DNA from: a bacterium
Lineage (GTDB): Bacteria > Bacteroidota > Ignavibacteria > UBA10030
NCBI GenBank assembly: GCA_043803945.1
Contig: JAZDJN010000104.1
Location: forward strand, 32,001 to 96,000
Reading direction: 5' to 3'
DNA length: 64,000 nucleotides
Shown piece by piece: positions 1 through 64,000 of this stretch (the stretch's first letter is position 1; each line of letters starts with the position of its first letter). Below the pieces are notes generated by a model. That model saw only the letters and a program-made list of their open reading frames with translations. It ran no database searches and was not told the DNA's origin. A program made the translations under genes and the position numbers.

Positions 1-1916
1 TCTCCCTGAAGTTGAACCAAACCTGTGATCGCGGGCTTTCCAAGAAATAACGGTGGTTGAGATTGACTGGTAAACGCATCTGATGAGACGTTTCCTATCG
101 GAGGCCCGACAAAACTCAACGAGCCGCCAAAGATCCGGGGACACTGGGCAATAATAATCGACTTTGAATTGCCCGTCAAAATTCTCTTTAAATATACAAA
201 AGGATATCCGCAAATCAATAGGAGCAATGAGAGAGAACCATCGAGAATTCGCTTAAAAAGCTGGCTTCCGGCTTTCTCAAGGTTATATGAAATCTGAACG
301 AGGGGCAGTTCATTCAATGAATCGACACTCCCTTTACCAATGATAACTTCCATCGTTGTTGGTACCAGATGAAAGCTGACTGACTGTTCGGGTGTCCGGC
401 TGATGATGGAGAGGATTTCCGTAAAGGAAAGCGTTTGCGTGGAGAAAATGACTTCATTCACCCGTCGTTCACGGATGACTTTGCCGATGTTATCGATGCT
501 CCCCAGAATTGGGACTCCGGAAATTTCTTCACCTATCCGTTTGCGTGTGACGTCGATAAAGCCGATGATATCGTACCCATCACTAATGCGGCTTCGAAGC
601 CGCCGGTGAATCTCCAGCGCCGAGTCATCCGTACCCACAATGAGCGTTCGACGTCCAAAGAGACTTTTCCTGCCTTCTGATGTTGATCTCCCTAATACCC
701 TTGATAATAATCGCCAGGAGGGAAGAAGGAGAATGCTCAACATGCCCGCAATGATGGTCACACCTCGGCTGAAACCATAATCTTTAAAGAAAAATACAAG
801 CGCAGAAATAATGACGAAGCTCAGCAGGGTTGCAACCATCGTTCTCAAAACGGACATCCGCCGATGGGTATAGACACCGGCAGCATAGAGACTCGCAATA
901 ACAATCACCGCAGGTATGGTATAAATGATCGGATACCCGTAACTCGGCAGCCTCCAAAACTCACCGAACCAGATGAGTTCTGCTACCAAGAGGCTGATAT
1001 CGACAACAAGAATATCGATAAGAGCAAGAGAGAGCGGGCGAAGTGCTGTCTTGAGCAAAGCAATCCATGCCGACAGACTGATAGCAAGACGCAGCATCGA
1101 AACGAAGAAGCGTGATTGATTGAAATGCTTTCGGACGAACAGATGCATCGCCTTATAAAATGTCCGGACTTCATCAATGCTGCTTCGCTTAGTACTCTCC
1201 CCTTTATAATGAATGATCTTCGTTGTGTGGACGTAAAAATTCTTCCATCCCGCTTGTTGGATACGGTAACACCAGTCGAGATCTTCACCATACATGAAAA
1301 ACTCTTCATCCAGCCCGCCCACCTGGTCATAGACCTCCCGCCGGATCATCATGAACGAGCCGCTGACAGCATCGAGTTCGTATGTTTCTTCCGGGCTGAG
1401 GTACGTCAGATTGTACCTGCCGAATATCCTGGAGTTCGGAAAGAGTGAGCTTAATCCGGACATCTTCGTGAAGGCAATCCAGGGCGTCGGAAAACTTCTC
1501 CTGCATGGCAGTTGAAAACTTCCATCAGGATTGATGATTTTGCAGCCGGCAAGCCCAACTTCGGCGTTCTCCTCAAAGAAGTTCAGCATCGTATGAAGTG
1601 TATCTTCCTGGACCAGTGTATCCGGATTGATCAGGAGCAGATAACGCCCTTTGGCTTTTTGCAAGGCGATATTATTCGCCTTGGCAAAACCGACATTTCT
1701 CTCGTTGGCAATCAGAACGACCGAGGGAAATCGTTCACGGACCATCTCCACACTACCATCATCGGAGGCATTGTCGACAACAATGATCTCGCCACGAATC
1801 CCTTTCAGAGCTTTCTGCAGGGAAAGGAGCGATTGATGAAGAAAGTCGCGCACATTGTAATTAACAATGATAATCGAAACCTGCAGTGCGGATCTCTGTG
1901 TTGGCTTACTTGCCAT
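1..1916 (-). CDS. GT2 glycosyltransferase with C-terminal membrane/sugar-transferase-like region (3' end runs off window)
   Basis: Not in ORF track. Manual translation from ATG at 1916 gives MASKPTQRSALQVSIIIVNYNVRDFL..., a GT2 N-terminus, with LINPD downstream; overlaps the end of the upstream GT2 gene. Confidence 0.8.
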   Translation of the reverse strand, partial: MASKPTQRSALQVSIIIVNYNVRDFLHQSLLSLQKALKGIRGEIIVVDNASDDGSVEMVRERFPSVVLIANERNVGFAKANNIALQKAKGRYLLLINPDTLVQEDTLHTMLNFFEENAEVGLAGCKIINPDGSFQLPCRRSFPTPWIAFTKMSGLSSLFPNSRIFGRYNLTYLSPEETYELDAVSGSFMMIRREVYDQVGGLDEEFFMYGEDLDWCYRIQQAGWKNFYVHTTKIIHYKGESTKRSSIDEVRTFYKAMHLFVRKHFNQSRFFVSMLRLAISLSAWIALLKTALRPLSLALIDILVVDISLLVAELIWFGEFWRLPSYGYPIIYTIPAVIVIASLYAAGVYTHRRMSVLRTMVATLLSFVIISALVFFFKDYGFSRGVTIIAGMLSILLLPSWRLLSRVLGRSTSEGRKSLFGRRTLIVGTDDSALEIHRRLRSRISDGYDIIGFIDVTRKRIGEEISGVPILGSIDNIGKVIRERRVNEVIFSTQTLSFTEILSIISRTPEQSVSFHLVPTTMEVIIGKGSVDSLNELPLVQISYNLEKAGSQLFKRILDGSLSLLLLICGYPFVYLKRILTGNSKSIIIAQCPRIFGGSLSFVGPPIGNVSSDAFTSQSQPPLFLGKPAITGLVQLQG

Positions 1917-2643
1917 GAGGCCGCTGTTCCCGTTTTGAAAAAAGGCTTTGAATCTTCAGCTTCCAGACGAGCCAGGCAGCTTCATAAATGATGTTCTTCG
2001 ACATTTTTGAAACACCAACCCGGCGATCAAAAAAGACGATCGGGTGCTCGGTAAGACGAAATCCCTTATGCCACGCCAGAAAGTTCATTTCGATCTGGAA
2101 CGCATAACCATTGGAGTGAATCGCATCGAGGTTGATATGCTCGAGTACTATTCTCCTGAAACATTTAAATCCTCCCGTTGCGTCATAAACAGGCATTCCG
2201 GTAATGATTCTTGTATAGACATTTGCGGAATAGCTCAGGATCAGCCGCTTCAAAGGCCAGTTCACAACATTCACCCCTGACTTATACCGGGAACCGATAA
2301 CAAGATCATAATCCTGAGTTTTGGCCAGAAGGTTTGGGAGTTCCTTTGGATCGTGGGAGAAATCAGCATCCATTTCAAAGACAAAATCAAAATTATGAGA
2401 GAGGGCGAATTTAAAACCGGCAACGTAGGCTGTGCCCAATCCCATTTTTCTCGGCCGCTCTAGTAAATGAATACGCGGTTCCTTCTGCTGCATCGTCTTT
2501 ACTAATTGCCCCGTTCCATCGGGCGAATTGTCGTCTACAATTAATACTTCAAATTCCGGATTCAACCCAAGGATTTCGGGGATAAGCGTTGGCAGATTAT
2601 CTGCTTCATCGTATGTCGGTATTACTATTAATGAGCGCGCCAT
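1906..2643 (-). CDS. Polyprenol monophosphomannose synthase-like GT2 (DPM1 family)
   Basis: IPTYDE, VDDNSPDGT, GLGTAY, EMDADFSHDP, DATGGFK, GYAFQIE motifs. Confidence 0.9.
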   Translation of the reverse strand: MARSLIVIPTYDEADNLPTLIPEILGLNPEFEVLIVDDNSPDGTGQLVKTMQQKEPRIHLLERPRKMGLGTAYVAGFKFALSHNFDFVFEMDADFSHDPKELPNLLAKTQDYDLVIGSRYKSGVNVVNWPLKRLILSYSANVYTRIITGMPVYDATGGFKCFRRIVLEHINLDAIHSNGYAFQIEMNFLAWHKGFRLTEHPIVFFDRRVGVSKMSKNIIYEAAWLVWKLKIQSLFSKREQRPHGK

Positions 2644-2723
2644 AATAAAGTCAACCTTCATTCAGTAGTACTTGTTTATGTCCTGTTTCCATCTTTCATA
2701 CAAATCTGAGTAGTCAATTTCAC

Positions 2724-4139
2724 TTACGTGTGCCCTTTGCCTGTAATCATGACGTAGACAGTATTGAAGAGAATCTTCAAATCCATTCTCCATGACATAT
2801 TCTCGATATAAAAGAGATCGTATTTCAATTTTGTTCGGACATCGTCAATCGATTCATCGTACTTGTATTTCACCTGAGCCCAGCCGGTAATGCCCGGCCG
2901 TACCTTAAGACGACGCTTATAGAGAGGAAGTTCCTCTGAAAGTTTCTCGACAAAATAGGATCGTTCAGGCCTCGGTCCGACAAGACTCATATCGCCCATC
3001 AAGACATTGATGAATTGCGGTATTTCATCAATATGCAGTTTTCGAAGGATTTTTCCTACCCGGGTAACCCGCGGGTCTTTCTTTTGTGCCCAAACCGGAC
3101 CAGAGTGTTTTTCCGCATCAGACCGCATAGAACGAAACTTAAAGATTTTAAACAACTTCCCGTTTCGGCCGACACGTTCCTGTCTGTAGAGGACTGTACC
3201 CTTTGATTCAAGTTTGATGATGATGGCCACAAGGAGCCATACCGGCAAACCGATGATGAGGATGAAAATGGAGATGAGAACGTCAAGAACACGTTTCAAG
3301 GATTCTTCCCACGGCTTCAACAACTGTGGCATCACCTCAATAAGAGGGAAGCCGTAGATCGAACTCAATCGAGCCTGTCCGCTGACGATATCATACATAT
3401 CCGGCATGATTTTTAATCCGACTTCGAATCCGCTGCATCGGCTGATAATATCGAGTAGTCTTCCATGTTCAGTGGAATCCAATCCGATCAGCACTTCTCT
3501 GATGGTATACTGTTCCAGAAGTCTTGGCAAATCGCCGACTTCCCCGACCACCGGGATCCCTTTGTACTCCAACTGTTTGGTTTTCTTCTGGGTTTGATGC
3601 TGCTTCACGTGAGCAAAACCAACCAGCTTATAGCCGAGCGCGGGAAATTTCAGAACCATATCGCACAGCTCGAACGCCTTATGCGACCATCCGACGATAA
3701 GTGTGTTCCTCGCCCCAATACCGGATTCGAGAAGGCGACGCTGTATCGCACGTATTGTTAGACGGCCAACGGTGACAAATATGAACAGAAGAAGCCAATA
3801 GGCCAGAATGACGTACCTGGACCTCACCTCCTGATTGGCAGCATCATCATCAAGGAAGATCAGAAAAAAGAGAGTCAGGACTCCAAATCCCGTTGTACGA
3901 AATATCGTGATGATTTCATCAAGACGCGACTGGGCGTACCACGATCTATTTAATCCAAAGAACGCAAAGAGAGCCAGCCAGTAAAGATAAACGGCAGCCA
4001 TCGGAAGAAGTAATTCCGGTTCAATCGGATAATCGAACCACCCGCTTCGAATACGCAGACTATAGAAGATCATATAGGCCGCGTTCAGCGTCAGGAAATC
4101 CAGAACAAGAAGCAGCTGCCGTTCAGTCCGTCGAGTCAT
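2724..4139 (-). CDS. Undecaprenyl-phosphate sugar phosphotransferase (WcaJ-like priming transferase)
   Basis: N-terminal TMs; KFRSM, DPRVTRVG, DEIPQ, MSLVGPRPE, RPGITGWAQV. Confidence 0.92.
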   Translation of the reverse strand: MTRRTERQLLLVLDFLTLNAAYMIFYSLRIRSGWFDYPIEPELLLPMAAVYLYWLALFAFFGLNRSWYAQSRLDEIITIFRTTGFGVLTLFFLIFLDDDAANQEVRSRYVILAYWLLLFIFVTVGRLTIRAIQRRLLESGIGARNTLIVGWSHKAFELCDMVLKFPALGYKLVGFAHVKQHQTQKKTKQLEYKGIPVVGEVGDLPRLLEQYTIREVLIGLDSTEHGRLLDIISRCSGFEVGLKIMPDMYDIVSGQARLSSIYGFPLIEVMPQLLKPWEESLKRVLDVLISIFILIIGLPVWLLVAIIIKLESKGTVLYRQERVGRNGKLFKIFKFRSMRSDAEKHSGPVWAQKKDPRVTRVGKILRKLHIDEIPQFINVLMGDMSLVGPRPERSYFVEKLSEELPLYKRRLKVRPGITGWAQVKYKYDESIDDVRTKLKYDLFYIENMSWRMDLKILFNTVYVMITGKGHT

Positions 4140-4927
4140 CGTTTATAGGAAAGTGTTCCGTGATATTTGGTAAAGAGATAGAAAATACCCTTCAGATGCC
4201 GCCACATCAGTGCCGAGAAAAAATTTTTCTTTGTGATCCTCTGTTCGTGATGAATGATCGCAGTGTCGGCAAGATAGACGACGTCCCATCCGGCCCGATG
4301 CATGCGCAGGCAATAATCGATGTCTTCCGGGCCATAGAATATTTTTTCATCCAGCAAACCGATGTGGTCCATGGCTGTCCGCCGAATCATCTGACATGCT
4401 CCGATCACATAATCGACAGATCGCGTGTCGCTCCGATCCCAATCGGCCATCTCATGGTAACGCAAGGAGGCACTCTGCCGCGCCCATTCCAGAAATTCCA
4501 AACGCCTCATAAGAAAGGAGAGCGGAGTGGGAAATCGACGGGCACTGGGTTGCACAGAGCCATCAGGAAATGTGAGTTTGCAGCCGCATAGTCCCACCGA
4601 TGGATGCCGGTCAAGATATTCAACTAATTGCAGAAGAGAATTTTCTTTCAACTGCATATCCGCATCAAGTGTCACAACATAAGTCCCAAGTGCAATTCTG
4701 AACGCTTGATTTCGAGCCGGGGCGACACCTCGATTTTCTTGATTGCGTATTAAACGAGCATCAGAGAACTCTTGCTCCACCATCTCCGATGTTCCGTCCT
4801 GCGAATTATTATCCACAATGATGATTTCGTAGGCCATGCCTGTGGTGCACTGTCTGATCGAGACGAGCAGATCACGCAGCATCTGTTTCATTTTCCAGGA
4901 AATAATGATAATTGAGAGCCGAAGCAT
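4136..4927 (-). CDS. GT2 glycosyltransferase
   Basis: IIVDNNSQDGT, LDAD, GACQMIRR, EDIDYC. Confidence 0.9.
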   Translation of the reverse strand: MLRLSIIIISWKMKQMLRDLLVSIRQCTTGMAYEIIIVDNNSQDGTSEMVEQEFSDARLIRNQENRGVAPARNQAFRIALGTYVVTLDADMQLKENSLLQLVEYLDRHPSVGLCGCKLTFPDGSVQPSARRFPTPLSFLMRRLEFLEWARQSASLRYHEMADWDRSDTRSVDYVIGACQMIRRTAMDHIGLLDEKIFYGPEDIDYCLRMHRAGWDVVYLADTAIIHHEQRITKKNFFSALMWRHLKGIFYLFTKYHGTLSYKR

Positions 4928-4929
4928 AA

Positions 4930-6366
4930 TTACACTTCCTTTTGTGTCAGAACCGTTTCACCATGATGGAGGCGTTCGGCAACAACCAGGGTAATCCCCA
5001 GTCCGATCCAAAAATGCGGTTCAAACATTTGATCAAGCGTTAGACTCATAAACAGAAACGAGCCTAGCGATATACTTAATGAGAATATAAGTGTTTTTTC
5101 TTCAGACCTGCGAGCCTTCTGAACAGCAACCACCATATACCAGATCAGGAAACCTACAAAGAGGAGCGCTGGAACCATTCCGAGGATACCCGTTTCGGCG
5201 AGAATACGCAATGCAGTGTTGTGGGCTGATCGTCCAAATCCAGTAGAAAGATTGCTCCCTTGATAGCTGTTAAATGTTTTTTCAAACGCACCAAATCCTA
5301 CCCCGAGAACCGGATGAGATTCTATCATGCGTTGAGTCACATCGAAGATGGTCATCCGCTGATCAAGTGAAGCATCCTTTCCAGAAACGACTGATTCCAC
5401 CCGGCGGGAGAGGGTAAAGAGATCGATCATCTTCCCTCCTGCATCAGTAAAAAGTAAGAGGCTAATGAGGCTAAGGAATGTGATCAGTATCATCGGTCCA
5501 ATAAATTTTCGCGATCCCTGCTGATACTGAAAAACAAATGCAACGAATCCAATCACCAGCAGCAAGAGCACGAGCAATGCGGAGCGAGAAACGGTGGCTA
5601 TAATAGTCACCACCAGAACCAGCGCCCCTCCGATCAAGAAGAGCCGCTCGGCTCTTCGGACGACCAGAAACAACAGTCCTCCTCCGAGAGCCAGGGCCAT
5701 CAACAGGTATGACGCATAATAATTTACATCCTGGAAGAGGCTAAAATATGCGCGCCCGACCAATACCTGGAAAATGGAGCGGCTGGCGTATGTCTCGAAA
5801 ATTCCGTAAAGACTCACCAGCATAGCAACGATGACAAACGTCTTTATCAGTGCAAGAAGAAATGATGAAGAATAGTATGTACGCAGATAATAATATACTC
5901 CCGCACTGATGAGGATGCTGCCAAATAGCTGAACAAGTGCTTTGAGGCTTTCCAGCAGAGCGCTGGAGTTTATAATACTCGGGATGAACGCTGCCAGCAT
6001 AAGTAACGACAAAGGAAGCACGGGGATTTTTCCGATTTCCATACCCTGAAGAATGACTATCCTCCAGAGAAAGAAGAAAATAAATACTGCAGCATAGATA
6101 TCGAATAATCCAAATCCTCCAAACGATGCAGTACCAAATCCTGCATGTGCAAGCGGCATAAGTCCGATGAGGACAAACAGTCGGATGTGAGGCTTGCCGC
6201 TTACACCCAGCGCCAGGAGCGCTGCAAAGCCTGCCAGAACATACATAATGTTCCCTGTAATCCAGAGGAGCGCCAAGAAGAGAAGCGCAACGCCAAGCGT
6301 CAGAGTCCAGTACAACCAATCATATCGTACTGCAAACGGCTGATTATGGACGAGAGGTTCTTTCAT
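4930..6366 (-). CDS. O-antigen ligase/Wzy-like polymerase
   Basis: Many TMs; SRSA, HPVLGVGFG and AHN motifs of Wzy_C. Confidence 0.85.
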   Translation of the reverse strand: MKEPLVHNQPFAVRYDWLYWTLTLGVALLFLALLWITGNIMYVLAGFAALLALGVSGKPHIRLFVLIGLMPLAHAGFGTASFGGFGLFDIYAAVFIFFFLWRIVILQGMEIGKIPVLPLSLLMLAAFIPSIINSSALLESLKALVQLFGSILISAGVYYYLRTYYSSSFLLALIKTFVIVAMLVSLYGIFETYASRSIFQVLVGRAYFSLFQDVNYYASYLLMALALGGGLLFLVVRRAERLFLIGGALVLVVTIIATVSRSALLVLLLLVIGFVAFVFQYQQGSRKFIGPMILITFLSLISLLLFTDAGGKMIDLFTLSRRVESVVSGKDASLDQRMTIFDVTQRMIESHPVLGVGFGAFEKTFNSYQGSNLSTGFGRSAHNTALRILAETGILGMVPALLFVGFLIWYMVVAVQKARRSEEKTLIFSLSISLGSFLFMSLTLDQMFEPHFWIGLGITLVVAERLHHGETVLTQKEV

Positions 6367-6378
6367 GGCATTTTCTTC

Positions 6379-7899
6379 TCAAGCGGATCGCAGAGCTGTA
6401 AGTTTTGAGAATACTCCCGTCCAACGATTCACGATGATGAGCATGGGTGAATAAATCAGGATGAAGACCACTATTTTTAAAAGAGCCAAACCAATGCTGC
6501 TGACAATTGAAATCTGTTCACCCGTTTGAATTCCATGAGTCAATGCGAACAAAAGCAGAATGCTCCAGAAGACCGGTATGCAGTTCTTGCCTATCTCACG
6601 TATCAATTCCACTATGGGAACCTGGAAGACCTTGAAAACCGTGAAAAGTATCAGAAATAATGAAACAACATATGAGAAACAGGCGGCACCGGCTATGCCC
6701 GGCAATCCCGGGAGAAGAAACACCACCAAAGCATAGGCCACCGATGAGAGCACGATGCCGGCGATTTGAGCCTGCAAGTACTGCCGATGTTTTCCGAATG
6801 CCATAAGTGTGTTCAGCGGAAGCGGAATGACTACCAGGAGCAGAGCACCATAGGCGAGAATCTGTAGCACGAAAATCGATGGCAGATAGTACGGGAGCAG
6901 CCATCGAATGAGAACCTCCGACGAAAAAAATAAGCCGACGACCACGATCGGCATCAGGTAGCTTGTTGAGAGTAAGGCTTTCCTGAATGTTGGGAGCATC
7001 GATGAAACGTCTTCTGAATTCCCATATTCCTGGCTGAATCGCGGATAGAGCATCATTGTCAGCGCTATTGTTCCGCTGAGCGGCAATTGTGCAATCAGCG
7101 ACGCAAGGCCATACTGGCCTAAATCACTCTTTCCCAAAACCATGCTAGCCACTACCCGATCGAGGCTGATCAGCAGGATATAAAGTAATCCGCTGATAAA
7201 GAGAGGAGTTCCTATTGATAAAAGCGATCGCACTTGAGACAAGTTTATCTCCGGGCGGTATTGCTTCCTGAATCTCCGTAAAAAATAGACCGTTGTCGCA
7301 AGCGAAGCGACCATGAGAGCGGTAACCAACCCGGACAGTTGGAACAGGAATACCAGGAGACACACTGTAATGGTACGGAGAATTTCAAACGCAGATTCTA
7401 CCTTGCTGGAGAGAACAAAATTTCTTGTGACACGGAGAATCATCAGATAAAAACGGTTTACCTGGTCTGAGACCGTTATGAGCGCTGCAGTCAGCAATGC
7501 AAATTTCATAACTGCATTCTCACTCCCAATGAACAACACATAGAGGCCCATCAGAACGAGGCCAACAAATGAGAGGATCAGTACTCCCGCATAGATGGCA
7601 TTGGCAACCTGTTGGGCCACTGCTGTTTCCTTCCTCCCGGTGAGAAAAGGAATTTGCCGATCACCAGCATGACGAAGCCCAAGATGAATCTGATCCCCGT
7701 AGGTCATAATCAAGCTCACCACAATCCAGTATCCATATTCTTCCGGTCCGAGCACCCTGGCGACAACAAAATTTCGAATGAAGCTCAATCCAAGCAGCAC
7801 ATACCGACTCGATGAAAAGATTAGGCTCTCCCGCAGAAACCGTGGGGCACTTACGGCCAGGTTCTTTCCTGGCGTATTCTGTTCAATCCCTTGCGTCAT
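6379..7899 (-). CDS. Polysaccharide flippase (Wzx/MOP family)
   Basis: ARVLGPEEYG motif and many TMs; start placed at MTQGIEQ (ORF track extends to 8004, overlapping the upstream gene). Confidence 0.85.
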   Translation of the reverse strand: MTQGIEQNTPGKNLAVSAPRFLRESLIFSSSRYVLLGLSFIRNFVVARVLGPEEYGYWIVVSLIMTYGDQIHLGLRHAGDRQIPFLTGRKETAVAQQVANAIYAGVLILSFVGLVLMGLYVLFIGSENAVMKFALLTAALITVSDQVNRFYLMILRVTRNFVLSSKVESAFEILRTITVCLLVFLFQLSGLVTALMVASLATTVYFLRRFRKQYRPEINLSQVRSLLSIGTPLFISGLLYILLISLDRVVASMVLGKSDLGQYGLASLIAQLPLSGTIALTMMLYPRFSQEYGNSEDVSSMLPTFRKALLSTSYLMPIVVVGLFFSSEVLIRWLLPYYLPSIFVLQILAYGALLLVVIPLPLNTLMAFGKHRQYLQAQIAGIVLSSVAYALVVFLLPGLPGIAGAACFSYVVSLFLILFTVFKVFQVPIVELIREIGKNCIPVFWSILLLFALTHGIQTGEQISIVSSIGLALLKIVVFILIYSPMLIIVNRWTGVFSKLTALRSA

Positions 7900-7969
7900 C
7901 GTGAGGTACCCAGGTGCCATACCGTTGGGAGAGAACCATGCTCTTCGTCTATGCCGATGTAGCTCTTCA

Positions 7970-9082
7970 TCATCGTTTACATACGTCGGTAAAGAGAGAT
8001 TCATAACGTCCGGAAAGATATTCCCACGTATGATTTACTTCATAGAATTGGAATGCGTGTGCTGCCAGCTTCCGATAGGAATCTGGATCGGTAATGAAGT
8101 GGCGCAATTCCTGCAGCATTGCTTCAGGCGAAGATACCAGGCGGATGACCGAACGATGATCCTTCACATTCCCGACATCCGTGGTGATAAATGCTGTTCG
8201 CGTAGCAAACGACTCATACATCACCAGGGGTGCACATTCGACCTTCGAGCCGAAGAGAAAGAGATCGGCCTGCTGATAGGCAGCAACCACATCTGAGCGC
8301 GGAATCGATGACAAGATTCTTATCTGCGAAGTTGTTGCGCTGATCAATGAGCAAATTGGGCTGCAGCTGTACCAAGAATGTCGAGAAGGGCGTTCACCAA
8401 TAATTACCAGGGTGCAATCCCTGCCTTTCAGTTTGCGAAATGCTTCAAGGACAAACAAGTGCCCCTTATCAAAATAATGATTCGAGACACACAGGAAAAG
8501 GTAGGGTGTGGCGATGCCATAGTTCTTTTTGAAATCAATAAGAGATGCGGAAAATTCTTCTTTCGAGGCACCATTCGGAATAATCACTGCTTTGGAGCCA
8601 AGGCCATGCCTGTCCCCAAACTCTTTATCCTGATATTCGGGAGAAGTGTAAACGATCTTATCGTAATTGCTCAGTATGGATGGCAGCGATTCAAAATATT
8701 GTCGGTAACGCGGGTGATGCAGGCGTGAATAACCAAGAGGTGCGATCACCTTTTTTGCCTTTAGCTTCTCCAGGAGGGGAAACAAAATATCTGTAGTCCA
8801 AACTTGAGCAGCATAGTTGAAGATCACATCGAAGTTGGATTTCAATAAAAATTCCTGATAAAGAGCTGTGTCGCCACGATATCCTTTTACCTGGCTTCCG
8901 GCAATGTGAAAATCAGAGATGTTCACACCATTGAGAACTCGTTCCGTACGATTGGGAAGTGCTGATGTCGCGACAGTGACATCATGTCCCTTTGCAGCGA
9001 GGCGTTCTGCAATCTGCTTGACAACCTCTTGAGCTCCGCCCTTGGAAGGCTCATAGAATTCAACGGTGAGTAGAATTTTCAT
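7970..9082 (-). CDS. GT4 glycosyltransferase
   Basis: GGAQ, GHDVTV, IIPNG, ECAPLVMYES, TDVG. Confidence 0.9.
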   Translation of the reverse strand: MKILLTVEFYEPSKGGAQEVVKQIAERLAAKGHDVTVATSALPNRTERVLNGVNISDFHIAGSQVKGYRGDTALYQEFLLKSNFDVIFNYAAQVWTTDILFPLLEKLKAKKVIAPLGYSRLHHPRYRQYFESLPSILSNYDKIVYTSPEYQDKEFGDRHGLGSKAVIIPNGASKEEFSASLIDFKKNYGIATPYLFLCVSNHYFDKGHLFVLEAFRKLKGRDCTLVIIGERPSRHSWYSCSPICSLISATTSQIRILSSIPRSDVVAAYQQADLFLFGSKVECAPLVMYESFATRTAFITTDVGNVKDHRSVIRLVSSPEAMLQELRHFITDPDSYRKLAAHAFQFYEVNHTWEYLSGRYESLFTDVCKR

Positions 9083-9085
9083 CGT

Positions 9086-10186
9086 CTACATCAATCCAAT
9101 CTGTTTGAAAATATCATAAAACCGTTTTTCAAAGGTGTGATCCTTGATCGTCCTCTCATAACCTGCCACCCGTATGGCATTCCGTTCCGTCTCATGGGTT
9201 GTATAATATTCCACCTGCTCGACAAGAGCATCAAGCGAATAAAACACTCCCACCTCTTTTCCGGGTTGATAGTACTCTTCCAAGCCCTCAACATACTGTG
9301 TCAACAGAAAGCCACCGGTGCCAGGAATTTCAAAATTCCGCCCTTTAATTTGAGGGCGGTACGCACCAGTGCTGAATTTCAGGCTTCCCAGGATTTCTGA
9401 ATATGAATTTGGATGAATAGACCCATCTGCTCTTCGCTTAAGAAAAATCTTGGCGAACTGTTTGACCCCGCGGTTCACCGAGGATTCTGAAAAATTGAGA
9501 TTAATTGTACTCGAGGAAAAGATTTCAATCATCCGTTGTTGAGATACTCTCCCCTGCTCCCATCCCTTGCCATAGCAGGTGACCTGTACATTTCGACGGG
9601 TAAGTTCGTTCATCACATGGCGGCGTGTGGGATAGGCTTGTCCCACAAATGTGAGCCTTTGCTCTTCACCTTTTTGCGGAATATAGACCAGATGGTTGCA
9701 AGCCCATTGCGATCGGATTACTGAACGGAGGCCGAGTGCATGGTACCGTTCCACAGCACTCCGGTCGGTCGTCACCACCCAATGAAAGAGCGGGGCATAG
9801 AATCGAGAAAAGTTGTCAAACCTCCAGTGATCATCGCAGAACCAATTGAGCGTGATCGCCGATGAAGAGGAGAGCCGCTTGATCGTCTCCGGTAAGATTT
9901 CATCCGTAAAGAGAATGAAGAATATCAAGTCAGGCTGAAATGCCTGTGCTGTCTCAAGAAGTTGTTGATTCATCCTTGCACGGCCGACACGCCGGAGCAC
10001 CTCATCAAAAGCAAACATCGTCGCCTCAACATCGGGAAGGCGAAGCAATGACTCATAGAAGTTGAGGTATTCAAAACTGTTTCCGCGGCGTGGATCACCA
10101 TAATCGTAGTGCAAACCCACGAAGAGCACACGTACGGGTTTCCTTCTGGGAATTGACTGATTCATGTTCGGAACCAGGTGGGACAC
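9086..10186 (-). CDS. CgeB-like glycosyltransferase (Glyco_trans_1_2)
   Basis: WFCDD, FVGQ, KGRNFEIPGTGGFLLT, HTFEKR. Confidence 0.8.
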   Translation of the reverse strand: MSHLVPNMNQSIPRRKPVRVLFVGLHYDYGDPRRGNSFEYLNFYESLLRLPDVEATMFAFDEVLRRVGRARMNQQLLETAQAFQPDLIFFILFTDEILPETIKRLSSSSAITLNWFCDDHWRFDNFSRFYAPLFHWVVTTDRSAVERYHALGLRSVIRSQWACNHLVYIPQKGEEQRLTFVGQAYPTRRHVMNELTRRNVQVTCYGKGWEQGRVSQQRMIEIFSSSTINLNFSESSVNRGVKQFAKIFLKRRADGSIHPNSYSEILGSLKFSTGAYRPQIKGRNFEIPGTGGFLLTQYVEGLEEYYQPGKEVGVFYSLDALVEQVEYYTTHETERNAIRVAGYERTIKDHTFEKRFYDIFKQIGLM

Positions 10187-10189
10187 CGG

Positions 10190-11350
10190 TTATCGTCTGC
10201 CTCTCTGGAAGGGGCTAAGCCACCCTTTCAGGAGCGCCTGATATTCATCGGGCCGTTCCCGCTCGATCACCATAATCTTTTCAATAATGAAGACAGTGGC
10301 AATGCTCGTGATGAGAGCGAGGATAAAGAAAATAATGACGATGATTTTTTTCTTCGGCTTAGAGGGCAGCTCGGGATACGATGGCTGGTCCAGGACCAGC
10401 AGTGTTGGCGCATCGCGCTGTTCTTCAATCTTTGCCTGTTCCAGCAGCGGTAGCAACGTTTCGTACAATCGCTGTTGAACGGCGAAATCCCGATAAAGAC
10501 GCAGATAATTGGTACCAATATCTGGAACGTCCTTAAGTTTTTTTTCAAGTTGTAGAAGCTGTAGTTTCGAGAATTCAAATTGAGGATTGGATTTTCCGAG
10601 GGTTTTTTCAAGCATGTCGACTTCAAGTTCTTTTGCTTCCTTTTTGGCATAGAGATCAGCGACAGCCGAAATAGCAGCGGTATTCTGTTCGGTGGCTCCC
10701 ACGAACCCATATTTTTTCTGGAAGCTTTTCATTTGTTCTTCGGCCATTTTAAGATCTTGAACATTTTTCTCTACACGTCGTTCTATAAACTCCCGGTTTC
10801 CGCGTGCCTCCCGCACTGTTAATTCCCGATTCAGTTCATCGAGAACAAAAATAAAATGCGCAGCGATTTTTGGAGCACGGGAAGAGTCCTTATCGAAGAC
10901 TTCAATGCGGAGGGTTCCTTCCTCGCTAACCCGAATGTCCGTATTCAATAATAACTCCTCCATCGCCTGATCGAGGCTTCCATCCTTAGTATCATACACC
11001 TTGGTGAGGTCAAACGCTTTCACGACGTGCCCTAAGAGTGTACGACTTTTAAGGATTGCCAGATAACTGTAGATATCAGGTGATTGGCCGAGGGATCCAA
11101 TGCCGCGCAAAGGATTGAGCTGTTTCATCAACGAAGAAGAAGATAACCCAAGCATCGAAAGAGTGCTCTGGTTCTTCGGAGGCATAATGGTGACGGATGA
11201 AGCATACCATTTCGGTAGTAAAAAACTGACAATGATACTCAGTAGTGTAATAATGACCACAGAGAGAATAATAAACCTTTTCCATCGGCTAAGAATAATA
11301 AAAAACGATAATAGCCCGCTTCCTGTTTGTGTACTACTCCTGGATTCCAT
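10190..11350 (-). CDS. Wzz/GumC-like chain-length determinant
   Basis: Two TMs flanking a coiled coil; PKWY and LDQPSYPELPSKPKK. Confidence 0.85.
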   Translation of the reverse strand: MESRSSTQTGSGLLSFFIILSRWKRFIILSVVIITLLSIIVSFLLPKWYASSVTIMPPKNQSTLSMLGLSSSSLMKQLNPLRGIGSLGQSPDIYSYLAILKSRTLLGHVVKAFDLTKVYDTKDGSLDQAMEELLLNTDIRVSEEGTLRIEVFDKDSSRAPKIAAHFIFVLDELNRELTVREARGNREFIERRVEKNVQDLKMAEEQMKSFQKKYGFVGATEQNTAAISAVADLYAKKEAKELEVDMLEKTLGKSNPQFEFSKLQLLQLEKKLKDVPDIGTNYLRLYRDFAVQQRLYETLLPLLEQAKIEEQRDAPTLLVLDQPSYPELPSKPKKKIIVIIFFILALITSIATVFIIEKIMVIERERPDEYQALLKGWLSPFQRGRR

Positions 11351-11380
11351 GGCAGACTTCTTTCTTCGCTATCATAATGG

Positions 11381-13432
11381 TTACTTGACGATTTTCGCTA
11401 GAATAAATGTCGATGCTATTGAAGCTGCGATCGAAATTACATCCCGCACAATTTCAAAATAGTACTTAAAATCCCGTTCGACGATCAATTCTTTCGGCAC
11501 CCAGATCTGATCACCCGGTTCTATGCTGGCATTTTCCGGATCAACCCACTCCAAGCTACCCACTTTGATAACACGGGTGTCACCTTTAATTGCCCACTCA
11601 GAATACCCGCCCGCCTTGGTGATGTAGTACTTCAGGTTCGCACCAGCTAAGAATGGGATATAACCTGGATTGGAAACCTGGCCATGCACAAGCACAGTGT
11701 GTGTATTCGATGGTATGAAGATGATATCATCATCCTCGAGCGTCACATCAAATTGGGCATTGTTTTCAATAAAAAGCTTTTTGAAATCGTTAACGACCGG
11801 ATAGCGGCCTATCTTGTTGGAAAGGTTAAAATATTCGCTATCGGCTATTGATAATTGGCTTGATCGTACTGCCCGAAGAAGCTCCAACTTTGGATCCACG
11901 ATTCCTTTAAGGTCTTGTGCTTTGCGCAAAATTACGATTCCCGGAATCAGCGCGTCCTTCGTAAAGCCTCCACCGACGCGAATGATCTTTGTAAGCGTGG
12001 TCCCATGTCGAGCAATAGGGTACATTCCGGGCGTCTGGATAGACCCCCGCAGATAAATTTTATAATCCCCCTGTTGTGAAGCGAGGGGTTGAACAAAAAT
12101 TCGATCCCCTCTTTTTAGTGTAACCGTCTGCTCTAGCCCACGCTCTATCGCCTCACCATTCACCACGCGTTCCTCCACGATGTTCCCAAGATCATCGAGC
12201 CGAGAAAGAAGAATGTGCGCTTTATCCGCAGACCTCAAGAAACCCTTGGCAATCTTAATAGCATCCAAGAGATCATCACCCTCGACAAACTCATATTTTC
12301 CAGGAGCATTGACCGCTCCAACAATTGAAATACATCCCCAAGTCAGATCCCGCTGGGGGACAAAGATAATATCGCCATCCTTTAGGCAGGGATTGTACTT
12401 TGACTGACTGGTTGCATAATACTTTGGCAGATCGACACGAACGGTATCACCGGATTGATGAATAACAAGGATATTTCGAAGAGAGGTATTGGGCGATAAT
12501 TCCTGATAGGATTGGGTGATCGGAAGATCAATGATTCCTTTTTGCGTTGGATCCGGGTTGACGGCTGTTTCCGAAGGAAGAACAACGCTAGATGGGGTTG
12601 GAAGCAATCGTGACGCTTCATACAGAAGCTTTTCAACTCGATCGATCGGGGCAGCGATGTACTGTCCGGGCCGGAGTACCGCACCATAGACCTTAACCAC
12701 AAATGAGCGAGGTTTCAACAGCGTGAAGGATATCGTACCCACCATATTTTTTGATCGAAGTGTATCGATGATTTTCTTTTTCACCTCAGCAAGCCGCTGA
12801 TGCAACACGCTGATCTCCCCGATCGATGGAATTAGGAGTGTACCTTCAGGAGTGACAGTATAGCTATTGGAAATCTGTAGCGGTCCCCAAATTCCCAGAT
12901 GAAAAAGGTCCGAGGGGCCGACAATGTATTCCTCTGGATCAATCGTGCTCTCCATGGGAGCGAGAGTAATTCTTCCCATAGGATCATTACTCATGGCTGC
13001 AATTACCAAGACTCTTGGGCGAAGAAGCGTCAGGGTCACCTCTCCCATGAGAAACTTCGCTTTCACCTTTTCGACAATCTTCTTCTTCACTTCACTGAGT
13101 TTCGCATCGGCTACTCGGAATTCTCCGACCATGGGAATAATCAACGTTCCTTCGGGTGTCACCGTGAGCGGCCATGAGACCTGTATCGGCCCAACCACAC
13201 TAAGCTGAAAAACATCCATAGGGCCTACAACGTATTGCTCTGGATTAATCGAATGATCGAGCGGGTACTCACGGACCTTATCGGAAATATCGGCCTTTGC
13301 TTCGATACCATAGTTTTTCAACTGGTCAGCGGTGGTTTCGGTTGTTTCCTTTTTTTCTTTTACCTGCGCTCTGCCAATAACGCCTGTCAGCGCTACTAAA
13401 AGACTGATGTAAAGAAAACGTTTGTACCTCAT
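11381..13432 (-). CDS. Polysaccharide export protein (Wza/KpsD-like, Poly_export + SLBB repeats)
   Basis: Signal peptide, two YxVGPxD...VTPEG Poly_export repeats, several GxVxxPG SLBB repeats. Confidence 0.85.
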   Translation of the reverse strand: MRYKRFLYISLLVALTGVIGRAQVKEKKETTETTADQLKNYGIEAKADISDKVREYPLDHSINPEQYVVGPMDVFQLSVVGPIQVSWPLTVTPEGTLIIPMVGEFRVADAKLSEVKKKIVEKVKAKFLMGEVTLTLLRPRVLVIAAMSNDPMGRITLAPMESTIDPEEYIVGPSDLFHLGIWGPLQISNSYTVTPEGTLLIPSIGEISVLHQRLAEVKKKIIDTLRSKNMVGTISFTLLKPRSFVVKVYGAVLRPGQYIAAPIDRVEKLLYEASRLLPTPSSVVLPSETAVNPDPTQKGIIDLPITQSYQELSPNTSLRNILVIHQSGDTVRVDLPKYYATSQSKYNPCLKDGDIIFVPQRDLTWGCISIVGAVNAPGKYEFVEGDDLLDAIKIAKGFLRSADKAHILLSRLDDLGNIVEERVVNGEAIERGLEQTVTLKRGDRIFVQPLASQQGDYKIYLRGSIQTPGMYPIARHGTTLTKIIRVGGGFTKDALIPGIVILRKAQDLKGIVDPKLELLRAVRSSQLSIADSEYFNLSNKIGRYPVVNDFKKLFIENNAQFDVTLEDDDIIFIPSNTHTVLVHGQVSNPGYIPFLAGANLKYYITKAGGYSEWAIKGDTRVIKVGSLEWVDPENASIEPGDQIWVPKELIVERDFKYYFEIVRDVISIAASIASTFILAKIVK

Positions 13433-14538
13433 GATTTAATCTCCAGGTAATGAATAATATGAGAGCGAATTCGTTCAGCCGTTTTCCCGTCCCACAACTC
13501 GGGAACGCGTCCGTGTTTTGGTCGTCCCGCAAACACCTCATAACTCAAGCGAACGATTTTATTACTATCGAGACCGCAGAGTACGTTGGTACCAATTTCA
13601 CATGTGATCGGTCGTTCCGTATTCTCGCGCAGCGTCAGACAGGGAATACCGAGATAAGTAGTCTCCTCTTGAATCCCCCCGGAATCGGTTAACACTAATT
13701 GGGCCTGATCCATTAAATGGAGAAAATCTAAAAAGCCCAGAGGATCGATCAATCGAAGGTTTGGAATAGTATGTATCCTTTTAGAATATCCGAACTGCGC
13801 GAGCATTTTTGTTGTCCGCGGATGAACAGGAAAAATAATCGTACTCTTTAAGGAGAGTTGTTCGAACATCATGAGTATCTTATTCAGTCCATCCCGATCA
13901 TCAACATTGCTGGGACGATGTAATGTTACCAAGGTATAGTTCCGAGGAGAGACACCAAGATCTTGCAAAGCCGTCGAATTTGCCGCTTTTTCCCGGTAAT
14001 GCACCAGCGAGTCGATCATCACATTCCCGACGAGGAATATCTTCTCATCGGCAACTCCCTCATTTCGCAGATTAGTAACACCACTCGGTTCACTGACCAG
14101 CAGAATCTCCGCGATGGCGTCAGTCATCAACCGGTTGATTTCCTCCGGCATGGTACGGTCGAAGCTGCGCAGCCCAGCCTCAACGTGGGCGACAGGAATG
14201 CCCATCTTCACGGCAACCAGGCTGCAGGCTACAGTCGAATTCACATCGCCGACGACGACGACGAGATCTGGCCGTTGTTTCTCTAGAATCTCCTCAAATG
14301 CTATCATGATCTTTGCCGTTTGCTGCGCGTGACTGCCCGAACCAACTCCGAGATAGAAATCAGGATGCGGCAGCTCCAAATCCTCAAAAAACACTTTGGA
14401 CATCGCCTGATCATAATGCTGTCCGGTGTGGACGATCAGGTGGCGAACAGCATCGGCATACTTCTGCATCGCTTTATGCAAGGGTGCAACCTTCATGAAA
14501 TTCGGCCTGGCACCGACCACACTGAGGATAGTCTTCAC
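13429..14538 (-). CDS. wecB: UDP-N-acetylglucosamine 2-epimerase
   Basis: GARPNFMK, HTGQHY, HVEAGLRS, TDSGGIQEE. Confidence 0.95.
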   Translation of the reverse strand: MKTILSVVGARPNFMKVAPLHKAMQKYADAVRHLIVHTGQHYDQAMSKVFFEDLELPHPDFYLGVGSGSHAQQTAKIMIAFEEILEKQRPDLVVVVGDVNSTVACSLVAVKMGIPVAHVEAGLRSFDRTMPEEINRLMTDAIAEILLVSEPSGVTNLRNEGVADEKIFLVGNVMIDSLVHYREKAANSTALQDLGVSPRNYTLVTLHRPSNVDDRDGLNKILMMFEQLSLKSTIIFPVHPRTTKMLAQFGYSKRIHTIPNLRLIDPLGFLDFLHLMDQAQLVLTDSGGIQEETTYLGIPCLTLRENTERPITCEIGTNVLCGLDSNKIVRLSYEVFAGRPKHGRVPELWDGKTAERIRSHIIHYLEIKS

Positions 14539-14557
14539 GTTAGATTCTTGTAAGCCT

Positions 14558-14641
14558 GTTGCTGGTTCATGGTTTAAGTTGAACGTTCCTAGTTGATACT
14601 ACAAATAATTGACACTTCATACGTACTACTCTCTACTTGAT
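14558..14641. repeat. Degenerate 7-bp periodic tracts in opposite orientation
   Basis: GTT at 14558/65/72/78/85/92, then ACT/ACG at 14614/21/28/35. Confidence 0.5.
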
Positions 14642-14647
14642 AAGCCC

Positions 14648-15664
14648 TCACAATTCTCTCCCTCCATACATCGTCTTGTAGTACTCCTGATATTCACCGC
14701 TTATAATTCTCGACCACCATTCCCGATGATCCTGATACCAGCGGATTGTTTCTTGCATTCCTTGTTCAAACGAATAGCGGGGCGTCCACCCCAGTTCTCG
14801 TTCGATTTTTGTAGAATCGATGGCATAGCGCCTGTCATGACCCGGCCGATCTTTGACATAGGTGATCAGAGAATCCGGTTTACCGAGTGTTTGGAGGATG
14901 ATCTTAACCACTTCGATATTTTTCCGCTCGCTTTTCCCACCGATGTTATAAACTTCCCCAACAATCCCCTTATGAAGCACAGTATCGATCGCCGAGCAAT
15001 GGTCGGAGACATGAATCCAATCGCGAACATTCGCCCCATCGCCATAAACGGGCAGCGATTTGTCGTTCATCGCATTGGCAATCATAAGCGGAATTAGTTT
15101 TTCTGGAAATTGGTATGGGCCATAATTATTCGAACATCGTGTAATGAGAACGGGGAATCCGAATGTATGATGATAGGCCTGCACCAGGTGGTCTGCCGAA
15201 GTCTTGCTGGCTGCATAGGGGCTGTTCGGGTGTACTGGTGTCTCTTCAGTGAATTTACCCTCATCTCCGAGTGAACCATACACCTCATCCGTTGAGATTT
15301 GAACGTACCGCTTGACGCCATACAGTTTTGCTCGTTCCAGCAGAGTGTTCGTCCCCATCACATTCGTCATTACAAACTCCGCCGCACCCATAATACTCCG
15401 GTCGACGTGGGACTCTGCGGCAAAGTTGATAACCGCTTCCACCTGGTGCTGCTTTAAAATTGAATCGATCAACGGGCCATCACAAATATCGCCCCGGACA
15501 AATGTGTACCGGGAATTCGCCTCGGCCACCTTCAAATTTTCCAAATTGCCTGCATAGGTAAGCTTATCAAGGTTGACGATATGGTACCCTGGATACCGCT
15601 CCAGCATATGATAGATGAAGTTGCTGCCGATAAATCCTGCACCCCCTGTAATCAGTATGTTCAT
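14648..15664 (-). CDS. rfbB: dTDP-glucose 4,6-dehydratase
   Basis: TGGAGFIGSN, AAESHVDRS, STDEVYG, PYAASK, RPGHDRRY; start at MNILIT. Confidence 0.95.
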   Translation of the reverse strand: MNILITGGAGFIGSNFIYHMLERYPGYHIVNLDKLTYAGNLENLKVAEANSRYTFVRGDICDGPLIDSILKQHQVEAVINFAAESHVDRSIMGAAEFVMTNVMGTNTLLERAKLYGVKRYVQISTDEVYGSLGDEGKFTEETPVHPNSPYAASKTSADHLVQAYHHTFGFPVLITRCSNNYGPYQFPEKLIPLMIANAMNDKSLPVYGDGANVRDWIHVSDHCSAIDTVLHKGIVGEVYNIGGKSERKNIEVVKIILQTLGKPDSLITYVKDRPGHDRRYAIDSTKIERELGWTPRYSFEQGMQETIRWYQDHREWWSRIISGEYQEYYKTMYGGREL

Positions 15665-15936
15665 TCGATTACCCTTTGCTTGACCATTAAATGCTTTTTT
15701 GAGATGGAAAATGTCGAAAGCAGGCAAAATTTACGAAACAATGAAGGAAATTCAAAGTTAGATACACTTTCGCTTGTTGAAAATAATTACCTGAAAACTG
15801 ATCTCTTTTCAGAGAAGAATGAGAGAAGCAATGTTAATGCGGTAGCAAAGCGGCTATGAGCGAAGGTCCCAATTGTTATTTGTGACTGTGATAATACTAA
15901 CGATTATTCCCGAAAAAATCAATGGCTTTCTTGAGA

Positions 15937-17595
15937 CTACATTCTCTCCGGCGCGCTGACGCCTAATATTTTTAGCCCATTCGAAAGCACCAGTATTGTC
16001 GCTGAACATAAGGCAAGGCGTGCAAGCGACAGATCCCGCTCAGGGATGACAACCCGGTGCTCGTGATAAAATCGATGAAACTCTGTTGCCACATCGTGTA
16101 AATAGTTCGTTAGCCGCATTGGTTCGAACGCCATGCACGCCGATTCCACAACCTCGGGAAATTCGAGGAGGATCTTGATTAATTTGATTTCCTCGGTTGA
16201 TCGAAGAAGATCGGTCTGAATACCCCACTCAGACGGCTGCTTTCCTGGAACGAGTATGCCCTCGCTTTCAGCAAAACGCAAAATGCCGGCAATGCGTGCA
16301 TGCGCATATTGCAGATAGTAGACAGGATTCTTGTCAGATTGTTCTTTTGCCAGATTGAGATCGAATTCAAGATGACTGGAGACTGAGCGCATCAAAAAGA
16401 AAAACCGGACTGCATCCGAGCCCACTTCGTCAATCAATTCATCAAGCGTGACGAAATTTGCAGACCGTTTTGACATTTTCACCTGTTGGCCATCGCGCAT
16501 CAGTGTCACAAATTGATGGATCACAACCTTCACTTTTTCAGGATCGTACCCCAACGCCTTGACTCCGGCAAGTACATCGGGAATTGTCGCTATGTGGTCT
16601 GCTCCAAAGACATCGACAATCAGTTCGAAGCCCCGGCGGAATTTCTCACGGTGATAGGCAATATCGGGCAGGCGGTAGGTCGGCTCACCCGTACTCTTCA
16701 CGATCACCCTATCCTGTTCCAGCCCCAACGCCGTTGCCTTCAGCCATACTGCTCCTTCAAAATCGTAAGCAAGCTCTTTTTTTCTAAACTCCCCGATCAC
16801 CTCGTTTATGGTCCCATCGGAATAAAGGGAATCTTCATTAAAGAATACATCAAAAACGACACCCATTTTTGCCAGAACACCTTTTATGACATCAAAGAGC
16901 GATTGTTCAGCAACCTGTTTACAAATCCCAAGGGCTTCTTCTTTTTCCGCGGAGCAGAGAGAATCCTTGTACTCAGTAGAGAGCTGAGCCGCTATCTCCT
17001 TAATGTAATCTCCCTGATAGCCATCTTCAGGAAAAGTGTACTGATCATCATAGATCTGGCGGTAGCGTACATAGGTGGACTCGGCAAGCATCCGCATCTG
17101 CCTGCCGGCATTATTGTAATAATATTCACGGGTAACATCATGCCCTGTCCATTGGAGCAGATTGGCAAGTGTATCGCCAATGGCGGCCTGGCGTCCATGA
17201 CCAACGCTCAAAGGCCCGGTTGGATTCGCACTGACAAATTCCACCTGGGTTTTCTTCTGTGCACCGCTCGTTGAACGACCGAATTGGCCGCCCAGATCCA
17301 AAATGTCCGTGAGTTGCCGGCTAAAAAAGTGATCCGAAAAACGAAAATTGATGAAGCCCGGCCCTGCAATCTCAACGTTGGAGACATCCATTGGATCGAG
17401 GTTAAGCGCAGAAATAATTTCCTGGGCAATCGCCCGAGGATTCTTGTCAACTTTTTTTGACAACGACATGGCGATGTTGGTGGTGAGGTCGCCGTGAGCT
17501 TCGAGCCTTGGTTTTTCGAAGATAAGCGGGATCCCCACATCATACCTTAAGGAGGCGAGGGCGGATTGGACTTTCTGTGAAAGATAATTCTTCAT
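15937..17595 (-). CDS. argS: Arginine--tRNA ligase
   Basis: EFVSANPTGPLSVGHGR, KMSKR, YLQYAHAR, APERM. Confidence 0.97.
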   Translation of the reverse strand: MKNYLSQKVQSALASLRYDVGIPLIFEKPRLEAHGDLTTNIAMSLSKKVDKNPRAIAQEIISALNLDPMDVSNVEIAGPGFINFRFSDHFFSRQLTDILDLGGQFGRSTSGAQKKTQVEFVSANPTGPLSVGHGRQAAIGDTLANLLQWTGHDVTREYYYNNAGRQMRMLAESTYVRYRQIYDDQYTFPEDGYQGDYIKEIAAQLSTEYKDSLCSAEKEEALGICKQVAEQSLFDVIKGVLAKMGVVFDVFFNEDSLYSDGTINEVIGEFRKKELAYDFEGAVWLKATALGLEQDRVIVKSTGEPTYRLPDIAYHREKFRRGFELIVDVFGADHIATIPDVLAGVKALGYDPEKVKVVIHQFVTLMRDGQQVKMSKRSANFVTLDELIDEVGSDAVRFFFLMRSVSSHLEFDLNLAKEQSDKNPVYYLQYAHARIAGILRFAESEGILVPGKQPSEWGIQTDLLRSTEEIKLIKILLEFPEVVESACMAFEPMRLTNYLHDVATEFHRFYHEHRVVIPERDLSLARLALCSATILVLSNGLKILGVSAPERM

Positions 17596-17605
17596 GCTTC
17601 CGATG

Positions 17606-18040
17606 TTATTTTGATTTCAGTTTGGGAGAACGTTTTTTCCCCGTAGTTTTTCGTTTTATCGCTGCAGACTCGAGCGTATACATGATACCGGTGGGGGTAT
17701 CTTCTACTTGTGTCCGTTTTGCATCTCCCCAGAGCCGTTCAACACTGTAAAAGGAACGTGCCTCTTTATGAAAGACATGGACAACGATATCGACATAATC
17801 CAACAGAACCCATGAAAGTGCTTTCCATCCTTCCGAGTGCCAGGGGCGGCCTTCACTCTCCAGCATGCCATCCTGCACCGCGTCCGCGATTGCCTTCACC
17901 TGCGTTTCCGAATCTGCAGAGCAGAGTACAAAAAAATCCGCAGGCCCATCAAGCCCTCTCAAATCCATAAGAAGAACATCAAATGCTTTCTTGGAAAGAG
18001 CGTATGCTGCCATCTTCTTTGCAAGAGTTCGTGAAATCAA
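17606..18040 (-). CDS. rsfS: Ribosome silencing factor
   Basis: WVLLDYVDIVVHVF...FYSVERLW. Confidence 0.93.
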   Translation of the reverse strand: MISRTLAKKMAAYALSKKAFDVLLMDLRGLDGPADFFVLCSADSETQVKAIADAVQDGMLESEGRPWHSEGWKALSWVLLDYVDIVVHVFHKEARSFYSVERLWGDAKRTQVEDTPTGIMYTLESAAIKRKTTGKKRSPKLKSK

Positions 18041-18058
18041 CGTGGTATCCTCCAGTTG

Positions 18059-18586
18059 TTAGCGCATAGGGATTAAAGAGCGATAATCTTTTCCGACAAT
18101 CACTGTGACATCAATATACAAATTCCGATCGATCATCTGGCCCACTCGCTCCTTGGGGATGCCGAGCGCCGCTGCGACCTGCTCCGCAGCAGCCAGATTC
18201 CCCGATCGGTCAAGAACATGCGTTTGGGCGACATTCTTCTCCCTGAAGTTCCCCATTTCCACAACATCAAATCCCCGTGCACGAAGATAATCGGTAAATT
18301 TCTGTCCAAGTTTAGGTATCCCCGTACCATTTAATACATCAAGTTGAATAACATGTGGTTTTCCTCCCTGAACAATGGAAGGTTCAACTTTCGGGCTGAA
18401 GACGGTGTGACGGAGAAACGAATAGAGAAAGACCAGTACGACGAAACCAAATATCCCGAGCAACACTAAGATGGAATATTGTTTCCAATCGCGACGGATG
18501 GTTGAAGTCTTACGGGGATTCGTCTCCCGTGCTGGTTTCTCGGGTGGATTCTGTTCTTCAAACTCTTTTAGATCCATGGACTCCAT
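18059..18586 (-). CDS. LytR C-terminal domain membrane protein
   Basis: TM followed by VLNGTG...GF...GN...DVTVIVGKDY. Confidence 0.85.
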   Translation of the reverse strand: MESMDLKEFEEQNPPEKPARETNPRKTSTIRRDWKQYSILVLLGIFGFVVLVFLYSFLRHTVFSPKVEPSIVQGGKPHVIQLDVLNGTGIPKLGQKFTDYLRARGFDVVEMGNFREKNVAQTHVLDRSGNLAAAEQVAAALGIPKERVGQMIDRNLYIDVTVIVGKDYRSLIPMR

Positions 18587-18682
18587 TCTTCAAGCAATAA
18601 AAAACCGGATATCATACCGTACAAGGACGGCTTTGATGATTCCGGTTCACGAAGAAGCACAACAACATATTCAGGAATAGAC

Positions 18683-19192
18683 TCAGTGACGATCCTCCCG
18701 CGTTCGAATGAAACTATAGTCATCATAGTAATTAGGCCAGCCATACTGTCCGTAGCCAGCCATCGGAGGGAGCTGACGAAAATCAATCTGAAACAGCATG
18801 TTCTTCGATGGCCGATAATTCAACTGAGCCTTGCTGAGAAAAATACCGCTCAAATCTTTTTCAAACTGCTTCCCAAATGAACTGAAGGGGGAATGCATTA
18901 AGCTGATATCAGCCTGGATGTCGAGTTGGTCGTTGAATTGATACATCATGCTATTCGTGTAGACACCAAGCGATAATCCCTGTCCTCCAAACGATGAATA
19001 CGAGAGAGAGAAACTGTGCCGCATGCTTAATTTACTCGGATCAAACAAACCGAAGAGAAACGAATTGTTTTCCGTTCGGAATAGCGAACCGGTCACTGAG
19101 GTATTCAACTCAGGACTTGATTTGAACTGAGCTATCATTCCTGTAGATACGACCAGTAACAGGATAACAGCCGATACGATCCATGTTCTCAT
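18683..19192 (-). CDS. Secreted hypothetical protein
   Basis: Signal peptide MRTWIVSAV; GGAGG RBS at 19201-19205. Confidence 0.75.
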   Translation of the reverse strand: MRTWIVSAVILLLVVSTGMIAQFKSSPELNTSVTGSLFRTENNSFLFGLFDPSKLSMRHSFSLSYSSFGGQGLSLGVYTNSMMYQFNDQLDIQADISLMHSPFSSFGKQFEKDLSGIFLSKAQLNYRPSKNMLFQIDFRQLPPMAGYGQYGWPNYYDDYSFIRTREDRH

Positions 19193-19227
19193 TATCTTTA
19201 CCTCCATCTCATCATATGAACAGTAGT

Positions 19228-19256
19228 ATGATACTTAAATGTAGAAGTATTGTCAA
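19228..19256 (-). promoter_or_regulatory. Sigma70-like promoter
   Basis: TTGACA-17 nt-TATCAT on the minus strand upstream of 19192. Confidence 0.55.
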
Positions 19257-19295
19257 GAATATGGGGTTGGGGAATCCCTCCTGGTAAAACTCCCC

Positions 19296-20138
19296 TCAAT
19301 TCTGAAGCAATCGAAGCAGCTTGGCAATGGTTTCCTTCATATCCTTCCGATGAACCACCATATCGATAAAGCCCTTTTCCTGCAGAAATTCTGCACGTTG
19401 GAACCCTTTCGGCAGGTCTTTCCCAATCGTCTGGCGTATCACCCGGGGGCCTGCAAATCCAATCAGCGCACCCGGCTCGGCAATATTGAGATCGCCGAGC
19501 ATTGCCCAGCTTGCTGTAACTCCTCCCGTTGTCGGATCGGTAAGGATGGAGATGTATGGTACCGATGCATCGGACAGTTGTGCAAGTTTGGCCGATGTTT
19601 TTGCCATTTGCATTAACGAGAGTGCAGCTTCCATCATGCGTGCTCCTCCCGTTGAGGAGATAATGAGGAGCGGGTAGCGTTTCTTCCTTGCCGCATCGAT
19701 TGCCCGTGCAATCTTCTCACCCACGACCGAGCCCATGCTCCCTCCGATAAAGGTAAAGTCCATGCAGGCAATGACGACAGGGATCCCCTCAATTTTTCCG
19801 GAGCCAGTCCGGACAGCATCATGGAGACCCGTCTTCTTTATGGCATCCTTCAAGCGATCCGAATAGCGCTTCGTATCGACAAAGTGCAGCGGATCTTTTG
19901 ACCTCATTTTCGTGTCCATCTCCTTCAACGACTTGGCATCGAGCAGGATATCAAAATACTGCGCGCTTCCAATCCGGAAATGGAAGCTGCACTGTTTGCA
20001 AGTGAAAAAATTCTGCTCGAGAATTTTTTGATGGAGAATTTCTCCGCAGCTTTCACATTTCATCCACTGCCCATCGGGGATTTCTTTCTTCTGAGCTTCG
20101 GATGAAATATTTTCTTTCGATCGTCTAAACCATGCCAT
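19296..20138 (-). CDS. accD: Acetyl-CoA carboxylase carboxyltransferase beta subunit
   Basis: CxxC...CxxC zinc ribbon, [26 protein letters not shown]. Confidence 0.96.
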
Positions 20139-20155
20139 CGAGGCCTCCAATCCAA

Positions 20156-20851
20156 TTAATGCAAAATACCACTCTTTTCCTGACGCCGCACGACAAACTC
20201 CTTGAGGTAGAGCGGTTCAGACGATGCGATGTCTGCAAACGCTCTCTCACGCACACTCTGCTGAGCAATTCGGGCCACCGCTGCCCCCCGGCAGTGCTGC
20301 TGCAGTTCAAGTACGTCGGCTCTTTCACCCAACATATCCCGAATAGTGTGAACCCGATCGGTGACAACACAACTCTTGACATCTATCGGGATCTTGTTGG
20401 GAATATCCCGAACAGGGATGATACCGGCTGATCCTTCAGCCTGTACTCTTCCATTTTGAATCGTGTACTCACCGGCATAGAACTCTCCTTGTTTCGCGTC
20501 GACAAGAACAAAAATGTGTCTATTCTCGTCAATCTGCAGTCCGACAGATGCGGCAACAGCGTCAAATGTCGACACAAGAACAAGCGGTTTCCCAAGTGCA
20601 TAGCAGAGTCCCTTGGCCGTGCTCATGCCGATCCTCAATCCCGTAAATGAGCCTGGTCCTTTGGAGACAGCAACAGCGGTAAGCTCGTTTATCGGCAATC
20701 GGGCTTCGGCAAGGACCTTCTGAATCAATGTCAGGAGCTTTTCTGAATGAATATGCGATTCTGTGATCGAATGCTCAATATCAATTCCACCCTCACGTAC
20801 TAGGGCAACGGCGCACACCGACGTCGATGTCTCGAGACCTAGGATATTCAT
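20156..20851 (-). CDS. tsaB: tRNA threonylcarbamoyladenosine biosynthesis protein TsaB
   Basis: [29 protein letters not shown]. Confidence 0.93.
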
Positions 20852-20885
20852 CAATCGCTCTGCTGTCCGATGGCGGTATTCGGAA

Positions 20886-21350
20886 TCATGATCGTTTCTC
20901 GATTTGTTCGATAGAGAGCTGCCGCTCATATTCATGCTCGCCATGCATCAGGTGAACAGCATAGTGCTTCACCGGAAGCAATTGCTCCACCTGATCTGCC
21001 CACTCAATCAGGCAGATATTCTGTCCAAAAAAGAATTCCTCATAGCCGAGATCGTAAATCTCCTCCAGCGAACGAGTCCGGTAAAGATCGAGATGATAGA
21101 TCAACAATTCTTCGCCGGCCGGATCGACCCCCTCATAACGATTCAGGAGGACAAACGTCGGGCTCGACACCGAGCCGCGCACGTTGAATGCCGAACATAC
21201 TCCTTTAACGAACTGAGTTTTTCCCGTACCGAGATCGCCATAGAGGGCAATGACATCACCGCGCCTGATCGTCGCTGCAAATTCAGCGGCAATCCGTATC
21301 GTTTCTTCAGCGGATGGAGAAGTAAACCTTTGTCTTTGCCCTTGCAGCAT
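20886..21350 (-). CDS. tsaE: tRNA threonylcarbamoyladenosine biosynthesis ATPase TsaE
   Basis: GDLGTGKT, VSSPTF, HLDLYR, IEW. Confidence 0.95.
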   Translation of the reverse strand: MLQGQRQRFTSPSAEETIRIAAEFAATIRRGDVIALYGDLGTGKTQFVKGVCSAFNVRGSVSSPTFVLLNRYEGVDPAGEELLIYHLDLYRTRSLEEIYDLGYEEFFFGQNICLIEWADQVEQLLPVKHYAVHLMHGEHEYERQLSIEQIEKRS

Positions 21351-22907
21351 CTATTTCGGTTCCAGTTTAACGACCGGCAGTATCATCTCCTCCATCGAAA
21401 TGCCGCCATGTTGGAAGCTGTCACGGTATTGATTGAGGTACTTGTGGTAATCGGTTGGGTAGACGAAGAAGAAATCTTCCTTCGCCAGGATGTAGTTCGT
21501 TGTTACACTGCTCCGTGGAAGCCTGTACTCAATCGGATTCTTTACAAAGACCGCCTGTCGATCATCCACTTTGAGGTTTCGTCCAAACTTGTACCGTAAA
21601 TTGGTCGAGGCTTCGCGATCACCAATCACCTTTGCGCCCCGTAAACAGCGCACACTGCCATGATCGGTCGTAATAATAATTCGTACATTCTTTTGGGAAG
21701 AGAGTGTTTTCAGGATATTATAGAGTGATGAATGTTGGAACCATGATTTCGTTAAGGAGCGATAGGCCGCTTCATCGGGTGCAATTTCCTTGATCAAGGG
21801 GGAATCCGATCGCCCATGGGCCAGGATATCCACAAAATTCACAACGATGGCGGTGAGTTTGCTTCTGGTATAGGAGAGGATATTGCCCTCCACTTGCCGT
21901 CCGAATTCAGCATCCAGTATCTTCACATACTTCGATTCAGGCTTCAGTCGAATCCGTTTCCGCTCGAGGTACTTATCGAGCAATTGATGCTCATTTCTGT
22001 TTCTGCTGTTCTCATCATCATCACCAGCCTGCCAGATTTCGGGAAACCGTTTTTCCAGGTCGGAAGGAAACAACGCGCTGAAGATGGCGTTGCGAGAATA
22101 GGGTGTCGCGGTCGGTAAGATGCTGAAATAAAAAGCCTTGTCGATCGTATAGAAATCGGAAAGCAGCGGTTCCATCAACAGCCATTGATCGTAACGAAGG
22201 CAATCGATGACAAAGAGAAAGAGGGATTTATCACCTTCCAATTCCGGAATAATATATTGATCGAGAACATCAACTGAGAGGTAGGGCCGGTTCGCTTCCG
22301 ACTCGATCCAATTACGATAATTCTTCTCAATGAACTTGCTGAACTCGACATTACATTCCCTCTTTTGATCGAGAATTGTCTGACGCAGGCCAAGTTCCGG
22401 ATGCTCATCGAGTTCCATATCCCATGCGGTGAGTTTGGTGTACAGCTCAATCCATTCATCCGTGGTGAGCGGATTCATTAACGCCATCGAGATTTGCTGG
22501 AATTCCTGGGCGGAATCGCGGGAGACCTGTGCGCTGGTGATTTTTTTCGCCTCAAGGAATTTTTTGCATGCCATGAGAATCTGGCTGGGATTTACCGGCT
22601 TGGTAAGGTAATCGCTGATCTTGCTTCCGATGGCTTCCTCCATCAGGCTTTCAGCTTCATTCTTCGTCACCATCACCACGGGAAGATTGGGATGGATATC
22701 CTTAATCTTGGAGAGCGTTTCGAGTCCCCCCATTCCCGGCATCATCTCATCAAGAAACACCAGGTCAAAGGCCTGCTCTGTCGCCATCGTGACGGCATCG
22801 GCGCCATTTGTCGCAATTTGCACCGAGTACCCTTTTTGTTCGAGCAACAGGACATGTGCTTTAAGAAGATCGATCTCGTCATCAATCCAGAGTATTTTTT
22901 TCTTCAT
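21351..22907 (-). CDS. porX: PorX-like response regulator with PglZ alkaline-phosphatase-family domain
   Basis: REC domain (WIDDE, LDEMMP); IDCLRYDQW, LPTATPYSRN, TTDHG, FQHGGISMEE. Confidence 0.9.
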   Translation of the reverse strand: MKKKILWIDDEIDLLKAHVLLLEQKGYSVQIATNGADAVTMATEQAFDLVFLDEMMPGMGGLETLSKIKDIHPNLPVVMVTKNEAESLMEEAIGSKISDYLTKPVNPSQILMACKKFLEAKKITSAQVSRDSAQEFQQISMALMNPLTTDEWIELYTKLTAWDMELDEHPELGLRQTILDQKRECNVEFSKFIEKNYRNWIESEANRPYLSVDVLDQYIIPELEGDKSLFLFVIDCLRYDQWLLMEPLLSDFYTIDKAFYFSILPTATPYSRNAIFSALFPSDLEKRFPEIWQAGDDDENSRNRNEHQLLDKYLERKRIRLKPESKYVKILDAEFGRQVEGNILSYTRSKLTAIVVNFVDILAHGRSDSPLIKEIAPDEAAYRSLTKSWFQHSSLYNILKTLSSQKNVRIIITTDHGSVRCLRGAKVIGDREASTNLRYKFGRNLKVDDRQAVFVKNPIEYRLPRSSVTTNYILAKEDFFFVYPTDYHKYLNQYRDSFQHGGISMEEMILPVVKLEPK

Positions 22908-22986
22908 TTCCACGATGGTATTGTACCTATTCTGTTAGTGAGAATCAACGCCACTTTATTCCCTATCGACCTGGCCTGAAAAGTCC

Positions 22987-23119
22987 GCCACAGAGACTCA
23001 CCTGCCCGACTATGTAGATGCTATTGAGGCAGGCGGGGAGTTCATTGAGGTTGACAAATGTTGTTTAGAGAGTCAATACTTACAAAATATCTTCTCTGTG
23101 TTCTCCGTGACTCGGTGGC
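22987..23119. repeat. REP-like palindromic element with an inner insert
   Basis: GCCACAGAGACTCA ... CTCTGTGTTCTCCGTGACTCGGTGGC arms enclosing CCTGCC...GGCAGG. Confidence 0.55.
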
Positions 23120-23142
23120 AAATTCACCTTTCCACCAGATTT

Positions 23143-26100
23143 CTAGCGGCTTCCTTGGATTTGGACATTCACATCGAGACCGAACTCATTCGTTGTTGAT
23201 CCGGGGATGCGTGACCCTCCCTCGGCCGGTTTCAATCGTGAATACTTATAGAAAATGGAGGCTGTTACTGTCGAGCTCATCACATACCGGATGCGGGGCT
23301 CGATGATGGTATTGCTCGAACCTTCACGCGGGTATCCTTCTGCATTGAAGATCACATCGTTCAACCGATACTCCCGCTGTTCATTTTTTCTAAAGCTATA
23401 GGAGAAGCTGAAGTCCAGGTCGTTCGAAAGTGAAAGCCCGAAGAAGGGAATCTCAAAACCTGTGCGCGAGTACCGTGCGCTCACCGATACTTCAGTTGAG
23501 TTATTGGCAATAGCAATCTGGTTCGAGGGGATGAGGTCGTAGCTCGTTCCGGTCCCAAAGCGTAAATCAGTTGTGAGGTTCCCCTTCATGAACTCTTTGA
23601 AAGTGATATTCATCCCGACGAGAGGCGCAAACTCATACGAGATCACCTGGCTCTCCGTAACCTCTTCACCGTTCGGCGATATTTTCCAGCGCCGTTTATA
23701 CGACGAGCCATAGCGATGATCGAGACTGACACGCTGTGCGATGCTGCTGAGGAAGGGCAGCTTCTCGAGGCCATCCCATTGCAACGACCAGTTCGGGCGA
23801 GGCATCAATCCTCCGAAGAGCTTCTTGGCAAATGAAACGGCTTCCATCCCCTCTTCAAATGCCTGTGTCAGCTTCACTGCCGGTGTGCGCAGATCTCCCG
23901 GATCATCCCGCAATCCCTCATACTTCTTCTGAACATTTTCGATGCCTGTATTCAGAAACTTGAAGAAGAGCACGGGGGGAAATGTCATAAAGGAGCGATC
24001 CATATCACCGCTGATAACCCGGTTCACCTCATGCGCAACACCAAGGCTGTCCGATTGCAGTGTTTTATTTGAATTGAATGTCCAGTTCAACCTCCAATCG
24101 AGTTGAAGCCTTGCTCCCTCCCAGAGGGGCCGCGATGTTTTCATGCTCAGTGTATTCGTCTGCGCAAACATATCGACGAGATTTCCTCCCGGAGATCGCA
24201 ATCCCGGAATGGTATAGCCCGAGACGAAAGGAAATTTTCCCTTGCTCTTGATAACGACCTCACCATGGGGATCCGTCGACAATCCCATTTGATAAAGGAA
24301 CGAGGGGCCGTTTGCGGGGATTGATTTCTGGAAAAACGGGATACGTTCAAAGAGATTTGAAAATCCTGGGCGCCCGATTACGCCGCTATTTTGAACCTGG
24401 TTTTGCTGGCCGTACTGAAGATCCATCCGCTCAAAATCGAATATTGGAATTTTGATAAGATACCGCGAGACCTTATCAAGAATCGCTCCAATATCCACTG
24501 AGGCCTCCGGCTTTGTCGTATCGATCGGTGTAGCGGGTGCTTTGGCGGTACCCTGCGACCAGATTTCATTGCCAAGATTCTTCATATTAAAATTGAGAGA
24601 GAGAGTCAACATTGGTCTCGTTTGCGCCGCCTTGCCAAGTTCACCGGCCTGCAAGTTATTGATCCAACTATACTGCGAGGAATACCGGGCTGTTAACGAA
24701 ATGAATTTATCAAGGTTCAAAATTGATGGAACGATCGGCTGCGGATTGAAGGCGATTGTCTGTCCATACTGCTGGTCGACACCGAAATCCATCAGGCGTG
24801 ATTTGCCAAACATCTCATTGAGGATATCAGAGAAAGATCGTTGTTGATTAAGATGATCCAGCTCAAAATTCAGGAGTGTGCTCTGAATATCCAGTTGATA
24901 GTCCATTCCAAGATTCAGTAAACCATCCCTCACAAACTGCCAACTGAACTGGAATGCCCGTGTGCCGCCAAAGGAACGAACAATCGGTTTTGTTGCCGAT
25001 TGATCACGTGCTTTTTCCATGGTCTGCCCCCGGGATAACGACGCTGAGACGTTGAACGTTCGCGGAGTAAAGAACACCTTCGCTTTCTTCCATGGGCTGG
25101 TCAGGAAGAAATCGCCAAACGGTTCGAACGGTTCAATATAATTCTGCTCGCTGAATTGGAGTTGGTAATTCACGCGGGTGCTCCACATCCACTGTTCGAA
25201 ATTTTGGGTAACTGGATTCCGCCGCGTCATCTTTGTATAGGAATAGGCTAGTGTCAGTTTATTTATCGTCTCGGTAATCAACCAGGTGTCCACCGGCACG
25301 TTCAGCTTGATATTCGGGAGTGCAAAGGACTCGGTAATATCGATCGAGCGGGTCCTTTGTTTGACATCTTCGGCGCTGGTCTTTGCCTCCTGCTCTGTTC
25401 GCCCGCCGATCCTCTTCGATTCTTCTGTTCGTCGAATCGCTTCATCGACAAGGATATCGGTTCCCGGAACATACCGGGGATTTTGCACCCTCTCTGAATG
25501 TGAATAGCTGACATTCAGGCTGGTTCCCCGCCAGCTCTCCGGCAGAAATCGCTCAAGGTTCAACGATCCCGACATTGCCCAATTGAGATCGACATTCCTG
25601 GAGCCAAAGCGTTCTTCCAGCGAATGGAAAAATGGATCGCGCTGCGTCATGTTAAATGTTACAGAGCCCAGGTTTGCAAGTGTGAGCGAAGACTCGAAGC
25701 GATATGCCCAACCCGGTGTATTATCGACATCCGTGAGGCGAAGTTCATTGATCCAGACATCTCCTGAATATGTTTTTCCAATCATTCCTTTGTTGTACGG
25801 ATTTTCAACTCCGATTACCAGCAATCGGATATTGGTTAATGTCGGTTCGCCCCTCACCTGAAATGTTGCTCCCACCGGTCCATCGGGCACCGGTACACGG
25901 CGGCTCATTCCCCCTGCACTATCGCGAGCAAGCTTGACGGCTGTCATCTGTTCGAAATTGATCTTGACATCATTCCAACCCGGAGTTACCGGAGCACGGT
26001 ATTCATAGTAGTTCAGCGAGTCGGTTCCAAACCGGAAGAAGAATTCAAGATCATAATCTGATGTATCGGTGAAAGCGGGCCTGTACCCAAGTCGTTCATC

Positions 26101-29100
26101 GCCATGGACGAACATCCGCATCATTTTGTAGCTGAAGACATCGAGCGGACGCGCAGGAAACCGTTTGATCGCCTGACGACTCTGCCCATCCTTTAATTCC
26201 CTGATCTCCAAAGAGAGCGATTGTTCATTCATAAGAACATTTTGATCCGCTCGCATCCGGTCTTTTACGCGGCTCACCGGGTTATCGATGGAGTAATCTG
26301 GATTTTCTTCCCAGCTCACACTGCTTACCCGCATTGTGCTGTCATTTTTCTTTAACTCCTCCCATTGGTTTCCGATCAAATTGAATTCAGTGATACGAAT
26401 CAGGAGCTCATCCTGCGCACCGGTAAGCCACAATCGAACTGCATCAACGGTGGCAAAGGAGGGATCGCCAATTTTTCGATTGTATTCGATAATAGGAATA
26501 CGAAGCAGGTACCAACCATTGCTTCCGCCGCCGGCAAGATATTTTCTGAAACGAGCATTAGTGGTATCGAGCGGCAGTTCGTATTCATAGTAACTGTTGA
26601 TCCTGTCCAGGGTGTTATTTCTGTTCAAGTCCTCGCTATCCGGGAACCTTCCGCTTTCACTCTGGGAATTACCTTCCGATCCATTGATATTGACAAAGTC
26701 ATTCGGATTGATTGACAGGGGTACCGGACGCTGCCAGTTATCACCGGCAGGGTCGGTGGCATATTCCGGGAAGAGCCGGATAAAGTCGGCATAGAGTGCC
26801 CGCTCCTGCTCATCCGTCATACCATCAAAACCGGTATCCTCATCCGGGGCAAGGATCCCATTGGCGAATCCTTTTTCTTCCGTATCAAGCTTATCATTCG
26901 GGATGACATCTTCGCTGACAATGCCCAAATCGATATTCAGGAGTGCCGTCGGCTGAGTCCGGTCGAGCCGTACCCAAAATTCAATAAAGTTGATGTTCTC
27001 ATCTAAAAGGTTCGTTGAGGTTGACCCAATGAGCTGTTGAACGCCTGCCCACGCCTTCTGTCGATGGGCGAACAATTTCTCTTTGAGATTCATCGACGTG
27101 TTATACTGCGCACGTTCTTTCGGCTTCAGGTGAAGGTTCAACACCGGAATCTGCTCTTCTCCGGGGGCAACCTCCTTCTTTGGCTTCAAAAAGGTGATTG
27201 ATACATCGCTCGGTGTGATGGTGTACCAATCAAGCTTCGCTTTATACTCGAATTTTTCTTTAACATCAGTTTTGGTCAACTCATCAAATGCCGACATATA
27301 GGCAGGGACGCTGATATCCCGCCATCGTGAATAATGAATGATGATGGGGATTGGTTTTTTGGAACCTTCAAAATCATCGATATAGGCAATACCGGCTCCG
27401 CCATCATTCGGAATCGGGCTTTTCCGGGTATTCGGATCGGGCAGCATATAGGCAGCTTCACCGGAGAATGATAACAGGGAGGGTGTTGCCGATTTTGTTC
27501 CGGGCAGCCAGTTGATTGCCTGGGTGAGAAAATCAAGGTCGAATTTTGTATTTCCGCGGACATTGAAGATTGAGTTGTTGATCGGTTCTTCCGTTAACCG
27601 GACTTTATCACTGAGCGACTGCTGGTCGTAGTTCTCCAATGTGAAGAAGAACCCGGAGTTTTTCCCCAGATTCAACTCGCCGTGGACGCCGATTAATCGT
27701 TTCGATGCAAGCTGGATCGGATCGTTCTGTTCAAACCGAATTTGTACATTTTTTCCCGGCACGAGCAAGGCCGGATTGCGGATCGTCACCTGGCCGGAGA
27801 TATAGTCCACGCTGTAATCCTGCCCGACCATTTTTTTCTCCCCATCGACAATCACCTCAACACTTCCCTCCACAATGTTGAATCCCGGGAGGCGATACAC
27901 GGAAGTTACCGAGGACGACGTCGATCCCTTGATCAGAAATTTATTTCTCTGGCTGTTCGAGGCTCCATTATAGGTAGTGTCGTACACTTCATGGAAAATA
28001 AATGAATCAGCTTGCGCTAATGGAAATCCACGTGCCTGAAAATAGCGCCAGATACCGTTACGGAACGGTTCTGCCATCGGGAAAATTAACTCACCCCGTT
28101 CTTCATCGATCGTCTGCCCGTTTTGATAATCGAACTTTCCATCGGGGGGAGGCCCGCCACTCTCTGTAAAGCGATCCAACCCGAGCATTTCGATGAGGTT
28201 GACAACACCGAGAATATTGTCTTGAGGTTCTTTGCCTGAAACCTCATAAAGAATTTTAAGATCAAAACCCTCCTTCCGCAGCCCGCGAGAGCCAAGCGCA
28301 TACCGGCTTTTCAACATCATTCGCCATGCGGTTTTAAACTGAGGTCCTAGTTTCTGCGGTCGCACCAGTTTCATAATGAGTTTGAGCGATCGCGAAGTGT
28401 CACGCGAACCAAAATTTCCGATCTGTTTCGCCTTCACCTGATATGCAACGGCAATGGCCTGTTCGTATTGCACCATCGTTTTGAGAGAGATGTATCCGGC
28501 ATTTTTATTGATCGTGTAATCAACATCAGGCTGCAGGCGGATAAAGGGCCCGACTTCGATCTCGCCGGGGATGGCATCGATAATTCCAGAACGGAGTGCC
28601 TGGTCATTTTGGAAAGCAACAACTTTTCCTTCGTCGATGAATGCCGCGACGTTCCTCTCGTTGGGGATTTCATTGCCGACGCGCGATACCCATACCTCGA
28701 TATCGAGCACTTCCTTCAACGGATCAATCTTCGGAGGATTGTAGAGATAGAATGAGTCATAGAGCGCAATATAGGTCGTATCGATGAAATAGTGGTCCTT
28801 CGAATAATCGGGCGCGCGAAGCTGGAATTGCTTTGCCTCGCTCGATCCGCTCAAACTCAGTTCGTTCGTCTGTCCTTTCTTTTGAGTGGCTATTGCCGTC
28901 AGGTTGAGAGGACCCAACTTCATTCCTGCCTTAATACCGAAGAGTGCCTGACTGCTCTGAACAAATGAAGACCCGGTAATCAGATTGACGTTTCCAGCCT
29001 CGATACTTTGGATGATATCATCTTCATAGCCGGTGTACCGCACTTTCAACTGGTTTTCAAATTCGAAGACACGTTTGGTATCCCAATCCGCGCTGATTTT

Positions 29101-29970
29101 CAGTTTATCGCCAACCAGCCCCTCGACATTAATTTGAACATCCTGGCTAAATGCCGGTTCTCCACGGCTTTGTGCAAGGGGATTGTTGACAAAAAGGTCC
29201 GATTGGGTATTTTTAAATCCACCGCGGATATCCACAGAACCATTGACTCGCAGGCTGATTGTCGGCGGCCCGAAGATGCTGAAGAGCGGGTTTTTCGGAA
29301 TCGGAATTTCAATGCGAGTAACGGATCCAAAGAAATCGCTTAATCCTTTCTTCCGTCCTTCAACCAGTTGATACGATTGTGCCAACGCTTCCCAGTTCTT
29401 CCGGATTGCCTGTTTGAACCTCAACTCCTGGTATTCCTTAAAACTGTAGTCCAGAGGAATTCTGGTATCCTTTCCCAGAAATATTCTTTTTGTCGAATAG
29501 GTCATGCGCGCCGTATCCAGTAAGTGCTGGGACTGAATACTGGAGGGATCGGGTAGATACAGTGGATGTGGTTTCCTCTCGAAGAGAGGTACCATGGGAT
29601 TATCTTTCCTCATATGGTGGAAGTGCCGGAGCCTTGCTGAGGAATCGCGTGGCATAGCCTTAATAGAATCCAGGATCGATGCTGCTGTTTTCGCAGCGCT
29701 TGAAGTATCGACCATGGTACTACGTCGCTGGAGTGCCTTTGCCCGGCGGGACTCACCGACGGAACGGATGCGCGTGGTATCCTGCCCAAAGGGGATAAAT
29801 GACTCCGGACTAAAAGTAGCTATAGCTGCAACAGACGGTCGAAAGCTCAGCAGAGCACCTAAAAAGAGAAGAGAACATAGAATGAGGAAGAGGCCGAAAG
29901 GAAGGTGATTCTTCACCTGCGGGTTAAGAAAAGAAATTCTCGAACTGTGTACTTCGCTACCTGGGTTCAC
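23143..29970 (-). CDS. sprA: T9SS outer-membrane translocon SprA
   Basis: 2275 aa; EDDIIQSIEAGNV, QALFGIK, AYIDDFEGS, VWINELRL; beta-strand-rich C-terminus. Confidence 0.92.
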   Translation of the reverse strand: MNPGSEVHSSRISFLNPQVKNHLPFGLFLILCSLLFLGALLSFRPSVAAIATFSPESFIPFGQDTTRIRSVGESRRAKALQRRSTMVDTSSAAKTAASILDSIKAMPRDSSARLRHFHHMRKDNPMVPLFERKPHPLYLPDPSSIQSQHLLDTARMTYSTKRIFLGKDTRIPLDYSFKEYQELRFKQAIRKNWEALAQSYQLVEGRKKGLSDFFGSVTRIEIPIPKNPLFSIFGPPTISLRVNGSVDIRGGFKNTQSDLFVNNPLAQSRGEPAFSQDVQINVEGLVGDKLKISADWDTKRVFEFENQLKVRYTGYEDDIIQSIEAGNVNLITGSSFVQSSQALFGIKAGMKLGPLNLTAIATQKKGQTNELSLSGSSEAKQFQLRAPDYSKDHYFIDTTYIALYDSFYLYNPPKIDPLKEVLDIEVWVSRVGNEIPNERNVAAFIDEGKVVAFQNDQALRSGIIDAIPGEIEVGPFIRLQPDVDYTINKNAGYISLKTMVQYEQAIAVAYQVKAKQIGNFGSRDTSRSLKLIMKLVRPQKLGPQFKTAWRMMLKSRYALGSRGLRKEGFDLKILYEVSGKEPQDNILGVVNLIEMLGLDRFTESGGPPPDGKFDYQNGQTIDEERGELIFPMAEPFRNGIWRYFQARGFPLAQADSFIFHEVYDTTYNGASNSQRNKFLIKGSTSSSVTSVYRLPGFNIVEGSVEVIVDGEKKMVGQDYSVDYISGQVTIRNPALLVPGKNVQIRFEQNDPIQLASKRLIGVHGELNLGKNSGFFFTLENYDQQSLSDKVRLTEEPINNSIFNVRGNTKFDLDFLTQAINWLPGTKSATPSLLSFSGEAAYMLPDPNTRKSPIPNDGGAGIAYIDDFEGSKKPIPIIIHYSRWRDISVPAYMSAFDELTKTDVKEKFEYKAKLDWYTITPSDVSITFLKPKKEVAPGEEQIPVLNLHLKPKERAQYNTSMNLKEKLFAHRQKAWAGVQQLIGSTSTNLLDENINFIEFWVRLDRTQPTALLNIDLGIVSEDVIPNDKLDTEEKGFANGILAPDEDTGFDGMTDEQERALYADFIRLFPEYATDPAGDNWQRPVPLSINPNDFVNINGSEGNSQSESGRFPDSEDLNRNNTLDRINSYYEYELPLDTTNARFRKYLAGGGSNGWYLLRIPIIEYNRKIGDPSFATVDAVRLWLTGAQDELLIRITEFNLIGNQWEELKKNDSTMRVSSVSWEENPDYSIDNPVSRVKDRMRADQNVLMNEQSLSLEIRELKDGQSRQAIKRFPARPLDVFSYKMMRMFVHGDERLGYRPAFTDTSDYDLEFFFRFGTDSLNYYEYRAPVTPGWNDVKINFEQMTAVKLARDSAGGMSRRVPVPDGPVGATFQVRGEPTLTNIRLLVIGVENPYNKGMIGKTYSGDVWINELRLTDVDNTPGWAYRFESSLTLANLGSVTFNMTQRDPFFHSLEERFGSRNVDLNWAMSGSLNLERFLPESWRGTSLNVSYSHSERVQNPRYVPGTDILVDEAIRRTEESKRIGGRTEQEAKTSAEDVKQRTRSIDITESFALPNIKLNVPVDTWLITETINKLTLAYSYTKMTRRNPVTQNFEQWMWSTRVNYQLQFSEQNYIEPFEPFGDFFLTSPWKKAKVFFTPRTFNVSASLSRGQTMEKARDQSATKPIVRSFGGTRAFQFSWQFVRDGLLNLGMDYQLDIQSTLLNFELDHLNQQRSFSDILNEMFGKSRLMDFGVDQQYGQTIAFNPQPIVPSILNLDKFISLTARYSSQYSWINNLQAGELGKAAQTRPMLTLSLNFNMKNLGNEIWSQGTAKAPATPIDTTKPEASVDIGAILDKVSRYLIKIPIFDFERMDLQYGQQNQVQNSGVIGRPGFSNLFERIPFFQKSIPANGPSFLYQMGLSTDPHGEVVIKSKGKFPFVSGYTIPGLRSPGGNLVDMFAQTNTLSMKTSRPLWEGARLQLDWRLNWTFNSNKTLQSDSLGVAHEVNRVISGDMDRSFMTFPPVLFFKFLNTGIENVQKKYEGLRDDPGDLRTPAVKLTQAFEEGMEAVSFAKKLFGGLMPRPNWSLQWDGLEKLPFLSSIAQRVSLDHRYGSSYKRRWKISPNGEEVTESQVISYEFAPLVGMNITFKEFMKGNLTTDLRFGTGTSYDLIPSNQIAIANNSTEVSVSARYSRTGFEIPFFGLSLSNDLDFSFSYSFRKNEQREYRLNDVIFNAEGYPREGSSNTIIEPRIRYVMSSTVTASIFYKYSRLKPAEGGSRIPGSTTNEFGLDVNVQIQGSR

Positions 29971-30292
29971 GTTACAGTCAAAAATGATCGATGAAAGTAA
30001 CTACAGTAATAATTCTTTTGTACATCTAAAATGGTAGCGAATGGTCCGATGACTCTCCACAGATGAAACAATTGATAATACGGTCAACTGGTGCTGAAAA
30101 CTTAGTAAAAAGCGATACAAAGTGCAAGAACTTAAAAAAAACGATTATAAATTTTCATAGACGTGCCATGTCTTCTCGGGATTGAGAAATCAAAGCAAAG
30201 GAATCAAGATGTGCTCCCTTGAATAGTAGAGGATGAGATGATGTTGCACCAAGGAGTTCATTGGCTGAGATAGGCCATCTTTTTGTATCCGG

Positions 30293-30709
30293 TTACTTCA
30301 ATGCAGCATCGTCGAGAATCTGCCGGATCTGGTTTAATATTTTTGATGGAATATATGGTTTCTGAACAAAATCCTCTGCACCGATGTCAAGCATCTGTTG
30401 TCGCAACTCGGGATCAAAATATCCGCTGGCAAGAATTCCTTTTATTGCAGGATTGATTTTTCGCATCCGTTGAAATGCTTCCCATCCTCCAAGTTTTGGC
30501 AATCCCATATCTGAGAGTACCAATTTAATTTCATCATGATGCCGCTCGAACAGCGCAACGGCTTCTATACCATCACGGGCCAGCAGCACGCGATATCCAT
30601 TTTCTTCAAGCAGGACATGCAGAAGTTCAAGTAACATCTCTTCATCTTCGACGAGAAGGATTATCTCACCCCGTCCCTGCTGTATCTTTGTTAGCTCTTT
30701 CTGTTCCAT
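30293..30709 (-). CDS. Single-domain response regulator
   Basis: LLVEDE, LSDMGLP, ASGY, KP. Confidence 0.9.
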   Translation of the reverse strand: MEQKELTKIQQGRGEIILLVEDEEMLLELLHVLLEENGYRVLLARDGIEAVALFERHHDEIKLVLSDMGLPKLGGWEAFQRMRKINPAIKGILASGYFDPELRQQMLDIGAEDFVQKPYIPSKILNQIRQILDDAALK

Positions 30710-30727
30710 TCACATTACTAACTTGCG

Positions 30728-31375
30728 TTACGGAGAGAGTCGGAATATGAGCCAAGTTTTCTTTTTCTCGTAGACAATCCTGTCGTGAAGACGAGATTCC
30801 CTTCCCTGCCAGAACTCAAAAATAGCAGGTTCCAGCCGGAATCCTCCCCACGTTGGCGGTATTGGAATCTCAACGCCCGAAAATCGCTCTTGAATTTCTG
30901 CAGCCTTCTGCTCCAATTCCTCACGGCTTGAAATGACCGAACTCTGGTGGGAAGCCCACGCGCCGATTTGCGATTCACGGGGACGCGTTCGAAAATATTC
31001 CTCGGATTCCTTTCGGTCAACAGGCCGGACAGTACCCTCAATACGCACCTGTCTTGCCAGTTGAGGCCAGAAGAAAACAAGTGAAACATGGGGATTGGAG
31101 GAAAGCTCACGGCCTTTTCTGCTTTCATAATTTGTGTAGAAGACAATACCGTGCTCGTCAAAGTCTTTCATCAACACCACACGAGACGATGGTTTCCCGT
31201 GACGATTGGCGGTCGAGAGAACCATCGCGTTCGGTTCAGCCAGTTCCGCTTCCACGGCATCGGAAAACCACTTTTTGAATTGATTCCACGGATCGGAATC
31301 CACATCAGATTTTCTCAAACCTTCGGTAACATATTCACGGCGCAGTTTTTCAATCCGTTCCTTCATCGCCCTCAT
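30728..31375 (-). CDS. pdxH: Pyridoxamine 5'-phosphate oxidase
   Basis: EPNAM, FYTNYESRKG, EFWQGRESRLHDR; start uncertain. Confidence 0.95.
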   Translation of the reverse strand: MRAMKERIEKLRREYVTEGLRKSDVDSDPWNQFKKWFSDAVEAELAEPNAMVLSTANRHGKPSSRVVLMKDFDEHGIVFYTNYESRKGRELSSNPHVSLVFFWPQLARQVRIEGTVRPVDRKESEEYFRTRPRESQIGAWASHQSSVISSREELEQKAAEIQERFSGVEIPIPPTWGGFRLEPAIFEFWQGRESRLHDRIVYEKKKTWLIFRLSP

Positions 31376-31491
31376 CCTCTGTTGACTATCTTCCACGTAA
31401 GAAGATAAAGAATGCCCCCGCTCCATGCAAGTCCATCTCCCACCTCCGTGCACGCTTGTAACAGGGGAACAATCTGACTATATTTTATTCA

Positions 31492-32859
31492 ATGCGTATT
31501 CTCTGGCGACATATTCTGCGTTCCCACGTAGCGCCCTTGCTCTTCTCAACATTCATTCTCATGGGTGTCTTTTTATTGCAATTCATTATTCAAAAGATGG
31601 ATCAACTGGCAGGGAAGGGACTGAGCGCGGGGATCATCGCAGAACTGTTTATCATGAATCTTGCCTGGATGGTCGTACTGGCCGTTCCGATGGCGGTTCT
31701 TGTTGCTACGTTGATGGCATTCGGCGGACTCTCTTCCAATAACGAAATTACGGCCATGCGCGCCACCGGCATCAGCCTGTACCGGATGATGCTTCCCACA
31801 TTTCTTGCATCGATCGTTCTTTACTACGCCCTGGTCTACTTCAACAACACCATTTTACCCGATGCCAATCATCGGGCAAAAATCCTTCTCACCGATATCT
31901 ATAGAAAGAAGCCGACTCTTTCCTTTGTCCCCGGCCTCTTTTCTCAGGGTGTCCAGGGATACAGCATTCTTGTGCGCAAGACGTTTGAGAACTCGAATGA
32001 CCTTGAGGGAATGACGATTATCGATTACACCATTCCGAACCTCACAACGACAGTCACGGCCCGCCGCGGTGTCGTCTCCTTCTCAGCGGATTATCAGAAA
32101 ATTATCATGGATCTCTTTGATGGTGAAATCCATGAAGTCAATAATTCCAAGATGGAGCGGTACCGAATCATAAAATTTCAGAAGCACCGTATTGCCATGA
32201 ACGCCGAGGGCTTCGATTTTCAACGGTCACAGGAGAGCGCTTTCTCCCGCGGCGATCGGGAATTGAGCGCCTCTGCAATGCAGGCAATTGTGGATAGCGT
32301 GCGCCTCCTCCAACAGGAGGCACAGAATCGAATACGCACTGCGGTCAAGAACGATCTGGACCAGCTTTTTTTCCCCTCACCCACCCCATCGACATCATCA
32401 CGCTCGATTCAGGATCCGATGGTATCGGCAAGTGTGCGCGTCGCGACTCTCCGAAACTCGATCGAAGGAGATATTGCTCAGATCAATCATTACAGCAGGC
32501 GGATCCATGAGTATTCTGTGGAAATCCAAAAGAAATATTCGATCCCCTTTGCCTGCATCGTCTTTGTGCTTGTCGGAGCTCCGTTGGGAATTATGGTACG
32601 ACGGGGAACATTCGGTATCGCAGCAAGTTTCAGCCTTGGCTTTTTTGTTCTCTACTGGTCTTGCCTCATCGGCGGCGAACGACTCGCAGACCGGGGATTT
32701 ATTCAACCCTGGTTCGGTATGTGGATCGCGAATATCCTCATCGGTATCCTTGGCTTCTATCTGACAGTAAAAACTGCCCGTGAAAACCTGGTTATCGACT
32801 GGTCGCAGTTCAGGAGGTTCATTCCGAAACAATTTCGCTGGGATGAAACGTCATCATGA
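31492..32859 (+). CDS. lptF: LptF/LptG family permease
   Basis: NEITAMRATGIS, EIQKKYSIPFAC; 3+3 TM layout. Confidence 0.85.
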   Translation: MRILWRHILRSHVAPLLFSTFILMGVFLLQFIIQKMDQLAGKGLSAGIIAELFIMNLAWMVVLAVPMAVLVATLMAFGGLSSNNEITAMRATGISLYRMMLPTFLASIVLYYALVYFNNTILPDANHRAKILLTDIYRKKPTLSFVPGLFSQGVQGYSILVRKTFENSNDLEGMTIIDYTIPNLTTTVTARRGVVSFSADYQKIIMDLFDGEIHEVNNSKMERYRIIKFQKHRIAMNAEGFDFQRSQESAFSRGDRELSASAMQAIVDSVRLLQQEAQNRIRTAVKNDLDQLFFPSPTPSTSSRSIQDPMVSASVRVATLRNSIEGDIAQINHYSRRIHEYSVEIQKKYSIPFACIVFVLVGAPLGIMVRRGTFGIAASFSLGFFVLYWSCLIGGERLADRGFIQPWFGMWIANILIGILGFYLTVKTARENLVIDWSQFRRFIPKQFRWDETSS

Positions 32860-33962
32860 GAATTCTCGACCGGTACCTTATTCGTCAATTTCTCGTTGTC
32901 TCGGCATTCGGCTTGCTGACATTCATCCTGATTTTTCTGATCATTGATAACACCGAGAAGCTCGACGATTTTATTGATGCGAAGATGCCTCTAGAAACGA
33001 TCATCGAGTACTACCTCTATTTCATTCCCGAGATTATTAAACTGATGACACCTGTTGCCCTGCTGTTGGGAGCATTATTTGTTGTCGGCCGCATGACGAA
33101 TCAGAATGAAATTTCAGCCATAAAATCGAGTGGCGTCAGCCTTTATCGCGTCACACTTCCCTTCATCCTTGTTGCCTTAGTCGTCAGCCTGGCTTCCATC
33201 TATTTCAGCGGCTGGGTCGTCCCCAAAGCAACGCAGAAGCGTATTACCATCGAACGCGTGCACATGCAGCAATCCGGCGATCTTCTTAATCGCTATAACA
33301 TCATCTTCGAGGAGAGTCGTACCCAGCTTGTCTCCATCAGCCATTATAATGGCCAGACGAAGATCGCGTGGCGGGTGAGTATCCAGGAATTCTCTGATTC
33401 GAACCTGACCGTCCTTACCCGCAGGCTCGACGCTAAACAAATGGAATGGTCCTCCACGATCGATTCGACGGGAAAAGCCATGGCAGGCTGGACGCTGGTG
33501 GAAGGAATGAAGCGTGAACTCTCCGGCGATCGTCAGACGCTCTCCCCTTTCCAGAAGCTATGGATCGGCTCTCTGAGCATAACACCGGATGATATTGAAA
33601 AGAAACAGCACAAGCCGGAGGAGATGGACTACAGCGAGCTCCAGGAATTCATCAAGAACCAAAAGAATGCGGGGCAGGATGTGTCACGGTGGATGGTTGA
33701 TTTCCACAGCCGTATTGCATTCCCTTTCGCCAGCGTTGTTGTTGTGCTCTTTGGTGTCCCTTTCGCATCCATTAAACGGCGGAGCGGTGTGGCAATCGAT
33801 TTTGGCATCTGCGCTGCTGTGACCTTCATCTATCTCGCATTCATGAAAATCAGCAATGTGTTCGGCTACAACGGCGACATCCATCCGATGGCCACTGCCT
33901 GGATGGCAAATTGTATTTTTCTGGTGCTTGGCGTTTTGAACCTTATCCGTATCAAGAAGTAG
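32856..33962 (+). CDS. lptG: LptF/LptG family permease
   Basis: MRILDRYL, NEISAIKSSGVS, RIAFPFAS. Confidence 0.85.
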   Translation: MRILDRYLIRQFLVVSAFGLLTFILIFLIIDNTEKLDDFIDAKMPLETIIEYYLYFIPEIIKLMTPVALLLGALFVVGRMTNQNEISAIKSSGVSLYRVTLPFILVALVVSLASIYFSGWVVPKATQKRITIERVHMQQSGDLLNRYNIIFEESRTQLVSISHYNGQTKIAWRVSIQEFSDSNLTVLTRRLDAKQMEWSSTIDSTGKAMAGWTLVEGMKRELSGDRQTLSPFQKLWIGSLSITPDDIEKKQHKPEEMDYSELQEFIKNQKNAGQDVSRWMVDFHSRIAFPFASVVVVLFGVPFASIKRRSGVAIDFGICAAVTFIYLAFMKISNVFGYNGDIHPMATAWMANCIFLVLGVLNLIRIKK

Positions 33963-33974
33963 CCCTCCGGCGAA

Positions 33975-35141
33975 TCACTTCAGGACGAGTACCTTCTTCT
34001 GCACAGATTCACCCCCACTTACTAACCGGACGATATACAACCCTGAAGGCAGGTGCGATGCGTTGAATTGAACGATCTGCAGCCTCCCGGCATCCGCAAT
34101 ATTATTGAAGAGTGTGGAGACTTTACGACCAAGATAATCGTATACGTTCAATTCAGCGCGAGCAGAAGAAGGAAGCGTAAAGGCAATTGAGGTTGCCGGA
34201 TTACAGGGGTTGGGAAAACACTCAGAAAGCCAGAACATTTTCCGGGTAAGCCCTACTTCAACTTCAACTGGCCCGTGGTATTCAACACTGCCGTCGTAAT
34301 CGATCTGGCGCAGGCGGTATGCATATCTTCCGGAGGGGATTGGCCCATCAAGAAAAGAATATTCTTTCGGCGTAAAGCATGTTCCATGCCCCTGAACAAA
34401 TCCAAGTGTTGCCCACTCTGATTCACTGACAGTTAATTCAGACGTACCACAAACTTGCCGTCGTTGAATGTCAAAACCGTAGTTATAGGTTTCTGTGACC
34501 GTCGACCAGTGGAGGTAGACATCCCTCTGCTGAACCGCAGCGGTAAATGCAGTGAGTTGGACAGGAAGCGGAACAGCATTCTGGATTTCAACATCTTCCA
34601 ATCGGCAACTGGCGGCAGAGCCGGATGTTTTCTGGTGCGACCATCTGATGTACGCAGGATTATGAGAACGCAGATCGACAGAACCTGTTTGGCCCAAAGC
34701 AAGTGTGCCATCGATATTCACTATGAATTGCACATAGGTATCTATCGTGAAGAGCGTCGAATCTTCCAGGTTGATGGATTTGAGGAGCGATAATGCTGTG
34801 GTGTCAGTTCCACCATACACCTTCAGCGATGCTCCGGTAACTTTGGTAACTGAACTTACGGAAGAATAAAACGTCAAGCTGACAACGTTCGATGATGCAT
34901 TCATTGAAAGTGTGAGATATTTTGATACTCCGGCCGCCGGATTTAATGAGCTTGCAGCACCAGCAGAGGAGTTTCTTGTGCTGGAGACTATTCGTGACCA
35001 TTGCGTTGTCCCCGACGAGGCAGAAGCAGTCCATCCCAGCGGCGGGAAGGTGGTACTATTAAATCCTTCAATGACCTGTGCCTTGAGCCAATTGAGGAAA
35101 AACAAACTGACGAGTGCAACAAATAGAACGCGTCGATTCAT
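33975..35141 (-). CDS. T9SS type A C-terminal sorting-domain protein
   Basis: Signal peptide; PLPVQLTAF, YRLRQIDYDG, FPNPCNPAT, LPSGLYIVRL...KKVLVLK. Confidence 0.88.
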   Translation of the reverse strand: MNRRVLFVALVSLFFLNWLKAQVIEGFNSTTFPPLGWTASASSGTTQWSRIVSSTRNSSAGAASSLNPAAGVSKYLTLSMNASSNVVSLTFYSSVSSVTKVTGASLKVYGGTDTTALSLLKSINLEDSTLFTIDTYVQFIVNIDGTLALGQTGSVDLRSHNPAYIRWSHQKTSGSAASCRLEDVEIQNAVPLPVQLTAFTAAVQQRDVYLHWSTVTETYNYGFDIQRRQVCGTSELTVSESEWATLGFVQGHGTCFTPKEYSFLDGPIPSGRYAYRLRQIDYDGSVEYHGPVEVEVGLTRKMFWLSECFPNPCNPATSIAFTLPSSARAELNVYDYLGRKVSTLFNNIADAGRLQIVQFNASHLPSGLYIVRLVSGGESVQKKVLVLK

Positions 35142-35231
35142 AACGAGACCCCCTCAGAGAATGTCATGAAGAAAAATACTATGGTTTAGATTGGATTCCT
35201 GAAATACGGTACGAGGATTACCTGCAGCAGA

Positions 35232-35260
35232 ATATTACAAAGTCCCGGAAGAAATGTCAA
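35232..35260 (-). promoter_or_regulatory. Sigma70-like promoter candidate
   Basis: TTGACA-17 nt-TAATAT on the minus strand upstream of 35141. Confidence 0.4.
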
Positions 35261-35476
35261 GAGTGCAAGAAAATATTTTGGAACTTGGTTGGCCAAATAA
35301 AGCTAACGAAAGAACCAAGACGGAATACGCTCCGCTCTGGCTCTTTGTACTTACCAATCTTTGCTAAGTGAAAATTGGAACTTCAACTCTCTAAATCTAG
35401 AGCAATGAATGGACATAGTACTCTCCTTCCAGTGTGACACTGTGAATAAGGAAGAGCCATTTTATTTCTCCCCTAT

Positions 35477-35508
35477 AAAAAATAAAACCCGCGAGGATCT
35501 GTCGCGGG
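35477..35508 (-). terminator. Rho-independent terminator after kamA
   Basis: CCCGCGA/TCGCGGG stem followed on the minus strand by TTTTATTTTT. Confidence 0.7.
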
Positions 35509-35531
35509 CTATAGAAAACCGGCTTAAACAA

Positions 35532-36692
35532 TTACTTTCCCATAGATTCCAGTTCTTTGGGGGCCTTGTTCGTTGCATAGGCAGGCTTTTTCGTCGATGC
35601 ACGACGCCGCCGATATTTCGTCTCCACAACCTGTTGCGGTGTTGGTTGCTCCTCTTCCACATCGGGGTAGGTGAAGATCTCATATTTGAAGTTACGGAGA
35701 ATGATATCCTTCCCATTGCGGCCCAAAACATATTGCGGCAGTAAGGGAATCTTGCCCCCGCCGCCCGGAGCATCGATGACGTAATACGGGACGGCAAGTC
35801 CTGAGGTATGGCCCCGCAGCTTATCCATAATCTCAAGCCCCACCCTGACCGGCGTGCGGAAATGGTTTGTCCCCTTCGTCAGATCTGCCTGATAGATGTA
35901 GTACGGACGGACACGCATCTTCAGCAGCTTCCGATGTAAATCCAGCATTATGTCGGCATCATCGTTCACCCCTTTCATCAACACAGCCTGATTACCAACG
36001 GGACACCCGGCATCGGCGAGCAAGGCGCAGGCCCGTTCCGCTTCCGGTGTGCACTCCCATGGGTGATTGAAGTGGGTATTGATATAGATGGGGTGGTATT
36101 TCTTCAGCATCTTGCAAAGTTTCGTGGTGATGCGCTGCGGCAGCACACATGGCATTTTTGTGCCGAGGCGAATAATTTCCACGTGAGGAATTTCCCTGAT
36201 CCCGGCCAATACTTTTTCGAGCATATAATCTGTCAACATCAGCGGATCGCCGCCCGAGAGTACAATGTCGCGAACTTCCGGGTGTTCAGCGATGTAGTTC
36301 AGCCCGTTTTGGATCCACCGTGCATTGATCTTTGTCGAATCGCTCACCTTGCGTTTGCGAGTGCAAAACCTGCAATACATCGAGCATTGGCTGGTAACAA
36401 GGAAGAGCACGCGGTCGGGGTACCGATGAGTGATGCTTGGGACCGGACTGTCGGCATCTTCATTGAGAGGATCTTCCAGAGCATTTTGATCTTGCAGTTC
36501 CACGGCATCGGGAATACACTGCAACCAGATAGGATCATTCGGATAGCGAATGAGACTGAGGTAATATGGATTGATGCGGATGTGGAAGAGTTTATTCAGC
36601 TTTTCAGCTTGTTCTTTATCAAAGGCAAAGCGTTCAACCAAATCCTTTGCACTGTCCACACTCTGCCGCAACATCTCTTGCCAGAGTTCCAT
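35532..36692 (-). CDS. kamA: KamA-family radical SAM aminomutase (lysine 2,3-aminomutase-like)
   Basis: HRYPDR, CSMYCRFC, LSGGDPL, THFNHP, PLP-lysine motif PGGGGKIP. Confidence 0.9.
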   Translation of the reverse strand: MELWQEMLRQSVDSAKDLVERFAFDKEQAEKLNKLFHIRINPYYLSLIRYPNDPIWLQCIPDAVELQDQNALEDPLNEDADSPVPSITHRYPDRVLFLVTSQCSMYCRFCTRKRKVSDSTKINARWIQNGLNYIAEHPEVRDIVLSGGDPLMLTDYMLEKVLAGIREIPHVEIIRLGTKMPCVLPQRITTKLCKMLKKYHPIYINTHFNHPWECTPEAERACALLADAGCPVGNQAVLMKGVNDDADIMLDLHRKLLKMRVRPYYIYQADLTKGTNHFRTPVRVGLEIMDKLRGHTSGLAVPYYVIDAPGGGGKIPLLPQYVLGRNGKDIILRNFKYEIFTYPDVEEEQPTPQQVVETKYRRRRASTKKPAYATNKAPKELESMGK

Positions 36693-36710
36693 AATAGTGA
36701 TCGATCCTCC

Positions 36711-37181
36711 TTATAGGTACTTGCAATAAACTACCAAGCCGTCACCCGGAGAATAGAAGTCTCTGATCCGTGACGCCTCTGTGTAGTTGTTTTTTAGGTA
36801 GAACATTCGCGTGTTCTCATATTTCGGCAATGAGGAGGTTTCCGCAATAATGAGTGTCCCTCCTTTTGACTTCGCCAACTCTTCACAATGGAGCAACAAC
36901 TGCTTCCCGATTCCCTTTCCGTGGCAGGAGAGATCGACGGCAATCCAGTAAAGATCGTACGTGCTGACCGTCATCGGTGTGTGCCCCATACAATAATATC
37001 CCCGGACAATTCCTGGTTCCTCCACAAAGGTGTAGAGGATATAATCCTTCTGATGAGGATCGCCCGCTGCAACCTGCATGAGTTCAACAGCCACATCAAT
37101 TTCATTTGGGTTGAAGACCCGGGTCTCCTGGAGAATACTAGTGAGTGCTTCAATATCTTCTTTTTGAAATTTCCTGATCAT
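36711..37181 (-). CDS. GNAT N-acetyltransferase
   Basis: LYWIAV...HGKGIG acetyl-CoA motif, AETSS, FY. Confidence 0.88.
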   Translation of the reverse strand: MIRKFQKEDIEALTSILQETRVFNPNEIDVAVELMQVAAGDPHQKDYILYTFVEEPGIVRGYYCMGHTPMTVSTYDLYWIAVDLSCHGKGIGKQLLLHCEELAKSKGGTLIIAETSSLPKYENTRMFYLKNNYTEASRIRDFYSPGDGLVVYCKYL

Positions 37182-37189
37182 CGTTCCCT

Positions 37190-38290
37190 TTACGGAGCAC
37201 GTTCGAGCGCGTACTCCACAATCTTATTGACCATATCATCGAACGACAGGCCATACATCCTGGCGGACCGTGGAAATCCTGCATCAGTACTGATATCAGG
37301 ATTGGGATTGACTTCAATGACATAGAGTCTATTATGCTTATCCAACCGCATATCGACACGGGCATAGTCGCGGCATCCCATCAGCCGGTATGCCTGCAGG
37401 GCAATCTCTCTTGCTTCATGTTCCACATCGGGAGAGACGGATGCCGGACAGACACCCACAGTACCCTTGTACTCTTCTGTTCCTTCCATCCATTTCGCAT
37501 TGTAGGTGACAATCTTTGGGTAGTCCTGGGGGAGCGCGGAAAAATCAATTTCAGAGATCGGAAGAGCAATCGGACGTTTATTCCCGATCACGGCAATGTT
37601 TAGCTCACGTCCGTCGATATACTCTTCAACTAATGCCGGCTGCTCATAACGATGGCAGATATACTTCACTCGCTTACGCAACGCTGCGAATTCATAGACA
37701 ACGGAGTCGTTGGCGATACCCACACTGGCATCTTCGTGGAGGGGTTTCACAATCACGGGGAATCCCAGATCGAACTCTTCCTCCGTGAGATGGGTGAGAG
37801 TCCGATACAATGCGAATCGTGGAATACGCATTTTATGGAATCCGAGAATCTGTTTCGTGCGCACTTTATTCTGGCACAGTCCGAGCGTGAATGCCGAAGC
37901 GCCGGTATAGGGAATACCCATCAGTTCATAGACTCCGGCCACAAACATCTCATGAGTCGATTGATCTCCGACCGATTCGCAGAGATTGAAGATCAAATCG
38001 GGCTGTTTCTCTTCAATGAAGTCGATGAGGCGCTTGATATCGCTGTTCATATTGAAGAGCGAGGTACGATATCCAAATTTATGCAGAGCCTCCTGAACAT
38101 TCTGACGCTCTTGTAATACCCCCACCTCCGACATATCGATGGTTTTGGGTGTCGCAACGGCCAGCACTTCGGATCGGGTGATGGCAGCTTCGATCTTCCC
38201 GGACTCCGAAATAAATTTTCTTCCCGATCCCGTACTGATCGTAGGCTCGTTATAGATAATGGCAACATGAATCTTCTTCTTCATCTTCAC
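37190..38290 (-). CDS. D-Ala-D-Ala-ligase-like ATP-grasp protein
   Basis: FNLCE, IPYTG, VKPLHEDAS, EEYIDGRE, RVDMR, EVNPNP. Confidence 0.88.
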   Translation of the reverse strand: MKMKKKIHVAIIYNEPTISTGSGRKFISESGKIEAAITRSEVLAVATPKTIDMSEVGVLQERQNVQEALHKFGYRTSLFNMNSDIKRLIDFIEEKQPDLIFNLCESVGDQSTHEMFVAGVYELMGIPYTGASAFTLGLCQNKVRTKQILGFHKMRIPRFALYRTLTHLTEEEFDLGFPVIVKPLHEDASVGIANDSVVYEFAALRKRVKYICHRYEQPALVEEYIDGRELNIAVIGNKRPIALPISEIDFSALPQDYPKIVTYNAKWMEGTEEYKGTVGVCPASVSPDVEHEAREIALQAYRLMGCRDYARVDMRLDKHNRLYVIEVNPNPDISTDAGFPRSARMYGLSFDDMVNKIVEYALERAP

Positions 38291-38337
38291 CTTCCCTGCA
38301 CAACGTTCTTAATCAATGTCATCAGATTCATGGGCCA

Positions 38338-39429
38338 TTAGTTAATGTTTTGGCGTCGTATCGCGTGGCCGAGAACGGAACAGAGCATCTCATTGTAGGA
38401 AATTCCCGCCGCCCTGGCTGCCATTGGAAATGCGGAATGTTCATCCGGATTTGGCAGGATTCCCGGTAACGGATTCAACTCTATTATATGCGGGGTCCCG
38501 GCATCATCTAATCGTAAATCTATACGACACCAGTCTCGACAATTGAGTATTTTAAACGTTTTTCGACAAGTCTCTATAATTTTCTGTTCTAACTCCTGGC
38601 CAACTTTTGCCGGGCAGCTATACATTTCAATGGGATGATCCGGCAGATCCCATACCCATTTAGCCTCGTAGGAATAAATTGGATTTGCCCCTTCGGGCAG
38701 TTCGTTGAAGTGAATTTCTATAATAGGCAGAACATGGAGGTCGCCATCGTTGCCGAGCAGCGCTACAGTAAATTCCCGTCCGCTGAGAAATTTTTCGACA
38801 AGAGCCGGTTCATGGTAGTTATTGAGTACCCGAGTTACCTGTTCATGCAGTTCAGCCTCATTTTTCACAACCGAGGCGTTAACGACACCTTTGCTCGATC
38901 CCTCATGTAATGGTTTGACGATACATGGGAATGGGATTGTGAACTCTTGAAGCTCATCGATTCTTGTGATAATCCTGAACTCCGGGGTTGGAATGCGATG
39001 ATGGGAGAGAATTTCTTTTGCACGGGATTTATCGAGACAAATTCCAAGCGTCAGCGGATCGGATCCGGTGTAGGGGATTCCAAGCATATCGAGCATGGCG
39101 GGAATTTGTGCTTCACGGGAAGGACCGCGGAGTCCTTCTGCAATATTGAAGACAATATCTGGTTGAATCTGAAGAAACTTTTGGAAGGCATCCGTGTCAG
39201 CCTCGATCATTGTTACATCATGTTGCTCTTCGAGTGCGGCCTTAACGGCAAGGATGGTGTCTTCGGTATCCCATTCTGCATATGTGTCGTGGTTCGTCTT
39301 TTCTTGTTTCGTCGGTGACGATGTCGTGTGCGTACTATCCTCGTCATCGTTCAATCCATCGTTCGAACCATCGCCGACGCTGTCCTTTTTCATATTATAG
39401 ACAAGCGCGACATTCAAGCGCGGTACCAA
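38338..39429 (-). CDS. D-Ala-D-Ala-ligase-like ATP-grasp protein
   Basis: FNIAEG, IPYTGS, VKPLHEGSSKG, RIDLR, ELNPLPG. Confidence 0.88.
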   Translation of the reverse strand: MVPRLNVALVYNMKKDSVGDGSNDGLNDDEDSTHTTSSPTKQEKTNHDTYAEWDTEDTILAVKAALEEQHDVTMIEADTDAFQKFLQIQPDIVFNIAEGLRGPSREAQIPAMLDMLGIPYTGSDPLTLGICLDKSRAKEILSHHRIPTPEFRIITRIDELQEFTIPFPCIVKPLHEGSSKGVVNASVVKNEAELHEQVTRVLNNYHEPALVEKFLSGREFTVALLGNDGDLHVLPIIEIHFNELPEGANPIYSYEAKWVWDLPDHPIEMYSCPAKVGQELEQKIIETCRKTFKILNCRDWCRIDLRLDDAGTPHIIELNPLPGILPNPDEHSAFPMAARAAGISYNEMLCSVLGHAIRRQNIN

Positions 39430-39500
39430 GAAGTGTGTTCAACCTTTCAACTTGTGAGAGAATGCATGCTCATCGCCTCGATAACCATCAGGTGTTGATA

Positions 39501-39530
39501 CAAATATAATCATTTCTAGCACGTTGTCAA
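39501..39530 (-). promoter_or_regulatory. Promoter candidate for the ATP-grasp/GNAT/KamA operon
   Basis: TTGACA-16 nt-TATATTTG on the minus strand; also matches the Bacteroidota TAnnTTTG element. Confidence 0.5.
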
Positions 39531-39980
39531 GCATTTGAACCTGTTTTACTCACGATTTCTTCTCATGGAGGTGAAGAGCATGAGGAGGAATATTTTCATG
39601 CATGACATGGACGACGACACTCTACTTATTATTATTTTTTCTTCCCTTCCCTCTTGAACGAACAACGAAACAAAAATAGAAATTCTCTTTCTTCATTTGC
39701 TCTAATATTTTTTTTTCTTCACTGTCGTTTTTCCTTAGAGACTCATTCATCGACGCAGCATGCGGAAGTCTCTTTGATAAAATATTTGATAGAGGGTACA
39801 CTGCGATATGAGGATAGCCTGGAAAGACACCAGCAAGACAGAAGGTTCTTGCTGACGAATGGATTGATGATGCGTAGTCTGTGCGGTGTTCGGATAAATA
39901 TTTAAGAATGGAAGAACGATGAGATGAAGTGCTGCTTACGGCGATCAGAAACAATCGATTTATAGCGATCCAGATGGAAA

Positions 39981-42179
39981 TTATCCGACTTCGCTGAGTG
40001 CGATCAATTCTCTATAGTACTGTTCAAACCGTGCTCTAATCCCCTGATGCTCAGTTAATCGCAGGTGTGGATCCCGACTAACAAGAGCAAACGCTGCCTC
40101 ACGTGCAGCAGCGAGAAGCTCACCATCTTCCGCAAGATTTGCAATCTTAAAAGCCGGTATTCCGCTTTGTTGTGTCCCGAAGAATTCTCCCGGGCCGCGT
40201 AACTGCAAATCAACCTCTGCGATGACAAATCCATCCGTTGTTTGCACCATGGTCTCCAGACGCTTTCGTGAATTATGCTGCTCTTTGGAAAGTTCGCCAC
40301 TGCTTAATCCTTTTACATGACTGGCAAACCATCCGTAGTTAGCAATAAGAATGCAGTACGATTGGTCGGCGCCACGGCCAACCCTTCCTCGGAGTTGATG
40401 AAGCTGTGAGAGTCCAAACCGTTCTGCATTATCAATGATCATGATCGCTGCATTCGGAACATCGATGCCGACTTCAATCACCGTGGTAGAGACAAGGATA
40501 GGATATTCTCCCGCTTTGAATTGCATCATCACTTTCTCTTTTTCCTCGGACTTCATTCTCCCGTGCAGCAGTGCCAGGGTCAGGTCGGGGAACACGTCGC
40601 GCTGCAACCGCTCGTATTCCGCTGTAGCAGCTTTAAGGTCCAGCTTCTCCGATTCCTCAATCAGAGGAAACACGATATACGCCTGTCTCCCCTTTTTGAT
40701 TTCCTCTCTGACAAACTCGAATACTTTTTCCTTCTGATGCTCCTGTCGCACTGCAGTTCTTATCGGTTTCCGGTTCGCAGGCATTTCATCAATGACAGAA
40801 ACATCGAGGTCACCATAGAGCGTTAACGCCAGTGTCCGGGGAATCGGAGTGGCAGTCATCACCAGGACATCGGGATTCACTCCCTTTTCGCGCAACGATG
40901 CACGCTGCAGTACACCGAATCGGTGCTGCTCATCGATAACAATAAAACCCAGATTTTCAAATTGAACATTCTCTTCTATAAGAGCATGTGTGCCAACCGC
41001 AATATGCACCCTTCCGCTGCGGATATCTTCCAGCACATCTTCCCGGAGCTTTTTCTTCTGGCCGCCGATCAATAAGCGAACATTGATGGGCAAGTTCTTC
41101 AGGTAGCCCGAGAGCGTGCGATAATGCTGTTCGGCAAGTATTTCGGTCGGTGCCATCAGGGCAACCTGGTAACCATGATCGACGGCAACGAGCATTGCAA
41201 GGAGTGCAACAATCGTCTTCCCGCTGCCGACATCGCCCTGCAGAAGGCGATTCATCGGTTTTGAAGATTTCATGTCGCCTGCGATTTCAATCAGCACCTT
41301 TCGCTGCGCCCGGGTTAAGGTAAAAGGCAAAGATTCCGATAATGTGCGTGCAAGTCTGCTTTCATGAGAAAAGGAAATGCCTTGTGTTGCCTCTCCCGCT
41401 TTTCGTTTTCGCAGTGCGAGCATCAATTGCAGAAAGAAGAGTTCATCGAACTTGAGTCGGTTCCGCGCACTACTCAGGCTCGCTGCATCGTGTGGGAAAT
41501 GAATATTCTGAAGAGCTTGCTGAAGAGAAACAAGATGATTCAGCGCGAGGATCGCCGCGGGAAGCGATTCTTCAACAAGATGAAGCTGACTCCGGAGTGC
41601 ATTGCGAATGACACGCCGGAATCCCCTGCTATCCAGCCCGACCTTTCCGAGCTCTGCGGTGCTGGAATATTTCGGAATGATCGATCCGGTGTTGAAGAGA
41701 TTCCCCCAATCCGGTTCATCTTCCTCCAGTCCGCCGCGCAGGCGATCGAATTCAGGATGCGTAAATTGGATCCGTCCCAGCTTGTCATATTCCGAATATG
41801 CTGAGAGCGCGAGCAATTCGCCAACCTCAAAGGCGTCTTTATACCATTGCACACCCTCAAACCAGACGCACGTGAGAAATCCGGATTGATCCTTTACGGT
41901 AAGAAAGAAAATCAGCCTGCGCGACTTCCGTGACCGTCGCATTTCCTGCTGGTGGACTTCACCAATGACGGTTACCGGGTGATCGGATTCAACATGCTTC
42001 GAGAGTTCACGGATTGTAACGATCTTGCTTCGATCGAGGTAATCGAACGGAAAGTAGAAGAGCAGGTCACGCACATCTCGGATGCCTGACGCATCAAGCG
42101 CAGCCGCTCGTTTCGGCCCGATGCCTTTGATGTACTGAAGCGGCGGAGCGGGTTTTTGTTGATGTGGTGTGGATTTCAC
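39981..42179 (-). CDS. recG: ATP-dependent DNA helicase RecG
   Basis: QGDVGSGKT, DEQH, MTATPIPRT, QLRGRVGRG, RGPGE. Confidence 0.97.
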   Translation of the reverse strand: MKSTPHQQKPAPPLQYIKGIGPKRAAALDASGIRDVRDLLFYFPFDYLDRSKIVTIRELSKHVESDHPVTVIGEVHQQEMRRSRKSRRLIFFLTVKDQSGFLTCVWFEGVQWYKDAFEVGELLALSAYSEYDKLGRIQFTHPEFDRLRGGLEEDEPDWGNLFNTGSIIPKYSSTAELGKVGLDSRGFRRVIRNALRSQLHLVEESLPAAILALNHLVSLQQALQNIHFPHDAASLSSARNRLKFDELFFLQLMLALRKRKAGEATQGISFSHESRLARTLSESLPFTLTRAQRKVLIEIAGDMKSSKPMNRLLQGDVGSGKTIVALLAMLVAVDHGYQVALMAPTEILAEQHYRTLSGYLKNLPINVRLLIGGQKKKLREDVLEDIRSGRVHIAVGTHALIEENVQFENLGFIVIDEQHRFGVLQRASLREKGVNPDVLVMTATPIPRTLALTLYGDLDVSVIDEMPANRKPIRTAVRQEHQKEKVFEFVREEIKKGRQAYIVFPLIEESEKLDLKAATAEYERLQRDVFPDLTLALLHGRMKSEEKEKVMMQFKAGEYPILVSTTVIEVGIDVPNAAIMIIDNAERFGLSQLHQLRGRVGRGADQSYCILIANYGWFASHVKGLSSGELSKEQHNSRKRLETMVQTTDGFVIAEVDLQLRGPGEFFGTQQSGIPAFKIANLAEDGELLAAAREAAFALVSRDPHLRLTEHQGIRARFEQYYRELIALSEVG

Positions 42180-42220
42180 GGAAGAGAAAGAGGTTTTGGG
42201 TTTAAGGTTATTAGTTTTCG

Positions 42221-43231
42221 TCAGTTCGGAATAATTAATCTATACAGCACTGCGTCGGATCTAGAAAGTCCAAAAAATGATTTCTTCATGGGGTCAAATG
42301 AAAAGCTTGTCAAAAAGAAAGTTTTATTATAGTTCTTTACCTCAATTTTATAATGAGTCACGATCAAACCAGATAAAGGATCCAACTTATAGAAATAATC
42401 CTTAAATCCTATATACATTGATACGCCATCATCAGAAGCAAAGTCATATGAATATACCCATTGTCTATACCGACCTTTTTCATCAACCGGCTTTTCCAAC
42501 TTCTCTGTTTCATAAATTTCCGGACCATCAAGCTTACGTTCAAAGAGCAGATTTCCATCATTACTATATTTTCTAATAAGTGGCTTATATTTAAATCCCA
42601 CCCAGAGATTATTATTTTGATCACATTTAAGAAACGCGACGTTCCATGTAATTCGGACTCCTTTGTTTTCATGATAATTGGGTTTGCCAAATGAAAACAA
42701 TTCATTTCCCTCCTCCGAATAAACGGTGATAAGGCTATCTGTCCTCGTTGTGGTAACAAAAACATACCCACGTTTATCTACAGCGATATGGATATCTTCA
42801 AACACTTGACCTAATGCTATCATCCTGGAATATTTTCCATTTTCATCAAAAATAGTAACACGGCGTCCAGTTAGATCGGCGACATAGAGATTTCCCTTCA
42901 AGTTAACATCAATATCTACTGGATATGAAAATTCACCAGATCGACCATATTCTTCGATAAATTTTAATTCTTGATCATATTTCATCACTCGGTTGTTTTC
43001 TATGTCTAAAACGTAATAATTACCTTTCGCATCTATTCTAATCTTTATTGGTTTAGTAAAGATATAATGAGGATCTGCTTCTTTAATACCTGGTCCTAAC
43101 AATATTTCATACTTGACAATTTTCTTCGGGTAATCCTGGGCAAATAATACTCCGCTTGTTAGAAGCAGAATACATAAGAAATATCCAAATCTAATACTAG
43201 TAAAGGCCGTTAAATTATTCGGGTTTTTCAT
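42221..43231 (-). CDS. NHL/6-bladed beta-propeller secreted protein
   Basis: Signal/TM; repeats such as PVDIDVNLKGNLYVAD; visibly AT-rich compared with neighbours. Confidence 0.75.
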   Translation of the reverse strand: MKNPNNLTAFTSIRFGYFLCILLLTSGVLFAQDYPKKIVKYEILLGPGIKEADPHYIFTKPIKIRIDAKGNYYVLDIENNRVMKYDQELKFIEEYGRSGEFSYPVDIDVNLKGNLYVADLTGRRVTIFDENGKYSRMIALGQVFEDIHIAVDKRGYVFVTTTRTDSLITVYSEEGNELFSFGKPNYHENKGVRITWNVAFLKCDQNNNLWVGFKYKPLIRKYSNDGNLLFERKLDGPEIYETEKLEKPVDEKGRYRQWVYSYDFASDDGVSMYIGFKDYFYKLDPLSGLIVTHYKIEVKNYNKTFFLTSFSFDPMKKSFFGLSRSDAVLYRLIIPN

Positions 43232-43429
43232 ATTCCCTCCTTTTTACTCGAAATAGAATTTCAGAACCATACCTTCGGAGTTGAATCGATTGCAATGCTA
43301 TTGATTCTATTTCTATTATATATTTTGTCTATCCTATACGAACAGGCGGAAAGTTGAAAAATTTAGAAGATATAACCTTATCATCGAAAAACGACTTCAA
43401 GAGTATTACTATTGTTGTTTATTTTCTTC

Positions 43430-43490
43430 TACTGTCTGCCGTCTGCGTACTGCTCTCTCCTCTCCCTTTTTCCTTTTTACTTGATACTTA
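43430..43490. repeat. Degenerate 7-bp tandem tract
   Basis: TACTGTC TGCCGTC TGCGTAC TGCTCTC TCCTCTC CCTTTTT CCTTTTT. Confidence 0.5.
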
Positions 43491-45146
43491 CTACTTTTCA
43501 AACACCACCTTCCCTCCTACAACAGTCATTTCAATACGGGCGGTTTCAATCTTGATCGGATCTATCGTCAGGATATCGTCTGAGAGAACCACCAGGTCCG
43601 CAAGCTTACCGACGGTAATTGACCCTTTCTCATTCTCTTCAAACTGTGCATAGGCATTGTTAATAGTATAGCACTCGATCGCCTGCTCGACAGAAATTTT
43701 CTGTTCGGGATACCATCCATTTGGATTTGCTCCATCGGTAGTCCTTCTGGTAACAGCAGCATAGATGCCAAGCAAGGGATTAAGCGGAGCAACTGTCCAG
43801 TCACTGCCAAAACATATTTTGACACCTTGCTCGATGAAAGTCTTAAAGGGATAGGTTGTCTTACAGCGTTCGCTGCCAATGCGTTTGATCACCCATCGTC
43901 CGTCATCGATGGCATGGTATGGTTGAACCGACGCAATGACTCCAAGTTTAACGAAGCGAGCAAAGTCCTTCGGGTGAATATGCTGTGCATGCTCAATCCG
44001 GAACCGGCGATCCCATGCAGGGTTTGCCTTCACAATGTTTTCGAAGATGTCGAGCAGATCACTGTTCGCTTTATCTCCAATGGCATGAATTGAAAGCTGT
44101 AGATTTGCTCTATCCGCGGCAAGAGCCCACTTTTCCAGATTACCGTTTGTAAATCCATCCATTGTTAAGCCGCTCGTGCTCGGATCGGAATCGTAGGGCG
44201 CAAAGAATAAAGCGGTGGTAGAACCGACGGATCCATCGACAAAGTCTTTCATAGAACCAAGACGGATCCATTCATCGCCGAACGGCACTTTTATTCCGGT
44301 TGCGGCTACATGCTGCCATTGCGAGAGCGGCAGTCGGCAATGAAAACGTGCAGTCAATGCTCCCTCTGCTTTTAGTGCCTGATAGACGCGGACATCTGCT
44401 GCTGAGGAGACATCGTTGATGCTAGTGACGCCGAACTTCCTCGCTTCGGCAAGCCCAAGTTTTACCGCTTCAATCATTTCTTTTTCTGTGGGATCCGGGA
44501 TAAGCTTGTAAACAAAGCTCATCGCTTCATCTTTCAGAATCCCTGTCGGCTCACCTGTGGCCGGATCTTTCACGATTGTCCCGCCCGGAGGATTGGGAGT
44601 ATCTTTTGTAATGCCTGCTATCTTCAGCACGTAGCTGTTAACGAGCGCCATATGCCAATCGTACCTCTTGACGAACATCGGTGTCGATGGTGTCACCTTA
44701 TCGATGGCCTCTTTTGTGGGAAGATTGGCTCCAGCCCAATTCTCATGATCCCAATCTCCACCGAGAATCCATTGTGTCGGCGATTGTTTGGCGCGCTTCT
44801 CAATGATGGAAGAAAATTCAGCAAGGGTTTTCGTTTTTCTCAGGTCGACATAGCTGAGCTGGAAGCTGCCCTCGATAAAATGCGTATGGTCGTCGATGAC
44901 GCCGGGAAGCATGAGTTTACCTTTAAGATCAACAACCTTGGTTCCCTTTCCGATGAAGGCCTTGATTTGCGCGGTCGTGCCAATTGCAACGATGCGATCA
45001 CCAGAGACTGCAACCGCTTGAACGATCTGTTTGGATTTATCGACTGTCCAGATCTTTCCATTGACAAAGGCAAGATCGGCTGATTGTGAATACAGAGTGT
45101 CCATAGTGAGAAGGAATAGTCCGATGAATGGAAGAAGAATTCGCAT
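43491..45146 (-). CDS. Amidohydrolase 3 (YtcJ-like)
   Basis: PGVIDDHTH, HAIGD, RIEHAQ, FGSDW, GKLADLVVL; start at MRILL after GGAG. Confidence 0.9.
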   Translation of the reverse strand: MRILLPFIGLFLLTMDTLYSQSADLAFVNGKIWTVDKSKQIVQAVAVSGDRIVAIGTTAQIKAFIGKGTKVVDLKGKLMLPGVIDDHTHFIEGSFQLSYVDLRKTKTLAEFSSIIEKRAKQSPTQWILGGDWDHENWAGANLPTKEAIDKVTPSTPMFVKRYDWHMALVNSYVLKIAGITKDTPNPPGGTIVKDPATGEPTGILKDEAMSFVYKLIPDPTEKEMIEAVKLGLAEARKFGVTSINDVSSAADVRVYQALKAEGALTARFHCRLPLSQWQHVAATGIKVPFGDEWIRLGSMKDFVDGSVGSTTALFFAPYDSDPSTSGLTMDGFTNGNLEKWALAADRANLQLSIHAIGDKANSDLLDIFENIVKANPAWDRRFRIEHAQHIHPKDFARFVKLGVIASVQPYHAIDDGRWVIKRIGSERCKTTYPFKTFIEQGVKICFGSDWTVAPLNPLLGIYAAVTRRTTDGANPNGWYPEQKISVEQAIECYTINNAYAQFEENEKGSITVGKLADLVVLSDDILTIDPIKIETARIEMTVVGGKVVFEK

Positions 45147-45252
45147 GCAGACTCCACAAATAGTAAAAGTTATCGAGCGAGAGTTACTGCTTGAGAGCAG
45201 AGGCAAGATAGGGAAAGGGTGGGTGAATTTCAAATTGAAACGAACCATCATG

Positions 45253-45332
45253 CTTGATTCTAATTAGCACAATGCTATATTGCTTTCATCTTTTTAATAA
45301 ATGCCATTCAACAATTGATCAGACAATAATTA
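45253..45332 (+). promoter_or_regulatory. Promoter-like element, copy 1 (head of cassette array)
   Basis: TTGATT-16 nt-TATATT with TG extension; homologous to 51522-51596. Confidence 0.6.
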
Positions 45333-45469
45333 ACTAGGCATAGTCTTGACCAGCACTCATCAGAGAACTTGAAAAAAGGAATCACAGAATCAGAGAACGC
45401 AGGCGACGCGGTCATTCGTGCTCCCGACTCTGTTGTTAACTCCATACGATTTTAAGGCCATACCATTCT

Positions 45470-47371
45470 ATGAAAAACTGCATTGATTGCATTGTTAAGC
45501 CTTTAAGTGCCAAGATTTCCGATTTTCCGCTACTGATCGAGGCAAAATCCGCTGGCGATGCAACGAACACAAACAAACGTAGGAAGGAAGAGGCGCAGAA
45601 GATTCACCAGTTACGGGAGCAATATGGTACTTCTGTGAAGTTTCTGCTCTACCTGTGTGGATACTTTGAGCCTGGTTATCTGGGATACGAGGCAGCAGAA
45701 GGTATTGATTGGGTATGGGAACACCGGACTGGCGATTTTGATTCGCTGCTAACTCCACAGGATAAAAAAAAAGGCCAAACAGTACGTGATGCACTCGGAG
45801 ACTATGTAGCCACAGAAAGTCAGTCCAAGGAATATCATCGGGCTAATGCCCAAAGCCAAGCGGACTCGCTCAAGAGTGCTGTGGAACGCAACAGGTTAGG
45901 CCAGTTCTCCACTCCATTTCCTGTGGCATATGAAATGGTCGCGCGAACGCTAAAATCGTTTCCGGACAATGTCCCCATTGTTTTTCTTGAACCAGCCGTA
46001 GGTTCTGGTGTTTTTTTTAGTGCACTTCTATGCAACACAAGCCGGTCACGGATCGAATCTGCCATTGGATGCGAGATTGATCCAGCTTATGGAAATATTG
46101 CCAGGGCTATTTGGGAATCCTCCGGCCTTCAAGTTCTCGTTTGCGACTTTATCAGGTTTGCCTCTGATCCGGCTAACTTCGGAAGGTTCTCACTATTATG
46201 TACCAATCCACCGTACGTCAGACATCACCACCTTCAGCCCGAACAGAAGGTACGTCTTCAGTCTCTAGTGATGCAACGACTCGGACTTCAAGCAAGTGGT
46301 CTCTCTGGTCTTTATGTTTACTTTGTTCTTCTTGCCGACGCGCTTTTAGCAGAAGACGCAGTGGCATCATGGCTTCTTCCCGCAGAGTTCCTTTATGTTA
46401 ACTATGGACGTGTCCTTCGAGATTACTTGACCTCCCGCGTTACTCTTCTCTCGATCCACCATTTCGATCCTGACACCGTCCAATTTGACGATGCTCTCGT
46501 TTCATCATGCATCGTGACGTACCGGAAAACGCTCCCGTCGCGAGAATCAACTTGTGAGATGTCGTATGGTGAAAAGTTCCACGATCCCCAACAAAAGAAG
46601 ACTATTCCTTTTTCGGAGCTCCGTACTCTCAATAAGTGGACAATGTCGCACTTCGGAGGAGATACAGCACCTTCGGATACTCTGCGCCTCAAGGATTTGT
46701 TTTCCGTACGTCGTGGCATAGCAACCGGTGCAAATAAATTCTTCATTATCGACCGTGAAACAGCTATGCAATACGACATCCCGGAAGCCTATTTGAAACC
46801 CATTCTCCCAAGCCCACGCTTAATACGGGGAACAGTGATTGAGTCCAATGGTGATGGATTACCGAAGGTCGCGGATATTCGCTATTTATTGGATTGCTCC
46901 ATCCCGCCAGACCAAGTGAGGGAGCGACATCCCCGTCTGTGGGCTTATCTTCAGGAAGGCATTGCTATAGGCATTCCACAAGGTTACCTCTGCTCTCAGC
47001 GGGAAGTGTGGTACTATCAAGAGAGACGAAATCCGTCTCCTTTCCTATCATCGTACATGGGAAGGGCAAATGGTGGTCGAGAATGTCCAATCAGATTCTT
47101 TGTGAACTTCTCGTCTGCCATCGTAACAAATGTCTTCTTAAACCTTTACCCCAACCCTGAATTCGAAGAGTGCCTCCATGGTGACCGTGAGAGGATGCTT
47201 GAGTTCGGACATTTACTGAACAGCATACCGACAGAGTGTGTACTCCAAGCCGGACGTGCCTATGGAGGTGGATTGCATAAGATTGAGCCGAAGGAACTGC
47301 TCGAAGTACGACTGCCATACGCGCCCACTTGGCTGGAGGGAGCAGTCAAAAAACAGTTGATTCTGATATAA
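45470..47371 (+). CDS. Truncated XamI-like restriction endonuclease C-terminus fused to an N6-adenine methyltransferase
   Basis: LLIEAKSAGDATNTNKRRKEEA...YLGYEAAEGIDWVWEHR, then GQFSTP, FLEPAVGSG, TNPPY, RAYGGGLHKIEPKEL. Confidence 0.8.
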   Translation: MKNCIDCIVKPLSAKISDFPLLIEAKSAGDATNTNKRRKEEAQKIHQLREQYGTSVKFLLYLCGYFEPGYLGYEAAEGIDWVWEHRTGDFDSLLTPQDKKKGQTVRDALGDYVATESQSKEYHRANAQSQADSLKSAVERNRLGQFSTPFPVAYEMVARTLKSFPDNVPIVFLEPAVGSGVFFSALLCNTSRSRIESAIGCEIDPAYGNIARAIWESSGLQVLVCDFIRFASDPANFGRFSLLCTNPPYVRHHHLQPEQKVRLQSLVMQRLGLQASGLSGLYVYFVLLADALLAEDAVASWLLPAEFLYVNYGRVLRDYLTSRVTLLSIHHFDPDTVQFDDALVSSCIVTYRKTLPSRESTCEMSYGEKFHDPQQKKTIPFSELRTLNKWTMSHFGGDTAPSDTLRLKDLFSVRRGIATGANKFFIIDRETAMQYDIPEAYLKPILPSPRLIRGTVIESNGDGLPKVADIRYLLDCSIPPDQVRERHPRLWAYLQEGIAIGIPQGYLCSQREVWYYQERRNPSPFLSSYMGRANGGRECPIRFFVNFSSAIVTNVFLNLYPNPEFEECLHGDRERMLEFGHLLNSIPTECVLQAGRAYGGGLHKIEPKELLEVRLPYAPTWLEGAVKKQLILI

Positions 47372-47375
47372 GACT

Positions 47376-47425
47376 GTCCTAACAAGACAAGGGCTTACAG
47401 TTGCGCTTGGGTGATAATGTTATGC
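47376..47425 (+). repeat. Degenerate attC site
   Basis: GTCCTAAC just after the stop codon and GTTATGC at 47419; short, with inner boxes eroded. Confidence 0.45.
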
Positions 47426-47563
47426 GGTTGATCGAATGCTACTACTAAGAATATTGGGTGAGAAATCAGATCTCTTCTCCCAAACGATTGTGAATAATTC
47501 AGGGTGGATTGAAAATTTTGGAAAAAATGTATTTATGTTGCCATACGTGTCGACGATATTTTT

Positions 47564-47857
47564 ATGTCGGAGACTTCCATTCAGCCGCAGGAAATCGATT
47601 CGCTGATCACTGTGCTGAACCGTCAGGGTGCAACATTACAATTAGCAGTAATACCGCGTCGGCTGATAGAACAGCAAAATGCAAACGGCAAGATGAAAAA
47701 CGATCTGATCAACGATGATTGCACCCTGCGGGATGAACTGCGGCCACATCAGGAGCCTGAACGAGATCTTCCAACAAGTACGTGCATGGATGCTTGCGCC
47801 GCTGAAGCGCGAGTCGTTCAGCATCTGCTTGAAAAGGTAAAGAAGAAAAAGACATGA
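47564..47857 (+). CDS. Hypothetical protein (possibly a fragment)
   Basis: 97-aa ORF overlapping the next start (ATGA); no recognisable motif. Confidence 0.4.
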   Translation: MSETSIQPQEIDSLITVLNRQGATLQLAVIPRRLIEQQNANGKMKNDLINDDCTLRDELRPHQEPERDLPTSTCMDACAAEARVVQHLLEKVKKKKT

Positions 47858-48388
47858 ATCGAAGGCAATTTTCCAAGACGCTTGGCATAGGGGGTTTGGC
47901 GTTAGGAATGAACAGGACAGTTCCACTGTTTGCTGATGAAATGCCGCAGATTGCAATTACAATCGATGACCTCAATTTGTTCGGCGCATCCCAATCAGTT
48001 GCAAAGCAACGCAATCGTGCGCTGCTTAACGCCTTGCATGAGCACTCCAACTTGAAAGCCGCTGCGTTCATATGCGGCAAGAACATTGACAACGAAATAG
48101 GTCGAAGCCTTGTGAAGGAGTGGGGCAACGCTGGGCACCTCATCGCTAATCATACCTATTCACATTGGTATTACCCCAATTATAGCTTTGAGGATTACAC
48201 GCAAGATTTTCTTCGCCCAAGATGCTTTTACAGATTCTGTTTTTTCTGCTGCCCCCAATATAGTGCCTGCGGGGGAAAACATCATCTGGGCTCTGGCAAA
48301 AGAGTCTAGAAAGTTCGACGAACTATTGCGTTATCCAGGCGAAGATGGGGAGTATGAAAAGCCTAAAATGGATAAGCTTGGTCTATAA
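47854..48388 (+). pseudogene. Tat-exported polysaccharide deacetylase (NodB) with internal deletion/frameshift
   Basis: MNRRQF Tat signal, AITIDD, ANHTYSH; C-terminus (PAGENIIWALAK...RYPGEDG) lies in another frame after ~48210. Confidence 0.75.
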
Positions 48389-48419
48389 ATAGAGCAACCA
48401 CAATCGGCAAGCCATCAAG

Positions 48420-48662
48420 ATGAACAAACGACTCTGCTGGGATGCGAACAATATTATACTTCGAGTGTTTGGCAGTAGTGATGCCGTCCAGGTTGAATTT
48501 GCGAAGGGCTCGTTGGAAACAGCCGGACTTCATCCGTTCATCTTTTCACGTAAGGCAAGTCCAATTTCGATTGGCGGTCTCGACTACACATTGGAAAAGC
48601 CAAAGCAGGCAATCATACATGCGGTCACTATTAAATCAATTAGTACGTCGTGCGCAGCTTAA
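48420..48662 (+). pseudogene. Fragment resembling a DUF2007 protein
   Basis: EFAKGSLETAGLHPFIFS pattern; reading frame runs into an attC remnant. Confidence 0.35.
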
Positions 48663-48677
48663 CCGCGTCCGTAAAGC
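48654..48677 (+). repeat. attC 3' half remnant
   Basis: GCAGCTTAACCGCGTCCGTAAAGC matches attC ends at 52083 and 54460; core mutated to GTAAAGC. Confidence 0.55.
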
Positions 48678-48704
48678 AGCCACCCTTTTAAAGGAGAAAA
48701 TCCA

Positions 48705-49031
48705 ATGCGCGGAAATATTTGTCCTCAATGCGGGAAAGAGGTTATGCCCTATCGGCGGTTTTTTCGTGAGGCAGAACCATACAAAGTTTCTCAATGCGGC
48801 AGTTGTGATACTAAACTAAAACGCAGCCCACGAGTGTACCTCTTCCTTCTATTTATGTGCATTGTTCTTACGGTGATTAGCATTCCACTCGTTATTGCAA
48901 TGGTTGCGGCACATACTTCGTTTTGGATCATGTGGCCTGCATTAGTACTATGGGCTGCCTGTTGGGTATTACTGATCAACTACTCGTCATGGCGTTACAT
49001 TGGGTGGGTGGTTGTAAAGGATTCGAATTAA
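48705..49031 (+). CDS. Double zinc-ribbon membrane protein
   Basis: CPQC...CGSC followed by two TMs; AAGGAG RBS. Confidence 0.75.
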   Translation: MRGNICPQCGKEVMPYRRFFREAEPYKVSQCGSCDTKLKRSPRVYLFLLFMCIVLTVISIPLVIAMVAAHTSFWIMWPALVLWAACWVLLINYSSWRYIGWVVVKDSN

Positions 49032-49132
49032 TAAGAATATTTTCCAATCACTATTTATAGATGGCTGCCTTATCAGCAGTTCTTGCCAAAATAATGGTGA
49101 TCCATCTGTTAGGCGGCATCCTTAGCGTGCTA

Positions 49133-50104
49133 ATGAATGTCATGACATCAAACACTACAAACCGCTTATCTCTTACACGCTTTGCCTGGCTTTCGGTTGC
49201 CGCGGCCATTCTCACGATTGCACTCAAGACCATTGCGTATTTGCTAACAGGTTCGGTTGGCCTCCTTTCAGACGCGCTGGAATCGTTCGTCAATCTGATC
49301 GGCGCACTTATGGCGCTGGGAATGTTGACGATTGCCGCGCGCCCAGCCGATGAAGACCATGCCTACGGTCATAGTAAAGCCGAATACTTCTCAAGCGGTG
49401 TCGAGGGAACATTGATTCTGCTTGCCGCTGGAAGTATCGCCCTGGCGGCTATTCCCAGGCTGATTGCTCCAAAGCCACTTGAACAAGTTGGGCTGGGATT
49501 GGGGGTTTCGGTTGCGGCTTCACTTGTAAACTTGTTTGTCGCGCGGGTGTTGCTGCGGGCCGGTCAGCAGCATCATTCAATTACTCTTGAAGCTAATGCC
49601 CATCACTTGATGACGGATGTATGGACGTCGTTGGGTGTGTTAGTTGGGATCAGCGCAGTGGTACTCACCGGATGGGAACGACTCGACCCCATTGTGGCAT
49701 GCCTCGTTGCGGCTAACATCGTTTGGACCGGCGTTGGAATAGTACGCAAGTCCATATTAGGATTGATGGATACGGCGCTGCCAATGGAGGATCAACGAAA
49801 GTTACAACAAGTATTAGAACCGTATGTCCAGAGCGGAGTCCAGTTTCACGCACTTCGTACGCGCCAATCAGGAGCGCGGCAGTTTGTATCGTTTCACGTA
49901 CTAGTTCCCGGCCTATGGACAGTTCAGCGCGGCCATCAGCTATTAGAAAGCATAGAAACTGACATCTGCCATGCATTGCCGAATGTTACAGTCTTTACAC
50001 ATTTGGAATCTATCAGCGATCCTGCTTCATGGGATGATATAAGTTTAGACCGTAAAGAAATTCCGTCGAATGAATCACCGGCAAAGAAACGGAATCGTCC
50101 ATGA
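49133..50104 (+). CDS. Cation diffusion facilitator (FieF-like)
   Basis: [31 protein letters not shown]; follows GTTAGGC core at 49108. Confidence 0.92.
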
Positions 50105-51339
50105 CTTCTTTTTTAACATTATCCACCTGGAAGCTTCTCCAGACTTTCCTTGATCAGAAACGAAGCATGGTCGGACTGCTCGGAATGATCGTTTTGGTGG
50201 GTATGGGCGAGCATATGGCCGAGCGCTTCCTGCCGCTCTACCTGCAGCAACTGGCGCAAGCCTCAACCGCTGTATTAGCAATCGGTTTGCTGGCAGGCAT
50301 GGATGATTTGCTGTCCGCTCTCTACTCTTTTCCGGGTGGATATTTGAGTGACCGACTGGGCACGAAGCGCGCACTGCTTTTTTTTAATGCCCTCTCCATG
50401 ATCGGTTACCTGTGTGTTATCTTGATTCGTTCCTGGTGGGCAGTGCTGATCGGCGCCGCCTTTTTCATCTCCTGGTCGGCTATTTCACTGCCTGCCACGA
50501 TGGATCTATTGTCAAAGATGGTACCAAAGAATCGGCGTGCTATGGGAGTGTCGATAGTGTCGTTAGTTCGGCGGGTACCTAAAATGCTGGGACCGGTTGT
50601 AGGCGGTGCTTGCATCGCCATCTGGGGTGTCGAGCAGGGTGTGCGTATGGCGTTCATTCTGGCGCTGGTGCTCGCTCTGGTTGCCTCGGTATTACAGCAG
50701 TTGCTGATCACAGACGACTCGAAAGAAGCCAGAGTTCCCGAGCCCAATCCGATGCGGCTGTGGCGTGAGATGCCCGCCAATCTGAGGAATCTGCTCTGGT
50801 CGGATATTCTCATTCGATTCTGTGAGCGCATTCCGGACGCGTTCGTGGTTATCTGGGCCACACGATATGTGCTCCACCCCGTTTCGGAACTCACGTTCGG
50901 ATGGCTCTCCGCCATCGAAAACATTACCGCAGTGCTTGTGTATATCCCCGTGGCATACATGGCCGATCGCTTTGGCAAGAAACCTTTTGTGCTTATCACC
51001 TTCGTGTTCTTCACCTGCTTCCCGATGGCGCTTCTCTATTCGTCTTCGCTCGGTCCTTTGATCGCAGCGTTTGTGCTTCGTGGTCTCAAGGAATTTGGCG
51101 AGCCGACCCGCAAGGCGCTGATCATGGATCTGGCACCGGATGAGCGCAAAGCTGCGATGTTCGGATTGTACTATCTTGTTCGTGATGTGCTTGTTGCTTT
51201 TGCGGCTTTTGGCGGAGCGCTGCTCTGGCGTGTGTCGCCGGAACTGAACCTGAAGGTTGCGTTCGGCTTCGGAGTGTTAGGCACTTTCTGGTTCGCCTGC
51301 CGCGGCCGCGACTGCACGGTTCCACTCACAAATAATTAA
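50101..51339 (+). CDS. MFS transporter
   Basis: [11 protein letters not shown] and ADRFGKKP motif A; multiple TMs. Confidence 0.9.
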
Positions 51340-51521
51340 GATCGAACTCATCAAAATATTTGGAGATCGAAAGACTTAAAATGCTGGGAGGTCGCAAGAC
51401 TCGCCTACTTGCCAGCCTTGGGCTGGTGGCGAGGAGCTCTGCACGCGATCAATGAGCGTTTGCTCCTGACCAAATTTCTCTTTTATCAATTTTAGAAAAG
51501 GCGGCTAAATCACCTCTCACA

Positions 51522-51596
51522 CTTGACTCTGAATGGCACAATGTTATATTGCTCTCACTTTTTAAGAAAATCCATTCAACCGTTGGCAAATAATTA
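51522..51596 (+). promoter_or_regulatory. Promoter-like element, copy 2
   Basis: TTGACT-16 nt-TATATT with TG extension; homologous to 45253-45332. Confidence 0.6.
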
Positions 51597-51617
51597 GACA
51601 GCACACAGGAAAGAACT

Positions 51618-52010
51618 ATGGCATTTGAAGATAAACACCTTGATGTCTTACAGAACATTGAGTTCGCTATCGTGAGCGTGTATCACGAACACAACGATCT
51701 TAACGACTATGAAGTGATGAAGGCGTTGGATGCTTTAATCGATCACTATCGCCTAGAATCGCATGGGCATACTTCCAAAGAAAATCATCTTCCGCCGAAC
51801 GAAACTCTTGTCATTCAGAGAGTACAGGAGATGTGCGAACACAGGTTGGGTCGTAAAGATCTCGGCAGAATGAAAATGGATCCTTCAGGAGTTAAGACCG
51901 TAGAAGAAATTCTTTCATGCTTAAGAAAAATAAGGAAGTCAGTCGATAGATGGAATAAACAAGGAGGTAAGCAAGGGTATTTACGATTTGTGAAAGAATT
52001 TGTCAAGTAA
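51618..52010 (+). CDS. Hypothetical protein
   Basis: 130 aa; RBS AGGA; C-terminal SVDRWNKQGGKQGYLRFV. Confidence 0.75.
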   Translation: MAFEDKHLDVLQNIEFAIVSVYHEHNDLNDYEVMKALDALIDHYRLESHGHTSKENHLPPNETLVIQRVQEMCEHRLGRKDLGRMKMDPSGVKTVEEILSCLRKIRKSVDRWNKQGGKQGYLRFVKEFVK

Positions 52011-52022
52011 TGGCAAATCGTG

Positions 52023-52107
52023 GGACAACAGCGCAGTGAATGAACTTGTTTCGTTTAGTACAAGTTGATTGTTTTCAACGGTGCAGCTTATGCGCCACCT
52101 GTTAGGC
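52023..52107 (+). repeat. attC site (partly degenerate)
   Basis: GGACAAC ... GCAGCTTATGCGCCACCTGTTAGGC. Confidence 0.65.
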
Positions 52108-52218
52108 GGCGTACTATGCCAGCTCGTGAAGACCATGCGTTCAACATTCGCACGTCGACAGTCGCTCGGCGAGGAGGTCACCATGGTATATAACATGTTC
52201 TAAAAGGAGGGTACCAAA

Positions 52219-52560
52219 ATGCCGGAATATCGGATTAAGGTTGCGCCCGTTACAGTAGCGTATGCTGACGGGGAGAAAAACAAGCTTGTAGTGGAGTTCG
52301 CCATCCCAGGAGCGCCAACAGATACCATCGATCTGAAGCTCCTGCCAGATAGCGTCCACCTGACAGCACCAGCAAGGGACATCGAGTATGTTTCAGCACT
52401 GGCTTTAGCTTGGCCGGTGAAACCTGACAAAGCCGAAGCGATCTACGAAAACGGCCTGCTCCGAATTGAGGTGCCCTTCAAAGATCCGATGGAAGATGCT
52501 GTGAAGATCGCTATCAAAGCAGGTGGCGTGGAAATCAAGACCAAAGCAATCGAAGGCTGA
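52219..52560 (+). CDS. Hsp20/alpha-crystallin small heat-shock protein
   Basis: AIPG...AEAIYENGLLRIEVP; AAGGAGG RBS. Confidence 0.88.
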   Translation: MPEYRIKVAPVTVAYADGEKNKLVVEFAIPGAPTDTIDLKLLPDSVHLTAPARDIEYVSALALAWPVKPDKAEAIYENGLLRIEVPFKDPMEDAVKIAIKAGGVEIKTKAIEG

Positions 52561-52936
52561 TGACCCGTCAGTGGCTCCCCGCTATAAAGCAGCGGGGTAG
52601 GAAAGCTGATCCCGACAAGATCCGTCCCGATATGAGGCATCAGGACAAGTCGGGGCAGGTCGAATGAGCACCCCGTAAAATGCACGGGGTAAATGCGTAC
52701 GTTAAGCATGGCTGGCATAGGTGCAATGCAGGTTTGTAAGCCAGAGGTCGTTAGACTCCGATAGAGTCTAACGGACTCTATCGAGCTTATGAGCCATTGG
52801 CGAGACAAAGCTCGACTTCGTCGGCTTGGTTCGGATAGTACAATTTGTGAGCCAGAGGCGCAGGCGCAAAAGTTATCAGTGCGGCAGTCCCGAATAAAAA
52901 CATTTCGGGATAAACTTTAGCCGCCATCCGTTATAC
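52561..52936 (+). repeat. Expanded attC-like region packed with short palindromes
   Basis: At least 5 hairpins; ends GCCGCCATCCGTTATAC (R' core at 52930). Confidence 0.6.
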
Positions 52937-53019
52937 CGCTTGCGTTTTCAATGAAGCTATGTCCTAGCACGCAATGAACAGATGATTGATTTCTTACCAC
53001 ATTTTCAGGAATAACATAA

Positions 53020-53493
53020 ATGCAGTTCTCAAAGAAATGGTCAGTCTCTCGGCTCAAGCAGATAAGGCAGCGTCTTAAAGGGGCAAGAAAGCAAGGAGAT
53101 AATCCTCGAAAGAATGCAATCGAGACTCTTTTCCAACAAGTTGCTCGAGTTCCTTCACTCACATATGTTGGAAATGATCGTACAAAGCGCAACGCTATTC
53201 CTTTCCCTCGGGGAAAAACCAAGTATCCAGACTTTCGCTTCACTGATCAAAACAAGGTGATCGAAGTGATCGGTACTCACAGCCACGATGCACGCTACTC
53301 AACATGGCTTGCCAAGACTTATAACCGCATAGGCATTCGAGCATTGCTTATCTCTGAGACTGACATTGTTAACAACCCTCAATTTGTACATAATCGTGCA
53401 GTCAATTTCTATGGGCGATGCATAAAGTGCGGGAGTGCTCTCCAGTCGATGGGCACCGAGCCGCCTTATTGCCCTCAATGCGGTAACCTCTGA
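53020..53493 (+). CDS. Vsr/DUF559-like endonuclease with C-terminal zinc ribbon
   Basis: NAIE...YPDFRF...KVIEVIGTHSHD...IRALLISE; CIKC...CPQC. Confidence 0.6.
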   Translation: MQFSKKWSVSRLKQIRQRLKGARKQGDNPRKNAIETLFQQVARVPSLTYVGNDRTKRNAIPFPRGKTKYPDFRFTDQNKVIEVIGTHSHDARYSTWLAKTYNRIGIRALLISETDIVNNPQFVHNRAVNFYGRCIKCGSALQSMGTEPPYCPQCGNL

Positions 53494-53533
53494 AAAGAAC
53501 TACAATGTGCGACAACTTAACTTGGAGTAAATA

Positions 53534-54271
53534 ATGACCAGTTCACCTTCAGAAAAAATTCCTGTCCAATCGCCTTCTACTCAAGAATCATCGGCGCTGA
53601 AACAAACATTTATTGATAGACTCAAAGAGGACTATCTCAAGGCGCTATCTTCACTTGACAACGACGTGAAAAAGTTGGTTCAGAATGGTCAAGAAGCAAA
53701 AGCCTTGATGCTTTTTTCAGATAACCTAACGAAGATAATTGAGATAAAAGACACCCTGACTACATTCTATACTCTATTTTTGAACAATGTCTCCGTTCTA
53801 GAACGATTCGGATCAGAACGACTCAAACAACTCGGATATGAGCTGCAACCCATCTATGACACTCTCAAGGATGGCGATGCAGAACAAGCGGAAATTGAGC
53901 AGCATATTCTCAAGAACTTCCGCTCGCTGGGCATAAAGAAAACCCATTGGTATATCAAAGAAATCGTATTGACGGAAATTGAATATATGCTTGACACTCT
54001 TCAGATCCTCATTGAGCCTGACTTCCTTCCCCTGTTGGAATCGACACAATCAACCGGCGAAACAGAAGATAGGCCCGATCGCTACATACCCCCCGACGTC
54101 AAACTAGCAGTTTGGCGCAGAGATCAAGGTAAGTGCGTCCAATGTGGCTCAAAGGGTAAGCTGGAGTACGACCACATTATCCCGGTCTCTAAGGGTGGCT
54201 CCAACACAGAAAGGAACATTCAACTTCTGTGTGAGAAATGTAACCGTGAGAAGGCAACCAACATTCTTTGA
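53534..54271 (+). CDS. HNH endonuclease with helical N-terminal region
   Basis: VWRRDQGKCVQCG...EYDHIIPVSKGGSN...NIQLLCEKCN. Confidence 0.9.
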   Translation: MTSSPSEKIPVQSPSTQESSALKQTFIDRLKEDYLKALSSLDNDVKKLVQNGQEAKALMLFSDNLTKIIEIKDTLTTFYTLFLNNVSVLERFGSERLKQLGYELQPIYDTLKDGDAEQAEIEQHILKNFRSLGIKKTHWYIKEIVLTEIEYMLDTLQILIEPDFLPLLESTQSTGETEDRPDRYIPPDVKLAVWRRDQGKCVQCGSKGKLEYDHIIPVSKGGSNTERNIQLLCEKCNREKATNIL

Positions 54272-54323
54272 TGCGGCAATTGCGTACTGTCGCAGAACAT
54301 TTTTTTGCAATCGTGCGCAAGCG

Positions 54324-54483
54324 GTATAACCAGTCGCTGCTGCTGCTGACGGAATGAGCGTCGGTGCAATTTACATGGCGAGTAGAGGTTGAGTAGTTAA
54401 AGATAAAGTAGGTACAATGAACTTAGTTCGTTGGGTGCATGTTGCAAATATGCAGTGCCGCAGCTTAGCGCCCGTCGTTAGCC
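54324..54483 (+). repeat. attC site
   Basis: GTATAAC-CAGTCGCTGCTGC ... GCAGCTTAGCGCCCGTC-GTTAGCC. Confidence 0.85.
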
Positions 54484-54497
54484 ATTGGAGGTGAGTA

Positions 54498-55541
54498 ATG
54501 CTTTTTGAGTGGAAAGACGCAGGGAAAGATACATCAGATGTCGAGAAGTTGAAAGAGGTGCGACTCGCTGATTCTGGTCTTCGAGAACGAGACCTCGAGA
54601 ATCTCATCTCGAAGCGGATAGAGCAACTTGTTCGAACCGATCAACTCATGGTGATCATGCAGGAACGCTCTAGGCAAGAGGAGCCGGATATCCTTGCGTT
54701 AGACGAATCCGGTACCCTGTTCATCTTTGAGTTGAAACGGTGGGAAGGCAGGGGCGAAAATGTACTGCAGGTACTTCGCTATGGGCAAAAGTTTGGTCGA
54801 TATGAATATGATCGGCTGAATTATTTCTATCAGTCGTATAGTAGACATCGCCAGCAGGAGGTGACTCTGAAGGAGGCTCATAGAGAGTACTTCGGGCTCT
54901 CAGCATCCCTCGAAGAGAACCTCTTTAATATATCTCAGCAGTTCGTGGTTGTTACAAATGGCCTTGACTATGATACCTGGGATGCGATTGCTTTTTGGAA
55001 AGCCAAGGGACTCAATATCTTTCCTCTGATCTACAGATTATTTCGTCTTTCGGATAAACTTCACATTGATTTCGATCCTTACGGGCCAGTGCCTGATGCA
55101 CCAAAGGACTCAGAAAGTGGTCTTTATGTTGTAAATACGAACCTTACATATGATCCAGATGCTTACCAAGAGATGGTTACCGAGAGGAAAGGTGCGGCCT
55201 ACTACGACCGGAAATACGCAATTCAGAATATCAAGGCTGGCAACAGTGTTTGTCTATATCACGTCGGGGTTGGCGTTATTGGCATCGGCAAGGCAAAGAC
55301 AGATTACCAAAAAAAGGATATCGGTTCAGATTTAGCAGCAGAGTACTATGTCCCAATCGAATTCCAATACCTTGTCAATATCAACAGCGAGAATTGGACC
55401 AGCTTAGCAGTGCATGCTTGGGAGATAAACGCGAAATTTGGTACAAGTTATCGGTTTCGGCAGACTGTATTTCAACTACCTTACGAGTTTGCTGAATTCA
55501 TTAAAGATAAATTCAAGGAGAAAGGTGTGAAGAATGGCTAA
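54498..55541 (+). CDS. NucS/DUF91-like PD-(D/E)xK endonuclease with putative PUA/EVE-like C-terminal domain
   Basis: ERDLE, EPDILALD, IFELKR, QVLRY; C-terminal VNTN...IKAGNSVCLYHVGVGVIGIG. Confidence 0.75.
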   Translation: MLFEWKDAGKDTSDVEKLKEVRLADSGLRERDLENLISKRIEQLVRTDQLMVIMQERSRQEEPDILALDESGTLFIFELKRWEGRGENVLQVLRYGQKFGRYEYDRLNYFYQSYSRHRQQEVTLKEAHREYFGLSASLEENLFNISQQFVVVTNGLDYDTWDAIAFWKAKGLNIFPLIYRLFRLSDKLHIDFDPYGPVPDAPKDSESGLYVVNTNLTYDPDAYQEMVTERKGAAYYDRKYAIQNIKAGNSVCLYHVGVGVIGIGKAKTDYQKKDIGSDLAAEYYVPIEFQYLVNINSENWTSLAVHAWEINAKFGTSYRFRQTVFQLPYEFAEFIKDKFKEKGVKNG

Positions 55542-55639
55542 CCCGCGCATGCACCACGACACACCTTCGCGAAAAAGATTGATCACGTTAAAGAGATATA
55601 CAGCGCTCCGGTGTGCGGGTGATGCGCAGCCCGTTAGGC
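55536..55639 (+). repeat. attC site (canonical)
   Basis: GGCTAAC (contains the stop codon) CCGCGCATGCACC ... GGTGATGCGCAGCCC GTTAGGC. Confidence 0.9.
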
Positions 55640-55658
55640 GCGCCTAAATATAAAAAAT

Positions 55659-56888
55659 ATGAACAATATTGAAATTGAAAATAAACTTATTGAGGTGCTT
55701 GATCCAAACGGCAAGGCTTACAAGGATGCCTCGGTAAATTTATCAAAAATACCACCTCAATATCATGAAAATATTCTTAATGCTTTGCTGGCAGATTCTC
55801 TTTCAAAAGAATTAATATCTCAACCTGAATTTGCAAAAGGTCATGGTTATTCAATCTGGCTTGGAGATTCAGGAACTGGACTCACACCTGTTATGGCAGC
55901 TCAAGTGCTTATTCGTCGTACAAGCAGAACAAGTGACCCAAAAGAAGCCGTTGATTGGCTCAATCGTGTTCTTGCCACAAAGGAGGCTGATGGAAAAATC
56001 ATTCTTGCTCTTTGGGGGATTCTCGTAGAACAACCAATTCATTTCAATGAAGAATTATCCCTCATTGCTTTCTCGGATGTTACACCGTCACACAATAAAA
56101 AAGTAATTCTGGACTCGGCAAGCACTTATCCCATCGGTGTGTTTCAACCCTTTCCCTTCAGATCTCCATCGGCGGCACTTACTGCTAAAATTCATGTAAA
56201 TCCATTTATTCAACCATCTGAACTCGCTGGCTTGCCTCCTCAAGGACCGTTGCCCCAACATGAAATGCTTGAGTTAGCCCGACTTTCTCTTAATTGTGTG
56301 GGTACAGCTACTGCAATCGCAGCAGCCTCTTGGTTTCAATTTGATGATCCAGATATCCAAGATGCTGTTCTCTTTAGTGGTATCTCTACTCGTATTGGAT
56401 TAAAACACGACATTCTATTTATTAAAGACTCAAATATTGAGATTGAAGAGGCACAAAAAGTTGTTCGTTCAGTTCTCCGTCTCTCTGGTGATGTTGCCAA
56501 GCGTACGAAAATATCTCTTCAAAGATTTGATAGAGCCTGCAGACATTTTGATCTTAATGATAAGGCTCTTGATCTTGCAATTGCACTAGAATCTTTACTC
56601 ACTGAGGACGCTGGAGAAAATAATTTTAAGGTGGGTTTGCGGGCTGCACTACTATCGGCTGATAATCCAAAGGAACAAATCCGTGCTCGTTATTTAGTTA
56701 ATGGTCTTTATAAGATTCGTAACAAGGTTGTGCACCGCGGATATGCTCTAAAAGAAGTTACTATCAAGGAGAAGAAGATTCCGACTTCAGAAGTCATCAA
56801 TGAATCTGTAAAAATTGTCGCTCAAGTAATTAAAACTATCGCTGAGAAGGGAATTATTCCTGATTGGCATGAATACGAATTGGAATAG
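55659..56888 (+). CDS. HEPN-domain protein (ApeA-like)
   Basis: C-terminal DLAIALESLL and YKIRNKVVHRG (RxxxxH). Confidence 0.75.
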   Translation: MNNIEIENKLIEVLDPNGKAYKDASVNLSKIPPQYHENILNALLADSLSKELISQPEFAKGHGYSIWLGDSGTGLTPVMAAQVLIRRTSRTSDPKEAVDWLNRVLATKEADGKIILALWGILVEQPIHFNEELSLIAFSDVTPSHNKKVILDSASTYPIGVFQPFPFRSPSAALTAKIHVNPFIQPSELAGLPPQGPLPQHEMLELARLSLNCVGTATAIAAASWFQFDDPDIQDAVLFSGISTRIGLKHDILFIKDSNIEIEEAQKVVRSVLRLSGDVAKRTKISLQRFDRACRHFDLNDKALDLAIALESLLTEDAGENNFKVGLRAALLSADNPKEQIRARYLVNGLYKIRNKVVHRGYALKEVTIKEKKIPTSEVINESVKIVAQVIKTIAEKGIIPDWHEYELE

Positions 56889-56901
56889 TTCTTAAGCCCG
56901 C

Positions 56902-57166
56902 CTTCCAAGTAACTCACTGACTTGATACGGGAACGAGTTGATAGCCAAGCGATTCAGCTCTGTGTTTAAGATTATGAATGATGCGGGATTTGAATTTTTC
57001 CTCATAGTAATCGGCGCCGAGATCGACGTACTCGACTTTGAATTTCAGCATTTTGTAGACAATCCGTGCCAACTTGTGGATTGTAGCGGTGATAGCCTCC
57101 GGTCCACCGTGTTTTTCTCTTACTCTTCAGAAAGCACCAAGGGCACAATGAGCATTGGCGAAGGCG
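56902..57166 (-). mobile_element. IS110-family transposase 3' remnant with element end
   Basis: Manual translation ...ALGAF*RVREKHGGPEAITATIHKLARIVYKMLKFKVEYVDLGADYYEEKFKSRIIHNLKHRAESLGYQLVP; followed by GTTACTTGGAAG. Confidence 0.8.
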
Positions 57167-57293
57167 GACAAGCCCGCCTACGTTACAAAGCAAACTCCGG
57201 CGGGTAGGCGTGCCTCGTTAAGCATGATTTGCAGAGGTGCAGCGGCATTCGGTATGTTAACGAGTAATAACGATCCAAGAAAAGGTCAAACTC

Positions 57294-58643
57294 ATGACAA
57301 AACGGCAATGGTTCATTCGCGGATCTGTGTTTCTCTTCTTCCTGCTGCTGGCCATCAATTTGTATGTCTTCTTTACCCGCGAATGGGAATCTTCTTTCAC
57401 CCCAACATCGTATGCAACGCTCTACTACCCGCTCGATATCCCGACTATCCGTGAATGGAAGCTTGTGGAGCGCAATCGAATTCAACTGGACCTTGCCTGC
57501 ACGAATGAAATAGCCGAATGGAAAATCCTCACAGACGGCGAGAACGAACAAACCGCCACCGGAATGAAACCGTCGTTTCGCATCGACACAACATTCAGTA
57601 AGCTCCACACCTACAAGCTTATTCCAGTCGCCAATCAGGCAATTCAGCCGATCGAAATCTCCATCCGCTTCTACGGCGAAGAGTTCTATGCATCCCTCGG
57701 GATGAAGCACGCCGATGTCTATGTGGTACGCGCAAATGTACCGTGCGGTGAGTTCGAACAGTATTCTGTCGACGACTGGGTGGATGATTACCGGTATGTC
57801 GGTGAAGCGGCTCTGGCTGAAGTGAGCCGCATCTTGTATGATGAAGTGGGAATACGCGACACAGATGCGACGTTCACGCGAATGGAGAAACTCTTTCCCT
57901 ACCTGCGCAAAAAACTCAAAGGCTCGGGTGGCGTACCGAAGGACGAGGAACGATGGATGGATCCCTATCAACTGTACACCGAAATGGCTGCCGGCACCGG
58001 AAAAGGATGGTGTACGCAAAACGCCCAGGTGTGGGTATTCTGGGCAAACAGGGCAGGAATCCCTACGAGATTTGTTTTTGGCGCACGAACTCAAGACGAC
58101 AGGATCGTGTATACGGGGCATGCCTGGGCAGAATCATACATACGTGAACAATATCGGTGGGCATTTGTCGACCTGTCGCAAGCCGAACTCTACATCACCA
58201 ACAGAACAGGGCAGGTTCTCAACACGGCAGAGCTGTTTCATTTGAACCAGCAGAACGCGTTTGACAGTACGTTTGCCAGAATCTACTCAGACTGGATCTG
58301 GGAAAACCATTCCGGCTTTCCGGGAAAAGACACACTGGTGACGGTCCCCTTTGCACTGTGTAACCAATTAGTACGGAGCGAATTCACACCTCAGGCGATT
58401 CTTAAGTATCGACGGCCGCCGAACATTGAAGACGTTCGGGAGATCTATACGGGATTTATAAGCGACAGAACTTTTCTTCTGGGAAACATCGAGCGGTACC
58501 TTTTCAAACCTCAGTTAGCCTATTCCCTTTATCCGACGGAAGGTGGACACACATACTTTATCCGTCGTTTCCTGTTCTTCGCTTTGCTCACAAGTTTTGT
58601 ATTCTGGATGACGCTACTTGCGGTCGGTAGGGTCTGGAACTGA
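57294..58643 (+). CDS. Transglutaminase-like membrane-anchored protein
   Basis: N- and C-terminal TMs; GWCTQ, GHAWAE, FVDL (Cys-His-Asp triad). Confidence 0.75.
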   Translation: MTKRQWFIRGSVFLFFLLLAINLYVFFTREWESSFTPTSYATLYYPLDIPTIREWKLVERNRIQLDLACTNEIAEWKILTDGENEQTATGMKPSFRIDTTFSKLHTYKLIPVANQAIQPIEISIRFYGEEFYASLGMKHADVYVVRANVPCGEFEQYSVDDWVDDYRYVGEAALAEVSRILYDEVGIRDTDATFTRMEKLFPYLRKKLKGSGGVPKDEERWMDPYQLYTEMAAGTGKGWCTQNAQVWVFWANRAGIPTRFVFGARTQDDRIVYTGHAWAESYIREQYRWAFVDLSQAELYITNRTGQVLNTAELFHLNQQNAFDSTFARIYSDWIWENHSGFPGKDTLVTVPFALCNQLVRSEFTPQAILKYRRPPNIEDVREIYTGFISDRTFLLGNIERYLFKPQLAYSLYPTEGGHTYFIRRFLFFALLTSFVFWMTLLAVGRVWN

Positions 58644-58721
58644 AGGTTCAGGACAAATACTAATGCTTTTACAAATAAATACTGTTGTAGTTTGAAGTTG
58701 AGTTGAGATTCTGAAATCTGA

Positions 58722-58920
58722 CCCCATCCTACCTTCCCCTAAGAGTGGAAGGATTTAGGTGGGGTTGTCCAAAAAGCAAAAAAAGAACGCTGTCATTCCC
58801 GCATGCTTCTAGCGGGAATCCAGAAATTTGAAAGATTAAGGCACGGGACACCCGACCTGCCTGCCGGCAGGCAGGTAAAATCATTCGGGTGTGACAGTTT
58901 TTTTCTTTTTGATCAGCCCC
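58722..58920. repeat. Nested palindromic (REP/MITE-like) element
   Basis: GGGGTTGTCCAAAAAG/TTTTGATCAGCCCC arms enclose TGTCATTCCCGC..GCGGGAATCC..CGGGTGTGACA, which encloses CCTGCCTGCCGGCAGGCAGG. Confidence 0.8.
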
Positions 58921-59246
58921 TGAAGAGGGGGTCAATAAATACAACATTAATTTCTTTGAACTGCACTTGGTCCCGGTTGAACATGTGGTTGAGACCGGAA
59001 CGATGGAAGAGAAACCTTGAATACTTGATAGTCCCATCAGAGTCTCTCTATCGATGAACGGTGAACGAGTATGTTCAAGACAATCATCAAAAAAAATCGG
59101 ATATATTTCAAACCTCAACTGTATGCATTACAGTAAATTTTCGCAATCCCAATGTGGACGAGTTGACAACTCGTCCTACAATTTAGTCAGCCCCATATGG
59201 GGTGGTTGGGGGTTGATAATGAGAATTCAGGTTAATTGATGACTTT

Positions 59247-61388
59247 CTATTTTACTCCCATCTCCTTGAGCAGGAACCCGGCCTTGCCGAATTTTTCTGT
59301 GACGAAGAGAACATAGCGAATATCGACAGAGATCGTTCTCTGAAGATCATAATCGAATTGCCAATCGCCGATCATTGCTTCATAGTTGCCGTCGAATGCC
59401 ACACCAACAATTTCACCTTTTGCATTCATCACCGGACTTCCGCTGTTCCCTCCGGTTATATCGCACTGATGCGTGAACGCAACGGGCACACTCTTTAATG
59501 CGGGATCGGCATATGTTCCATAATCCTTCTTCTCATATAACTCAACCAATCCCTGCGGTGCGTCGAAAGGCTCGACACCGGTATTCTTCTCCACTACTCC
59601 CTTCAAGGTTGTAAAAGGGGAATACCATACTGCATCGGCGGGTTTATACCCTTTCACCTTCCCCCAGGTAAATCGCATGGTGCCATTTGCATCGGGGTAG
59701 AGATTCGATCCCTTCCATTCGTAGAGGGCATCCATATAGATTTTTCTTACAGCAGTAACCTTGATGTTAAATTGCTGGGTCGCCTGCTGGATTTCCGTGA
59801 AGACCGGATCGAGCGAAGCTGTGAGTTCGATGAATGGATCGCGAAGATCGCGCAATTCCTTTGTCGTCTTTTTCAGCAGCCCTTTCACGTATTCCATATT
59901 CGCCAGCCTGGATGATTTGAATGCCTCGTCGACAAATTGTTCGAGCGTTCTCGACTTTTCACTGAAGATCGTTTCCAGAGGAACGATCCGTTGATCACCT
60001 TTCAGATCGTTTGCCAGCTTGAGAGCACGGAGGAATAATGCTTTTTCAACAGGTTCGAAATAATCATTCACGGTAAATTGCAGCCCATCCATGGTCTGTT
60101 GAATTGTCTGTTCATAATTTTGATCTCTCTCCTGTTCAGGCTTGTCCATCTCCTTGGCCAGTGCATACATGTTCCCTGCGATATTCAGCGGCGCGCCGGC
60201 AAGTCCCTGGAATAGCCCAATGATGTTATCCCGCTCACGGGTCTTTGCGATGATGTCGTAGATTGCCTTTTCATCAGTTATTACGCTTCCATATCGTTGT
60301 TGGCGCTGAGGATTGGCATTGACCCATGCCATCAGCTCCTTTTCAAAGTCGAGCTTCTTCTGGACAAAGTTGAGCTTCTTCATTCCGTCGACTTTCCCCT
60401 GGTAATTTTTCATCGTGTTTGCCAGACCGCGCGCGAGGTTCGCAACCTTCAATTCGCCGTCACGGTTGTTCTTTGTAAGCTTATCAAGAATGTCGAGGAT
60501 CTCTTTAAAATTGTTAATCGAAAAAGGGTAGTTGTACTGATAATTCCAGTTGGCTGAGTTCGATGTCCGATACCGCGTTGTCTGCCCCGGGAAACCAATG
60601 ATAAACGTGAAGTCCCCCTCCTTCAGGTTGCCCTTTGCCGGTTTCAGCCAGACTGCAGGTTTGTAGGGAACATTATTCGGGCTGTACTCTTTTCCCTTCC
60701 CTTCGGGTGAAACATAAACACGCATGAAAGAAAAATCGCCAGTGTGACGCGGCCACATCCAGTTATCCACTTCCCCGCCATAATTTCCGATAGATTGGGG
60801 AGGCGCATAGACAATCCGGATGTCTTTGAATACACGGTAGACATACAGCATGTATTGTTTGCCGTTAAACATTTCAGAAATGATTGCCCGGATATCCTCC
60901 TGATCTTTTTTGACAGCCTTTGTCATTTCGGTAATTTTTGCCGTCACTTTGGTGTTCCGTTCAACGGGATCGGTGATATCTTTGACAGCATCAAGAATTT
61001 CCCTGGTAACATCTTTCAATTGTGTAACCATGAATGCCTGGTATCCGGGAGCCCGGATCTCTTCAGCGCTGCTCTTCGCCAGGAATCCATTTTTTAGATA
61101 ATCGCTCTGGATGTTCGATGTGCGTTGAATGGCACCATACGCGACATGATGATTCGTGATCAATAATCCCTCAGGCGAAACGAACGAAGCGGTTCCGCCT
61201 CCAAGCTGAACCACTGCACTGTACAATGCAGGTTTATCAGGTCGATAAATCTCCTTCACACCGATTTGAAGTCCTTGCTTCTTCAAATCCAGCTTCTCAA
61301 TTTGATTGAGCAGCCACATTCCCTCTTGTGCGGAGGCAGTGAGAATGAACATGAACGAAATGAATAAATAGAACATAAATTTTTTCAT
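59247..61388 (-). CDS. S46 family dipeptidyl peptidase (DPP7/DPP11-like)
   Basis: EGMWL, TNHHV, DNWMWPRHTGDFS, DITGGNSGSP, FDGN; start MKKFMF after AGGAG. Confidence 0.93.
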   Translation of the reverse strand: MKKFMFYLFISFMFILTASAQEGMWLLNQIEKLDLKKQGLQIGVKEIYRPDKPALYSAVVQLGGGTASFVSPEGLLITNHHVAYGAIQRTSNIQSDYLKNGFLAKSSAEEIRAPGYQAFMVTQLKDVTREILDAVKDITDPVERNTKVTAKITEMTKAVKKDQEDIRAIISEMFNGKQYMLYVYRVFKDIRIVYAPPQSIGNYGGEVDNWMWPRHTGDFSFMRVYVSPEGKGKEYSPNNVPYKPAVWLKPAKGNLKEGDFTFIIGFPGQTTRYRTSNSANWNYQYNYPFSINNFKEILDILDKLTKNNRDGELKVANLARGLANTMKNYQGKVDGMKKLNFVQKKLDFEKELMAWVNANPQRQQRYGSVITDEKAIYDIIAKTRERDNIIGLFQGLAGAPLNIAGNMYALAKEMDKPEQERDQNYEQTIQQTMDGLQFTVNDYFEPVEKALFLRALKLANDLKGDQRIVPLETIFSEKSRTLEQFVDEAFKSSRLANMEYVKGLLKKTTKELRDLRDPFIELTASLDPVFTEIQQATQQFNIKVTAVRKIYMDALYEWKGSNLYPDANGTMRFTWGKVKGYKPADAVWYSPFTTLKGVVEKNTGVEPFDAPQGLVELYEKKDYGTYADPALKSVPVAFTHQCDITGGNSGSPVMNAKGEIVGVAFDGNYEAMIGDWQFDYDLQRTISVDIRYVLFVTEKFGKAGFLLKEMGVK

Positions 61389-61613
61389 AGGATCTCCTGA
61401 AAGTGAGTGTTGGTAGATCGACTTATTGTGAGGGTATGATGAGGATCGAACGTGCATGATTACTTGTATGGGATACGATGATACCTTCTCCAATGTTGCG
61501 TTGAATGACCTGAGCGTAACATAGAAGAATCTGGATCGGCGTGCTATGAAAATATGACGAAACGGATAGAGCAAGCCGCATCTTGCTGTCGAACGGAGAG
61601 GAGTATAAAGAAT

Positions 61614-61662
61614 GAAGTTTGAAGCTTAAGGTTTTATAGTTTAATGTTTAAGGGTTGATGTT
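61614..61662. repeat. 7-bp tandem array downstream of the four-helix-bundle gene
   Basis: GAAGTTT GAAGCTT AAGGTTT TATAGTT TAATGTT TAAGGGT TGATGTT. Confidence 0.65.
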
Positions 61663-62050
61663 ATTTAAATTTGTGACCCCTAATCGACGATTGTTTAAGA
61701 TAGGAAATGAAAGTATATATCTCTCCCGAGAGTCTTTCTGTGAGGGTCAAAAGAGTGTTAAAATATGTGCTCGTAATGTATTCTAAATCAAGTGCTACAT
61801 ATAGCTGCGACCGTACTTCCCCGCAAGAAGCTTTTGCTTGAAAAAGGTACTGCAAGAATTCTTTATATGAACCTCTCTCAAATCCCTCGGCAATATTTGA
61901 CATCACCGATACAGAAGCGCGTTAAATTTGATTGCACAAACCAAAATCGATTCTAAATGGTGTTCTCCCTGTTACTTGATAAATTTCTCGTACAAGATGT
62001 CTTGCCTCTTGCCAGACCCTCAATTCCTCAAACCTCTGAACCGTACTCAT
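61661..62050 (-). pseudogene. Four helix bundle protein (23S rRNA IVP family) with in-frame TAA
   Basis: MSTVQRFEELRVWQEAR...DFGLCNQI*RASVSVMSNIAEGFER...KASCGEVRSQLY; stop at 61922-61924; GGAGGAGG RBS. Confidence 0.88.
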
Positions 62051-62072
62051 AACCTCCTCCTATTCTTTAAAT

Positions 62073-62155
62073 AACCTTTAACCTGTAACCTGAAACCTTA
62101 AATCTGAAACCTTAAACCTGAAACTTCAGCCTGTAACTTTCAACATTCAACATTA
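62073..62155. repeat. 7-bp tandem array (AACCTKN, ~12 units)
   Basis: AACCTTT AACCTGT AACCTGA AACCTTA AATCTGA AACCTTA AACCTGA ... AACATTC AACATTA. Confidence 0.85.
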
Positions 62156-62176
62156 ATCACTCACCTCCACCTTCGC

Positions 62177-63802
<1,626 letters not shown>

Positions 63803-63870
63803 CTACCCGATCATTTAAAAATTCTAATTCGTACCTAAACTTCTATCTAAAAAGGAAAAATAATATTGGC

Positions 63871-63968
63871 ATCCCCGTCCCGACATGTCGAGACAATCGG
63901 CCTGCTTGCGTGACGAAGCAACTTCCGCCTGCACTTCGTTTCGGCGGACAGGTCGGCAGGCAGGGGAT
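63871..63968. repeat. Nested palindromic element upstream of pyrG
   Basis: ATCCCC...GGGGAT arms enclosing GTCCCGACATGTCGAGAC, CCGCC..TTCGGCGG and CCTGC..GGCAGGCAGG. Confidence 0.65.
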
Positions 63969-64000
63969 CTGGAAAACAGAAGATATATGATGCGAGACAC

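Follow-up and report, generated by a model that had tools for sequence, protein, structure and literature searches.

A probable short, eroded integron-type cassette array with predicted nuclease genes in an Ignavibacteriales-like chromosome

All 13 long non-overlapping ORFs between positions 45470 and 58643 of the window (the whole 64,000-nt stretch of DNA analysed here) lie on the plus strand, amid flanks that are almost wholly minus-strand, and the co-oriented block described in an earlier, sequence-only reading of this locus is thus real. GC content is mosaic across the block, from 0.40 to 0.52 per kb. The block has no counterpart in any of the 80 related loci compared, to which the flanking core gene shows a best identity of 74–76%; in the 17 related loci showing both pyrG and the amidohydrolase gene, the gap between these genes contains neither an integrase nor integron features. 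A first copy of a 70-nt direct repeat (45248–45317), abutting the amidohydrolase start codon, forms the left edge of the block, and the second copy (51517–51585) ends in ATTCAAC-C-GTTGG, 30 nt before the small ORF o130. The two copies align with 83% identity over 60 nt (with 51522–51580; E 4e-10), and the repeat was not found in the 80 related loci. Copy 1 contains a sigma-70-like site (45254–45281, 9/12 with a TG extension) and copy 2 the best promoter-like site of the block (51523–51550, 10/12 with TG). All features below are on the plus strand unless stated otherwise.

The leftmost gene (45470–47371) joins the tail of a 5'-truncated restriction endonuclease to a type II DNA methyltransferase in one ORF. 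Its residues 5–83 match only positions 178–256 of the 256 of Pfam RE_XamI, and an Eco57I methyltransferase profile also matches; with PADLOC, REase_II covers positions 224–311 of 315 and MTase_II reaches E 3e-123. Judging from these profiles, the gene is a restriction-modification (R-M) remnant or an orphan methyltransferase. The segment 47564–49031, in which there is no verifiable attC, contains the small ORFs o97, o80, and o108 (zinc ribbon and membrane helices), together with a polysaccharide deacetylase gene (47854–48309) which ends before its domain does: only positions 7–85 of the 124 of Polysacc_deac_1 are matched, with a possible continuation in ORF 48188–48388, as in a frameshifted gene or pseudogene. 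Farther right lie an MntE-like CDF metal-efflux transporter (49133–50104; Pfam Cation_efflux and ZT_dimer; NCBIfam CDF TIGR01297 at 222 bits, above cut-off) and an MFS transporter (50101–51339; Pfam MFS_1), the start of which overlaps the CDF stop. They are followed by o130 (51618–52010), a small protein with no family at E <= 0.01 and sub-threshold matches only, and by a small Hsp20/alpha-crystallin-like protein (52219–52560; NCBIfam Hsp20 E 8.9e-11, below cut-off; Pfam HSP20 E 0.0017). The left 7.5 kb is ordinary variable-island content and is not demonstrably cassette-structured.

Seven attC-type cores had been proposed in the block. Six are GTTRRRY-like, namely GTTATGC at 47419, GTTAGGC at 49108, 52101, and 55633, GTTATAC at 52930, and GTTAGCC at 54477, but only the site ending in the 55633 core passes both the attC covariance model and the folding analysis. 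The remaining candidate, at 48671, was rejected as a GTT core, its letters reading GTAAAGC. The heptamer GTTAGGC occurs five times in the window, always on the plus strand and within 45895–55639 (two of the five copies inside ORFs), versus an expectation of 3.5 copies over both strands of the window.

The covariance models derive from class 1 integrons found in plasmid records (aadA1, dfrA14, cmlA6, cupin gcu, and others), in which we placed 15 attC sites by hand; one geometry is common to all 15. Three successive models (R1, R2, and R3) were built from class 1 loci, with 21 attC sites from clinical class 1 integrons used in training. R2 recovered five of eight held-out attC types, with held-out true sites scoring 18.8–45 bits, and R3 two of three never-trained types (26.3 and 17.7 bits), missing the third. 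Outside attC sites, the best R3 match in plasmid DNA (172 kb) scored 13.9 bits, and the two best in related genomes (1.05 Mb) scored 22 and 18.5 bits. As the 22-bit match (E 0.024) falls within a housekeeping gene of a relative, R3 E-values are optimistic. This home-made model is also less sensitive than that of IntegronFinder. With default filters, R1 and R2 gave no match in the window.

The 104-nt site at 55536–55639 is the sole one of the seven that behaves as a canonical attC. It reads R'' (GGCTAAC), CCGCG, L'' (CAT[G]CACC), L' (GGTGATG), an 8-nt spacer, and R' (GTTAGGC). With filters off, it is the only significant R3 match in the 64 kb (23.8 bits, E 4.5e-4, full model), the runner-up scoring 11.7 bits; it also tops the block under R2 at 13.3 bits (E 0.14 in 13 kb), below the held-out range of that model. 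Its L box pairs at 7/7 positions, as do five of the chance AAC..GTT pairs (3594 in all). Folding of the bottom strand yields -21 kcal/mol (z -2.62; one of 200 shuffles as good), with three single-base bulges (T, T, and C) on the 3' arm, which is the correct one, while the top strand folds more weakly (z -1.86). One bulged base is a C instead of a G on the bottom strand, as is clearly seen in three of the 15 real sites too (cupin, cmlA6, and dfrA14). The upstream gene has its stop codon inside R'', and the next ATG comes 19 nt after the end of R'. The site thus has the same layout as class 1 attC sites (R'' of 7 nt, 5 nt, L'' of 3 + 1 extra + 4 nt, L' of 7 nt, spacer, and R' of 7 nt), and shares with them a CGAC motif after L'', a stop codon within R'', and an extra top-strand G as in dfrA14, cmlA6, and the cupin cassette. 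It differs from them by a right spacer of 8 nt instead of 5–6, partly pairable (GCG/CGC), by three bulged bases instead of two, and by its location in an Ignavibacteriales-like chromosome instead of a proteobacterial plasmid.

Of the two sites singled out beforehand for model and fold analysis, this one passed with our home-made model, but the 160-nt degenerate attC-like element at 54324–54483 did not: its R3 score (6.2 bits) is at chance level, its fold z is -0.62, and its L box pairs at 5/7 positions, as 7% of chance pairs do or better. Yet it is a real cassette end, as its R'' is matched at the start of the cassette that it terminates. In class 1 arrays, the start of a cassette is perfectly complementary to its own R'' over at least 7 and at most 12 nt, a rule obeyed by eight of 11 real class 1 cassettes; such complementarity is the footprint of a circular cassette inserted by cleavage between G and TT. 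Two consecutive cassettes of the window show this match, and both exact reverse complements reported earlier are indeed present. For the cassette starting at the 52930 core, GTTATACCGCTTGCG at 52930–52944 is the exact reverse complement of 54316–54330 (15 nt), the sole GTT../..AAC pair longer than 11 nt; for the following one, GTTAGCCATT at 54477–54486 is the exact reverse complement of 55533–55542 (10 nt). Since pairs of 9–11 nt are at chance as a class (44 observed versus about 30 in shuffles), the 10-nt pair counts only through its location. No other intergenic GTT/AAC pair is above chance, and no start-to-own-R'' complementarity was found left of 52930; nor do target-site duplications flank 52930 and 54330. 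The segment 52931–55633 is two complete cassettes, hereafter A (52931–54477) and B (54478–55633).

Two elements, with ends at 52101 and 52930, are by alignment sequence relatives of the cassette A end without an attC fold. The first one, an 85-nt intergenic element ending in GTTAGGC (52023–52107), aligns locally with 54416–54481 over 68 columns (z 7.9) and has 21/28 nt in common with 55613–55640, but is absent from the R3 match list; its L box pairs at 3/7 positions, typical of chance pairs, and 52011–52107 has a fold z of 0.03. The second one is a 376-nt non-coding stretch (52561–52936) with no Rfam family, which ends in the 52930–52936 core and contains a 23-nt motif (52825–52847) common with the 52045 element (19/23 nt, z 4.9). 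No hairpin is conserved among the three related elements, whose consensus folds at -2 kcal/mol. Farther left, the GTTAGGC core at 49108–49114 has no attC behind it. The junctions at 49108 and 52101 are alike at 15/16 nt (CCAYCTGTTAGGCGGC; 49102–49117 versus 52095–52110, z 5.1) and at 70% over 50 nt, and 49035–49114 has a fold z of -0.87; this site was left out of the L-box analysis because it has no usable AAC partner. Segment 47377–47425 scores 8.6 bits with R3 (E 8.8), with a fold z of +0.78 and a chance-like L box (2/7). The designation of 47419, 48671, and 49108 as attC cores is unsupported.

Cassette A carries o157 (53020–53493), for which a DUF559/Vsr-like domain with a zinc ribbon is a lead (atlas score of 0.92 to DUF559; TM 0.52–0.59), an HNH-domain protein (53534–54271; Pfam HNH E 4e-13), and a terminator-like hairpin (54280–54295). 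Cassette B carries a single gene (54498–55541) preceded by the ribosome-binding site GGAGGTGA (54487–54494). The N-terminus of its product, a NucS-like PD-(D/E)xK nuclease domain, matches PADLOC PDC-S11 with five profiles (best E 2e-22, residues 13–201 of 347). A C-terminal EVE/YTH/ASCH-like domain is suggested by a fold search with its AlphaFold model (pLDDT 82), which matched EVE proteins, VcaM4I, YTH readers, and EndoMS in the PDB (E 4e-5 to 4e-3). With a NucS-like domain and a putative modified-base reader, the protein reads as a predicted modification-dependent (type IV-like) nuclease of the PDC-S11 kind. In bioRxiv 10.64898/2026.09.05.749240, PDC-S11 (‘Madara’) is described as a defence that depends on DNA modification. 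Cassette B shares with it an N-terminal NucS-like PD-(D/E)xK domain and a single-gene organization, but the profile match covers only residues 13–201 of the 347, and the putative C-terminal EVE/YTH-like domain comes from the fold search with the cassette B protein.

The third cassette, C (55634–56913), has lost its 3' end. Its gene o409 (55659–56888) encodes a HEPN-like protein with an RNKVVH motif: the nearest named atlas clusters carry HEPN_Apea (score of 0.88, a lead only), Pfam HEPN_RiboL-PSP matches at E 0.038, and a plasmid homologue (E 3e-24) is annotated HEPN. No attC follows o409, and no complement of GTTAGGCGCGCC was found downstream. Instead, a minus-strand fragment consisting of the last 70 residues of an IS110-family transposase (56914–57126) starts 25 nt past the o409 stop codon. 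In a tblastn search against plasmids, it matched 253 records (best 58% identity, E 9e-18, annotated IS110 family transposase); it shows no similarity to the attC-targeting elements ISPa62 or IS5075. This fragment cuts cassette C and marks the eroded right end. Overall, five nuclease or R-M domains had been claimed for the block; four are seen with profiles (XamI-type endonuclease tail, Eco57I-type methyltransferase, HNH, and NucS-like PD-(D/E)xK/PDC-S11), and the DUF559-like and HEPN-like proteins are two leads.

We consider that the right third of the block (about 52.9–56.9 kb), with its three GTT junctions at 52930, 54477, and 55633, is probably a short, eroded integron-type cassette array, a CALIN-like remnant without integrase in the window. 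The sequence-only reading, which had extended an integrase-less array over 12 kb, is thus supported for about 4 kb, but not for the left 7.5 kb, which lacks a verifiable attC. It was right that the window contains no tyrosine recombinase: the Phage_integrase profile had no match among the 51 long ORFs scanned, and tblastn with IntI1 found nothing better than E 1.1 and no intI remnant. The cassettes would have been inserted one by one by an integron integrase whose gene lies elsewhere in the genome or has since disappeared. Later decay would then have abolished L-box pairing in the attC of cassette A, and cassette C would have lost its attC on insertion of the IS110 element, itself subsequently truncated. 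The 52101 and 52930 elements may be members of the same sequence family that are older and have decayed further. The probable entry point of transcription is the promoter-like site at 51523–51550.

It is improbable that the whole 12 kb (45253–57290) constitutes one integrase-less array, whose attC sites, seven or more, would have diverged beyond the reach of a model trained on proteobacterial ones. The compact, co-oriented genes, the mosaic GC content, the restriction of all five plus-strand GTTAGGC copies to the block, the near-identity of the 49108 and 52101 junctions, and the type missed by R3 would all fit such an array. However, there is no fold signal at 47377–47425, 49035–49114, or 52011–52107, both left-hand sites with a tested L box pair poorly, 48671 is not a GTT core, start-to-own-R'' complementarity is confined to the region from 52930 onwards, the leftmost gene is a 1.9-kb truncated R-M gene, and a 2.2-kb unit of two transporters is not followed by an attC. 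Conversely, the locus might involve no integron at all, being instead a generic variable or defence island built via IS110 or an element bounded by the 70-nt repeats. A palindrome of chance or terminator-like nature would then account for the 104-nt hairpin, and a small transposon would have the 15-nt inverted repeat as its ends. We regard this as improbable. The IS110 fragment at the right edge, the 6.3 kb enclosed by the direct repeats, the single model match with its optimistic E-value, and the absence of an integrase from the window agree with it, but the R3 match spans the whole attC model with exact R'' and R' ends at coordinates named beforehand, and shows the canonical 7+5+8 layout, in which the extra base occupies position 4 of L'', just as it does in all 15 real sites. 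Transposon ends would moreover leave unexplained both the GTTAGCC core located 147 nt past the right repeat arm and its 10-nt match to the next R'', a chained pattern that is the integron junction rule, and they lack target-site duplications.

In class 1 integrons, cassettes are known to be inserted at secondary sites as well. A complete integron may never have existed here: an integrase encoded elsewhere would have used the GTT at 52930 as a secondary site for cassette A, whose attC then received the later cassettes. The region upstream of 52930 has neither an attC-like fold nor an attC-like L box, there is no intI remnant, and the 17 related pyrG-amidohydrolase gaps are free of integrase and integron features, all of which agree with such an origin. 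Still, we find it unlikely: the 52930 element has the 23-nt motif and a similar 3' end in common with the 52101 and 54477 elements, which a decayed attC fits better than a random secondary site.

The CALIN-like remnant that we favour belongs to a kind of element already known, reportedly since an original description in 2016, and is much smaller than the array proposed in the sequence-only reading. In the definition made for IntegronFinder, a CALIN is a cluster of attC sites lacking an integron integrase. As in CALINs described in PMC9024848, which also reports integrons in Ignavibacteriae, co-oriented cassettes with 3' attC sites lie on a chromosome with no integrase nearby, an arrangement interpreted there as a degraded integron. 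By contrast, a single site of the window passes the attC model, whereas IntegronFinder 2 by default calls a CALIN only from two (PMC9024848), our second site being known by the junction rule only; there are two to three cassettes here, versus a mean of almost six attC per CALIN given in that source, and the array sits within a larger non-cassette island.

As to cargo, the anti-phage role proposed for the block is plausible on account of its nuclease-type genes and one PADLOC defence match. The left 7.5 kb carries metal and MFS transporters, along with an R-M gene that is truncated and a deacetylase gene that is frameshifted. The cassettes themselves look like carriers of predicted single-gene or two-gene anti-phage nucleases, with a DUF559-like and an HNH protein in A and a predicted HEPN-type RNase in C. 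Sedentary and mobile integrons are stated to carry anti-phage cassettes in bioRxiv 10.1101/2024.07.02.601686 and 10.1101/2024.07.02.601719, where compact one- or two-gene defence candidates likewise form cassettes; the present array differs in its lineage, its decay, its lack of an integrase, and a defence role predicted from sequence. Finally, the cassette B protein has 601 homologues, with Ferrimonas, Desulfobacteraceae, and Scalinduaceae among the named hosts, and their identity of up to 86%, versus 74–76% for the flanking core gene, is a hint of mobility.

All 13 long non-overlapping ORFs found between 45470 and 58643 lie on the + strand, and nearly all genes in the flanks of this block, over 45 kb on the left side and 5 kb on the right, lie on the - strand. 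A sequence-only reading had listed attC-type cores starting at 47419, 48671, 49108, 52101, 52930, 54477 and 55633. Cores are present at the named positions, except that the one at 48671 reads GTAAAGC. The GTTAGGC core occurs five times in the window, always on the + strand and always within 45895-55639, with 3.5 occurrences expected over the whole window and both strands, and two of the five copies are located inside genes. Strings of GTTRRRY cores overstate the size of an array, and true junctions are separated from look-alikes by the combination of a covariance model, a fold test and the match between the start of a cassette and its own R''. Examined in this way, the block contains one functional-looking attC site, three G/TT junctions and two circle footprints.

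As Rfam includes no attC family (0 matches), we made an attC covariance model from class 1 integron arrays fetched from named plasmid records, using as reference 15 different sites located downstream of cassette genes. All 15 exhibit the same layout (R'' of 7 nt, 5 nt, L'' of 3 nt plus one extra base plus 4 nt, a variable centre, L' of 7 nt, 5-6 nt, and R' of 7 nt), and six or seven of their seven L-box pairs are Watson-Crick. Because MAFFT was unable to align attC sites of unequal length, the model was built iteratively from four well-aligned sites, yielding the successive versions R1 (4 sites), R2 (14 matches) and R3 (21 matches), all of them class 1 and home-made rather than IntegronFinder's. 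R2 recovered five of eight unseen attC types (E 1e-8 to 0.075), the missed ones being dfrA1, an unnamed 60-nt cassette site and qnrVC1. Two of the three never-trained types missed by R2 were recovered by R3 (26.3 and 17.7 bits), dfrA1 still being missed. In 172 kb of plasmid DNA, the top non-attC match of R3 scored 13.9 bits; in related genomes (1.05 Mb, default filters), background matches reached 22 and 18.5 bits. As the 22-bit match falls in a housekeeping gene, namely the amidohydrolase gene of a relative (L049:387-484), the E-values of the model are optimistic; this match constitutes a useful false-positive benchmark. A cruder scan combining AAC..GTT pairs with hairpin energy did not discriminate sites and was abandoned. 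One of the training loci (L082:9839-11281, plasmid NZ_CP143525.1) carries ISPa62, an IS110-family element, within the aadA1 attC, whose R'' and spacer are replaced, providing a natural case of attC-targeting insertion.

When R3 was run with filters off on both strands of the 64 kb, the sole significant match was 55536-55639 on the + strand (23.8 bits, nominal E 4.5e-4), which covers the full model and has ends falling exactly on GGCTAAC and GTTAGGC. This score is inside the range of never-trained true sites and above all non-attC matches observed, and the next matches in the window scored 11.7, 10.7, 9.0 and 8.6 bits (E 1.2 to 8.8). R1 and R2 detected nothing in the window with default filters; with filters off, R2 did rank 55536-55639 first in the block, with a score of only 13.3 bits (E 0.14 in 13 kb). 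An attC had been predicted from the sequence at these very coordinates, and its bottom strand does fold, at -21 kcal/mol (z -2.62, with 1 of 200 shuffles equally good). The fold shows three single-base bulges (T, T and C) in the 3' arm; the extrahelical bases of known attC sites sit on that bottom-strand arm (the R''/L'' arm). The top strand folds less well (z -1.86). One arm of the site reads GGCTAAC-CCGCG-CAT[G]CACC-ACGAC and the other one GGTGATG-CGCAGCCC-GTTAGGC; at L'' position 4 the top strand carries an extra G, a feature found also in the attC sites of dfrA14, cmlA6 and the cupin cassette. The L box is fully paired (7/7), which is equalled by only 5 of the 3594 AAC..GTT pairs of the window (50-170 nt spacing), while the R box is unpaired in the unconstrained minimum-energy fold and 6/7 paired in the model alignment. 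The upstream gene has its stop codon within R'', and 19 nt separate the end of R' from the next start codon. The canonical proteobacterial-type attC layout is found unchanged in an Ignavibacteriales-like chromosome, in a lineage where few integrons have been described.

Since a cassette circle opens between G and TT, the R'' of an arrayed cassette is expected to match the start of that cassette and not the R' next to it. Perfect complementarity of this type, over 7-12 nt, was seen for 8 of the 11 cassettes of the fetched class 1 arrays; aadA-type cassettes are involved in the three exceptions, one of them lying after a fused cassette. Two such reverse-complement pairs had been noted in the block and both are exact: 52930-52944/54316-54330 (15 nt) and 54477-54486/55533-55542 (10 nt). 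They correspond to two consecutive cassettes, hereafter A (52931-54477) and B (54478-55633), each with a start complementary to its own R'', that of B belonging to the attC at 55536-55639. In both cases, R'' fits the start of its own cassette better than it fits the adjacent R'. The 15-nt pair is the only GTT../..AAC pair longer than 11 nt in a scan of the window, pairs of 9-11 nt being found at chance frequency (44 observed vs about 30 in shuffles). This chained pattern identifies 52930, 54477 and 55633 as true cassette junctions, despite the degenerate attC of cassette A. That the 15-nt inverted repeat might instead represent transposon ends was considered and rejected, as there is no target duplication and the chained junctions fit the cassette rule. 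Among the 42 intergenic GTT and 37 intergenic AAC of the block, no further pair exceeds chance. The rule is followed neither by the units to the left of 52930 nor by the next cassette, C (55634-56913, 3' end lost), and a search for a matching R'' came up empty for the cassettes that begin at 49108, 52101 and 55633.

The end of cassette A (54324-54483) had also been put forward as an attC, a prediction which fails on both the covariance model and the fold: R3 gives it 6.2 bits, which is the level of random matches, and its first 150 nt fold no better than shuffles (z -0.62). Its L box is 5/7 paired, and 7% of chance pairs do as well or better. Fold z-scores were 0.03 for 52011-52107, -0.87 for 49035-49114 and +0.78 for 47377-47425 (the 8.6-bit match of R3), and L-box pairs amounted to 3/7 in 52023-52107 and 2/7 in 47377-47425. 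Overall, the bottom-strand attC hairpin is absent in four of the five candidates tested, being found at 55536-55639 only.

Judging from their alignments, the site ends at 52101, 52930, 54477 and 55633 belong to one sequence family, a situation that is usual for chromosomal arrays. A local alignment of 68 columns (z 7.9) shows homology between the ~70 nt that precede 52107 and those that precede 54483. In addition, 52081-52108 is identical to the right arm of the attC 55536-55639 at 21 of 28 nt, 52825-52847 to 52045-52067 at 19 of 23 nt, and the junction at 49108 to that at 52101 at 15 of 16 nt. The three longer related elements show no conserved hairpin (consensus fold -2 kcal/mol), and an nhmmer profile of the two best-related ones detected only weak extra copies (E 0.79 and 1.6), with none in relatives. 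We infer that these longer elements are decayed sites. Alternatively, the ~85-nt elements ending at 52107, 52936 and 54483, which have a 23-nt core and a GCAGCTTA-GCGCC-N4-GTTAG 3' end and lack an L-box hairpin, would be non-canonical, drifted sites of a sedentary chromosomal integron lineage of Ignavibacteriales. A 70-nt promoter-bearing repeat would then be a combined attI and Pc module, and 51.5-56.9 kb, perhaps the whole 12 kb, would be an array whose integrase acts in trans from another part of the genome. We regard this scenario as improbable.

No Phage_integrase domain was detected in the long ORFs of the window (64 kb of the 134,646-nt contig) and tblastn with IntI1 returned nothing better than E 1.1, in agreement with the absence of a tyrosine recombinase noted from the sequence. 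Accordingly, no complete integron (intI, attI and Pc) was found within the 64 kb. Most likely, the cassettes were inserted through the folded bottom strand of attC by an integron integrase that either works from another location or has been lost in the meantime, and the sites would be decaying for want of a local integrase. The closest known kind of element is the CALIN of IntegronFinder, that is, at least two clustered model attC sites and no integrase; our locus presents one model-positive site, one junction-supported degenerate site and no integrase in 64 kb. PMC9024848 reports 2961 CALIN in complete genomes, with a mean of almost 6 attC sites and a default minimum of two, compared to which this locus is small, decayed and from an under-sampled lineage. 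Complete integrons have already been found in Chlorobi and Ignavibacteriae, according to the same report (PMC9024848).

The left part of the block is framed by the 70-nt direct repeat, whose copies (45248-45317 and 51517-51585; 83-84% identical, with 83% identity over 60 nt at E 4e-10) bracket 6.3 kb. The left copy begins at the amidohydrolase start codon, and the right one terminates in the inverted pair ATTCAAC-C-GTTGG, 30 nt upstream of o130, a small + strand ORF to which no function was assigned. The two copies carry the block's two best sigma-70-like sites, one strong site with an extended -10 in each, and no copy of the repeat was found in relatives. Candidate explanations for it are promoter duplication, an integrated element of which the copies would be the ends, and an attI-like module. 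Between the copies, no attC test was passed. This interval opens with a single + strand ORF (45470-47371) that matches profiles of a XamI-type restriction endonuclease and a type II methyltransferase. The methyltransferase part is full length in the profile search, and only the final ~80-90 residues of the endonuclease are present (profile positions 178-256/256 and 224-311/315). There is thus no intact type II restriction-modification system (endonuclease and methyltransferase) at 45470-47371, and the ORF is a 5'-truncated restriction-modification remnant. Further along the + strand are a polysaccharide deacetylase with a twin-arginine-like leader (47854-48309), which ends before its domain is complete (positions 7-85/124), another frame running on to 48388, three small ORFs with no assigned function (o97, o80 and o108), an MntE-like CDF transporter (49133-50104) and an MFS transporter (50101-51339).

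To the right of the second repeat copy, an Hsp20-like gene (52219-52560, + strand) is followed by a 380-nt stretch folding at -70 kcal/mol, with no Rfam match; more generally, no Rfam family reached its gathering score anywhere in the window or E <= 1 in 45200-57400. Two similar GC-rich hairpins are present in 52561-52700, CCCCGCTATAAAGCAGCGGGG (~52577-52597) and CCCCGTAAAATGCACGGGG (~52670-52688). A 26-nt repeat that includes a GTTAAGC core (CGTTAAGCATG..T.GCA.AGGTGCA, 85% identical) is found at 52700-52725, in the noncoding stretch after the Hsp20-like gene, and at 57216-57241, immediately upstream of a transglutaminase-like gene. Its copies may be the starts of related lost cassettes.

At the right edge, no attC is found after cassette C. 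Its gene is followed, 25 nt past the stop codon, by the last 70 residues of an IS110-family transposase (56914-57126, - strand), truncated at its 5' side and matching 253 plasmid records (58% identity, E 9e-18). The right end of the array was probably destroyed by an IS110 insertion and a later deletion. ISPa62 and IS5075 are attC-targeting elements, and tblastn with both was empty at the fragment, so that an assignment to the IS1111-attC group was rejected in favour of a different IS110-family member.

The clearest cargo is the gene of cassette B (54498-55541, + strand), which combines PADLOC PDC-S11 matches with a weak NucS match. Five PDC-S11 profiles match it (best E 2e-22, residues 13-201 against profile positions 9-199/379), and a D...E-x-K motif is located in the ALDESGTLFIFELKR region. 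In its AlphaFold model (pLDDT 82, 28-sequence alignment), the C-terminal domain matches the folds of the EVE proteins 2gbs, 2eve and PH1033, of the modification-dependent endonuclease VcaM4I, of YTH m6A readers and of ASCH domains, and the nuclease part that of EndoMS/NucS, all with E from 4e-5 to 4e-3. Under the name 'Madara', PDC-S11 is described as a system that depends on DNA modification and acts against Tevenvirinae carrying hypermodified DNA (bioRxiv 10.64898/2026.09.05.749240). From the EVE/YTH-like fold and this report, the product of cassette B is predicted to be a type IV-like enzyme made of a modified-base reader and a PD-(D/E)xK cutter. It has 601 homologues with up to 86% identity, including proteins of Ferrimonas (64%), Desulfobacteraceae (71%, partial) and Scalinduaceae (65%, partial). 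This spread, wider and closer than that of the core flanking gene, would fit horizontal movement. In plasmids, cassette B and the gene of cassette C have distant homologues only, none of them in an integron context.

Cassettes A and C provide weaker nuclease candidates. Cassette A (+ strand) encodes o157 (53020-53493), which has a C-terminal zinc ribbon and resembles DUF559/Vsr-type endonucleases (atlas score 0.92, TM 0.52-0.59, a lead only), and a protein with a C-terminal HNH domain (53534-54271, E 4e-13). The HEPN-like protein of cassette C (o409, 55659-56888, + strand) shows an RNKVVH motif close to its C-terminus, a sub-threshold match to HEPN_RiboL-PSP (E 0.038) and a homologue on a plasmid with a HEPN annotation (E 3e-24), and its nearest named atlas clusters include HEPN_Apea (0.88, again a lead only). 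Defence genes in integron cassettes are the topic of recent preprints (bioRxiv 10.1101/2024.07.02.601686 and 10.1101/2024.07.02.601719); cassettes with compact nuclease-type defence candidates add a data point to the idea that integrons store anti-phage genes, and leave that idea unchanged.

We compared the locus with those of amidohydrolase relatives, of which 383 were found in species-representative genomes. The best 80 of these 383, which we examined, come mainly from Ignavibacteriales or Bacteroidota MAGs and show at most 74-76% identity. Both pyrG and the amidohydrolase gene are visible in 17 related loci, where they are 0.8-5.4 kb apart, vs 16.9 kb in the window. The gap encodes TPR and T9SS-sorted proteins, and its 38 ORFs in these 17 loci include no integrase, no nuclease and nothing integron-like. 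The block proteins, the transglutaminase-like protein, o129 and the S46 peptidase have no tblastn match (>60 residues, E <= 1e-8) in the 80 loci, an absence which makes the block lineage-specific. The distance of these relatives allows neither dating nor delimiting of the insertion.

Outside the block, the window has ordinary chromosomal content, with an exopolysaccharide cluster, argS, accD, tsaDE, SprA, lptFG and recG. At 21351-29970 (- strand), a response regulator with a PglZ domain adjoins a 2275-residue SprA-like protein; this looks like a type IX secretion pair (PorX-like and SprA), not a BREX component. The 35532-39429 cluster (- strand), which is syntenic in every relative whose locus extends there, encodes a lysine-2,3-aminomutase-like radical SAM enzyme, a GNAT acetyltransferase and two D-Ala-D-Ala-ligase-like ATP-grasp paralogues. 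Finally, 1906-15727 (- strand) is occupied by a long exopolysaccharide/O-antigen type cluster with glycosyltransferases, Wzy-like, Wzx-like, Wzz/GNVR and Poly_export proteins, a UDP-GlcNAc 2-epimerase and a GDP-mannose dehydratase-like enzyme.
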